From assembly GCA_046563655.1 (NCBI GenBank), contig CM102284.1, positions 5,518,001 through 5,582,000 of the forward strand: 64,000 bases of DNA, in the 5' to 3' direction. Source of the stretch: Yuukianura sp. NJ FZ-2021 (lineage: Eukaryota). Positions 1 to 64,000 of this stretch are shown in pieces (positions within the stretch are counted from its first letter, which is position 1; each line of letters begins with the position of its first letter). The translations under genes and the position numbers were made by a program. The notes under the pieces are model-generated. The model worked only from the letters and a program-made list of their open reading frames with translations, was not told where the DNA came from and searched no databases.

Positions 1-11
1 AATTTTCATAC

Positions 12-308
12 CGAAACTGCTGTTCCAGAAGGTTCAAAAGCATCCCCTGCCCCTCGCAAACCCTCAACAGTTTCGTCAATAATCAAATCCTGGAAAGCTT
101 CGTCGAGAACAGTCGCCAGCGACTGTGGAACAGCCTGATCGATACACGTTTCCGGCAAACACTTAGTTTCAAACAAAATTTCAGGCTCGGACAACTTGTA
201 CCGGAAGATGGAAGGTCCATAAGGTCCGAGTATTGGATATTTGGCATTCGGATCCCTATCTTGTGATTCGTCGTTTTGGACGTTGTCTTTACTCTGTCTA
301 GTGTCCAT
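12..308 (-). CDS. First coding exon of an unidentified gene that continues off the left edge
   Basis: ATG at 308 in AAAATG context, open frame MDTRQSKDNVQ...GTAVS, then a GTATG donor at 11-7. No family recognised. Confidence 0.5.
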
Positions 309-595
309 TTTCAAAAGATGTGTTCAAAAGGTGCACTGATGTTCGCAATCTGAAGAAACCCTGACAAAAACTTGAAATTCAATCAGTTTCAAAATTATCT
401 AAAACTTTGAACTCTCTGAAAAAGCAATGAGACAGAAAAACAAACAGAAATTGATTCATTTGTGGTTTATTTCCCTGGAAACATTTGAGCAAAATCAAAA
501 TTATGAATTAGAATTTTATACTTTTGGACTTCAAAATTTTGTAGGATTTTTGTCTTTTGTTTGAAATTTAATCGTTTGATGCTGATTGGTTGGTT

Positions 596-2575
596 TTAGT
601 AGAAGCGGAACTTGCAGTAATCTGGACGGCGTGTGTAGAACCAGTAGCGAATGGAACTCCATGGCCAGAGGGACGTAATTGCGCCGACGCAGTTGGTAAA
701 CCAGGTTCCATTTTTGCTGGTGTTCCAAATAGTTCGCTGGAACTGCAATTCAAGGTCACTCAGGAAGTCATCTTCCGCGGATTCTTCGACCTCAATGACC
801 TTGGTGCATCGTTTTGTCATTTCCTGGATGAGTTTGACAATGGCATGGACTTGGCACTCCAGAATGAACACTGATGAGTTGTGTAGGATTGTCTAGAAAC
901 AGAAAAGACAAAGTCAAGGACCACTCATTGTCCATTGAAACAGGTCAAAGGTCAATGACCTCATTTGTAAAAATAAACTTTACAGTATGTGGCCCAAGGA
1001 GGAAAAACAAGTTTGGAGTGACGGAAGTCGTGAGGCCAAAGTAAGTACGAACTCGAACGCGCGAATTTTTCCAACGACACAACAAATCCTGTGAGTACTT
1101 GTCAATAATTTTCATTGGGCCAAAGAATTCTTGACGGTTGTCTTCTGGAGCAAGAATGAGAACCTAAAAGGTAATCAGTTGCTAAATAAGTTAATCGATT
1201 AAGTAACTAACTTTATGCTGAATTTGAGTCTACTTACGTCCAACTGTGTAGTTGCATGTTCTCCACCAGATGTAGTAACTGCGCAATCGGAGATTAGTGT
1301 GATCGGTTCACAGTGGAGCATCACTTTTCCCTTTTCCAAAGCGTTGTAAAAATCGTTTGAATGCAAAATCGGTTTGAAACCAAACGGGTACTTCGGTTCC
1401 AAAAGCCAGCGGAAGCGATGGTAGCTCCCAATCTTAGCACCAATGTACTTCTGAGACAAGTAGTGAGCTAATAGCATATAAACAATTGTTAGCTACCGCT
1501 GATTTCACTTTGTTAGCCTATCTTGTTAGGTTAGGTTTTTACCGATTTGGTTAAAGAGAGAATTCTTGAGGAAGATTGGATAGTAGAAGATTTCAGTCAC
1601 ACCGAAGAGGAACCAACGCAAGATGACCAGCAGGATGTGAACTTTCTCCAAAGTCTTTTTGAAGAACATTGGAAGTTGGAACTGAAGTCTTGGTAGAATC
1701 CAAGATGGACTCTGTTGGTAGTAGTGCAGCATTTTGCATTTCGATTCAATTGCTGGAATCAACTGAACTGCTGCCAGTCCACTTCCAACGACGCCAACGA
1801 CCTTGTCCTCCAAATCAATACTGTCGTCCCATGCACGCGTATGCAAAATCGGTCCTTTAAAACTGCTGAATTCGTCCGGAACGAGAGCTTCTCGGTGAGA
1901 ACCAGTTGCGCAAATCCTAAAAAATCCAAAAACAGTTCCAAATTAACCTAAATTTCAAGAATACGACTCTTGGTTAAAGCTCACTGAACTTACGCCATGT
2001 CAAACGTTACGTATTTCATCATCGAAATTTTCTTGTTGAGTATGATGGCATTCCATTTCTTGGCTTTGGCGTCCCAGGTCAACGACTTGACCTGAGAATT
2101 GAACTTGATTGCAGAGTAGATTCCATATTTGTGAGCAATTGCTTGGAGGTATGTAGACATTTCCTTCTGGCTGGCATAATTTTCTGGCCAATCTGAAAAT
2201 ACGACATTAGACATGCGTTAGTTAGGCTAAACTTCGGTTAGGAACTGATGCGCATGCGTACCTGGCTTCAGTTCAAATGAGTACGACGACAATTGGGCCA
2301 AAGACTCCGAACAATGCCCTGGATACTTGCACAACCAACTGCCACCAACTTCTTCGTTTTCGTCAAAAATTGTGACAGAAGTGATTCCGAGTTCCGTTTT
2401 CAGTCGTATTGCTGCAAGAAGACCCGATATGCTAAGGAAGTATAAGAGAAACGATCAAGTTTTTGAAATTTTGGAATTTTTCTAGGAAATTTTGAAAATC
2501 TTACCCAGCACCAACGATACAGATTGATGGCGTGACTGTATTTCTGTGTGGAGAGTATTCATTTTCGTGGTCCAT
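596..2575 (-). CDS. Divergent Baeyer-Villiger monooxygenase-like flavoprotein (BVMO-1), 7 exons, probably catalytically altered
   Basis: Spliced ORF MDHENEY..ICIVGAG|ISG; BVMO fingerprint FKGPILHTRAWD; second Rossmann VVGSGLAA; C-terminal TWFTNCVGAITSLWP. Intron positions match the two paralogs. Confidence 0.85.
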
Positions 2576-2979
2576 TTTCAAAATTTGAAATTGTCCAAAA
2601 AGTGGTGCTTTTAGAAGCAAAATGGCTGCACTGTTGCTGCGAACTGCTGCTGCCTTTTCTCCTCCGAATGGTTTGAAAATGGCGACTCAACTTTGCAGCC
2701 TTGCCAGCTACTACTGCATTGTTCAACCTTTGTTCAACATTTTCATCAAAAGTACTGAAAAATTGGTTCCTATAGTGACAGTTATTATTTAATTTTATTT
2801 CTGAAGACTAAAAATCAAGAAATTGACTTGGAATAGTTGGACTTCGGTTTTTTGAGCATAGTGAACGCCCCAAAAAATTTCAAACAATCGGTAAATCGCA
2901 GTTATCCGTGTACTACATAGTTTAGAAATCATGTTGGGTGTTTGATTCATTTAAAATCTTTACGCTAGTAAAATTTAAA

Positions 2980-5126
2980 TTATTTTGAGCCTTTCGTATA
3001 AAATTTGAAATTGTCAAAATTTGGAGATCTGGTTTCCCACCAGTACTTGATGCAATTGTAGGGCCAGAGGACAGTAATGATTCCTTGAGCATTGGCATAC
3101 CACGATCCGCAATTTTCATTACCCCAAACAGTCGCCTTCATTCCGGTATTAACCGAATCATGAAAAGCATCTTCCGCTGATGCCTTGAGTTCAATAACTT
3201 TAGCATCTCTCTTCAACATTTCCTTAATCAGTTCAATAGCACAGTTCATCTGACATTCAATCATAAACACAACTGAATTATGTCCAAGTCCCTGTTTAAA
3301 AAAAGTCAAGCACTTCAGTTTCTAAACTTTTCAAATTCCAGATTTCCAAATTTTGATCTTACGGTGTTTGGTCCAAGAAGAATAAATTGATTTGGTGCAA
3401 GCGTGCCCATGATGCCATAGTACGATTTTGGATAAGAACTTGTCCATTCGTCCATAATGTTGACCTTGTTTTTGCCAATAATGACCAGTGGTGCGAAGAA
3501 ATTTTGAACTTGGTAACCAGTTGCTAAGACCAAGAGCTATGAGCACAAAAAATTCAAAATTTTGAAGCACTGTGCCCAAATTTCATGAATTTTTGAAACT
3601 TACGTCCAACTTTTGCTCTCCTTTGTCAGTCACAATTGAATTGTCCTTGACTTTAACAATTGGTTCAAGATGCAGGTTCACATTAGGCTGTTTCATCGCA
3701 GGATAATATTCGTTCGAAACGACAATTCTCTTGCAACCGACTTTGTATTTTGGAGTGAGTTCTTCCCGCAATTTTTCATTTTCTGGAACAGATTTCTTCA
3801 AAAATCGTAGTGCCGTTCTTGTTGCTAAAATTCACAAAAACAGAAATAAGACTTTGAACTTTTCTTGAAAATTTAGATTTTTTTCACTTACAAAATCGAT
3901 TGAAGCGACTTCCATGAAGAAACGAGTTATGGAAAAGGTCACGGAACAGAAAAATGAAACAGCGGAAGAAGAACATCAGAAATGGAACGTAGGCAAATAG
4001 AAATTTGAGCCACGATGGAATTGCAAATTGAATTCGCGGCATGACCCAAGCGGGTTTCCTTTGATAACAGTGCAGTTCCTTGGCTGTAGCTGCCAATTTC
4101 GGAATGACCTGAATAGCCGATGAGCCGCTACCGATGACCCCTACGACCTTGTCATCCCATTCTACTGATTGGTCCCACGCTGCAGTATGAACTACTTGGC
4201 CCTTGAAGGACTCAAACTCCTTCGGAACATTCGGAAGGCGAAGGGCTCCAGGTGAATTGATTCTAAAAAACGAAAGTTGAATATTAAACACCATCGAAGA
4301 ATTTGAGGAAAAACCATACGCAGATATTTAACCAAGTGCGTTAGGTTTTTTAATTTCAAAGCGAATTAGAAAGTTGCGAACTTTCTTTTGGTAGAAATGC
4401 AATCTGGATTTTACAATTTTTTAATCTAATTGTATTAAAAATTTTGAATTTTTGTTTGAATCTTACGTAACATCGAATAGCCGCTCTTCGGTAGTTTTTT
4501 CCACTTTGTTGAAGATGACGACCCTCCATTTGGAAATTTTTTCGTCCCAGGTCAAGCTCTTGACCTGAGAATTGAACTCAATTTTTCTGTAGAGGTCGTA
4601 CTTTTTTGCCACGTTTTGCAAATAGGCCCAGATTTCTTTTTGCGGAGAGTACAGATACGACCAGTCTAAATGCAAAATTTTAAAAGTGAGGTGGGTCAAG
4701 CGTCAATTTTTTACTAAAAGTTGAAGGTTTGCCTTGAATTTAGTTTAATTGGACTTACTTGGATTTGGTTCAAATGAATACGAGTAGAGATGGGACTGCA
4801 CGTCACACGCACAGCCTGGATAAGTATTCACAAGCCACGTCCCACCTACGTCAGCATTTTCGTCAAAAATTGTGAAAGTTTCCAAATTCAATTTCCTCCG
4901 CAGCTGAATTCCAGCTAGCAGTCCGGAAAATCTGAAAACCAAAATCATAATTATTTAAAAAATCAAACGTAAAATGCTTTCATTTCCAAATTCTTTGCAC
5001 AAAAATTGTCCCGTTATGCTAGTAAATACTCGAATCTAATCTGAAGCACCCCATACGTCTTTCTTACCCAGCTCCAACAATGCAAATTTCCGGAGTTGTC
5101 CCATTGGAATATGTTGGTTTGCCCAT
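2980..5126 (-). CDS. Baeyer-Villiger monooxygenase (BVMO-2), 7 exons
   Basis: [35 protein letters not shown] fingerprint, [28 protein letters not shown] introns; approximate exons 5126-5068, 4930-4759, 4665-4467, 4262-3891, 3825-3604, 3536-3363, 3291-2980. Confidence 0.93.
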
Positions 5127-5809
5127 AGTAGTTCCAGTTATGCCAATTTTCGTTAACTGCTACTATGGTTAGTTTGCTACTGACATATAATAGGCTGGTT
5201 CGTGTCTGTTTCTAAAGTACTTTTAAAGTGTTTTAGATAAAAAATTTTAGCTCGTGTTGCCTTAAGCTTCAATGTCACTGCAATTTGGCATGTGACTATA
5301 CGGCGAATGGCACTGTTAAGGCTTGACGTTATTTATTTGCAGACTTGCGCTCGTGTGGTGGCCACAGTTTAATCCAAAGTTCACTTCAACGTGGGTGCAT
5401 TACGTAGGTGTCACGTAGTGTACGAACCATGAGTGAAGTTTCTAAACAATTTCAAACTAAATTCTGATAATCTTAAAAGATTAATTGAATTCCATGGGGG
5501 TGTGAATGTGATGGGAACTGAAAAAATTGGATGTGAACTTTCATTAGGTTGGGATATAAAGTTAGGATTTGTGCACCCTCATCGTATACTTACATTTCTG
5601 TAGAAATTGGTCATAAACATTACGTAGGGTCAATTTTTTCTAATATATAAAAAGTACAAAATAAGTCATAGTGATGCTGAACTTTTTGCTGTTTCCCTCG
5701 ATAAGCTTTCTGGAAGTGGAATTAACGTATCCAAACCAGTTTTTGGCATTTTATTTTATTTCTCTATTCCCGAACTAATGAATTAGTAAAATCTGTATAA
5801 AATTTTAGT

Positions 5810-7975
5810 CTAAAATTTTGAGCCTTTTGTATAAAATTGGAAATTGTCAAAATTTGGAGATCTGGTTTCCCACCAGTACTTGATGCAATTGTAGGGCCAG
5901 AGGGCAGTAATGATTCCTTGAGCATTGGCATACCAAGATCCGCAACTTTCATTACCCCAAACAGTCGCCTTCATTCCGGTGTTAACCGAATCATAAAACG
6001 CATCTTCCGCTGAAGTCTTGAGTTCAACAACCTTAGCATCTCTCCTCAACATTTCCTTAATCAGTTCACTTGTATAGTTCATCTGACATTCAATCATAAA
6101 CACAGCTGAATTGTGTCCAAGTCCCTGTTATGAAAAGCCAAAAGGTTAAGTTTCCAAACTTTCCTAATTTTGCAAGTTTAAGTTTTTAGAATTTTGAGCT
6201 TACGGTATTTGGCCCAAGAAGAATAAATTGATTTGGCGCAAGTGTGCCCATGATGCCATAGTACGATTTTGGATAAGAACTTGTCCATTCGTCCATAATA
6301 TTCACCTTGTTTTTGCCAATAATAACCAGTGGTTTGAAGAAATTTTGAACTTGGTAACCAGTAGCTAGGACCAAGAGCTATGAACGAAAAAAAATTCAAA
6401 ATTTTCACTTCTTGTTTCGGAATTTCACAAATTTTGGAAACTTACGTCTAACTTTTGTTCTCCTTTCTCAGTCACAATTGAATTGTCCTTGACTTTAACA
6501 ATTGGTTCAAGATGGAGGTGCACATTAGGCTGTTTCATCGCAGGATAATATTCGTTCGAAACGACAATTCTCTTGCATCCGACTTTATATTTTGGAGTGA
6601 GTTCTTCCCGCAATTTTTCATTTTCTGGAACAGATTTCTTCAAAAATCGTAGTCCATTTCTTGTTGCTAAAATTCATAGAAAAAAATAAAATAAGACCGT
6701 TTTTTTGTTTTTCCGAAAATTTAGAATTTTGCGACTTACCAATTCGGCTGAGGAGAGTCCCATTTAGAAACGCGCTATGGATGAGTTCATGGGACAGAAA
6801 AATGAAACAGCGGAAGATGAGCATCAGAAATGGAACGTAGGCAAACAGGAATTTCAGCCAAGATGGAATTGGAAATTGAATTTGCGGCATGACCCAAGCG
6901 GGTTTCCTTTGATAACAGTGCAGTTCCCTGGCTGTAGCTGCCAGTTTCGGAATGACCTGGATAGCCGATGACCCGCTACCGATGACCCCTACGACCTTGT
7001 CCTCCCATTCTACTGATTGGTCCCACGCTGCAGTATGAACTACTTGTCCCTTGAAGGACTCAAACTCCTTCGGAACATTTGGAAGGCGAAGGGCTCCCGG
7101 TGAATTGATACTAAAAAGTAAAAATTTGAAAAATTATATATTAAAAACCATCGAAAAATTTGAGCAAAAACGCAACGCTGATATTAAACCTAGGACGGTA
7201 GGTATTTTGATTTCAAAGCGAATTAGAAAGTTGCGAACTTTCTTTTAGTAGAAATGCAATCTGGATTTTGAAATTAAGTTTGCAATTTTTTTTTGGAATT
7301 TTACATTGAATCTTACACAAGATCAAACAGCCGCTCCTCAGTTGTTTTTTCGACTTTGTTGAATATGACGACCCTCCATTTCGAAATTTGCTCATCCCAG
7401 GTCAAGCTCTTGATTTGCGAATTGAACTCAATCTTCCTGTAGAGGTCGTACTTTTTAGCAACGTTTTGCAAATAGGCCCAGATTTCTTTTTGCGGAGAGT
7501 ATAGATACGACCAGTCTAAATGCAAAAGTTAGGAGTGTCAAAGGTGAGTTTTTTTAGTAAGTTGAAGGTTGGCCTTGAATTTAGTTTAATTGGACTTGCT
7601 TGGATTTGGTTCAAATGAATACGAGTAGAGATGGGATTGGACATCACACGCACAGCCTGGATAAGTATTCACAAGCCACGTCCCACCTACGTCAGCATTT
7701 TCGTCAAAAATTGTGAACGTTTCCAAATTCAATTTCTTGCGCAACTGAATTCCAGCTAGCAGTCCGGAAAATCTGTAAAACAAAATCCCAATCTTCTTAA
7801 AATAAAATTTCGGAAAAATGCTTTCATTTGGATTGGAAATCTTTTGCAAAAAATTTTCGGGTTAGTCTAGTCTAGTAAATATTCGAATCTAATCTGAAGC
7901 AAGCCATATGTCTTACCCAGCGCCAACAACGCAAATTTCCGGAGTTGTCCCATTGGAATATGTTGGTTTGCCCAT
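5810..7975 (-). CDS. Baeyer-Villiger monooxygenase (BVMO-3), recent tandem duplicate of BVMO-2
   Basis: Same motifs and exon structure; near-identical protein to BVMO-2 ([20 protein letters not shown] start). Confidence 0.93.
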
Positions 7976-9173
7976 AGTAGTTCCAGTTGTGCCGAATTTT
8001 AGTTAACTGCGACTGTAGTTAGTTTGCTACTGACATATAATAGGCTGGTTCGTCTCTGTTTCTAAAGTATTTTTAGTGTTTCTTAGTTCGTGTTGCCCTA
8101 AGCGTCAATGTCACTGCAATTTGGGATGTGACTATACAGCGAATGGCACTGCTAAGGTTTGGCGTTATTTTTTTGCAGACTTTCCCCGCATGAGGTGGCC
8201 ACAGTTTAATCCAAAGTTCAATTCACTTCAACCTAAATGCATTACGTAAGTGTTAAATACCACACGAAGCATGAGTGAAGTTTCTACACAATTTAGAAAT
8301 AAACTTTGATAATCTCACCTGATTAATTGAATTTCATGATGACGGTGTGATGGGAACTGAAAGAATTGGATGTACATAGGGTTGGGATGTAAAGCTTAGT
8401 TGAGTACAATAGGATTTGTGCACCCTCAAGACTCAAAAGTATGCTCAAATTTCTGTAGAAATTGGTCATATAATATGTACTACTTAGGGTCAGTGCTTTC
8501 TAATATAAAAAGTCCTGAGCAAGTCATAGTCATATTGTTTGTCTTGTTGTTTTCCTTGTAACCTCTCGAGAAGCTCACGGAAAGTGGGATAACAACACGA
8601 GGCAATTTGGACACTCAACTTGTCCAACCAGTTTCTGGCATTTGATTTTTTAACAAATAACAAAGTGGCAAATGAGTTTCTGTGTGAAAAGTTTATGAGA
8701 CTTTGCAAATTTTTCTATTGTTTTTCTCAAACGGTAACGCTACTGTAAATAATTCTGAGTATTTTGATTGAAATTTCACGTAAAAGTTAGTTTCATTCTG
8801 TAAAAGTCGTTGGCACTTTCTCTCAAGAAAAGCAGGGATTGTATTATGACAGTCGCCAGTTTGAAACTTTCTCCAGGTTTTTCTTATTATATTTTTTAAA
8901 CTAATTTTTGTATCTGTTCAATCCGACTTTCATTAAATTCAGTTCTAAAGCACAAATATAAAATAGTAAGGTAGGTGTTGTTTTTCCTTTTGATTTTTTT
9001 TATTGTAAGAATTTGACGCAATATGTATTTCAAGGAGCAAAAAATCTCATCGTATTCTTTAATTTGCATTTCTTAGTATTAGATAGCTTCATCTTTATTA
9101 TTTTTCAGATTTGTTCAAGGCCAGTACCTATTGTTTTCTTCGTAGTATTCAATTCATGAGTAACAAAAAAAAA

Positions 9174-9619
9174 TTATGATCGCGTAAGGGCCGCTTCACC
9201 TTCATCCACTACAAGAGACTCTGCAAACGTGAAAAAAAAAACAATTTTCAGAACAAAAATTGTATGATTTTTGCATACGGGCAAAGTGAATTTTGTGGAC
9301 ATCATTTGAATTTGAATTTAAGAAACTAAATTTCAAAAAGTGAGTTACCTGGCACTGTGGTTGGAATGAAAACCGGACCTGGTTTAAGTCTGATCTGCAC
9401 TGGAAACGTTCCTTCAGCATTAGTGATGAATCCACCTTTGTTGGTTTCATCTTCTTCCAGAACATTTCCTGCCTTCTTTATTCCAAATTCATCCCCATTC
9501 TTTTCAAAATAAGAACCATTACGAGATTGAAAGTTATCAACTGGTGCTCCATTAGAACAATTTTCACCAAAAATTATAACAAGAAGAAGAAAGCCTCCCA
9601 AAAACGTAAATGAATACAT
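9174..9619 (-). CDS. Small secreted orphan protein (about 105 aa), 2 exons
   Basis: Signal peptide MYSFTFLGGFLLLVIIFGENCSNG; exon 9619-9349 with GTAAC donor; phase-compatible exon 9220-9174 (ESLVVDEGEAALTRS*). Confidence 0.6.
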
Positions 9620-9944
9620 TCTCAAATTAGCAAATTTTAACAATGTGTATAAATGTACTGCTGAAGTGAAACTAAAATTCACGGAATTTGATTTTCAATT
9701 GAATTTGATCACCGTCGCAAATTGGAAGTGAATCAACCTAAAACCGGTTTTCATTATGCTCCGTTTCAAAAATATATGCGTTCTGTGTATTTCTCTGGTC
9801 CCCGCTCCTCCTCTACTAAAACAAAATGAAAGACTCTTTCTCTTGCTAAGAAAAACGAAAACTGAAAGTGTAAGAATTTCCTGTTGATTTTTTTCGACAT
9901 TTTTTTGCAAAAGTGTTTCTTGGAGGAAAACCCAACGCATGGTT

Positions 9945-11863
9945 CTACTTTAGTTGGCAAATATCAGGCTGCAAATTTAGGTTTTTCGGCAGGAATTTTC
10001 GACGATGTTTGAAATTATGCAGTATATAGAAGGTAGAGTCAGGTACAGAACTTCTGGTGTGACGGTTAAGGTGGTTTCTGGAGTGGCACCAGCTTCGGTA
10101 AGCTAGGTTGAGCAGAAGAGTGTAGATCAGAACGACAGTTGACCCAGTTGTTTTGCTCTGTTTGCTTGTTGGATCAATTAGTTGTTCAACTCTTGACTTG
10201 GTACCATTCTTGATACAGTACATGCCCTTCTTTACCGGATCTTTCTAGACAGTGAGAGACAGAATCACAAAAGTTAAAAGTTTAGCATTACCATAAGTTC
10301 AACACAACATTAGTTCAACCAATACGAAGAAATCTTACGACTGTCGGTAAATCTCCGTAAGTTTCGATTGCACATATCGATCCATCAACACAGTAGTCTT
10401 TTCCATTTTTATATCCACTGTAGAAGAACACTGTTCCACGAGTTTGGAACTTGGAGCAAGGCACTTTGAAGTCCAGTTGGTACCCATGTGACTTAGTTTT
10501 GTTTGGAACGCAGACATCACAGGGATGTGAAAATTGAATTGAACAGCTTCGATTGGTCAAACTAGTCCCGGGTAAGTGGCGAGGCTTGTCCCACGGAATG
10601 TACACAGGAGGAGTACAGCCACAGTATGGTTCCATTCCAGGAGAACCCGGGTCAGTGATACAGCTTAAGCCCAGCTGAGTCCGACAAAAGAGTCTACGAA
10701 ACAAAGTTGAATCAGAAATTGCAATTTTGAAACCGATATCAAACTCACCGCTGCTCCTCACGTATCGTAGTCACAAATTTTTTAAATCGGGGAGAATATA
10801 GAAGATTTACCCGGGCACGGTCGCTTGAGTAATTCGAAATCAAGTTGAGGTACTTGTTTGTGTAGTAATCCAACTCTGCCTGTCTACGTGTACTTCGATT
10901 GCTTCTTGGTGCTTGAGCAACATCACATGGACCGGATGGTAATGCGTCTCCATTGTCATCGACTAAGCCTCGACGATACAATATTCTAAACTCTGCTTCA
11001 AAGTCCATCATCATTAGTTCCAGTTGCGGCCATGAGCCATTGGGTTTACACGATCCGTATTTGCAAATTAAGGGGATCGCAGTCGTGGTGGTCGGAGTAG
11101 TTGTCGTCGTCGTCGTCGTAGGACGTTTCGTCGTCGTCCTCCTACGTCTTTTCCTTGTGGTCGGAGTAGGTGTCGTAGTCGTTGTCATGTTAGTAGGTGG
11201 TGGAAGTGTCGTCGTCATGTTAGAAGGTGGTGGAGGCGTCGTCATGTTAATAGGTGGTGGAGGCGTTGTCGTCATGTTAGCAGGTGGTGGAGGTGTTGCC
11301 GTCATGTTAGCAGGTGGTGGTGTTGCCGTCGTGTTAGTAGGTGGTGCACGCGGCGTCGTCATGTTAGCAGGTGGTGGAGGTGTTGCCGTCATGTTAGCAG
11401 GTGGTGGAGGTGTTGCCGTCATGTTAGTAGGTGGTGGACGCGTCGTCGTCATGTTAGCAGGTGGTGGTGGAGGTCTCGTAGGACGGCCTTTCTTCTTCTT
11501 ACTCTCAATAAATGGTGGAGCTGTCGTCGGGTTACCAATTTGTCGTTTTACCAAAGATCTCGTCGTCGTCGTCAAACTAGTAGTTGGTGTCGTTACGACC
11601 GTAGTAACAAGCTTAGTTGTTCCCGGCTGCTTAGTAGGTTGAGCACTTGGAAGTGTACTTTACGTCAGCAACACATGGGATACAACATTCAAAAATCAAA
11701 ATTCAACTGGTTTTGTATCGTGGAGTAACAACCGTATATTAGCTGTACAAGTATAAACATACGTCAATCCTTGTCCTTGGATGCCTTCTGGACGATCTCC
11801 TACGAAGATCACAGCCACAAACATCAATGTCAAGGAGGCCAACCTGTCTGGAATACGGTACAT
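9945..11863 (-). CDS. Mucin-like Pro/Thr-rich secreted or membrane protein with Cys-rich C-terminal region, 4 exons
   Basis: Exons 11863-11763 (signal peptide), 11657-10749 (PT repeats), 10693-10339 (Cys-rich), about 10244-9945 (hydrophobic VVLIYTLLLNLAY); splice phases are compatible. Confidence 0.72.
11180..11470 (-). repeat. Coding minisatellite, 27-30 bp unit, about 9-10 copies, encoding PPPP(A/T)NMT(A/T)T
   Basis: Repeated gtcatgttagcaggtggtggaggtgttgcc on the + strand. Confidence 0.9.
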
Positions 11864-12945
11864 CGTCAGGTGATAGACTTAACCTAAAAACGGAAGTGAA
11901 ACGCTGTTCTCAACGCCACCTAATATTAGCTCAATTGCATGCCAGGCATAAAACTCGTCTAAATGATCGGATGTTATGTTTCGTTTCATTTTCGTTTCGA
12001 TTCGTTCACAGGTAGTTACCAAGGCAACGATTCGTACTACGAAACTCTCCGGAACCGAAAGAACATAGCAGTACACTTTACCTTAACCTTTTACATACAG
12101 TGCAAGGGTTATACATACACGTTGAGAGAGTTGGAGGGAGCAACTATGTCCAGATTGAAAGAGAATTTTGGAGGAAGTAACTAGCGAATTTCGGATAGAG
12201 TTGGAGGGAGTAACTGTACGTCTAGATTGAAAAAGAAAATTGGGTCCATCCTTTTCATCTTCTTTGTATCAGTGTCTAAATGGAAGAAGCCTCCATCCAG
12301 TATTTTCTCACCCAAAACGTTAAGGCACAACTAAGAGGAGGGAACAAGAGGAGAACGCCTAAAGTTTTGAAACGGAGCATAATTTGCGATTGATGTTGAA
12401 TTTTTACTGTTACGGAACTTGATCGTAATTTCAAAAATGCATAGTATTTGCAATCAAAAGCATCAGTTTTACAACTCTGAGTGTGAAGGACTTTGACTTT
12501 GTTCATTTGTCTAAAAAACGATTTTTTACTGCCACAAATAAACGGAATTTATTTAGTTTTAAAATAATTCTTGTTTTTACATCAAATAATATTTTGGGCT
12601 CGTATGAAACTTTATAGCCTGATGTAGACAGACTATTCAATTTCAAAGACGCTTTTAAGCTGTGGGCGTCTCTGCTAAAATGTTATTCAATAAATCCTTG
12701 GACAAACGCAACGGAGGGCATTGCGAAACTGAACTCACTTCTAGCAGAAGCCTCACTCAGTCCTCCTTCATCCTTGTTCCTGATACCGGTATACCGGCAA
12801 CATCTGTGGCGGAGAAAGTCGGATATTTTGGTAAGGAATACACAGTTTTCAAATGGAAAACTTTGAATTTTGGCAATTGATTTTGGAAAAGATATAAAAA
12901 TTGTTTCTTGATCTGATTGTTTAAAAAAGTCAAATCTGTTAAGAG

Positions 12946-14336
12946 ATGGCCGAGTACAAGCTGGTTTACTTCAATAGTCGAGGTAACGCCCACATCAAAC
13001 TCAAACTTTTAATTTCCAGGCATTTTGAGATTTCGAAATTTTGAAGTTAGGTTTCGGAAACTTTTACTTTTCTTTTTCAATTTCTGGTGAAAGGTATTGC
13101 AGAGCCGATTCGGTTCATTTTCCATTACGCCGGAGTTGAATTCGAGGATGAACGAATCAACAAAGAGGATTGGCCGAATGTGAAGCCAAGTAAGTCATAT
13201 GACCCCAAGGTCAAGGTCGGTTTTTGTCAAGGTTACCTTTATACTGATGATATTTCCAATCACTTTATGTACAAAAACGCCCTGTTTCATAGCGTCGGCT
13301 TCAGATTTCTTGAAAACAAGACTGAGTCATAGTTCTCTACTTACTGACAATTGAATGTCCGTGACCTTCAAGTTGACCTTTTCGCGCCTGGATTGCTTCA
13401 AAGTGCAGAAGCTATTGATTTTTGCAGCGTGCAAAAAGGCCATCAAATCCCAGAATTGCTTTTCTTTGGAAATTTCTTTGTTCCTTTCAAAATTCAACGA
13501 AAAAGTATTTGTTCCTACTCCGAATCGAGAACAAGCATTTTCAAATTCATTCCCAATTTATTTACTAGTGGTACCAGCTACCAAGTGGAATGAAGTACCC
13601 AATATCCTGTATGTTAAATGTCAATCTATAAAATACTATCGAAAGTGCTTTAAAAAAGTTACTCCCCCACTTTAGTCCCAATTCTGATCATTATGTTCCA
13701 ATTTAAATCAATTAACTTACGAAAGAAACTTTTTACTGATGATTTTTTTGTGTGTAGCTACAAAGTGGGGTCAAGTTCCTCTTCTGAAATTTGGAGACCA
13801 CGAATTGGCCCAGTCATGCGCAATTGCACGGTTCCTGGCTAAGAAATTCAATTTGGTTCCAGAAGATGATTGGGAAGCGGCTCAAGCCGATGAAGTTGTG
13901 GATACAGTCAAAGATGTTACGGCTAAACTTGGGATGGTTTATCGTGAAGAAGATCCAGAAAAGAAGAAAGAAAATTCGACAATTTTCATTGAAACTATTG
14001 CAAATCCAATTTTGGAAAAATTGAATCAACTCAAGGAAGAAAACGGAGGAGACTGGCTCGTTGGCAAAAATGTACTGCCTGTTTTGTTCAATTTCCAAAG
14101 AAATTGTTGGAATGGTGAACTGAAAATTGAAAATTGAAATTTTATAAAACCAATTTTGAAAATTACAGGTGACTTGGGCCGATTTTTATGTCGCTTGCTG
14201 TCTACACTTTTGGAGCGTTCCGACCGAGACTGACGTTTTGGCAGACTTTCCAGCGTTGAAGGCCCATCAAGAGGCTGTTTTTGGCATTCCACAGATCAAG
14301 GCCTGGATTGAAAAGCGACCTGACACTGTTATGTAA
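12946..14336 (+). CDS. Glutathione S-transferase, sigma class, 4 coding exons
   Basis: MAEYKLVYFNSRG|IAEPIRFIFHYAGVEFEDERI, KWGQVPLL, QSCAIARFLA, TWADF, IKAWIEKRP. Exons 12946-12982, 13094-13189, 13759-14071, 14169-14336. Confidence 0.93.
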
Positions 14337-14603
14337 ACGTCAAAAAATGATTACTGACGGGTCATGCATTAAGGGCGTTGACCCTAGATTTATTTAGTAA
14401 ATAAATACTTGACCTTTGGCCTCAGTGATAAGAAATCTTTTAGCTGTACGTCTAACTGAATGATTCCAAATAAACATCAAAACTTGCAAGAGTTATTAGC
14501 GTCTGTACAAAATATTTGGCACAAAAGTACTAGGCACGGAAGAATAGCACTCCAAAACAGCCACTAATTAGGTGGCTACTAACTACATAAGTCAGTAATA
14601 ACT

Positions 14604-15436
14604 TCATTTACGTGGAAAAGTAGGCGTGGCACATTTGGTACAACTTTGCGACACGCCGTCTTGCGCAAGCGCAGACCTCCAGTATTTTTGACAGTTTGGA
14701 CAGCGATACTGACCGTAGAAGTAGTTTTTGGTAGTGGTAATTTGAGATTTTGTTGTAGAAGTGACTTGGTTTTTGCCGGTTTTCGTTGCGTCAATTTTAA
14801 TAGGCGTTACCCTTTTTGACGCAGTTGAATTCACAATGCCAGTACGCCAACCGCCACCACTCGGGTTAGTAGCTGCAGTAGAATTTGTTGCGTTTGTATT
14901 GGTCTTGGTTGTATCAATTTTGATTGGCGTTACAAGTTTTGACGTAGGTGGTGTATTGACAGCGTTACGCCATCCAGTATCCGTCGGTTTTGTAACTACA
15001 CGGGAAGTACTTGGTGCGGCAGTATTTGGAACTGATTTTCTTTTGAGCAATTGCTGTAGTCTGGTTATTTCTGGATCTACTTTCGATTTTGTGACTAGGG
15101 CTTCAGCGGACTTTGCCCTCTGAGACATGAGACTTCGTTGACCTTTGACCTCTGAATTCTGACCTTCCAGAGGATCCACCCATTTCGTCTTTTTCTTCTT
15201 CTTAGGTGTAGGTTCACCTTGTGGCTTAATTGGATGCTCCAACTTTCCCCATCCGTAAATTGACGTTTTGAATTTCAAAATCCGTCCGTCCGGTGTCATT
15301 TTCAAGATTTCTTCCTTCTCACCCTACGTTTTGGTTTAAATCAAAAATCTCAAAATTAAAATTTTTGTAAATCTAACTTGTTTTAAAATTTCCAAAACCA
15401 ATGTAAACTTACGTTTTTCGACGTTCCACATCCCAT
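14604..15436 (-). CDS. Predicted N-acylated protein with low-complexity linker and C-terminal CxxC zinc finger resembling ZCCHC24/3CxxC type
   Basis: 24-nt exon 15436-15413 (MGCGTSKN) splices in phase 0 to exon starting 15323; C-terminus YFYGQYRCPNCQKYWRS..QSCTKC..TFP. The 3' end is uncertain. Confidence 0.68.
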
Positions 15437-15979
15437 TGTGCTTTCATCTGCAACGTTTTTTATTCCAAAACTACAACAAGTGTGCAGGAAACAGCTTATT
15501 TGATAAAACTAAACACAGAGGAAGCTGGTTTTTGACTATTTTAGCCTCTCCGGATCTCCACTGAAACTGAAAGTTGACTCTTCTGTCAATTGCAAAATTA
15601 CGTGACTCACGTTAGTTAAACTCATGTTTGAAAGTGTCATTACATTAATCTACACAGTAAGAAGCTAAGCAAACAGCTTCTCACTTCGTCATAACTCGAT
15701 AAGCTCCTGTCGATAAGTAACTACAAGTACCTATTACGTTTACAAATTGAATACAAAGTAAATAAAAATTAATGTTTTATTAAAAAGTAGGCTCCAAATG
15801 ATTTGAAATGACGCGTTCTGTATTGTGCAAGGAGCGTTTATAGGGAAGGGACACAAAAATTTGTTCAAAATTGACATTTTTAGAATAGACCAAAAATTGC
15901 GAACTTTGAAAAATGTAATCTGTAGAAACTTATGAAAGCTTCATAAATGATCCGGGTAAATTTTGTGATGATAATGAGC

Positions 15980-17824
15980 TCATGGTTTCTTTTCAGGCTT
16001 AGGCGTGGGCTGTCGTCCTTTGGCTGATTCCTCGACATTCACAACTGCAGCATTAAGATCCGTGTAACTGCGAATGACACCGATAGGAGCAAAGTCGCTC
16101 TTGAACACATCGTCTTCCTGTTTCTGTTGTTTTTCTTTCAGCTCCTTGAAGTCCCTGGCAACCTTCTGTTCGTACAGGGATCTTGGGGGGTCAAGGTTCA
16201 TCAACTCCTCTTCAGTAGTCTCACCACAGTTGTTGATGATGATCTTCCTCACGGGCTTCCCATGTTCCGAAATCCCCGCCAATCTGACCATCTTTTCAGA
16301 AAAAAAGGTTTTCCCAAAAAAACGAAATTGAATTTGGGAAATTTTTGAAACGCTTACGTTTTTCAGATAGTTCATTCCCAGGATGACTTTGCCAAAAGCG
16401 ACTTGCCTTTTGTCCATTGGTGGTAGTGGGACAGCTGAAATCCGAAATTCGGAGTTGGCCGTTTTGTCTCCATAGTTGACCATGGACAGAATTCCTTCCG
16501 CGTCATGTTTCAGTCTTCAGAGCAAAACAAAATTCAGAAAAACTGAAAATTATGTGAATTTTTTTTTCTCTTTTGGTGAAAACTTTTCTCTTACTTGAAG
16601 TTTTCATTTGGAAAAGTTTCGCCGTAGATTGACGTCAACCCTTCACCCCCCTGCCACAGAATTCCATTCAAAATTAGTCCAATTTCCAAACAACGGTAAC
16701 TTTTCCCACGATCTCCAGTGCATAAACTTCGGAAATTTTCGGCTGTCATTGGAACAAGGTCAGCTCGCAGTTCAAACGCTACCCGCCCGACCGCTTTTCC
16801 AACAATTTCAAAATCCAGGTACACAATCGGCTTGGGAATTTCTTTAGCACGTTGCCAAGCAACCTCTTCGAACGGTGCGCACAAGCGAGTCATCCAAAAT
16901 GGCGGAAATTTGGAAGCCAACAGACGATACTTGGACATCTCCTGGTACCATTTGTGGTAAAACTCTCGTGTGGGAACTTGTGCTTTCTAAGAAAGTAAAA
17001 ATTTCCTTTCTAATCAAGTTTGACTTTGACCTTTGACCTCTTGAGGTCAATAAACTTACAATTTCCTTGAGTCGATTATAGATTTCACAATTTTCAAGCC
17101 CAATTTGGAGAGCACAGACCATGCGTTGTTTCCAATTTCGATTTGAAGTGTATTTCAGTAGAGGATTTTCACCAGGAAGCTGAAAAAGTGAAATTTAGTT
17201 TTAGAATGACCTTTCACTTTTTGAAAATGTTTGAAATTTCTTACATCTCGAGTGTTAATTTTGTGAATATCAGTGAGAAGGAAGGCATTGTCACGATCAA
17301 TTTTGGATTGCAGAAGTTGAGCACGATTGAAACGATTGTTTCGCTTGTTGATGATGAAATCGGTGCCCACTTTCGGTTCTCTGATTTCTGGAACGGCAGC
17401 ATCCAACTCCTCGATTCGCCGTTTGTGACGAAGATAGTAAATTTGTCTAAAAATGAGATTTCAAAACTGAGTTTCAAAATTTCATGCTTAGTTTTGATAA
17501 GATGAACAAAAATGTTTCACCTCCAATAGGAATCAGGTTCATGGGAAATTAGGCGTCGTAATGATTTTTTGTAATCCTTTAGTTTCTAAAATTTAGAAAA
17601 ACGAAGGTTGTTATACAAAACTTGGAACGGTCGGACGTGAATTTCCTAGATAGAGATTAATATTCCAGGTTTTTTAAACAAAAATAAAAAAGCTCAGTTT
17701 TTAAAGCATAAAGCTATGATGCTTTGCATTTTCAAAATTTCAAAATACTTACAGTTTTAGCTTCATCGTCCCCGCAATACTGTCCAAATTTCCCTTGGTT
17801 GAACCTGGAGTATTCTGCCTCCAT
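15980..17824 (-). CDS. CFAP97/KIAA1430-like N-terminal domain fused to a degenerate cyclophilin domain
   Basis: N-terminal W.Q.YY.RHKRRI..IDRDNAFLL..I..I and R..LQIGLEN.EIYNRL patterns; C-terminal VYLDFEI..GRVAFELRADLVPMTAENFRSLCTG, SIYGETFPNENF.LKH, VAFGKV. Multi-exon; 5' exon borders approximate. Confidence 0.78.
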
Positions 17825-18126
17825 TTTGAAATCAGGTCAAAGTGTTGTGTTTTAAAAAAAACTAAAAATTTGTGTCAAGTTACAATAAATTTGGAACAAA
17901 GAAACTAAAAGAACATAAATATTAATAGAGTGAACTAAAGTTTCAATTAAATTATGAAGCAGCGTCAGAAAATTTGAAATTTTGGGACAAGAGCGAGAGC
18001 GGTGGGTTTTTTTTTCTGTTTCTTTTTTGTTACTCCTCTCCCAGGCTGATTTTAAACAGTAAAACCTAATCTAGCTTCTACGGTAACCAACTTGTAAAAG
18101 AAAGTTACTTACGGAAAACCTCGAAC

Positions 18127-18140
18127 GTTTCCATGGAAAC
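18127..18140. promoter_or_regulatory. RFX X-box (perfect palindrome GTTTCCATGGAAAC)
   Basis: Matches consensus GTTNCCATGGNAAC, about 300 bp upstream of the CFAP97-cyclophilin ATG; second degenerate box GCTTCTACGGTAAC at 18074-18087. Confidence 0.7.
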
Positions 18141-18385
18141 GAATCCAATGAAAACCAATTCTTCGCTTGTAAACACACAGCTATAACATTCAAGCACTAA
18201 GCAATCAGCAGCAGCCAGCCGTCGTCGTCACCGCGCCGCCATTGGAAGTTGTCCACTGTTCCTTCCCGGAATTCGGCTTCCGGTGACCTTGAAGTTGACC
18301 AAATTGAAAAATTTCCAAAGAAAATTCGGAGTCAGCATTACCAGCATTTTGAAAACGTTCGATTGAGACGATCTTCAACTGTGTG

Positions 18386-19233
18386 ATGGCCTCCCCATAC
18401 AAATTGACCTACTTCAACTATCGCGGCAAGGGTAAAGCATCACCTCGAATTCAGTGACCTTGGCTTTCAAAATTCTCGTTTCCGTTTTGATTTTGAAAAT
18501 TGTGTGATTTTGTAAATTTCAGCTGAGCCGATTCGAATGATCTTCAAAGTGGCGGAAGTTGATTTTGAGGATCACCGACTCGAATGGAACGATGACTGGA
18601 CGAATGAACACAAACCAAAGTAATACTTGAATCTGAATTAAACTACTAAAATATTATTATAATATATTATTAATAATATATTTTTAAAGGTACCCCTGGG
18701 GCACTCTGCCTGTTCTTCACGTGAGTGACCAAATCCTCTGTCACTCCGTTCCCATCGCTCGCTACCTTGCGCGCAAGTTCAACCTGGTTGGATCTTCGGA
18801 CTTTGAAGCTGCTCGATGCGATGAGGTAAAGCGTTCAAAAACTTCCTCAATTTTTTCAAAAAATCAGGAAAATTTTGAATTACAGTTGGTGGAAGCCATG
18901 AAGGACTTGCATGATGAAGCCATCAAAGTCTTTATTGAGCGAGATGAAGAGAAGAAGTTGTCCTTGATCACGACCTTTCTCAGCGTCACTGCACCAGGCT
19001 ACTTGAGTCGTTTTGAAAAAATGTTTCAAGCCAATGAGGGGCCATGGTTGGTTGGATCCAAGTTGACCTGGGCTGACCTCTACGTCGCTTATGGCTTTGA
19101 CGATTTGGAAAGTACCCTTGGAGCACCAGTTCTCCTTACGCCATATCCAGGACTCCAGGAACTCAAGACTTCAGTCTACAACGTTCCGCAAATCAAGGAA
19201 TGGATCGAAACTCGTCCCTCCGGAAGCTTCTAA
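18386..19233 (+). CDS. Glutathione S-transferase, sigma class
   Basis: MASPYKLTYFNYRGK|AEPIRMIF, PWGTLPVL, HSVPIARYLA, LTWADL, IKEWIETRP; short GT-AG introns. Confidence 0.92.
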
Positions 19234-19921
19234 GATTCTCACTGAAGTCCCACCAAAATTAGCCGAATTAAAGCAGAAGTAGGACTTTTTGAACTTATTA
19301 GAATTTGAAAAAAATTTCCAAAATTCCGAAAGTAAAACTTTGCACTTTTTGAATATTTCACGGTTAAGGAAGAATCTTTGGTATTTTTGACGATTAACAT
19401 TAATCTTTGTGGGATAAGTTGTTGAGCATAAGTAAAAAATGTCACTTTATGAATACTGGTAAGAGTAAAATGTAGTAAACTAAGTTTGTTAATTTAATTC
19501 TTAATGTTTAACTATGCAATTAGTGACATTTCTGGGGCAATTGAATCGTAGGTTTGGGGAGTTGGTGAATGATGGAGTCATCAAGGATGATGTTTTTATG
19601 AACAAGTCGTTCTTCATCTGCTATCTGGGCGTCATTTTGGTAACTTTTGAATCCAAAACCATTTTTGGTTTATAAAGTTGCCAAAAGTGGACTTCTGGTC
19701 ATCAGTCTCAATCAAGATCTTTAATTAGAAGTTGCTAAGCATAACCGGATTCCTACTCTAACTTAATTTAAACTATCCTGGCATAGCTTAATCGAAATCT
19801 AACTAAATCCGTCCAGAAACCGATCCTTGCAACAAGAACAAGCGGAAGATTTTACCTCCTCGAAATTCGAAACTGTAATTTTTGTGAAATTTAGCGCTGT
19901 AGGTCAAAGTCGGTACCGAAA

Positions 19922-22900
19922 ATGCCGCGTGACAGCTCTCCTCCGAGGTCACCGGGGTCAGGATCATCCCAAATCCATGGTGAGGTCAACCTATCCTTCA
20001 TTCAAGAAGAAGACGAACCATGTGACAGTAGTTGTCCAAAAAATAACAACAACGAAAACACAACTCCGACGAAACAACTTCCCATTTCCCCGTTGACGCC
20101 GACGGGTAACGCACCGCCATTTCCAGAGTGTCGTCGTCGGAGTAGCGTCGACAAGGCACAGGCCCTGCGTCAAGCCACTTCACGAACATTTCGACGCATG
20201 TCAAACGCCTTGACTTCAGTTTTGCCACACAGTGACATTAGGCTTGTGGGGATGACGGAGGACGTAAGTTGTCAATTTTCTGTCCTCCCCAACTCGTTTA
20301 ACATTTAATTTAATTTTTGACTTTTCATTTTTTTTTAAATTAATTCGATTGTGTCGAGTTTTTAGCAATGCCGCTCCTTTTCGTATGAGAATTGTGCAGT
20401 TCTATTGAAGGAATGTTGAAGTCCTTTAATTTCCTTTTTGTCTTTGTTAATTATATTTTTGCTAAACAGACAAACACTCCTCCGGCTCTACTAAATTAAC
20501 AAATTTTCCATTGAACTGCACTTTTACAAGGAGAGCTCCTTTGGGAGCTGCGTAACTAAACAATTATTGAGTTGTCAAAATTTCAAAATGTCATCAACTT
20601 TGTGATTTTGACAAAAAGAAAATACGAAATGTAAAATCATAATACAGGCAAAAACAAAACTGAATCCGAGAATCCGAGTATAATTCAAAATTTCTCAAAA
20701 AATGCTTCTTTTTTTCAATTTTATTTTTATTTTGAAGGATTTGTTGCATCAAATTTTTGAAGCGTCTGACTACTACAGAATTGGACGATTGAATCAGGAC
20801 AAATGGATTGAATATTTGAAAATGCGACTCAACCAATACTGCTCCAGTTGCCCACATTGCCCACAAAAGTGAGTTTTAGTAATTTAACAGGTTGTTTAGT
20901 AAACATGTAACCATTTCCTATTTGGAAATTTTGAAAAAGTGCAAGACCCGATTTAAATGCATTTCTTAAGAATCTATGAAGTGTCACGCCTAGGTAAAAC
21001 GACACTAGATTTCTAGGATTCGCCAGGTTTAGCATGTGCAACCACTGTACACTGCATGAACCATGCCTAAAAAGCTTTCTTGAAGTTTGCATCTTGTTGA
21101 AAACAGCAGGTACTTGGTCACGTATAGCTTTTAAAAACCTAGCCCATTTTTCAAATTGGAAAAAGTCGTTAATTTTAGACAATGTAGTTGTCACTTTTGT
21201 CCATGCGAAGTCGTGATTGATGAGTTTGAAAGAAAAGGACATTGATAATTAATTGGACAAACAAAGTTGGAGATTGCTGGATGATTTGGTGTTTCCAATT
21301 GTTTAAATCAAACATCTAATATATTTTTTACATCATTTGTTTCGTGTTGTACAGCTTTGGTATGGATAAGGAAGAAGACCGAACTGAAATGATTGTTGGA
21401 GGCTTGGTCTGGAGAAACCTTGAAATATGTTATTATAGCATGCTATGATTGTTGAATGCTGAGGTCAACTTTTTTCTTGGAAGATGATGTGCATGCTATG
21501 CTGTTGCATTAAGTTTTAGTTACTAACATAACATTTCCTCCAACATAGTCAATTTCATACGTAACTTGAAATTTTGTCCACAAAATTCTGTCTGTTTTTG
21601 TGTCAAAATTTTGAATTTTTGGTATTTGAAACAGTGAGGAACGGAGGCTCGACTTTTTGGAAATTGTTGAAAGTGTTGCGTATGCTGTAGCTGGAGATGA
21701 AGATCTTACATTTGAAGCATTTTACAAAATCTTCAAAACCAAAAACGTAAGATTCTAAATTCAAATTTTCTTCTCATTTGATTTGTTTGACAAATTTTGG
21801 AATTCCTGGTACTATTTTTAGGTACTGAACAAACTATATCGTATCATTGACCGAGACCTTGATGGAATCGTGACCACTGAACAGGTGATGGAGTTTATTT
21901 CTCAATTGAGTGGGGCTAGGTACGTGCGATGTCAATTCTTTGAAATCAGTCATGCAAAAAATCCGGATTTGCAAAATTTTAAACAAAAAAAAATCTTTGT
22001 CTTTTGGTTCATCAGAAGTGGTAGTCGCCTTACTAAGGATAACATTGCCTATCTGGAAAAACTATTTCGACAATACGTTGGAGATGAGAGGGAAATCAAA
22101 AAATGCGATTTTAGCAAAATCATTCAAACCAAAAACGTAAATTCCACAAGCACGAAGTTAGCATTTTGTTGATGACTTTATCTGATTTTCTCCCATTTTC
22201 AAAATTTCAGCAATTTTTTACTGACCGAGTTTTTGACATTTTCGATAACGATGCCAATGGGACGATTTCTCTTCAAGAATTTCTGGAAGCCATGCATCGC
22301 TTTACCGGTGAAAACCCCGAAGACAAAATTCGGTTTTTGTTCACAGTCTACGACATTGATGGGGACGGCGAAATTCAAGAAGCAGAACTGGAACAAGTCA
22401 TGCGCGCTTGCATGGAAGAAAATGGAATGAAGTTCAGCGACGAACAAATTCGTACGTTTTGAAAAATTTGCACTTGACTACGTTTTTAGTGGAAGAGAAT
22501 TTCAAAATTTTGAATCATACGAATCGGGTTTGTTTTTGTGGCAGACGAACTAACGACAGCGCTGTTTGAAGACGCAGATACTGAAGGACGCGGTGCGTTA
22601 ACCTATGAGTCGCTGAAGGCTCAGTTGCAAAAACACTGCGGACTTCTTGAAAATCTGTCCCTTAGGTATGTCCTCCAGAAATTTTTGAACTTTTTCGAAA
22701 TTCTTGAAATTGCCTAACTTTTGAAAATTATTAGCATCGAACGGTGGCTAGTTCCTGTCAAGCCGGTTCAGGTTCAACGGCAACCTTCACTGATGACAAA
22801 AATTCGATCGCTGATTCCACACCAATTCAGTTCAAAATATTTAAAAAACAATTACGTTTTTGTACTTTGGCTCGTGGGCTTCTTGTTCGTAAATTTTTGC

Positions 22901-25833
22901 CTATTTTCTTCGCGGGCCATTTTCTTCTTCAGTACTCATCGATGTGCAACTATTTGGATAATTTTAGCGAAGGCTACAGGTTAGAAAATTCCAAATTTCA
23001 AAAAAAACAGAAATCTAAATGATATAGCTTCAAATTTTTCTTGACTTTTGTACATAGGCCAAGCTCTAAACTTTAATTGTACTTACATTTTGGTGATGAT
23101 GCTCAAACAAAGCTTAACATTTCTACGAGCACGCGGTGCCTCAACGTATCTTCCGATTGATCAACATTTATATCTGCACAAACTTGCTGGATACTTCATC
23201 GTAGGACTTGGATTCGTCCATACCGTTGCACATCTTCTGAACATTCGTAAGCCAAAATTGTTGACAAGATTTGGAGAAAAAACACTTTTTTAAACTCATG
23301 TTTAATTTGAATCTTGTTTTCAGATTTTGGCTTTGTAGAAAATCCAACCCTAGCTTTAGATTGCAGCGAAATTGAACGAAGGAATTGGACATACATAGAG
23401 TACTTATTTGTTCCTGGAGCGACTCAAGCCTTCGGATTGGTTCCTGGATATGCATTTAACACCGGAGTTTTACTTTCTGCGATTTTGTTCATCATGTTCG
23501 TCTGTTCCCTACCTTTCGTTCGACGGAGTGGATATTTTCAAGTAAGCTTCAGAAAAATTCAGAAACATAATATTTGTTGGATTTTTCTTCATCTTCAGGT
23601 TTTTTACTGGACACATCTTCTATACGTTTTGTTTTGGCCGATTTTGATTATTCACACAAAACACTTTTGGATTTGGTTCCTTGTTCCCGGGATCATTTTC
23701 GTCATTGAACAAGTAGGAACTGATTCAGGGCTACTTTGTGCATGCACTGATTACTTTCTTCTTTTTTTTTTGTCCCAGGCTGTCCGAATCTATCGCTGGA
23801 GAATTGGAAGCGGGAAGACGTATATTTCTTCCGGAATTTTGCTTCCGTCCAGAGTAACTCACTTGATAATCCGAAGACCGCCAAACTTTCATTTCCGTCC
23901 AGGCGATTACGTCTTTGTTAAAATTCCAGCCATTGCTTCATACGAGTGGCATCCCTTCACTATCAGCAGTTCACCGGAACAGGACGGTTTGTGGAAATGT
24001 GAATTGTGGAAAAATGAAAATACTTCCAGGATTTAAAAATTTCGTTTTTTAATTTCATAAGATGCAATTTGGCTTCATATTCGAGCGGTGGGAGAGTGGA
24101 CAAATCGATTGTACGAATATTTTGAGCAAGAACAAACCAATTTGAATCCAGCCATTTGGGACTTTCGCTCTCAGACGGACGCTTTCACCAAAGGAGTCAA
24201 ATACAGAAAGTTAGAACATTCATTTTTCAAAAAACTAAACCGAAACAATTTTTTCTAGCGCAAACAAAACAGAAGAACTTTTTCAAATTTTAGAAGAGAA
24301 AGTTTTCGAAAATATTTGGATAATCCACTGACGTCCAATCCAGAGACACGGCGACCATTGAAATCAGTTGCAGATTCGCTCACTTCTTGTACTCCGGAGA
24401 GTAACCACTCTTCATCTGCAAATATTTCTAGAGATAGTAAGACTCGAACACCAAATTTTAAAAAAGAGAAAGTTTTCTTTAAAAAAAAATTTGTTTGTAA
24501 AACAGATGCAACGATCACTAGTTCTGAAGACGTGCTTAATGTAAACGAAACAGGTCAAAGGCCACTCAAACTACCTCTGTCCAAAATGAACTCAATGCCG
24601 AACATGTCTGAGGAGAAAGGAGACTCTGAGATTTCCGGCATCAGGTACTTTTGAAAGTCAAAATTTTTGAGATTTTGAAATTAGTTTTAAACACTTTTCT
24701 TTTTAGACTCAAAATTTTACCAAGGTCGGAATCAGTTGAGACTGACAAAATCTCTGCGTCGTCTCGTCGTAGTTTTGATTCAGCAAACCAAAGTCGTCGC
24801 TACCTTCGCTACAAACCGGCCATAATCACGTTTAAAACTCCACAAGATGACAAAGATGTCGAAAAAAGTCTAATTCAAAGTGCTCGAAGAAAATCTAAAG
24901 ATGTGGAAAGTTTTGTCCAAGAAGTTCGAAGAGCAGGTCAAGGTCAAGAGGTCGCCTGCTACGAACTAGGAACAACTCGAGTCTCACAGGAACAGTTACC
25001 AACTGGGAAAGCTCTAGAGGTCAGAGTTCAAATTCACTTTTTTGCTACATCCAAAAAGAAAGTGGTAACATTTTTTCAAAAACTGAATTTTTTTTGTAAC
25101 AGATTTTCATCGACGGGCCTCTGGGTGCTCCTTCCAGTCACATTTTCAGAGCGGAACATGCTGTACTCATCGCCACTGGAATCGGAGTTACTCCCTTTGC
25201 CTCCATTTTGCAGTCGATCATGCGCAGATACTGGGCTTCCAGAAATATTTGTCCAAACTGTAACTACACTTGGTGTAGCGAACTCCCTCAGTCTGTTCTT
25301 AATCTAAAAAAGGTGAAAAATCTTGAACTTTTTCAAAAAGAAGGTTTCTGAATTTTTTTTTAAACAGGTTGACTTCTTCTGGATCAATCGAGACCAACGT
25401 TCGTTCGAATGGTTTGTTCATCTCCTTTCTCAATTGGAAATTGAACAAGCAGAACTGGGGGGTGCAATGGAACGATTTTTAGACATGCACATGTACATCA
25501 CTTCAGCTCTGCAGAAAACAGACATGAAGGCAGTTGGACTCCAATTGGCACTGGATCTGCTTCATGAAAAAGTTAGTTTCTTTGTTTGAAAAGTTGTAGA
25601 AAGTTAAGTTTTTGTTAATTACTGGTGTGTTTTAGGACAAACGAGATTTAATTACTGGTTTAAAAACACGTACCAATGCGGGACGTCCCAACTGGAACAA
25701 AATTTTCAAACAACTTCAAGATCAAAGGAAAGGGAAAGTGACGGTGTTCTACTGCGGACCACCAGCATTAGCACGCACACTCAAACTCAAATGTGACGAA
25801 TATGGATTCGCCTTTCGAAAAGAAGTTTTCTAA
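19922..25833 (+). CDS. Nox5: NADPH oxidase 5 (EF-hand, calcium-activated Nox)
   Basis: EF-hands (DNDANGTISLQEF, DIDGDGEIQEAEL), heme His-bearing TM segments (HKLAG..HTVAH, YWTHLL..IIH), FAD motif HPFTISS, NADPH motifs GIGVTPF, VDFFWINRDQRSFEWF, VFYCGP, terminal FRKEVF*. Confidence 0.95.
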
Positions 25834-26671
25834 AACCGGAATTTCAAAACGTTTAAAAATGCTCTCCCAGCGTAATTTAAATTTAGTTTTTGGTAAACCT
25901 TTTATGCAATTGCGTATAACTTATTCCCTGTTACCATTTCAATCGTTGGCAAAATTTAAAAGCTTTTTTGTCAATGTTTTGTAAAAATAATATATGTACA
26001 AAGTATAATAAATTGATGTGGAGTAGTTTCTTGGTCAAAATTCAACCACAGAATCTCGTAACAATTGGTGGACGAAACTGTTTATGTGGATTGTTTTATT
26101 AATAAATTATTTTCAATTTCTGAATAGGCTTTCCAATTACTTTCTAACAAGGGATGTTTTGAATGAATTTTTCTCAATCATCAAAAATTTTGACAATGTG
26201 GAACGAAACGGAAAAAGTCGGAATTGTAAGACCACCTTCAGTTTTTTAATTTTCAAATTTCTAAAATTTGAACAAATTTCAGTCATAATTTTTAGATAAA
26301 GTATCACAGTCCAATACAATTGGATATAAGCCTTATTCAAGTTTTAAGCTTTAACAAATTAATTTGTATTAACAATTGCTATCCATTATAATTACAATAA
26401 TTATATAAACTTCAACAAAATTGTTCTAAAGTGAAAGTTTTTTTTCTCTTTGTGATAAATTTTGAAATGTTGATAACCCTGTCGTTTTTTCATTATGTAA
26501 ACAATTTCATTAGGCCTGATAAAATCAAACTTTGTGAAATAAGAGAAAGTAGTGTGTAAAGTTTTTGAAATTCCGTTAAGTTTTTAGCGAAATCTTAATT
26601 AGATTTTAGTAAATCGTTAAAAATTTAAGTACACGGGATACGTAACTGATGCAGCGAATCTTTTAAAAAAA

Positions 26672-29600
26672 TCATGATACATTCGGCACTAATGTATGTA
26701 TGTGCTTTGGAAATGAAATTATTAATGCCATAAAAATTAGTAGAAACGGCGAGCCATGGTTGGACTGTGGACAAGAGCTTTCAGTTTCACAGTTTCCTAA
26801 AATAGAATTTTAGAACAATTTTTAACAACATCTTTTAGAACTAATTTTGAAAAAATTAGTTGAAATGCTTACTAAAATTTGAAGTATTGAACACGGTTAT
26901 AAGTTGATGACTCGAAGATTCACCCAGGGTCCTGTCACAATTGGAGTCGTATTTCACAAAGTGGAAGATTTTTTGTGACTTGAGGTCACCGAGGTCATGA
27001 CCTTCTGCATACTCATCTTCATAAGTAGTGACATACTGCTGTTTTTTCTTCAGTCCCTGTGGAGCCACTTCCATAACTTGCTCTTGTATTTGAAAGCAGT
27101 GGCGACCGTTGTCGCGAGTCGAACTGGCGACAAGGAAAATGTCACCGGTTGGCTCCTCCCACCACCCGTGACATCGAAACTCTTCTGTTCAAATTTTCAA
27201 AAATTTCAAAAATTTTCCAATTGAATTCAACTAAAGCTTTGCTTAGTACCATGAGCAGCGTGAGAATTTGAACAAAAGTTGCTGATGTACAAAGTGTCGA
27301 GACCACCACATCCCATGAGAAGTGACCCCTTAAGTTGTTGGTGACACCGAGCCCCTTTGAAGTGATCTAGGTCAGTGATGTCGAAGTGGCCTACGTATGG
27401 ACATTCTTGCATCTCAGGAGTTGGAGCTGAAACGTAAAAATTCAGTTGAAGGTCATGGAATATGCACAAGTATGTAGAAATTGAGCATCATTCAACTTAC
27501 ATGTGAGTGTTATAAACGAATTTGGACTTTCTCCTGCGTCCAGGCTGAGGCAGACAGAGTTCATGTCTCTTCCCAATTTACCTAAAAATTCAAAATTCAA
27601 ATTTTACTTTCACTTTTTTACATGTCCAAAATTTCAAAATATACTTTTTCTCCAGAAACTCAGAATTTGACTTTCAACATTCTCACCACCCACAACCATC
27701 CCCCTCTAAAAACAAAAAATTCACCCCTAAAAAATTCACTTTCACCCTTCATTTTCTCTAAAATCAGAAAACGACTTTTATAACTAAAAACTTGACTTTC
27801 ACCCCACAAAAAGCCACATTCACCACAAAAATTCCACTTTCACCCCGGAAAAATGAAAAATCACTTTCACCACAAAAATTTCCCCCTCGGTAGGCTAGAA
27901 TAATCAAAAAATTCAATTTCGGTGGCTCCCCTCCTCTTTCACACACAAAAAACGTAAAGTGTTTCATTGTCTTACTCATTTGTAGTTCCACAATATGAGG
28001 ATTCCGCTTGTAGAGACGGAGACAGATGTATCCAATTTGACTGTAACAAGAAAATCATTCGTTTTTGTTACACTTTTGACATCTCAACTGACACTTAAGT
28101 ATAAGGCTAACCAGAAAATGAACAAAAGGGGAGAGAATTTGAAATACAATGGGCATGAAAGGGTTGGAACAGAATTGACTTTCCCCAATTACACATTGCG
28201 TATAGCCTGGCTTCTTCCTGCTAAAGCTGTAACGTAATATTACAACTTGACTCTCTCTGCCGCTTGGATTTTGAGTTCCCCCATGCTGCAATTTGTCACT
28301 GTCCAACTGTCACCAACTGTCATAATTTTCAATCATTCTCCAAACGAACAGCGGTCGACCAACGGTCGTTCCAGGACACCATCAATCAGCCAACGTTCCA
28401 AAGAAGCATTCCATACTGAAGTATAAGCTTCAGCATTAAGCAATTCTGAAGCTTGCTAACTCGATGCTTCATGCCAAAACACCACTGTTGCATTTGGTAT
28501 GTTCCTGATTTCAGCAGGAATGTGTCCATAGACACACAAACTCCAACTTTGGAACAACTTTTTGCGTTACGAACAGGATTTGGTAGCCTCTTGTATTATT
28601 TTCTTGTTGAACTTTTGCCAAAACGAAGGATGTATTGCTCGAAGCTTTGGAAAAGAACGATTAATCACTGCAAATGAAATTAGGCCTAATAAACGATTAT
28701 CCTCGAAGCTTGACATGACTTTGTGGTAACTAAACTAATAACAACATCATTTGTTTTGTGTCAATTGATTGTAACTACTACTAAAACAAGAATACAAAAC
28801 AAATGTGACAGAGTGACATTCTAACAAAGCAACTTCGAACAAAAAAATTTGCACAATTTTGCTAAAGAATTCGAAAAAGGAGTACAGCACGGGGACCCAT
28901 CTGTGTTTTTCGGATGGAAGTGCAATGAACGAATTTCTACGTTTTAGACGGAATTGAAATTTGAAATTTTTAAAATTTTGAACCTCTTACCATCCAGTGG
29001 TGACACGCAGAACATAGGACGGATGCTCTTCAGAACTTTGATGTTCCTTGACACAAGCTGCTGAAGTCACAAGGCTTGTGGTGACCTCTGACCCTGCCAA
29101 CGAATTGTTCGTAATGCGCAGGTCACTGACACCGAAGGCATAGGACAAGCGACCGTCCAGTGTGAGCCACTGCACATGCGCCTGAAGCCACTCCGGAAAG
29201 GTACATGCGTTCTGGACAGCGGGTGCTTAACATCAAAAGAATTTATTAAACTTTGACCCAGATCTTAGTTAATTGAAATTAACCCTAAACCAGGGTTAAT
29301 TTTTTAAAGTTGCATTCTAACCTCGACGAAGTGTGAGTGTCCGTGAGCCTTCGACTGGCGTGAGGCCAAGGCACGTTGCATCACCGGACTGCGCAACTCG
29401 AAATATCACACGGTCAGGCGGTCCGTCGTCAACAAATCTGCTAGCGACGGATGTCGCTGATGCCGAATCTGACTGTCGCCGGAAAGTATAGCTCGAGGCA
29501 TAACTTGAATCGCTGCTGCTGCCGTACTTGTTCCACGGTTCATAAGCAAAACAGCGAAAGCGTTCTTCGTAAGATGACGGATCGTGGTACTTCAGCATCC

Positions 29601-31478
29601 CAACCATGTATCTACTGGATCCTTCTTTCCACTGGGCCAAGCATTCCAGTTCTTCCACTTAAGGAACACAAAAAAGAACATGGTCAATCTATTGTTAACC
29701 CTCCATAATTCAATTGTAACAGACCAAATCATCACGAAGGGCCCCCAGGGGCCCTTAAGATCTCTGTCATTGCCCATGTTAGACTCATGATATGATATTG
29801 TACCTTTGCTCTCTGTCCCTGGGACGTCGTAGCATGCTTGGTAACTGAAGACTAAGTGTGAGGTGCGGCTGCAAGTGTCGATAGTGGACACTGGAGAGTG
29901 ACACACCCCTTGACCTCGACTGTAGGTGAATGTAAATGAGCCTTGGAATGGGCAGGGGATGGACTCCGAGTCCAGGCGAAACATGGAATAGAGATGAGCG
30001 TCCCCTGGGATCCTTCGACATAAAGTTCGGAGAGACACAGTGCTGGACTCGGTGTAGCAAAAGGCTAAACATACACAAAAGTGACAATGCCAAAATTAAT
30101 GTTGTTGTTTTGTCCAAAACATTGTTGGAGAAACAATGAAACACGTTTTGAAACAATGGAAATTTCGAAAAAACACTATTCTTTTAAAAAACAATGGTTA
30201 TCTTCTTATCTTTTTCAAAAAAAAAAAACAAAGAATGCAATAATTTTTCAAAAAACAAAGGATTCCAGGGTAGGTTTAGTTGGAAAACTGGAAAACGCGT
30301 TTTTTTTGTCAAAATTTTGATTGAAAGTGAGAAAAACACTCTTTTTGTGGAGAAAGCTTACTTTCTTTGTACTGTAGAACATTGATATGCTTCTCATGGA
30401 AGACAACGCAACGGTAGCACTCTTCAGATCTAGTGAAATTTTAGTCGTTTCAGATTAAAATTTAATTAATAGTTAATTAATTATGGTAATTAGTTGGGGT
30501 GAAGGTACTCACTGACTATAAACAATGTATTTATCACCATGTACTTGGAGACAGCGTCCTTTGGTAGTGATGGAAGTGTGATTGATTGATATCGTAGTGG
30601 CCACACCGGATTGAAACCAATTCCCACCCCATCGAGATGGAAAGACGCAGCTTTCATCTATTGTTGGAGTAGAACAATAGAATTTAGATTAGGATCTTAC
30701 ACCACCACCAGCCTAAGTGCAGTTAACACCCTGGCAGATGAGGTGGCTAAAAGTTAAGTTCAGGGTGAGCTATTCAACTGCTGTCGTATTTTTAAAAACG
30801 TGCTGTCTTTAAAAAAGTTGGTGTGAACCACTGGACTGATTTTGAAAAGTTGAAAATTGTAATTTTAATTGCAAATTAAAATTAAAGTTTCAGTGTAGAG
30901 TGCTTGCTGAGTCTGCATTAGCGGAAGTGTTGGGAGATGGATATTTTAGAACACCAAGACGCTTGTGGAGGTTGTTAATTTAAACTCTAGTCCAACTACT
31001 GGGATTTAGAGAGCAACCAAAGCTCATCTCCGAAATCTCTAGGTGGTAATCTCATGAATAAATTTTAGGTTTTGGAATCTTAAGAAAACCACATGAAAAA
31101 CCAAGGCTCGAAATTTGTTCAATGAACTCTCTACTGTTGCGATAAAATAAGAAATTTTACACAAAATTTGGGGTTTAAAAAATCATTTTGAAAAAAGTTG
31201 GCAAAATTGAATGAAAGCTTGGGTGAAAACTTTTATCGAACAAAATTGGTTTGTAAAACATAACGAAAACTATACAAAATTCAAGATTTTTTTTTTTTGT
31301 AAATTTTTAAAAGCTCGAGTTATAAAATTTTACCTGAGAGTTTCATACTGACGGGTGGCAGTTCGTCGTCCTCATTTTGAAATTGCGAATTGCTTCCAAT
31401 TGCTGCCAGAGTAAGAACAAGTTGAAACAGACATGAAATCCTAGTGGTTAAGCTGTAAGTCTTTTTTGGCCAATCCAT
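26672..31478 (-). CDS. Conserved uncharacterised Cys-rich repeat cell-surface protein, multi-exon
   Basis: Signal-like first exon (MDWPKK..LFQLVLTLAAIG); repeated modules CVFPSRWGGNW, CPFQGSFTFTY, LECLAQWKEG, CTFPEW, CPYVGHFDI; hydrophobic C-terminus FLLIFMALIISF. Internal borders approximate. Confidence 0.75.
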
Positions 31479-34400
31479 TTCAAAGTAGTTGTATTTTCAG
31501 TCTCCTTTCGTTCTACATTCAGATCAACTTGCATAATCCGATTTCTCGTCCAGTCTCCGTCCCTTGCCAATTCTACGGAATAGAAAAATCGAATCGTAAG
31601 TCGAAATGTATTAAGTTTTTGGACACTTGATCGCATTCGATCTTTTCCAGTTCCAGTTCCAGAAAAAACAATACGGAGCTTAAAGGGGGGCCCTTAAGGC
31701 GCTTACAACTTGCTTGTCCTTTGCATTCGCTTCTGCTTGTACCAACAACCATGTAATTCTCAGCGAAAACAAGATTGGATTGCCAATTCTACGCCAAATC
31801 CGCTTAAAAACTGCGTCTTGCTTTTCCGAATTTTCAAAATACAGGGTTCTTTTTTTTAACCGAACCAAAAAAAAGTAGTGCTTAAACCTTGGAACTTAAG
31901 ACTTGAATGGAACTTTTTAGACTGAAATGCTTTCCAGAAACTGGGCCAGTCCAAAATGAGTGAGTAATTTGGAACCTACCTTGGACATGTCTATCTTTCA
32001 TAGAAGCTACGCAGAGATAAGGAACCGCTATTTACTTAAAACCTTCATGATGACTAACACTTATGAAGCTAAACTAAAATGTTCTCAAAAGTAGAACTTT
32101 TTGGAGTATTAACTTTTTTTTTGTTGTATTAAGATGTAAGGAAGTTATAATTTCCTGAAGAGAAGCCATCAACTTCAACTTGAGTAGTTGGGAACGAGAG
32201 TAATAATGATAAATAAATTGTCTGTTTTAGTTCTACTTCTAAGAAGTTGGTCTTATCCTTGGTTCTCCCTGTTCTTGTTTTAAAAAGTTGAACAAAACAG
32301 ATCGTTCTGTTCATAATTTAGGAAAACGAGAATTAAGAAAGAACTTGCATGATAATTGGTCTTTAAATCTTCAAAAATGGACAATTCCAAAAACGCATCG
32401 GAAAGGCAGGACCAACAAGGTTATAAAGTGTCACAGGTGAAGAACGATCATCGCAACTTTTTTCATTTCAAAATGAAAACAAAATTTTCTTTTAATTTTT
32501 AAACTTTCAAAATTAAGTTCATTCAAAGTTTGGAATAAAAATGCAAATACTTTCCTTTCCTGCAGGATTGAAATGTTGTAAGGTCAAATGCAACATGGAA
32601 TGCGTCTATGGTGTCTAAAAATGTTAAAATAGCCAAATTTAGCACAGAAATTGTAGTAACATGAAGGAGATTAAATTTTAAACTAAAGAATTAAAAGTTG
32701 AAATCATTAAAAATTAAAAAAAATAAAAAAATAAAAATGCAATCTTTTTGGACATGAAGGCTGTCATGCATCTTAATTCAAGTTAATTCGACAATAATTT
32801 TCAGCAAATGTTTTCCGACTGGCGTTTTGCTTATACAAAACATCAAAAACTCTCCATTTTTTGATTATAATTAAAATCAAATTAGAAAATTCTACCTATG
32901 AATTTTATGAATTACACAACAATTAAGGTGTGGTTTAAGTGCGCTTCGTTTCAAAAAATGATTTTGATGAAAAATTGAATAAAACCCTGAGTTTGCATTT
33001 CAGGTTTTCGTTTTTGATGTACGATAATGCGCCTGTTTGAATTCAAAATGCGCCAACACACTCTCCTGGCCTTGGCAGTGTTGCTTAATTTTAAGAAACC
33101 GTCCAGAATCCTCCTTTTTGCCCAGGGTGCAGCGAGTAATCGGACGTGGATGTAATGTATTATTCTTATGACACGTTATTTCCAGTAGGATGAATCCAAA
33201 GGCGTTAATTAAGCCTCTCCCCTACTTCCTCCCTTCTGGAAGATCCAAAAGATCCAGAAGCACTACTAGGGCTACAGGAATCCATTGGATAATTATAGGG
33301 TTTGTGCAGTTGCAGTTGGGTTGCATCTTTCACTTTCTTCCATAACAATTTCCAAAATGCAATCATCATAACTGCAACTACACAGAATCTCCAGAAAAAA
33401 GATTCCCACCCTCCAGAAATTTTAGTTTCATTAGAGCAGAGAATGAAAGATTTAAGAGGGATTTTTGAGAGGGGGTGAGAAAATGATGCATTATTGTAGT
33501 TTTTGGTCGATTAGATTCTGCTGGAGCAGTTTCATCCCCCTCATCTGCGGGGGTGGAAAAATCTCACCCCCTCCTCCCCTGAACTCACAAATCAAATTTT
33601 AATTTTTACAATTTTCCATTTTAGAATTTTTTGTCCAAAAAGAAAATCTTACATTGTAATTTGAACTGGTTAAAGTATGATAGCACAACATTTGTTTCAG
33701 TTTCAAGAAACTTTATGGACAAAATGAGATCTGGGGGATGAAATTGCACTTGATGAGACGAAAAGCTGAAAAATGCTAAGATGATGCCGAAGTGGAGCAA
33801 TCATGAGAGTGGTTGAAGTAGGGCACCCTGCCTAATTTTTTTGGTCGAATTTCTTGTAACAATCGTGCTTATGGTTGAATTAAGGACGGTGCGTATGGAG
33901 CGTATCCAATGGAGATTGGATCATTAAATTATAGTCTTAGGAAGAGGATGGATTTCCGGAGCATGACGATGGCCATATGGGAAGTGACCATTATGGCAAG
34001 TGCTTAAGTGGAACATCGTAATGGAGAAGGGAGGTGACGAGTGCTTATTGCTTTCCAAATAACATAGGGATCTCAACAAATCCAATTCTACCCTCTGCAC
34101 TACTCTTACTTTTGTTTGTCATCATTTTTAATTTCCTCTGCCTAAGGTTTCAGTCCAACCTTTTAGGATTTTGGGCCCAACTAATTCAACATTTCAAAAT
34201 TTCAACATAACATATTTACTTTCAGTCGCTGACTGTTCCAAATGGAAACAAATTCTCATGTTCTAAAATTTTTAAGCAATCGGATGGGCGTGGCAGGAAA
34301 TTTCAATTAAACATGACTTGCTTTCTCTGGTCAGAAATCAGGAAATTCAAACAAAAATTAATTACAGTTGCTTTTAATTTTGAACAAACTTCTACTGTTT

Positions 34401-37400
34401 TCAAAATTTCAAAAAAGGAATTTAGCGTTTCACGAATTGCATGTTAGCAGTGACTTGTCCAGAACGTACAAAAGAGATTAAGAAAATGGAATGAAAAACG
34501 TGTTCAGATTTTTATGGACATGAGAACATTTTAAGTTGAACGTAGAGGCTTTAGGTTTTCCGAAATAGGAAGTTTGAAATACCAAAAACAATGTTTTTGA
34601 TGAAGTGAAAATGGAAATTTAAAAAGTGACCACAGAGACTTTACGACGATCCAAATGTTCCCCTAAGTGCAACCTGAACTGAAGTTTTTGATTTCATTAG
34701 AATTGAATTAGACGGAATTTAGAACAAGTTTTGTGGAGTCTTCAAAAAGGAAAAAGAGCGTGTTATAAAAATCAACTTCAATCTAAAGCTAGACCTACAC
34801 ATCCTCAACACGCCCAATAAAATAATTCCAAAGCCGTAAAAGCCGGGTGGTTTCAACTTTTCAAAAAAGCGACGCTGCTTTTTCGTCGTTAGCCTTCTGC
34901 TTTCGTTCCAAAGTGCCTTAAGGAGAGCCTTTTTTGTTCAAAAATTTGAAAATTCAAATTATACTTTTCCAAACATCTCTGTTCAAAATTCCAGAATTTG
35001 AGAAGGGGAATGTTTTTTAAAATTCTTTGTTACTCAAGAGGAATCATTAGGTTCCACTTAAGTTTTGAAAAGTTGGAAGTTTTTTATTCCAGAAGCCTCG
35101 AAGCCTCTTTGACATTTCAGATATTGCTACAAGATTAACTTGGAAGAAGACTGTTGGAGGGAGTAACTATACTTATTTGAAAATCTTTCCTTTACATCTT
35201 TTGACGGACTGAATTAATCTTCTCAGACATCAGATCTCTCTTCCTATTGTTCACTTTTTTGAACATGGGTCTACCATCACCTCAAGCCTTTTCTAAACCA
35301 AAATCTTGAAACCTGTTTCCTTTAATTTTATGAGCCACAACTTACTTTTTACTTCTTCAAACCACTACTTCCTCGGCTCCTATTCTTCCAACTTAACAAC
35401 GAAACGCTAAAAACTTGACGAGCGCAGAAGTGTTTACCAACATTTTAAAATTTAAGCCCCCCATTACACTTGAGATCTTTTCAAAAAAAGAAACTTCTGG
35501 CTGCTCTGCTGCTGGATCCTTAAAGTTTTGTTTTTACAACAAAAATTTATTGACAGAAAAAACGAATTTCAAAAAGAATTTATTTTTTCTCATCCTCTTC
35601 GGTCTAATTTACGTTTTAGACAAAACGGGCATAAAAGTCTACAAAAATTTCACTTGTTTTGAACAATAAAATTTGGATGTCTTCAGTTTGGTTTTTCCAA
35701 ACAATTTTTACTTTAGTAGCTTCGGTTTGAAAAAGTCTGAAAGAAAATGCGGTTGTCTCTAGGGACTGGAACATCGAAAAATCGCGCTTCCGAAGTATAT
35801 TTTCAGCGCTATCCACCGCTAGCACTAGTTTTCTAGAATTCTAGAATTCGAAAAATACTTTTCTAACCTAACAAATTCTTGTTGAAGAAAAAGCATAAGT
35901 TTAGTGAAAGGAAAAAAAGCTTTTGTGGTTTTAAGCCTTCTGGTTGATGTGGAGTGGAAAGCGGAAGCGATGAAGGGAGCACCGTAGTGCTATTGAAAAT
36001 AAAACTTTTTGACTAAAACTTTTTTTTCGGAGCCCTTGGGAAAACAGTTCCAAAATTTCGGAGTTTTTCTTACCCAAAATCCAGTTACTTTTCTCCGATT
36101 TTCGGTGAGTCCATTGGGACTTACCTTTCGCCTTCGAGCTCTGAAGCTACCAGCATCGTCAGTTTCCATTTTACAATACATTTCATTTTGTTCAAAAATT
36201 GCGAGAAACTGTAGGGTTCAAGTCCCAGAAGAAGCTTTTTTTCCGAAAAGTAAACTTAGGAAGCGTATTTAGGCGGTGGTTAGGCTTACTAAACTTCATG
36301 GTATGATGATTTAAATTCTATTTTCATCCCCATTTACTTTTGGAGAATATGCTTTCTGAAGGAAGAAAACAAGATGAGGAGATTGTCCCAAGAGAGACAT
36401 AGGCTAAAGTCTAACGTGAGCGAGGGAATAACCCTTGCCTCTGAATTGGCGGGTTTAAAAAACCGAATTTTTGTGAGTCACCGGGTAGTACGTGTGACGC
36501 AAATGGAATTGAATGGTTATTATGGCTGCTACTTGAATAGAAACGGCAATAGAGGCAATTGGGAAGACAAAAAATGCTACAACCGGGAATTCGGAACCTC
36601 GAACGACTTAAAACAACCTGAAGGGAAAGCCTTCAACTTATTTTTTGGCTCAAAGAATTTGAATTGGACATGAAAATTATTGAAATGGGGTTTTTGTTTT
36701 CAATTTTCGAAAAACTTAACAAAAAATGACTTCTCAGAGGCTGAATTGGCTCCAATTTTCTAGACTAGGAAAATTAAACATCAACTGGGGACAAATAACT
36801 TGTTTGAAAACGAGAAAAATTTCGGAAAATTAAAGTTAAACAGAGACGATAAAATTAAAAACAGGAAAAAGCTAAAAAAAATGTTTTCGCACCAATATTA
36901 AGTTCCAACATTCTGAATATAATGAAAACTGTTCCAAATTTTTCGTTTAAAATTGTGTTTAAATAAAGTTGATTTTTAGATAATTTATTTTGAAAAATCC
37001 GACGCAATTACAATAGAACTGAAATGATACTTTTTTTCTTCCTTTTCTTTAGACTTTGGAAATTTCAAAAAATTTGAAAACTCTCAAAATTAGCACTTGA
37101 ACGTGACCGGGATTCAAAAGTTGTTATTATTGATTTTCAAAATGGTTGTTTACATAAATTTTCTTTTTGCAAATTGGCTTTTCACTTTCATTTAGTTTGT
37201 TGCGGTTTTGTGTGGGTTTCGAAAAAAGCCAAACCCAAACAGAAACTGAATACATTCAATTTCTAACTGAGAATGAAAAACGATTATTATTTATTAACTT
37301 TAATAATTTAGAAATTTTTGACACAAGAAAACTTGAATTTTTTGCAGTCACGTTTAAGTATTTAAAATTCATAAATTTTGCATTCCGTATGTACAATGTT

Positions 37401-38007
37401 GCTGCTCCCTTCATCTTTGGTCAACTTTTCGCATCTTTGTGGAAGATAACGAATGTCATTCCGACACTCATGAAACAAGATTTCAGAAGTAGAAAAAGTG
37501 GCTTCCTGAAGATGAAAATCAAGAAGATGCACCGCTCCACGAGTGATCATGTTCAACGCATTTTGCTAGTGACAGCATAACTGAAAAGTAGGTTTATGTA
37601 GAAAAAAGTAAAGTTCCTTTTCAGTCATCTACTACTGGTTTGCATGCCGTTTGTGTTGTTGAAAGGATGATTACGATTTCAAGTGAAAATGAACTTGATT
37701 TCTATTGTTCTCCCTACAGCATAGTAACCACAAGGAAAAGGTGGAGTTGTTCTACAACATTTTTAATTTTTGTGTAATTTCGTTGGTGAAATTGGCGAAT
37801 GTAAGAGAGGGAGGGGAACTTGGCTTGAATTTGCGAAATTTCAACTTTGCTAAGGTCACATTTACATGAAAAGTCTGTAGGTCACGGCAGTCAGTTTCAA
37901 GGTGTCGGAAAGTTGACACGGAAGTGCTTCAGGTCCGTCATCATAAAAAAGTACAAAGTTTTGAAAAAAACAGGAACGAGAGCTTTAGAAGTTTCAAAAT
38001 TTGGAAA

Positions 38008-38982
38008 ATGGAGAGGCAAATTTTGCTCGGAATTTTTCTGACGTTATGCGGCATGACCTGGGTCACAGCTGAACCGTCCTCGTATACCACAACAGTTAGC
38101 ACCAAGTCAGACAGTAGTTACTGGAAAGTTGGAAATGAAGTGGCAGTGTACCTAATAGGTACTGTTTTACTACTCAAATTTTGATAAGAATTTGAAAATC
38201 CAAAATTTTAAAAACTTTACTCTACATTTAGCAATTCCACTGCTGCTCATTCCGCTGATTCTCATTGGACTGAAAGTGGCGCAACATGGAGGGGAGTACG
38301 GAAATGCTGATTCGCATTACATTGATTCGCATCACAGTGGAGGTCACTACAAACGGGCATTCTCAGCAGTATCAGCGACAGTACTGGAACACCTTACCAA
38401 AAAAGTGATGGAGGCTATCAAGGTAAAGTTAACTAAACAAGTTGACAAGTTATGTTCCAAGGTCAAAGTGAAAGTCTGGAGAAAGTCGCTAGAGTTCATC
38501 GTAGACGTCGTCGAGAAACTGCAACAAATCAGTTTTCGGTTGTAAAATTTTTATGATTTTCGATGAAAGACCAAGTGCAGGACAAATCCTGCCTGACCTC
38601 TAAGAAAGTTTCTGCAAAAAATTTCTTGAATTTTTGAATTTGCAAAAATTACTTGCAGTTGAATTTCACAAGTTTCCTTTATAACCTCATTTTTTAAAAA
38701 TTCCTCAAAGCAAGTTTTCTGGTTGTAACATTTTCTTATTCATTGAAGTTTTACGTGTCGAAACTTCATGAGTTTACGCTAATTCAAGCTGAGAAATGGA
38801 ACACTTTTAGGCAACTTTACGCCTGAAGTACATAACATGCTGAATACTTGAAAAAAAATTGTTTCATGAAATCGAAATGTGTTAAAGTTTGAAAACTACA
38901 AATTCTGAATTTGTTTGGTCTTGATTTGTTAAAAATTTTCATTTTTATTCATTTTCATTTTTGTTTTCTTCTTTAGGAGTGA
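38008..38982 (+). CDS. Small single-pass membrane protein (signal peptide, TM, His/Gly-rich tail)
   Basis: MERQILLGIFLTLCGMTWVTA; TM VAVYLI|AIPLLLIPLILIGL; exons 38008-38158 and 38232-38421; probable 6-nt last coding exon GAG TGA at 38977 after a strong pyrimidine tract. Confidence 0.65.
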
Positions 38983-41900
38983 GCTTTATTCTCAAAATTC
39001 GTGCGATGAGGCTTAACACGAGACACTATTGACAATGAGAAGCCAGTTTCCAATGTGCTTGGTTATCTTCATTCCTTGTTTACATCCGGATGAACCAGTT
39101 TTGACATCAAAACGTAGTTAATTTCTTGTTCGTTTTTTATACTTGTTGTGTTTTTTTTTTAATTTTGTAAGAAGAAATCGAAAGTTAATAAATTATGCCA
39201 AACCAACGATGGGAAACCCCAACAGGAAAATGAACAAAAAAAAATCAACTTTCACTTTCACTGACACAAATTTCGACATTCCCACGTAAGAGAAAAGCCA
39301 TTGTAACCACAATTAATTTATAAGTTTCAGTTAATTCGAAACTAATTTAGAAATTTAATTGTAAAAACTCTCTTTAACTTGAGTCTATGAAAGTCCGACT
39401 TTTTTTTATGTGATTGCACTAAAAATATACACTCGGAAAGCACCGGGGTAGAACATCTTCGAGGAAGACTTTTCTTGTAGCGTTTCTCAAATTTCACTGT
39501 GAATCAATATCATTCAGACTTTGTTCTAAAAATGATTATTTGAAAAGAACGAGATGAATCTGCAGATTTTTTGAAAACTGTCTAGGACCATTAACCCACC
39601 TTCCAGAAGCAGAAAACTAAAAGGAAGAAACCCAATACTCAGGGTTCATTAGGAAGACCTCCAAGAGGCATAAACCCACGCTTTCCTTGGTCTAACAATG
39701 GTAACCTTTTGAACAGAACAAGGACACAGGCCCTTGAGGTCTATTGTTTGTGACCAAGGGGTCCTTAAGGGCTCCTCACCACGTTTTCAACATCTTCAAA
39801 TCTTAAATCAATCATGAGAGGGTCCAACCCGCCAAGTAATTGCTGCTCCTTGTCTCCCTTAAAATTTATGGAGGATGCACTGGATGCTTGCTATCTTGTG
39901 ACAAATGTGTTTTCCAAGTTACCTATGCTGCCCGCATCGCCAATGAAATATGTATGTTTGGTGAGCCATGTCCAAAATTCTGGAAGATCTCAAAGGTAAA
40001 CTGCTGCACTAAAAAGTTAAGCTTGACGGCGACACTTTTTTATGGATACTTTCGTCCATGACATCATCCCTCTCCCTCTAAAAACTAACCTAACGTTGCC
40101 TTAAACCTGAAAGTTAGGAAGATGAAGCAAGGGAAAAGTCAATAAAGAATATATCACCAAAAGCCCAAAGTCCAGCTGGTGACATGATTGGTTCCAGAGC
40201 CTAGCCTAACTTGCTTCCAGGAAGATTCTAACGTTGAGTCAATAGACGTTTCACTGGAGCAGGACACTTCTAATCCTCTTGGGACACCGTCAAAATCCAC
40301 TTTTCCAAACAATGACCTCCTGACCCCCACCGTCCCCAACTCAATTTACCATCAACCTAACCTTAACAAGACTCTATAACTCTAAAACCTAACTTTAGCC
40401 TAACAAAACATAACCTAAACTTTCAGTTTCCAGAGTCCAGGAAGTTCGGACAGTTCAAAAGCTAATCAGGATCCTGAAACTTTCACCCTCCCAGGAGACT
40501 ATGAGGCTGAAGTCATAATGTCAACTTCCGTTGTGCATAATATTTCATTTGATGAAGGAAAACAAAGGATTTTGAATTTCTATAGAACAATGGAGGTTCA
40601 TCATAGCACAGAATCGACAGTTTTCGAACTTTGGCGCGCACAGCTCAAATTATCTACCAAACACAGAAGGTTGGCTTAACTTTTCCAAAAGTTTCCATCA
40701 TCCCTCACAGTAAGTCAACAGTATTTGTGAAGTGGGTACTTAGTCTGATAAGGGACGCTGCCAGCTCTCTTTACTAGCATAACACATAAGGTTAGGTTGA
40801 ATAAAAGACTAGGGTGATTGAAGGATGCTTTAACTTTTACGAAAGCTGCTGCTGGTTAGTTTTTGATTTTAATTTTTGAACTTGAGGGGGATGAAAAGCG
40901 TCCTGAGTAAACAAGACACCAGCAGCAGTGCCCGCTCCAAGTCCAAGGTTTTTTTTATGACCTTTGACATATTGACACGGAATCATCAAAATTAAGCTTG
41001 GAAGATAGCATTTCAGCTTTTGAGACATTTTTAGAACAGAGATGTTTTTTAGAACAGGGTTTTTAGAACAAAATTTTTTAGCTCCTACTTGTCACTTGCA
41101 ACAAATTTAGCACTTTGAGTTTGAGCCGAACGAACTCCCAGAAGCTTGTCAATCTGTTTGTAATTTAGTCTTTAAATTTTGTGTTCAAAGTGTGACAAGT
41201 GAAAGTCATCAAAGAGGAGACCAATATTTCAAGTGTCTCATTTTTTCTTACTCTTCCTTTCATAAAAAACATGAAAAATGACATGTCTGAATAATTTTTT
41301 GAGAAGTTTTGACTCAGCTTACCACTTTTTGCAAATGAGCAAACACTGAGACATCAGTGCTTAGGAAGAACCTGAAGATGATTATCTCACTGGTAAGAAA
41401 TGTTCAAAAAATGGAAATGTGTGAAAAATTTACAGGTGAAAATGCATCACATCAGAAGTCATAAAGTGACATTTCTTAGAAACAAGTGTAGATAAGAATC
41501 AAAACAACGAACAAGCAAAGCAGTTTTCTTAACTGGAAGTACTACAACCGAAGATCTTGTTCTGTTCATTACGAACTTTTTTTGAAAAACGGCTTAAAAA
41601 GTTGTTTGAAAAACAGGAAACCCGAGCGTTTCAATTTTTTCTAATAAAAAAAGAACTTTGAAACTTGACAAACATGGTGTTTAATAAGCTTAATAATTTA
41701 AGGACGCAAAGGCTCAGCGGATTTCCGACTTGTCAGACTATTAGACTACTCAGGCGTTCTAATGAGGCCAAAGGGCCCTACAAGGGGTCCCTTAGAATTA
41801 AGCTAAAGTTTCAAATCCTATTATTAACATTATTATTTCCAGTTTTATTGTGATGAAGATGATGTAATCGGAGAGCCCTTTTCCTTTGGATAATTCGAAA

Positions 41901-44900
41901 GGGGCGGGTTTTAGAATTCCACGGAACTCGAGGCGATTGTTATTACAGTGCATTCAGAGACGCACAAATGGGTTTCTAATGGACAAAGACGACGCTGCGG
42001 TGCTTCAAATTTTCAAAAAACGAAAATTTGACCCTTAAGGGAACGTCTACAGGCAAGGGAGCTTCTAAGGGCTCCGCTGAATCCGTAGTTTAACGGTGGC
42101 GGTGGGAAAAAGGCACACACAGAGTTTTCTGTTTTGTTTTTCTTTTGGTAAAAGGGAGACATACAGATGCGTTAGTGTGAAACTGAGCCCTTGAAGAACC
42201 TTCCGATCGAAAATCCAGAACAAAAGGAGTTTTTGAAAAAAGCTTCTCACTCAAATCCCACAGTGCGTTCAAACAATTCAAAAGAAAAAACAAGCTATAG
42301 TGTTACAGTGTAGCACTGGGTACGCTGGAAGGTTTCTAAATGAGCTATTATTGGGCTTAGGAGAAAAAAAAGTATCAAAGCGTTTCAGTTTTTCATTGTT
42401 GTTGATTGTTGAATCTACTTTGCATTTCAATTGGAACACGGTCTCATCCTCCGTGTTTAAATTTTGCTTTTAAAAATTCAAACACCATTCTCATTCAAAA
42501 TTTTGAATCGGACTCATCCGATTCAAATCGATCCGAAAATTAAAAAAAAACAGACCGAGAAATCCCATTAGAAAGCAAATATTGAGTGAAATTTGCAATG
42601 TTTCACTTTCACTGTATAAATGACTGAATTAAAAAAAAGCATGAGATTTTTGAAAATTTCTCACAATTTTGAAAATTCTGTTTGGATAAGGAAGTGAACA
42701 TAGCATTCTCTTTTTCGAGGATGCGCATACGTCGAACCTTGAAACCAAAAGCTATTGACACTTTGTTAGTGAATTTGAGTTGGTTTGAATTATAGTTTTT
42801 GAGCACGCAATCAATCTTGGTTCACTTTTGGAAAACAAAGTCTATTCATGACATGTTTCAACTCTTTAATTTTCCAAGTCGGCTCAAATGAACACATTTT
42901 TCAAACATACAATCGCATCTCTCAAGCTCTTTTTTTGTTTGGAAATTATAAACAATAACTTTTGTTTAGAAGATGAGAACTTTTTTCAAAAGAGGGGTTT
43001 TTTTTTTACTCACCAAACTCCAACTATACACCATTCAGCTTGAACTTAATCACCACTTTCAAAACCAATTTAAAAACAGAAAGTTTTTGTTCAAAAAATT
43101 ATTCAGAGTTTGCAAAACTCGCCCAAAATGATGAAACTTTTGTAAGCACTCGGAAGCATCAAGGTAGAAACTCAAAAGTTAGCCAATTTGTTACCGCAAA
43201 TTGCATGTATTCAACTGGTGAAAGTTGCAGAAGTGGTGTATACGGCGGAACTTTCTGGATTCCTGGAGAATAGCTCAAATGTAAACACCGTAAATGTAAA
43301 CATCAACCAACGTAAATGTAAACGTAGGCTTCTGAGACTTTTCCCACAAGTGACGCTGACTGATGACACACAATTTGGATCTAAACAAGTTACTATTACT
43401 TCCAGATGTGTTCGAAGGAAATTTGCACTGGAGCAAACTCCGCTCGCGTCTACTTTTTTAGAAAAAGTTTTCCTCAAATTCAAACAAGAGTCATGGGGTA
43501 AGCACAACTTTAACAACGTAAAGCTAAGGTTTTGATAGATTTTCTCTCTTTTTTGACTGTAGTGGGCCTCGTTCCAAGTCCAACTGAAAACTCTCCGCTG
43601 CCAAACACTTTCCAAACTGCCGGTTTGGTGCTGGATGCAAAGGGCCTTTATAGGGAATGAATACATCTTTCAGTACAAGGGATAAAGTTATACACACAAG
43701 AGGAAAAAGTGGTTCCGAGATGCAAGGTTTTGTTCAAGAGGAAATAACGACCTCGGTACAAAAAAGTACAAAGTTAAGAGAGTTAATAGTAGCTTCAAAA
43801 GTTTCAAAAAGTATTTAGAAAATGAAATTTAAAACTAATAACGACGAAGGTTAATAATCCACTTTCTCAAACTCACCTGTCGCATTACTTTTAATTAAGG
43901 ATGTTTTACTTTTACAAAAATTTAAACAAAAAAATCTACTTTGAGGACCGAACATTTGGTAAGCGAAGGCCTTCCTCTATTTCTCGATGACATTTTTTAA
44001 AAAGGAGAAAACATTTTCGTTCCAGTGAAGTAGGAAGAAGTTTCCACCCTAGAAAACCTATTGTCTAAAATTGTTTTTGAAAAATTCCGGAATTTTGTCA
44101 GATTTGGCGAAATTTAAAAAGTGAAAGCGGAAACAGCACTAAATTTAAAAACAACAACTAATTTTGGACAAAATTTTTTCGGCGAATTTGAAAATGGTTG
44201 TTAGTAGGTGAAAGTGGACAAAGCGTCAAAAGCTGAAGAAAGCAGCATTTTTAACAAGATTTTTTTTTTTCAAATTTAACAAGCAGGTGAAAGTGTCACT
44301 TGACTGCGTAACGTAATCCTGCTAGCGATTTTTTGAATGATTTTTGGTGAAAAGGAAAATGGGGCATTGAAAAGCCTAAACAGCTAAACAGAATATTACA
44401 CACACACAATAATGACAGAAATATTGAGGTTTTGCATGCTGACGCAATTGCATGTGGGATGCCCATTTTTCAGTTTTGCTGCAACTTATTCCAAACATGC
44501 TTTGAACACTTCATCCGAAAAGATTTTCGACGAGTTAGGGAGTTCCAGTGCTTTAAATTTTTAAAAGTGACGCTTCGCTTGTACTTGCTTCAGTTTTTTT
44601 TCTAAATTTTCAAAAATTCTCTCATGAAAATAAATCACAATTATGAAAAAAGTCCGTTTTCATATTTTTCCATCTGTCATCACAGGTAGAAAGGAAAATG
44701 TAATTTTGGCACAGTTCTTGTTCCTGTCTAGCCCCACACATTGCGACTGCACATGCTTTCACGTCTTGGTTCAATTCCCAAATGAAGTTGGAGTTGCAGC
44801 GCTGGAATAGTTTCTGAAACGAAAAAATTCTTGTCATGCAATGTTGGTTGTGTATTACTTCAAAACGGAGACGTTAGGAAACATAGCAGGTTTTTTTAAA

Positions 44901-46556
44901 GAAAAATTGAAAAAGCCAAAAATAAAAGAAATGACTCTCCAGAGACTTCGTTTTTCCAAAAAATGAACAACGAGAATGAAGAAGGAGAAGCAATTTCGTG
45001 GAGAAAAAATTAGAGCATGTTCCCATCCGCCTTCTCGAGTTCCTTTGAATTATGATTTCAAAATTTCAATTTTCAAATTCCAAAAAAGTCTACAGTGAAA
45101 GAAAACGTACAACATAAGTTTTGATGCAGCGACGCTCCACGTACGTCTCCATTCCAAAAATTTCAGCAAGTCAGGTTGTGGTGAACCAAATTTCAGAATT
45201 TTGAAAATTCTGCAGCCCAAAATCCTATGAGGGGACTGTTTAAGTGAAACTTTTGCACTCTTCGTCCCCGGATTTCTTGAAGTTATGTTTTCAAAATTGC
45301 AATTTTCTAATTCCACTTTCTCTTCAAATTACAAAAAAAAGGAAGACTTTCAAAAATGGAACCTTTTTGTCCGACACTAAACTAATTTTCAGTTGAGATT
45401 GCCGTAATCATTGAATTGAAAAATTCAAACTGGCTTTTAATTGTAACCTGGCTGAACGCAGTAACTTTTTTCATTCCAAAAAAGTTCATTCACGCACTGT
45501 GCGTTTTTCAAAACAAAAATTGGATCAATTTTTAAATCGATTCCCTTTGTCATGTGAATGTCCTATTGCATGACTCATGCTAAAACTGGCCACTGTGCAC
45601 TCTACCTGACGAATTCATCGATTCATCAAATTCTAGAATTCATGCATTTCAGTCCAAACAAACCTTCCGGAAGCACCGGACCGTTACACCGGCTACACGC
45701 TAGTTTCAAAAATCCAATTCGTAATTTTTCAAAAAAGTTCAAAACTCCGGATGACCTTTGTTCTTGTCCTTGGTTTCAAACAAACACGGGCACCATATCC
45801 TGTCCAGATCCAAAATCTCATCAATGTTTCCCAAGTCCATTGTTTGTGTTAACGTTGGCGACTTGTAGACTACATTGTCTGTCATCGAATGTGAATTATA
45901 TTGCGTGAGTTTCAGTTAGTAGAAAAAAGTCAACTTCGGACAAGTCTTGCAGCTTGGCTGAACTCTGAAGTTTCAAAGTCCAACTACCAACGCCTAGGTT
46001 CATCCGTCGGATGGACCATACAGAGGTAAGTTATGTTATATGAAATTACTTAACAGAACTAACAATGGATGTACGTTGCAATGACAAAGGTAATTACCTA
46101 ACCCCGGGAGCACCAAAAGCATCATCATCATAAACTGCATTACAAATCCAACAATCCACATCAAGAAAGTACTTCAGTCCGTCTCTTCCACTGGGAATGA
46201 TGTGTTGTGGGTGGGTGATCTTCACAAATAAGTCCGAATCTTGGGAATCTTTTCTGCAAATGTCTTAAATTTGCAAAAGCTCTTGAGAAATTTTGTCGTT
46301 AACCTTGAGAATTTGAAGTGAAACTGAAAAAGTCAAGAGCACTGACACTTCATACGTAACTTGTTTGTGGGCAACCGTCCAGTGAACAACTGGGCTCTAC
46401 CGTCTTGTGTCTCATTTATTATAAAATCTCATTGTTAGTGTTGTATGTTTTTTATTAACAAAGTTTCGGAAACTTGACCCACCTTTTTGTAGCGGAGGGT
46501 CAATGGCTCTGGTGGCTCCATTGTTTTCTGCAGACTTCCATTGACTGTGCTAACTA

Positions 46557-46752
46557 TAGTTGGGGCAACCAAAATAGACCCAAGTTTTTCTAGAGGATAC
46601 TCGCACTCACACCTCTGTAAAGCTTGTGGCAGTCTCTTCTTAGATGGGAGGTTCATTTTGGAGGTGAGTGGAGAAGCGGGTGCCAGTTGGAGAAGGGCGT
46701 GAGTGCGAGTATCCTCTAGAAAAACTTGGGTCTATTTTGGTTGCCCCAACTA
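46557..46752. mobile_element. MITE (Tc1/mariner-like), about 55 bp terminal inverted repeats, TA target duplication
   Basis: TA|TAGTTGGGGCAACCAAAATAGACCCAAGTTTTTCTAGAGGATACTCGCACTCAC ... exact reverse complement |TA. Confidence 0.85.
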
Positions 46753-46895
46753 TACTTGCACTTTAGTATAACTTGAGAAGCCGTTCAGAAATGAATGGGC
46801 AGTTGAAATCGGAAGACTTTTGGCAGCAACAATCATTCCATCTTCGCCGAACAAGTCAATTGTTTTTGTGACTATCAGAAAATTTCCATTAGGAC

Positions 46896-49800
46896 ATGAT
46901 TGGAGCACTGATTTTGATTTGCCAGAATCATCCAACTCAAACTGGTCTCAGACGCTGTTTGGACCTGGTTGCAATTTGTGCAACTTGGATTGTTCTGTTG
47001 CACTTTTGGACTGCAACTTCTGCGCAGAGAATCAGCGACAATAGTATTTCAACTATAGGACTTGGCAGTGATGACAATGATGTTCATCATCAATTTGTAC
47101 CGGCGGATCGGTTCAAACCGAATCACGGATTCCCGGGAACTTTCAACACATCATCTATTCTGTAAGTTTGACATGACCTTTGACCACTGCTCAACATAGC
47201 TGTTATTACAAAAGTTAAAATAAGTTAGGGAAATTTTAAAACCGAAATTTACGATTGATAAACCACTCATGAACTTTCTCTTTTTCTAAAAATTGAACAG
47301 TTTGAGAAAAAATATTTTCACTGCGGCTGGGAAATTGTTACTGGAGAATCAGTTTTGTAAAGGATTTAAAAAACCAGTTGACAAGATTTATAATTACTGC
47401 AATTTTTTCTTTGTCGAAAAGTGCCGAAAATGTATGTTGCTTGTTTTGATTTGTAAAATTGATTAGGAACTACATGGTCCTGGCACCTGAAATTGTTCAA
47501 CCGGATTCCATTTTCCGTGTGATTGTTCACACGTTTGTTGAAGTGGGGAGTAAAGGACTTTGGTATGGAAATGGAGTCGGATCGGAGTTTGACCTGAGTG
47601 TGTCCGTCATCAAAGATGGAGTGAACATCAAAAGTAGTCAAAAACAAGCTCGAATTGGTGAAGCGGAAGTGGCTGAATTGCAAATTCCACAAGACTTGAA
47701 GAATGGAACGTTTCGACTCCAAGTTCATGGAAACTATTTGAAGTCCACTGGAGGATCACTTTTCAATCATCAGGCCAATTTGACTTACTCTGAAAAGTTT
47801 CTGTCCATTTTGATTCAAACTAATCGACACATTTTTAATGGAGATGGAACAGGTAAAATAATTGTCAAAAATGATTCTTAATTGAACTTTTTGATTTTAC
47901 TTCCGCATTTGGTATTGCAGAGACTTGTACTAGCTTTTAGAATCCTAATTCTAGCATTCAAATTTCCAAAAAATTTTAGTTCGATTTCGATGCATTTTGC
48001 TGCAGAGAAATTTGCGTCCTTACGGAGACCCTGCGGAAGTATACATTTTGGTAAAGAACAATCCGATGTACTTTTTATACAATTTTTCGTTTTTTCAAAA
48101 ATTTTGGTTTGTAAACCCTAAAAGAGTTGTAAAAATTACAGGATCCCAATGGATTTATCATGAGAAAATGGCCCTCTGTGTCACCAAAATTCGGTAAACT
48201 TGAAAAAATACTCACTGCAGCTAGTCAACTTTCTTTTACTTTTTTTTTCAAAAGTGAAAGATTTTCGCAACGGCTATAGTCTTTTTTCAGTTTGTTTCGG
48301 AATTATGAAACCAGTGCTTTTTAGGTGTGATCGAATTGTCTTATGAACTACCTGAATATTCAGCAACTGGATATTGGAAATTTCAAGTTGAAGTTGGGAC
48401 GCAACGAGAAGAGAAAGCATTTCGAGTGGACCGATACTTCAAACACCTCTACGAAGTAAGAAGTTAACCTAACTTAAGTATACAGTTAAAGAGCTTACGT
48501 ATAAGAACTACCAATTTAGTTAAAAATTATCCATTTTGAAAAATGCTTTTATGAAAGCAGTTGAAAAACTGCCATTGTGTAATTTTCAAATTTTCATCCT
48601 CAAATTTCACACACAGGTTGTCGTCTCTGTTCCTCCATTTATTCTAGCCTCAGAAGAAAGCGTCACTGCTACCATTCTGCCTTTTTATGGATCGGAGAAA
48701 GGTACGCCAACTTTCACCAGATTTTTGAAAAACAAATTCCGACAGAATCTGAATTTTCAAAAAAATTTTAAATTATGTAACAAATCTTCCAAAATTTTGA
48801 TACACAGGAGTCATTGGGAATGGCACAGTTCAACTCTTCGCGAAAAGTCGTCAAATTCCATCGTGGACTTTGTTTGGCACGGAGATGTTTCGAGTGGTAA
48901 TTTTTTAATCAAAGTCTTATACGAAGCCCAATTTAGAATCAATCTTTAAGTAATCAGAAGCCAATCTTGATGGGCGGTCAATTTCAAACTTAAGAATCCA
49001 ATTGGCCATCCCAACTCTGCTGGAAGTCTGTCGAGGTCATGACCTCGTTCGGACACCTAGTCTCCACGGGGTGTCTGAATTGTGATTGATGGGCCATTGT
49101 TGTGTCTTTGGTGGATTGAAATGGTCAGTTGTCTCTTGGTAGGATCGGAGTCACGATGTGACCTGGGACCTCAGACATGTCTTGGGGTCATTCGCTATTG
49201 GTCAATTCAGTGGTTCAGATGTAACACTCCGGATTGAAGCGAATGTTACAGATTTCCTAGTTGGGGAAACAAGATCAGGTAAAATCAAGTTATAAGTCAA
49301 ACATTTGAAAATTAAATTTAGGAAATTTAAAATGCAAAGTTTAAAATTTAGGTTTAAAATCCCCAAGAAACATTTCAGAATTGAAAAAAAAAAATCGAAT
49401 TCTTGCACTTTCAGGTTTCGCTGAAAGCAAAATTGTACACCAGTCGCTGCTGCTCACTTTTGTTAATCCAACACCTCTTGTGTTCAAACCAGGACTTCCA
49501 TTTCAAACGTATGTAAGTTAACTTTATTATTAACCTAATCTAACTAAAATTTAACCAGACTAACCTAATGTAGCTCAATTAGCCTAACTTAACCTAATAT
49601 TACCAACTAAGCCTAACTTATTCCGTTCTTGAACTTCTAGCTACGCGTGTCCTACAATGATCACCAGCATGTAGCCAGTGAAATTTTGGCGACCTCACGA
49701 CTTCGTGTTATTGCCGAAGCGCATTTTGAAACAGGCGGCCGGATTGAAATTCCGGTGCTTGACCTAGGTCAAGTTTCTAAAGAAGACATACTGCGATCAG

Positions 49801-52800
49801 ATTTGAGTGGAAATGAGTTCCTGTACTTTGACTACAAACATAGGTGAGGAAGGAATTTTTACAAGACAAAATTAGAAACTGAAAGAGAAAGTTTCAAATT
49901 TTGATTTTTTTTAAATTCAAAAACTTAGATTCAATTCATACGTGGAAAGTGGCCTTGTGCCAGTCAAGTTCAAGGTGCCAAAACGAACTAGTTCGCTGTT
50001 TTTGAGAGCTGAGTACTCGGACCCCTCTGGAACTTTTTTGACAATCCAGAAGAAAGCCTATGCTTTCTTTTCACCTACGTCCAAGTACATCAATGTCATC
50101 TCCACCAAAAACTCAAATAGTGTTGGAGAATATGCCATTTTTCAATTCAAATCCACTTTTTACTTGGAGGACTTTCACTACCTGGTAAGTGACATGTCAA
50201 AGGTCAAAGGTCAAATGTCAACGCATATTTCCACTACAAACGAGACGAGTGATCTTATATTTTGAATAGGTTATGAGCAAAGGCCTTATTTTGCAATTCG
50301 GCACAGAGCTTTTGCAAAATCCCTGGTCAACTTCTGCCACTTTTGCGATTCCAATTTCACCAGAAATGACGCCCGGATTCCGTGTGATCGTTTACCACGT
50401 GACGGCTAAGGGAGAGATTCTGTCAGACTCTACATTTGTTCCAGTGACGGAAATTAGCAGGTCAAAGGTCAAGTTTGTTTTGAATGAAGTCAAAGACCGA
50501 TCCAAAGACTCCGTTGAAGCGGGGTTTCTGGGTGATGCGGGATCTTATGTTGGTTTGTCCTGCCAAAGAAACATGCGCTACTTTCTCCAAGCTGGAGACG
50601 AACTGAGTAATGTCGGAGTCATGCAAAGTTTCTACTCTTTGGAACCATATAATTTGTAAGACTATTTTTCAGTTATTACGATTTCCTGCTTCAAGATTAG
50701 TTTTTAACTAATGTAACATTTAAATTTTGCTGACTTACTTTAACAAGCATAACCTTACTTGTTTGCAGTAAAATTAGTCGATTCCTGTCCCGTCAAAGTG
50801 ATCAACTGGACAAGTTGACTTTTCTCCAAACACTAAATCCGAATCTAGATTCACATAGAACTTTCACTGGAGCAAGTTTGCTTACTTTCACCAACGGAGT
50901 CATCCATAGTCACAATCAGAAAGGTACCGCATTACGCTGCTTCGAGGATATCAAAATTAACACATACGTTTGATTTTTTTAAATCATTGCAGAGGAATGC
51001 CTCTCCCGTGAAAGCTGTCTCAGTGAAAACTGTTTCACATTCATCAATCACTGTGGCAAAATTGAAGACTGCGCAGAACAGCAGACATTTGAAGGAAACT
51101 GTGAGAAAGCAACAATTATTACTTTCAAAAAGTCAATTTTTTCAGTTTTGCTAATGTCGCTTTATCAGTTGTACTCGTAATTAGTTACGACTATAGTAAA
51201 TGTTGACACTGAACTGAATTGTAGGCGATGCATCAGATGCAGAGTTACTTCAATTTCGTATAAATCGCACTAATCTTATTTTCGTAAGTTTTTAACTCCA
51301 GAAAAAATAGCTTTACTTCCAAATTCTGTTTCAGAGTTTCTTTTTAAATTCTGTTTTTTAATTCGAAATTCAGGATTTTTATGACCCAATTCCTGACGGA
51401 GACTGGGCCTGGACAAGCGGAAATATTGGCCCACACGGACACATGTACAAACCACTTTCAGTACCGAAGATCACTGATACTTGGCAATTGACAGCTTTTG
51501 CTGTAAGTCCAATCCATGGATTCACATTGATTGACCCAGTGACACAGGTAAGGTCAAAGGTTAAACTAAGTTTCTGAGTTTTAACTCTGACCTTTAACTC
51601 TTTTTAAGTATGACAGCACACGTCCCTTCCTGATGCAACTTGATGCTCCGAGTGATGTGCGCAGAGGGGAACAAGTAGGAATCATCGCCATTTTGTTCAA
51701 CAATATGCCAAAAGATATTTTCGCAACTGTCATTTTGCACGCTTCATCGGATTACGCTTTTGTAAAGTTGAGTGTTACGAATGGAAATGTGGATGATGAC
51801 AAAGTGCATATTGTGGGAGGGGAACATCACCACTTTGTTTGGGTAAAGTTCTTTTGAAGAGTCGAACAAATATGGAAAATTTTGACAGCTTTTTTCAAAC
51901 TTTTTTTGAAATTTGAAACCAGATCCCTGCAGGAGGTCAACTCGAAGTGCGAATCCCTGTCAAACCACTTCTGGAGTCTGGGTCACTTGAAGTCAAAATT
52001 TCTGCCATAACGCAAATCCGGTCTGACACTGGCACAGTAGAAATCAACGTTAGTGTAAGTTTTCAAAAACTTCAATTTTTGAAAGGAAAGTCTCAAACTT
52101 GTCAAGTTTTGGCAAAATTTTTCGCAAACTTGTCAACTCCATGGGCGAAACTTTTTTCTTTGTATTCTTTGACAGCCTGAAGGAGCTTCAATAGGAAAAC
52201 ATACATCGTTGATGCTGGATTTGAAGAATAGAGCAACGGGTGGGCAAAAACTTCAAAGTTTTGAAAAAATTAAGTTTCAACTTTTGAAAATTTTAAAGTT
52301 TCCAACTCTTTCAGTTTTGAAGTATATGAACATTTGGGTAGAAGAGTCACCCATTAATCCGCGTGATCCTACCAGAAAGTACATCTACGGAAGTCCAGCA
52401 GCTCACGTGACCTTGTACGGTGACATTCTCGGACCAATTTTTCCGTCCATTCCTGTGTCCATGAGTGACACAATTGGAAAGGCAGGTCAAGGCACTGCTG
52501 ATCGCTTGTTTGACCTCTCCCTTAACATATGGAGTCTTCACTATCTTCGACTGACCAATCAGCTGCAGAGTAGCGTCGCTAGACAGGTTTTTGTTGAAAT
52601 GAACAAGTGCTTGGCGCATGTCATGAAGCGGATGGAGGTCAATGACCTGGCGAACAACGGCTCATTTCGGATGTACGACAATTCTCCGCCTAGCGTTTGG
52701 TAAATTCTTCCAAATCCAGCATTTGTAGCAACTCTCTCTCATTATACCTAGTTTTCCCTTTGAAAAAAAATATTTTCCAACTTTTCAAAATTTTCACAGG

Positions 52801-55066
52801 TTGTCAGCATGGGCACTCCAAGTGTTTATGCATGGCAGTTTCCAAGACTGGGAAAATTATTTTTTCGTTGAAGATAGAATAATTTCTGGAGTAAGTACGT
52901 GGCTGGTTCGAAATCAAAATTTGGATGGAACTTTTGGCGAAAGTGAAAGTCAGTACTTTCACCCGCCAAACAAGAAAATGAATACCACAGTAAGTCAAAT
53001 TTCAATAAATTAACACAAGTTAACTCTTGAATTGGTGAAACTTATCTAGGCTAACTAAATACGACCTACTTTGCACTTTGCGATGAACTTTTTGACAAAA
53101 TTGCGTTCGTTAACTTTTTCCCCAAGAATGTTTCAACGTTTTCGGGTTTTGTTTAGTTTGGAGTTGGAGCCAATTATGGTGCACCAAACAACATAAGTCT
53201 AACTGCTCATGTCACCATAGCCCTCCACCTCGCCATACCCCACTTGGATGGTAGCATAAAATTTGAAGCAAACTTGGCCAAAAGTAAAGCCGTTCAGTAT
53301 TTGGAGAAACACCTTCCGCAAGTCGTCGATCCATTTCAAGCAGCCATTCTCACTTATGTCCTAACTCTAGTCGATTCATCAGAGAAAGACGCCGCTTTCT
53401 CCCGCCTCTTCTCCATGCGGATTCAAGAGGGTAAGCAAAGTTTCAAAATTTTGAAATTTATGAAAATGAACCAAAGTGACATTTGTAATTTCCGTTTTCA
53501 GCTGGGTTTCTCTACTGGTCTCCTGAACCAATTCCAGTAAATCAAATCATTTATGAAAATCAGCGTCCTTTCATCCAGCCCAAAAACAATGAATTCTGGG
53601 ATTCGTATGCTGTGGAGGCCACAGCGTATGCGCTCATGGTTTGTCTCATGCGTGATGGAGTGACGCCATACGCTGAAGAAATTGTAGCATGGCTAAATGG
53701 AATGAAACTTACTGATGGAGCTTTCATTTCTAGCCTAGTAAGTCTTTAGTTAAATGTTAATCTAAACTAACCAAACATTAAATTTAAATCAGAAGGAGTT
53801 CTCATGAATTAAACTTTGAATTTGTGGTAAATCGATGATTTCAAATTTCGAAATTTTTTGAAACAGGACACAGCCTTAACGTACCAAGCACTGACAGAGT
53901 ATTCAAACAGAGCAAGGCTGCGAGACATCACTGAACTGTCAGTTGCAATTGAAGTATCCAGTACTGGAAATATTGAAGATGTAAAAATTACTCCAAACAG
54001 TATTACGCAGGCGCATACCGTTGACGTAACTTTTGCATACTGAGTTTTAAAACAACAAATACGGCTTTTGCTTTTTAGAATTTGAACTAGTTTTTGAAAT
54101 TTTAAGATTCCTGAAGTTTGGGGTCACGTGAACGTGATTGCCAAGGGGTCAGGTCAAGCAGTAGTTCAACTCGACGTGACCTACGGAGTTGAATGGGATG
54201 AGCTTAAGGACACCCCGCCAAAAGAATGCTTCGAGCTTCAAGTTCAAGAGACTTTCTCCGAAGAAAGGAACAAAACGGCTCTAACAATTCAGTCTTGCTT
54301 CAGGTTAGGTTCATAAACTTACTAACCTAATCCTGCCATAACCTGAAACTTTACTGCCCTGCAAATTTTAAACGTTAAACTCTCTGTGGTTGTCCGATTT
54401 TCAGATGGACGTTAGTTGAAGAGTCTCCCGTGAGTGGCGCTGCTGTTTTGGAGTTTGAAATTCCGAGCGGTTACAGTCTAGTGATGTCCGATGCACTGGA
54501 ACTGGTCGCTTCTGGAGTCCATCCTACGTTGAGGGACGTTCGTATCAGTCCTGGAAGAACTTCGTGGTACTTTGACTACGTAAGGCCGAACGCGATTTCC
54601 AAAATTTTTGGAAAAGTTTTGCAAAATTTTTAAAACCTGGAATTTTGCTTTAGATTCCAGCTTTTACGACATGTTTTAACCACACCGTTCGAAGATGGTA
54701 TCCAGTTGCCAATCTCACTGTCGCCAGACAAGCGACAATCTACGAAGCATATGCTGTTGGTAAGACTTTCACTTTTTGACATTTTATAACACCCAAATTA
54801 AAACCACTTGTCACTTTTATCACTAAAACTTCAAAATTTCGAAATTTTCAAATTTCTAATTTGTAGAGAGATTCCAGAACGTGATTATGCGAGACATCTC
54901 TCTCCAGCAGCTTAGCATTTGCTACGTCTGTGGGTCCTTCCAGTGTCCCTACTGCCCACATTTCAGTGGATCTCAGGCTCTGGAGACATATCTGTCTTCA
55001 GTCTTTCTGTATCTTGTGACACACGTATCCATTCCATTGTTATCCAGTGTCATCTTCACACCTTGA
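46896..55066 (+). CDS. Mcr: Macroglobulin complement-related (Mcr/TEP6-type) thioester-protein family member, about 25 exons
   Basis: MG-domain motifs (YMVLAP, ILIQTNRHIF, DAPSDVRRGEQVGI), LDLa-like Cys cluster, TED region WSLHYLRLTNQ lacking GCGEQ, receptor-binding domain SGAAVLEFEIPSGY, terminal ICYVCGSFQCPYC plus hydrophobic tail. May be a paralog rather than the ortholog. Confidence 0.85.
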
Positions 55067-57926
55067 GGATATCATCAGAAGCACTTCTGCGCACGAGCAT
55101 CAGTTCCTACGTCACAAGCATTTATGATTTAGTCTCACGATGCCCCTGATCACCCCACAACCTTTGACCTGTCACCAGATTCGTCTCATGTTCCTGCACG
55201 CTCACTAAAAAACAATGACTGAATTAAAAAAAAGTTTGTCCAGCTTTTTTCAGAAATTCAAAGTCAAGGCCAGTATTTCAGCAAACTTTGAAATAATCTT
55301 GCTGCAAAATTTATTTTCCTAGGCACTAGGCCAGGTTTGAATTTTCAAAAAACTGGAACTCTGAATTTAGGCTGTCAGAATTCAAAAATTTTACTCTCAG
55401 CATCAGTAATTCCAGCCAGCAAGGAGACACTTTTGCAGCGTCAGCGTCATGGTCATAAGCACGATGAATTTCTGTGAGCTAAAAATTTGACGATAAAGTG
55501 ATACTTTGTTGGAGGAAAGAATTTAGGAGAGAAATGATGATATTTGCGTTGACGTTGGCATGCGGGCGTTGACAAATGCCGTAGCAGCTGGAAAAGGCTG
55601 TGCTGTAGGGAGGGGTCATTAATTCCCGGGTTGTTTCGTGACCTCGACATCACTTAATGGGACGTAAAGCGTTTTTGGTGTAGAAGAGACATGGAACAAT
55701 TATTTAATTTGAGCAGAAGAGACGACGGAGGCCCTTGGGAAACTAATGTCCTCAATTCTGGAGATGTCGTTGCCAAATATTTACTCTTTTGTTTCCCACC
55801 GAGAACAATGAATGGACCACTTACGACGGCTGAAACGTTCCAATCTCAGTTTAAGTCTAGAACTGAAGAAAAAACAAAAAGAAATTATAGCTTTCACCAC
55901 TAAATCTGAAAATCTCAGTTTTCTTTTATCTATTCCAGGATCTCAGTTTAAGTTAGTGACGAAAAACCCGGGTTTTTTGACACTACTATAAAATTTGTAA
56001 TCCAACCAAACCAAAAACTGCACAATTATTGTTGTACGCGTTAGATTCAGTATTCGCGACATGCACTGTGCCAACACAAACGCACAAAAAAAAATAGACT
56101 ACTTTTAGACAAGAAGAACAACAAACCATAATTTCATTTTGAACATGTCGTTTTGTCCACAAAACAAAAACACATAAATCAATGGTTTCAAATAAATTTC
56201 AAAATGAGGTCAACTCCACTTGACCTCCTTCAGACTCACATACTGCCTCGACTTTTTTCAATTTTCAAACATAGGAGAAAGTCCACCGTATCACACATAT
56301 CCGTTTGTTTCGCAAAACTGAACTCGCACTTTCATTTGCAGTCAAGGTTTTTAGTGGACTCCAGGGTTGTAAAAGTGGTGTCTGTACTTGACATAAGTGG
56401 AACACATCAACCGACCACCACCACCAAAAGCCCCGAAGTTACCCGGGTTTTGCTCCCTTGGTTTCTAAGGGGCTGCCAAGTCCAAAACCCTAAGCTTAAA
56501 TAATTCCGAAGCGTAGTTTCACTTGTGACGCTGACTACTGTAGTGCTTTTGGGGGAAGAATTGGTTGCCCAGTGGCATACGGTTGGGTTCCTAAAGTGCA
56601 TGAATATTCATGAAATTACTCCCCTCCTCATTTACTGTCTCCTTTAACACCAAGGAGAAAATTACAATGCGATGACACTCCGCTTTCTACTTTCTTCCTT
56701 CGTCCAAATGAACCAAGTACATAAAGACTTTGTTACTTGCGTCTTTCCAAAATTTAATGGTGCTTGGAGAGAAGCGGAGCAGTTTTTTGAAACCGAAGAA
56801 AAACTACAAACCAACGAAAAATTGATACAGCATTGTGTTGGTTTGTTCCGGTCCAAGACATTTTTAAGCTCAAACAATGTTGGACGCGCACTGTTCAAAC
56901 AGTGTGACCTACTTTCTTTCCAATTTTTGAAATTTCCTTTCTTTACTTTGGGACAAATTTTAGAAATTTTGATATGAGCTTGAACAAATTTTGACAAGTT
57001 TTGTTAGTCGAGCGAGACACCCTGCAGCTTTCTCCTGTCTCGGAACTCTACTCTCCTTGCTTTCACTTTTGCGTCATATTTCCTGTCCTCCATTTTTTAA
57101 TCAAAGTCTTTCAGAATTTTCAAATAAGAGAAGAGCCAAAGTTCATTGAGTTCCAGTGCTCTGTTGTTGCTCAAAGGCAAACGCTGGAACTCGGAACACT
57201 GAAACGCTTGAACCGGATTGAGCGTTGTTTCCAGCGATGAAGCGTCATTTCAGTACTGGACTGCCCGTTGTGCCTGTGAAAATGAGTCCGAAATTAATTT
57301 TGAAAATTCGAGGCCTTCCGTGCCTACCTGCTGTTAATTCCATTTCATTAAAATTAACATCCCAGTCCCTCTCTTGCCGTCGGCTTGTGCCGTACTTAAA
57401 AGCGTCACTACCCACAAGCCAGTCTGCCAGAACTCGTAGGATTCGAGTTTTTATTGAAATATTTCTATACATGCAAATAAAACCAAACAGCTTTGATCCA
57501 AAAATTTGATCGTCTGTGTTGTACATTCAATTGAGTTCCTCTCTGCCCTGTTTCGTTTCAGTCTTTTGTACAAAATTTTCTCTTGAACAAAAATGAGTTG
57601 AACAGATTGAAATTTATGATTTTTATCTTGTAGAGTTTTAAATTGAGCCTTTTGTGAAGCTCAATAATTGAGCAACGGGAGCTTTTAATTGAGATGTTCA
57701 GCTTGAAATTTAGAACAAAAAAGTTCAGCAGCTATTTAAAACAAGTTTTTTGGCCGTCGACGTGTGAGTTTAGCTTCTCTTTTTTTTGAAAAGAGAAAGT
57801 ATTGACGGATTGAGGGATTTTTCGTCAATTATTCATGTCACATAGAATCCTTGCAAATATCAATTATCTTCCAAGAAACGACATTGAAAACAGAAGAAAG
57901 TTAGGCCAATTTTATTTAGGATGATG

Positions 57927-59109
57927 TTACAAACATCTGATTAGGTATAGCAGTAGAAGATTGAGGATTTCTCCGATTCGGGGTTGGCTGGATCCGGATT
58001 TACCGCATTCCGATGTTTCGGGTTTCGAGTGCGGAGGCAAATTGAAATTTTGATAGATCCTGCAATCCTTACTGGAATAGAGACTTGGATCTGAAAAAAA
58101 AAAACAGAATTTATTGAAAATTTCAAAATTTAGCTGTCCATAATGGAGGGGAGGGATGTTTAAGTGATGCATCTAGTTAATTTTTGTTGACGTTTTAAAT
58201 TGTAGTTTTTTCTTCCAGTCCCGATAGTTTGAGAATTGATATTTGACCCGCAATGTCTCACTTTAACTTAAGGTAATCTAGTTATTCTTGTTTGATTTAC
58301 CGTTAAACCCATGCGGCGGTGACGACATGAAGTGAATTGAACCAGAGACGACCTGCAACTGCTGTACAATCATATCAAAGTAAGCTTTGTTCTGGAAGAC
58401 AATTCGGAGTGGGTTGGTTGGGCCGTCGTATTGATTCACAATTGTGTCACAAGGTAGGCTCCATGGATGTTTGGGTATCGAGAAAACTCGATCCCCCAGT
58501 TGATTGTTGTTACTCTAAAAGGTTTAAAAATTAGTTCGGGACAGTAAATTCGACAGGAAAACAAACTCACAAAAAATTCCTCCTCAAGTGACTGATTTTT
58601 TTGGACAACTTTTCCCCGAAAAATCCGCACGATCAAGTCCTTAGTGCTGACCTTGTCTTTACAAATGGATTTTGTAGTACTTCCAATATCATTCTTTTCG
58701 AACGGATCAACATCGATTCCATAGCCATATTGATATGATTCCTTCAACGTAGGCGACCTCAGGTCAAACCCAGTTCTGATGTTAATGAACGTCTCATTGT
58801 CACTGATCATGGCTCCCATGAAGCATGACTTTGTAGTCAAGCATTTGGGGTCAGGCAGTCCGAAACATAGTTTTCCAGCGTCTTCTCTCACACAACCGGC
58901 ATAAATTTTAACCAGACCCTTAGTAAAAATACTTTGAAACTTCAGTACAAAATGAACTAACTTACAGATAAGGTAATAATTGTTCAACTTCAAATTTCAG
59001 AATTGACACTTACATTTGCCTGGTTTGTAGTTGTGGCGTTTCCAAGTGATGCCAACAAGGCTAAAACTACGATGAACCTTAGCATTAGTTCAACTACGAT
59101 TTTAGACAT
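57927..59109 (-). CDS. Tandem family member A: signal peptide, Cys-rich domain, GPI-like tail, 4 exons
   Basis: Exons 59109-59014, 58918-58571, about 58514-58281, 58091-57927; shared motifs CFGLP..C...K.C, VDPF, IVFQNK.YFD, DP.LYS.KD.R.Y.NFN. Confidence 0.75.
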
Positions 59110-59365
59110 TTTAAAAAAAGAAAGCCAAAAGCTTATGAGAATGGTTTCACTTTTTTTGGGTTGTTGTGCGGTTATGTCAATTTCGAAATTGAAGGGGAAG
59201 CTTTTCAAGTTAAGTAAATTAGTTTAATATGAAAATGTTAGTTATGTTTAATTTGGTTTTTAACTGTGGTTATCCTTAATCAGAATCTGACAATCTCTTC
59301 TAAAAAGAAAAGCATGGCCCTAAACATTAGTCATTTCCTGGTCAGTTTGGATAAGCATTTGTCAG

Positions 59366-60171
59366 TAGGGGTCGCAGACTCGTCCGGTTTTTCAGAATCG
59401 AGTCTCGAGTCTGGAATTTGGGCGACGAGTCTATACTCGAGTCCAGACTCGAGTCTGACTTTGAACCTTAAATTAGTTATTCCCAGAATTAAAGAGAATG
59501 GAATCACTATAGATAACACCAAAGTGTTTTCCATTCTTGCTGGAGCTTTTCCCCAGATACGTTCAACCGTCCTATACACTATTTAAAATTTTCTTCCGAT
59601 CACTTGTTAAAATAAAAGCATCCAACCTAACCTATGACCTGAACCCATGCTTGCATTGTCATTGTCATACAAGGCGTGTTCCCCCGATCACTTCCGAAAG
59701 GTTAAAAAATACAAAGTCCAAAAACATACATATCTTCGCACCAAAAAAATAAAATTTGTCGAAAACGACTGGAAATACCTTGAAACGCCGTGAAAAGTGA
59801 AGGGCGAGAAATATCTATATTTTTTTAAAATTTGACATAAAGAAGTTTCTAAAAAAATTTCTTTTTATTCATTCCGTGTTTCGGAGTGTCAGAATGAGTT
59901 TTAAGTGTGTTTCGGATAAAAAGTGAAAACGGAAATTTTTTGATTGGAAGGCGTCCCCTTCCCTTATTCTAACCGGATTCGATTTTTTGAACTGCCCAAT
60001 TTACCGCCTTACATAAAACAACTTTTGGTCAGCAAAACTAGCACGTCAATTTGGTTCAATTTTGAATTGAGACTCGAGTTTGAAAAGTCAAAGACTCGAG
60101 TCTCGAGTCCCAAAAAAATGGACGAGTACTCGAGTCCGAGTCCATCTCCAGAATCGAGTTTGCGACCCCTA
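59366..60171. mobile_element. Non-autonomous hAT-type DNA transposon (806 bp)
   Basis: TIRs TAGGGGTCGCA(G/A)ACTCG; exact 8-bp TSD TTTGTCAG at 59358-59365 and 60172-60179; subterminal ACTCGAGT palindromes at both ends; no transposase ORF. Confidence 0.9.
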
Positions 60172-60209
60172 TTTGTCAGCCCCTTCTTTTTTTCCTCAAA
60201 AGATTTTTT

Positions 60210-61565
60210 TCAAAAAATCAGTGTTAGAACACTGAGGAGGGACGTGACGGTTGCTCCGATTTGAAATTTAGTAGATCTGGAAGTACCGGAGTCTGATTCA
60301 GAAATGTCCGGAGTTTTTAATTCTGTTTCTGTTGTAGTTTCATTAAAATTGAGGTAAAGCCTTCCATCTTTTGTGTAATACCGGTCTGGATCTGAAATAA
60401 GTAATTTGTATGTAAAATAATTACTCAGTTTAAGTTACTTCAGTTTAAATTCTCTTTGCTCAGTTTTAGATAAAATTTAGATAAAAACTCTGAACTGAAG
60501 AAGGAAAATATTTACCGGAGGAGTTCCCACATCCTCCCACTTTCAAAAAATCAAAACTTTCACCAAATCTAACATGTCTTTGTTTAAAAAAGCATTATGT
60601 TTATAACCTAGCGTATTCTTATTTTCTCTATGCTAATTGAGCTGCTGGGACTTTGTTTCTTTTTTATTTTGAATTACCATTAAACCCAGGGAACGTCAGA
60701 ATTGTTAGCCGGACTGATTCATTCGTCACCCGATACCCCTGTGCTTTCATGCTATAATAAAATTTCCTTCGGAATACCATGCTCCGTTTATGTCCATCGA
60801 ATTCTTCTTCAGTGTTATTGTGATACTCTTTGATCATGTACTTCCTGCACCACTCAGTCCATCCACTTTTGGCAATTGATGTTTCTGAGCTAATCTCGTC
60901 CACAACGTTCTCTTCACCAAATACATTCTGAAAATTGAAATATTTTAGTACACTTTGGATAACAATTTAGGCCATTGTTGTGTATTTTGGGTTCGTCTTA
61001 AACTACGTGAACTTACGGAAAGAGCATTTGTTGTAACATTTTGGGATTGGAAAATCCTCATGATAAAATCATATGCAGTGACTGTTTCTTTACAAACGGG
61101 ATTTGGAATGCCCACAACATTATCTACAAACGGATCAATGCTGACCCCAAAGTTGTAGTAATACGATTCAACTGAACGTAACTTTGTACGATCACGATCA
61201 ATTCCATATCTGTAGATGATGTGTGATTCATTGTCACCTGCCATGACACCAATGTAGCATGATCTGGTTTTGAAGCAATTTAAATTCGGAAGCCCAAAAC
61301 AAAGTTGTCCCGTGTTAGGACTTAAAGGAGGACAAGCGTCATAAATTTCTTGAATTGGCTTTTTGCAAAAGAATGAAAACAATTACACCTAAGTTCAGTA
61401 GTAATGATAAGTTTCGATTTAAAAAAAATATAAACTCACAGATACCGTATTAGTAGGTCGCTCTCCACCTCGTATTAACATTGGGTCAGTACTGTCTCCA
61501 CTTTGAAACAAGGAGAGTAACCCTACCGCGAACATTAGCAGCGTAGCATGTACACATTTTGTCAT
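60210..61565 (-). CDS. Tandem family member B: signal peptide, Cys-rich domain, GPI-like tail, 4 exons
   Basis: MTKCVHATLLMFAVGLLSLF; GQLCFGLPNLNCFKTRSC; IDPF; last exon DPDRYYTKDGRLYLNFN..IGATVTSLLSVLTLIF*. Confidence 0.75.
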
Positions 61566-61809
61566 TTCGAAATTTCGAAGAGAATGTTTAATTTTTAGGT
61601 GTGAAATTAAATTGAAGCAAAGTACTAAAGCTTGTGGAGTTTTATTTTCTTCAAAAACTAACTTCAGGAAAATTTTTGACATATTCTTGTTAATTTGTCA
61701 CTGCGGTTATCCTCGACTTCATATTTATAGTCGATCTAAGTAGGCTACTAGCTTATGTGGTTTCATGAACGGATATGTTTCTTAAACGACTTTTCCTGTT
61801 TTCCTAGTA

Positions 61810-62038
61810 CCGAGGGGTTTCCCACTTATGAAATCGGCACAATACAAAACAAATGGCAACTGCACAAACTGGGGTAGAAAATTTCTTTACTCTGAGGTCC
61901 TATTGTCTTTGCAAAATCCACTCAATAGGCGAATTTTACAATAACAACAGCAAATATGGCAAGAAAATTTCCTATCCCCAGTTTTTGTAATTGCCATTTG
62001 TTTTGTATTTTGCCCATTTCATAAGTGGGAAACTCCTG
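61810..62038. mobile_element. MITE with about 70 bp imperfect terminal inverted repeats, TA-flanked
   Basis: GTTTCCCACTTATGAAAT.GGCA.AATACAAAACAAATGGCAA.. mirrored at 61960-62038; TA at 61808-61809 and 62039-62040. Confidence 0.75.
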
Positions 62039-62093
62039 TATGCGACGTTTGAAAACCTATGCATCTATGCATGTTTTATTTTGAAATTGTGTT

Positions 62094-63173
62094 CTACAAA
62101 AATTTACTCAGCCAAATTAGTAGTAGAGTGACGATTCCTCCTATTCGAAGTTTAGTAGCTCCGGAAATAACGGGGTGAGAGGTTTCAGATTCGGATGTCG
62201 ATGGGGTTGTGGTCGAAGCTAAATTAAAATTGATATAAAGTCTTGCGTCTTTTGTAGAGTACAAAGCTGGATCTAAAATAGCATTTAAAAACAACGTCTT
62301 TTCAATTTCTTTTGAAAATGACATCCTTGGCCAACCTTTAAACGAATTACCTTTGAAATCCTCCAGAGTTGCAACTGAAATGCGTATAGGATCATAAGTT
62401 GTTTGCAAATGTTGTGCGAGTAAATCAAAGTAAAATTTGTTTTGAAAGACAATGTAGCGTGCATCCAAAGTGTTGATTTTACTGTTGTATTCTTTGACAA
62501 TCACCTCCTGACACAATTGAGTCCAGTGACTCTTCGGTATCGAAACATAACCGCCTTCTCTGGACACACTTTCTCCCGGATAATCCTAAAAACATTTCAA
62601 AAAGTCAAATTCGTACGAGTTTTACTCTTGCAACACCTTGAAGGAAAAACTTACGGAAATGACGGACTGACTTTCGTTGGAATTTTTGAAACGAAAAATC
62701 CGGACGATGAAGTCCTGCGCAGTAACTTTTTCTTTACAAATGGGTTTTGGGGTACCCATTCCATTGTTTATAAATGGGTCAACACTAATTCCTATTATGT
62801 AGTTGTAGGGTTCAGCGGACGTTGAACTCAGGTCAAACCCAGTTCTGATGATAACTTCAGTATCATTGTCACTCAACATGACACCTAGTGAACAAGTCTT
62901 CTTTGTCCAACACTGTGAATCTGGAAGTCCGAAACAAATATTTCCAGGAGCAGAGGTTTCTGGAATGCAGTCGGCATAGACTTTGTCCAAAGCCTTGAAA
63001 AAAACCAAATTTCAAAACAAATTGAAATTTTCAAATCGTTTTTTCTAAAAAATTTGAAAACTTACGGTAGTAGTCAGGTCCTTCTTGGTTGTTCCTCCTT
63101 GGACAATTATAGGAACCAGCAGAGCTAAAACTCCAAAGTATTTTAGAATTAGTTCAAATACAGATTCCACCAT
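62094..63173 (-). CDS. Tandem family member C: signal peptide, Cys-rich domain, GPI-like tail, 4 exons
   Basis: MVESVFELILKYFGVLALLVPIIVQG; GNICFGLPDSQCWTKKTC; GISVDPFINNGMG; tail LRIGGIVTLLLIWLSKFL*. Confidence 0.78.
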
Positions 63174-64000
63174 TTCTTGAAGTTAGAAAATAGATAAAAA
63201 GTTAAGGTGAAAAAAATTGGAAAAGTTTTAACTGTGAACTTTCACTTTATCCAAAATTGGAAGCCTAAGATTTTGGAAACCTAGGAATTTGGGAATTCAA
63301 AATGAAAAATAGTTTAAGTTTTGATTTTCGGGTTTGAATTTATCAAGAAACTGCAGCTTTTTAATATTCCGTTGGATTGGTTTTAGCTTAAATTTCAGTT
63401 TTCCTTAAATACAGGTTAAAATTCTTTCATTGAATAGAGTACGATGATTAGTCATTTCCTGGACAGTCACTGTTGCATGCCTGGTCTACTTTTTCGGTAT
63501 GACGCTTTCAACTCTAAGTTTGGCACAAATTAGTCACCGCATGCAGGCGGGGCTGTGGTGAGTAAGAAGGTTGATTTAATTTTTAGCGCAGAAGCAACAC
63601 TTCTAAAGCGTCAGCGGAATATTTTGACGCTTGGGTTGGTTTAACCAACGACTTGACGCACGAGCATGTCAAAATTTTGGTCCCAAGGCATCAGCTTCAA
63701 AAAAAAATTCCAGTACCATGTTCGTTCCAAATTTTGAGGCAAATTAGGCTTAAAAACCTAAATTAGGGGGTTAGAGGGGTTAAATGGCTGAGTCATTCAC
63801 CCCGGAGGTTAGGTTAGTTAGGCTAAGTTAGACTTAGCCTAATCTTTGAGTTGTACACAGCCTTACCTAACCGGGTATGTAATTAATTTAAACCTAAAGG
63901 CTTAAACTTCTGCAGCTCCTGTGTGTCTTCGTCGTCCCCCTTCACTCACTTGACTTTTCCAATTTATTTTCTTGTTAGTTTTGGAAAGTGAAAGTGAAAA

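What the first reader, a model, noticed from the sequence alone, without database searches (positions are those of the whole stretch)
596..2575. BVMO-1 is an intact ORF with coordinated loss of catalytic and NADPH-binding residues: candidate pseudoenzyme
Seen relative to its neighbours: GCKRI becomes GFKPI (catalytic Arg, PAMO R337 equivalent, to Pro); QRKP becomes QQSP (NADPH 2'-phosphate Arg lost); [12 protein letters not shown] becomes WLCKYPGHCSE (1-aa deletion, Asp to Glu); LATGY becomes LAPED. Splice sites and frame appear intact, with no stops found. Inference: maintained as a non-oxygenating flavoprotein, a regulator, or an enzyme with new chemistry beside its active paralogs.
Basis: partly seen in the sequence, partly recalled or inferred. 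Interest (0 to 1): 0.75.

Follow-up and report, generated by a model that had tools for sequence, protein, structure and literature searches.

The report
Intact BVMO paralogue missing catalytic residues
One of three neighbouring flavin monooxygenase genes in an animal genome is fully intact yet has lost the residues its family needs to bind NADPH and insert oxygen, so it is probably kept for some other job.

Summary
Window 596-2575 (minus strand) is a 7-exon, 506-codon gene with no internal stop and six GT-AG introns. All six intron positions and phases match its tandem paralogues BVMO-2 and BVMO-3.

In 160 full-length relatives, 42 alignment columns are at least 95% conserved. BVMO-1 differs at 13 of them; BVMO-2 and BVMO-3 differ at none. 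All five core residues are changed: the equivalents of PAMO D66, R217 and R337, plus the T and G of the ATG motif. Only 2 of the 160 relatives deviate at even one of these.

It is not a drifted pseudogene:
- Synonymous sites against BVMO-2 are saturated while pN is 0.39, and codon-model omega is about 0.17.
- All four BVMO-1-specific indels are in frame.
- In neutral simulations, 0 of 1500 ORFs stayed open at the required divergence.

BVMO-1 evolves about three times faster than BVMO-2, and its replacements look nearly random.

No orthologue was found. Expression, FAD binding and activity are untested. Best reading: a selectively retained paralogue disabled for canonical NADPH-driven Baeyer-Villiger catalysis. 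Whether it is a pseudoenzyme or has new chemistry stays open.

The parts
596..2575 (-). BVMO-1 gene, ATG to TAA. Seven exons: 2575-2505, 2431-2262, 2192-1994, 1916-1543, 1467-1238, 1163-984, 892-596. 506 aa.
   Evidence: 1521 nt, frame 0, one terminal stop, six GT-AG introns of 69-91 nt, phases identical to BVMO-2/3. Searches agree.
2422..2512 (-). FAD Rossmann motif GAGISG (G22-G27), split by intron 1. Retained.
   Evidence: G22, G24 and G27 are kept at columns 93-94% conserved in 160 relatives.
2305..2346 (-). [quoted passage not shown] It reads GGSWLCKYPGHCSE: the spacer is one residue short, N58C, and Asp to Glu at E66 (2305-2307).
   Evidence: the deletion is unique to BVMO-1 among 18 aligned rows. 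for the alignment to solved BVMOs. Motif definition from PMC3427485.
1826..1861 (-). BVMO fingerprint FxGxxxHxxxW[P/D], here FKGPILHTRAWD (166-177). Retained.
   Evidence: F166, G168, H172 and W176 are kept at columns 98-99% conserved.
1769..1786 (-). Second (NADPH) Rossmann motif GSGLAA (191-196). The glycines are kept; S195A falls at a 97% conserved Ser.
1706..1717 (-). QQSP in place of QRKP. Q215 takes the place of the Arg equivalent to PAMO R217.
   Evidence: PAMO 157-226 against BVMO-2 exon-4 residues 8-77, spans of equal length. Arg is present in 160 of 160 relatives and in 41 of 41 top fragment hits.
1367..1381 (-). GFKPI in place of GCKRI. P304 takes the place of the catalytic Arg (PAMO R337 / STMO R342). 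C302F. The Lys (PAMO K336 equivalent) is kept.
   Evidence: alignment. Arg is present in 159 of 160 relatives; the one exception, P0063, also has Pro.
1140..1154 (-). LAPED in place of LATG[F/Y]. The ATG motif is lost (T354P, G355E, F/Y356D).
   Evidence: T and G are each present in 160 of 160 relatives.
881..892 (-). TILH in place of GLGH at the start of exon 7, just after the retained GP(N/H)T.
   Evidence: H412 and S414 are kept.
2980..5126 (-). BVMO-2, the canonical tandem paralogue. 7 exons, 502 aa, all family motifs present.
   Evidence: Keeps 42 of 42 columns that are at least 95% conserved. Exon 4 matches 40 distinct solved class B monooxygenase sequences, best E about 1e-11.
5810..7975 (-). 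BVMO-3, a recent duplicate of BVMO-2. 503 aa, 91.8% identical to BVMO-2. Intron 2 has a GC donor.
   Evidence: dS 0.22, dN/dS 0.17.

Best explanation
BVMO-1 is an old tandem duplicate of a canonical type I Baeyer-Villiger monooxygenase gene. It has been kept as an open, spliceable gene by purifying selection, but it can no longer carry out the family's NADPH-driven oxygen insertion.

Shown:
- The gene is intact.
- It keeps the FAD Rossmann motif, the GG-W/YPG core, the BVMO fingerprint and the glycines of the second Rossmann motif.
- It has replaced the Arg that locks the adenine and 2'-phosphate of NADPH (Q215).
- It has replaced both members of the Asp-Arg active-site pair (E66, P304).
- It has replaced the invariant T-G of the ATG motif (P354, E355) and shortened the active-site motif by one residue.

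Inferred:
- The protein still folds as a two-Rossmann-domain flavoprotein and probably still binds FAD.
- It reduces flavin with NADPH poorly or not at all, and it cannot stabilise the peroxyflavin or Criegee intermediates.
- It therefore survives for a non-oxygenating role, such as binding, scaffolding or regulation beside BVMO-2/3, or for a much altered activity.
- Its constraint is weaker than that on its paralogues. That explains the threefold faster, nearly random-looking replacement pattern.
For: Intactness: 506 codons, no stop, 6 of 6 GT-AG introns at the paralogues' positions.

Age and constraint:
- BVMO-1 against BVMO-2 is 43.0% identical over 498 aa.
- NG86 pS is 0.757 (saturated), pN is 0.387 and dN is 0.54.
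- The GY+F3X4 codon model gives omega 0.17. Of 3.83 substitutions per codon on the tree, 3.59 lie on the branch separating BVMO-1 from BVMO-2/3.
- If synonymous change is split evenly and 76% of protein change lies on the BVMO-1 side (branch 1.22 against 0.39), omega on that side is about 0.26. This is my arithmetic and is rough, because dS is saturated.

Frame kept under selection:
- All 4 internal indels unique to BVMO-1 among 18 aligned rows are multiples of three.
- Substitution-only neutral simulations left the ORF stop-free as follows (1500 runs from each of the two starting CDS): 109 and 142 of 1500 at 5% amino-acid divergence; 16 and 19 at 10%; 0 and 0 at 31%.
- 31% is the level needed to change 13 of 42 invariant columns by drift.

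Residual discrimination: BVMO-1-specific changes hit 35 of 116 sites in columns at least 70% conserved, against 57 of 97 in columns under 50% conserved (Fisher p 3e-5).

Composition: GC at fourfold sites is 0.42, like BVMO-2/3 (0.44, 0.45), against 0.33 in its own introns (p 0.024).

Loss of function-defining residues: with the roles taken from passages of PMC2956058 (R217A/L raise Km for NADPH about 1000-fold; 'catalytically crucial R337'), PMC3427485 (D66A inactive) and PMC4966971.

Exon 4 of BVMO-1 scores 15.4 bits on Pfam FMO-like, below the 22-bit cut-off. Exon 4 of BVMO-2 scores 29.3 bits.
Against: - No orthologue of BVMO-1 was found. Selection is therefore inferred only from comparison with paralogues over a saturated distance, and it averages the whole history. 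A recent loss of constraint would be invisible: 7-9% of neutral runs were still open at 5% amino-acid divergence.
- BVMO-1-specific replacements are about as radical as random single-step mutations. Mean BLOSUM62 by conservation class is -0.78, 0.24, -0.77 and -0.05, against nulls of -0.94, -0.51, -0.47 and -0.31. BVMO-2-specific replacements are conservative, 0.0 to 2.0.
- The acceleration is gene-wide and includes the FAD-domain N-terminal part, where 32-40 unique changes stand against 6-10 in BVMO-2. FAD binding itself is not assured.
- Expression, protein, cofactor content and activity are all untested.
- Class B monooxygenase activity is said not to depend on a fixed 'golden set' of residues (highlight of PMC10682829). 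That statement is about FMOs.
Confidence: 0.5

Rival explanations
1. BVMO-1 is still an active flavoenzyme with changed cofactor use or chemistry. It could be NADH-dependent or use another reductant. It could be an uncoupled NAD(P)H oxidase making H2O2, or an oxidase or dehydrogenase acting on a new substrate. On this reading the active-site changes are adaptive.
For: - A natural Gln in place of the 2'-phosphate Arg exists in an active class B monooxygenase. SMFMO has Gln193/His194 where mFMO has Arg234/Thr235, and it uses NADH and NADPH (passages of PMC3829993).
- PAMO R217A/L keep near-normal kcat at high cofactor concentration (table in PMC2956058).
- One of 160 relatives, P0063, also has Pro at the catalytic-Arg position while keeping the other four core residues.
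- BVMO-1 keeps both Rossmann glycine motifs, the fingerprint and the Lys before the lost Arg.
- It has 16 His against 8 in each paralogue. New His residues sit in or beside conserved motifs: H63, H154, H240, H307.
- Omega well below 1.
Against: - Five of five core positions are changed at once, which none of the 160 relatives approaches.
- The ATG motif T-G, invariant in 160 of 160, is replaced by Pro-Glu, with an Asp after it.
- No acidic residue typical of NADH-specific Rossmann folds appears after the second beta strand, which reads HYYQQSP (the rule is recalled).
- The replacement pattern looks relaxed rather than directed.
Confidence: 0.27
2. BVMO-1 is a non-functional relic. It diverged under weak selection, has recently lost all constraint or is not expressed, and simply has not yet acquired a disabling mutation.
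For: - It evolves about three times faster than its paralogue. Tajima counts with five outgroups are 105/36, 101/51, 103/47, 94/40 and 92/32. The branch is 1.22 against 0.43.
- Lineage-specific change at columns at least 90% conserved is 18 of 61, against 1 of 44 for BVMO-2.
- Replacements are as radical as random ones.
- No orthologue was found in any search.
- 7-9% of neutral simulations were still open at 5% amino-acid divergence.
Against: - No stop, no frameshift, and 12 of 12 splice dinucleotides intact.
- Four of four lineage-specific indels are in frame.
- Omega is about 0.17-0.26 over a branch with saturated dS.
- Fourfold-site GC is like the functional paralogues and above intron GC.
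- Drift cannot account for the 13 of 42 invariant-column changes without stops: 0 of 3000 simulations in total.
Confidence: 0.18
3. The apparent losses are an artefact of a wrong gene model, a wrong alignment or an assembly error.
For: The gene model was built by hand from translations, without transcript support.
Against: - All four motifs lie well inside exons, in ungapped collinear alignment with BVMO-2/3 and 15 relatives.
- Independent tblastn recovers the same exons.
- The changes are spread over five exons.
Confidence: 0.02

Closest known systems
Type I Baeyer-Villiger monooxygenases with solved structures (PAMO, CHMO, steroid monooxygenase, OTEMO)
   Same: BVMO-1 is homologous through BVMO-2. 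BVMO-2 exon 4 matches 40 distinct solved class B monooxygenase sequences, best E about 1e-11. BVMO-1 shares the N-terminal GxGxxG, the FxGxxxHxxxWD fingerprint and the second GxGxxA motif.
   Different: It lacks the Arg of PAMO R217 and the Asp/Arg pair D66/R337, and it breaks the [A/G]GxWxxxx[F/Y]P[G/M]xxxD motif and the ATG motif. Sequence identity to these bacterial enzymes is low, and only exon-level alignments were made.
The 'ktnD-like / CzcO-like' BVMO clade of sciarid flies and springtails (named proteins from Bradysia coprophila, B. odoriphaga, Pseudolycoriella hygida, Orchesella, Folsomia candida) and its fungal relatives
   Same: These are the nearest relatives. BVMO-1/2/3 fall inside this clade (support 100/99), and BVMO-1 is sister to BVMO-2+3 (95/75). 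They have the same length, about 500 aa, and a collinear alignment.
   Different: BVMO-1 is only 36-42% identical to them, while BVMO-2 is 45-55% identical. All of them keep the five core residues. None of these proteins has a tested function that I saw.
Engineered PAMO mutants R217A/L, D66A and R337A/K
   Same: BVMO-1 carries natural replacements at all three positions.
- R217A/L raise Km for NADPH by three orders of magnitude (passages of PMC2956058).
- D66A is inactive because flavin reduction slows (passage of PMC3427485 citing Orru 2011).
- That R337 mutants form peroxyflavin but do not oxygenate substrate is recalled. The primary papers were not read, and Orru 2011 is not held.
   Different: The mutants are single changes in an otherwise optimal enzyme. 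BVMO-1 combines them with 10 or more other changes at invariant positions. Its D66 equivalent is Glu, not Ala.
SMFMO and other NADH-accepting 'type II' FMOs
   Same: They have a natural Gln at the position of the 2'-phosphate Arg (PMC3829993).
   Different: They belong to a different subfamily of about 360 aa, with no BVMO fingerprint and no Asp-Arg pair. They are shown to be active; BVMO-1 is not.
Pseudoenzymes in general (catalytically dead paralogues kept by selection)
   Same: The pattern is the same: a homologue of an active family, catalytic residues lost, and an intact gene with omega below 1.
   Different: No BVMO example turned up. A full-text search for 'pseudoenzyme' together with 'Baeyer-Villiger monooxygenase' found 0 papers. 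For BVMO-1, expression and lack of activity are not shown.

Membership tests
Type I BVMO (class B flavoprotein monooxygenase) | N-terminal FAD Rossmann motif GxGxxG | tested here: met
   GAGISG, residues 22-27.
Type I BVMO (class B flavoprotein monooxygenase) | Fingerprint FxGxxxHxxxW[P/D] (Fraaije 2002, as quoted in PMC3427485) | tested here: met
   FKGPILHTRAWD, residues 166-177.
Type I BVMO (class B flavoprotein monooxygenase) | Second Rossmann motif GxGxx[G/A/S] for NADPH | tested here: met
   GSGLAA, residues 191-196. The 97% conserved Ser inside it is Ala.
Type I BVMO (class B flavoprotein monooxygenase) | Motif [A/G]GxWxxxx[F/Y]P[G/M]xxxD with the fully conserved Asp (PAMO D66) (PMC3427485) | tested here: not met
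   It reads GGSW-LCK-YPG-HCS-E: three spacer residues instead of four, ending in Glu. BVMO-2/3 fit the motif. Asp is present in 159 of 160 relatives; the other has a gap.
Type I BVMO (class B flavoprotein monooxygenase) | Catalytic Arg (PAMO R337) | tested here: not met
   P304. Arg is present in 159 of 160 relatives.
Type I BVMO (class B flavoprotein monooxygenase) | Arg that binds the adenine and 2'-phosphate of NADPH (PAMO R217) | tested here: not met
   Q215. Arg is present in 160 of 160 relatives and in 41 of 41 fragment hits.
Type I BVMO (class B flavoprotein monooxygenase) | ATG motif after the conserved Asp (D-x4-ATG[F/Y]); the name and role of the motif are recalled (Vallon 2000) | tested here: not met
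   It reads LAPED. T and G are each present in 160 of 160 relatives. D348 upstream is kept.
Type I BVMO (class B flavoprotein monooxygenase) | Common descent with, and the fold of, known BVMOs | tested here: inconclusive
   Descent is clear: 43% identity to canonical BVMO-2, six shared introns, and a position inside the clade.
Type I BVMO (class B flavoprotein monooxygenase) | NADPH- and O2-dependent oxygenation of ketones or heteroatoms | not testable with these tools
   This needs purified protein.
Pseudoenzyme | Loss of residues essential for the parent family's catalysis | tested here: met
   Five of 5 core positions and 13 of 42 columns at least 95% conserved are changed.
Pseudoenzyme | Maintained by purifying selection | tested here: inconclusive
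   For: omega about 0.17, in-frame indels, and an intact ORF against 0 of 3000 neutral runs. Against: no orthologues and a random-like replacement pattern.
Pseudoenzyme | Expressed as a stable protein that lacks the parent activity | not testable with these tools
   No transcript, proteome or assay data are available here.
Pseudogene (unprocessed duplicate) | Disabling lesions (stop, frameshift, lost splice site) or omega near 1 | tested here: not met
   There are none of these lesions. Omega is about 0.17-0.26.

The most novel reading that the evidence does not exclude
BVMO-1 is the first natural Baeyer-Villiger-monooxygenase-derived pseudoenzyme. On this reading it is an FAD-binding but non-oxygenating paralogue, kept by selection next to two active copies in an animal genome. 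It would act as a partner, sensor or regulator of BVMO-2/3, or as a binder of their substrate. It would show that the D66/R337 pair, so far described as universally conserved, can be dispensed with in a retained family member.
Probability: 0.35. Interest if true: 0.65.

Novelty: new variant of a known kind. Interest (0 to 1): 0.45.

Why it matters
BVMOs are studied mainly as biocatalysts, and their natural roles are mostly unknown. In animals they are rare and patchily distributed (passages of PMC4498894). The literature describes the Asp-Arg active-site pair as fully conserved (PMC3427485).

A family member that has lost this pair, together with the NADPH-locking Arg and the ATG motif, yet stays open under purifying selection, would be one of two things. 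It could be a first pseudoenzyme of this class. Or it could be a natural experiment in what the scaffold can do without canonical catalysis. Either would be directly testable by expression and flavin/NAD(P)H assays.

If it instead proves to be an unexpressed relic, it is an ordinary decaying duplicate.

Tried and rejected
The gene models were then built from numeric coordinates read off.

2. Orthologue hunt for the dN/dS test. All three searches below used BVMO-1 exon 4 (124 aa) as the query.
- The search for homologous proteins, longer lengths: 3 distant hits among 185 candidates.
- The search for homologous proteins, near lengths: 0 hits among 7 candidates.
- Exhaustive HMMER over 1.84 billion cluster representatives: 3102 hits, best only 46% identical, none carrying BVMO-1's variants.
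- So no orthologue-based dN/dS was possible.
- An orthologue hidden inside a 50% cluster, or in a genome absent from these libraries, is not excluded.

The origins of the unnamed jgi, lgn and ena proteins stay unknown.

4. Structure prediction, overlay on PAMO/CHMO, and a complex prediction with BVMO-2/3 were not run. The fold, FAD pocket and NADPH pocket of BVMO-1 therefore stay unchecked.

5. Pairwise NG86 dN/dS of BVMO-1 against BVMO-2 is undefined because pS is 0.757, which is saturated. It was replaced by a codon-model estimate, which is itself rough at this distance.

6. GC3 was tried as a sign of codon bias (0.516 against intron 0.329). It shrank to a modest effect at fourfold sites (0.42 against 0.33, p 0.024), so it counts as weak support only.

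7. The idea that the loss is confined to the NADPH domain was rejected. The acceleration is seen in all five segments and is strongest in the N-terminal FAD part.

8. Orru et al. 2011, the primary source for the D66/R337 mutants, is not held.

9. A literature search for arthropod BVMOs asked for at least 3 of 6 terms. It found 55 papers and listed 12. None of the 12 listed contains 'Baeyer-Villiger'.

10. The species of the window was not determined.
Full report
**What is there.** The first 8 kb of the window hold three tandem genes on the minus strand. I read them from three-frame translations and assembled them by coordinate.
- BVMO-1: exons 2575-2505, 2431-2262, 2192-1994, 1916-1543, 1467-1238, 1163-984 and 892-596. 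That is 506 codons plus TAA, with no internal stop and six GT-AG introns of 69-91 nt.
- BVMO-2 (2980-5126, 502 aa) and BVMO-3 (5810-7975, 503 aa) have the same six intron positions and phases.
- tblastn finds no further copy in the 64 kb.
- The neighbours are ordinary animal genes: two GSTs, a cyclophilin, an EF-hand NADPH oxidase and an A2M/TEP gene.
- The window is therefore animal nuclear DNA. I did not determine the species.

**The observation.**
- I checked the residue equivalences against solved structures through BVMO-2, because the tools take only unspliced translations.
- Exon 4 residues 8-77 match PAMO 157-226, spans of equal length. This puts the Arg of QRKP on PAMO R217.
- 'vgckriv' aligns with 'IGAKRIV' of steroid monooxygenase, and the same stretch matches PAMO 318-377.
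- 'ypgcacd' aligns with 'YPGALSD' of CHMO-like structures and with PAMO 26-77.

The roles of these residues come from passages I read.
[quoted passage not shown] R217A/L raise Km for NADPH by three orders of magnitude. R337 is 'catalytically crucial' (PMC2956058).
- Asp66 and Arg337 are described as the only fully conserved active-site residues. D66A is inactive. The motif [A/G]GxWxxxx[F/Y]P[G/M]xxxD typifies BVMOs (PMC3427485).
- The Asp-Arg pair stabilises the peroxyflavin and guides cofactor and substrate (PMC4966971).

**Is it more than chance?** I aligned the three proteins with 160 full-length relatives. These are the 440-560 aa members of the 269 proteins fetched; fragments and longer fusions were left out. 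I counted the 479 columns filled in at least 80% of rows.

| Column conservation | Columns | Kept by BVMO-1 | Kept by BVMO-2 | Kept by BVMO-3 |
|---|---|---|---|---|
| at least 95% | 42 | 29 | 42 | 42 |
| 90-95% | 22 | 16 | 20 | 21 |

- At the five core positions (Asp, the two Arg, and T and G of the ATG motif) BVMO-1 differs at 5 of 5.
- Of the 160 relatives, 158 differ at none and 2 differ at one. P0047 has a gap. P0063 has Pro for the catalytic Arg.
- All 41 best fragment hits that I aligned (P0004-P0044, of the 150 listed) have the R217-equivalent Arg.
- Kept in BVMO-1: GAGISG, GG-W, YPG, the fingerprint FKGPILHTRAWD, the glycines of GSGLAA, Q214, the Lys before the lost Arg, D348, PN..F...GP, H412, S414, E420 and Q422.

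**Relatives and history.** The closest named proteins are annotated BVMO or 'ktnD-like' monooxygenases.
- They come from sciarid flies (Bradysia, Pseudolycoriella) and springtails (Orchesella, Folsomia).
- Next come Mortierellomycota and Mucoromycota fungi, Amoebozoa and actinobacteria.
- BVMO-2 is 45-55% identical to the arthropod proteins and BVMO-1 is 36-42% identical.
- BVMO-1 against BVMO-2 is 43.0% identical. BVMO-2 against BVMO-3 is 91.8% identical.
- I built a careful IQ-TREE tree of the 3 window proteins plus 38 relatives that I picked from the 269.
- The window genes lie in the arthropod clade (support 100/99).
- BVMO-1 is sister to BVMO-2+3 (95/75).
- Its branch is 1.22 substitutions per site, against 0.43 for BVMO-2 from the same node.
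- Tajima counts with five outgroups give 92-105 changes unique to BVMO-1 against 32-51 unique to BVMO-2 (chi-square 16-34).

**Selection or decay?** Several points argue against a drifted pseudogene.
- Synonymous sites between BVMO-1 and BVMO-2 are saturated (pS 0.757) while pN is 0.387.
- A GY+F3X4 model of the three genes gives omega 0.17, with 94% of the tree length on the BVMO-1 branch.
- Splitting that branch by the protein tree puts omega on the BVMO-1 side near 0.26. This is rough, because dS is saturated.
- Four internal indels are unique to BVMO-1 among 18 aligned rows, and all four are in frame.
- In substitution-only neutral simulations, the ORF was stop-free in 7-9% of runs at 5% amino-acid divergence and about 1% at 10%. 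It was stop-free in 0 of 1500 at 31%, from either starting gene.
- 31% is the divergence that drift would need to change 13 of 42 invariant columns.
- The simulations took base frequencies from 1751 intron bases and used kappa 2 and no indels, with 1500 runs from each of two starting genes.
- BVMO-1-specific changes are rarer in conserved columns (35 of 116) than in variable ones (57 of 97; p 3e-5).
- GC at fourfold sites (0.42) resembles the paralogues (0.44, 0.45) rather than BVMO-1's own introns (0.33; p 0.024).

Other points argue for strongly relaxed constraint.
- At columns at least 90% conserved, BVMO-1 changed 18 of 61 sites, against 1 of 44 for BVMO-2 (p 2e-4).
- BVMO-1-specific replacements are about as radical as random single-step mutations, unlike those of BVMO-2.
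- The acceleration affects every segment and is strongest in the N-terminal FAD part.
- No orthologue was found by any of three searches. The constraint estimate therefore averages a long history and cannot speak for the present.

**Mechanism.**

*Shown:* the scaffold motifs are kept, and the NADPH-locking Arg, the Asp-Arg pair and the ATG motif are lost.

*Inferred from the mutant literature:*
- Flavin reduction by NADPH should be very poor.
- The peroxyflavin and Criegee intermediates should lack their stabilising Arg.
- Canonical Baeyer-Villiger oxygenation is therefore not expected.

I judge the most likely state to be a retained paralogue that no longer oxygenates (0.50).
- The main rival is an active enzyme with altered cofactor or chemistry (0.27).
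- That rival has real precedents. SMFMO naturally has Gln at the Arg position and uses NADH (PMC3829993).
- One relative, P0063, has the same Arg-to-Pro change.
- BVMO-1 has twice as many His as its paralogues, some of them in conserved motifs.
- A recent or unexpressed relic remains possible (0.18).
- A gene-model or alignment artefact is unlikely (0.02).

**Comparison and novelty.** BVMO-1 descends from type I BVMOs.
- It fails four of the family's sequence-defining features that I tested, so I do not file it as a functional member.
- A full-text search for 'pseudoenzyme' with 'Baeyer-Villiger monooxygenase' found no paper.
- That search covers open-access papers and bioRxiv only.
- Dead paralogues are common in enzyme families generally, so I rate this a new variant of a known kind.

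**Not done.**
- Structure prediction or complex prediction of the spliced protein, because the tools take unspliced translations only.
- Any check of expression data.
- Orthologue-based dN/dS.
- Identification of the source species.

Noticed in passing
window 7594-7599 (minus strand), intron 2 of BVMO-3: The donor site is GCAAGT where BVMO-2 has GTAAGT. This is a GC-AG intron in an otherwise canonical gene, and the rest of the model is intact.
   Followed up: no
window 2980-7975: BVMO-2 and BVMO-3 are a recent tandem duplicate: 91.8% amino-acid identity, NG86 dS 0.22, dN/dS 0.17. Their 5' flanks are also alike.
   Followed up: partly
window 596-7975, with proteins P0013 and P0154-P0172: The window's BVMOs belong to a clade known only from sciarid flies, springtails and unnamed transcripts. 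That clade is nested among fungal, amoebozoan and actinobacterial enzymes. The patchy animal distribution looks like horizontal transfer. A 2024 PNAS paper (listing and abstract start only) reports intraphylum transfer of terpene synthases involving Sciaridae. None of the 12 papers listed mentions Baeyer-Villiger enzymes.
   Followed up: partly
protein P0063 (498 aa, unnamed source): It is the only one of 160 relatives with Pro at the catalytic-Arg position (GCKP). Its other four core residues are intact. It may be a natural precedent or a sequencing error.
   Followed up: partly
BVMO-1 residues H63, H154, H240, H307 (window exons 2, 4, 5): BVMO-1 has 16 His against 8 in each paralogue. Several of the new ones replace or adjoin conserved residues. 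This is unexplained.
   Followed up: no
window 10745-11659 (minus strand): A 304-aa open frame rich in Pro and Thr, with repeated PPPPANMTT-type units. It looks mucin-like and has no Pfam match.
   Followed up: no
window 58436-58996, 60945-61382, 62622-63011 (minus strand): Three tandem open frames share a Cys-containing pattern (…CFGLP…C…SC…GVM…DN…). The first has no Pfam family; the other two were not scanned.
   Followed up: no
window 13688-14137 and 18688-19233 (plus strand); 15980-16986 (minus strand); 21822-24036 (plus strand); 47450-53540 (plus strand): The neighbouring genes are two GSTs, a cyclophilin, an EF-hand plus FAD_binding_8 NADPH oxidase, and an alpha-2-macroglobulin/TEP gene. 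There is no sign of a biosynthetic cluster around the BVMO array.
   Followed up: partly
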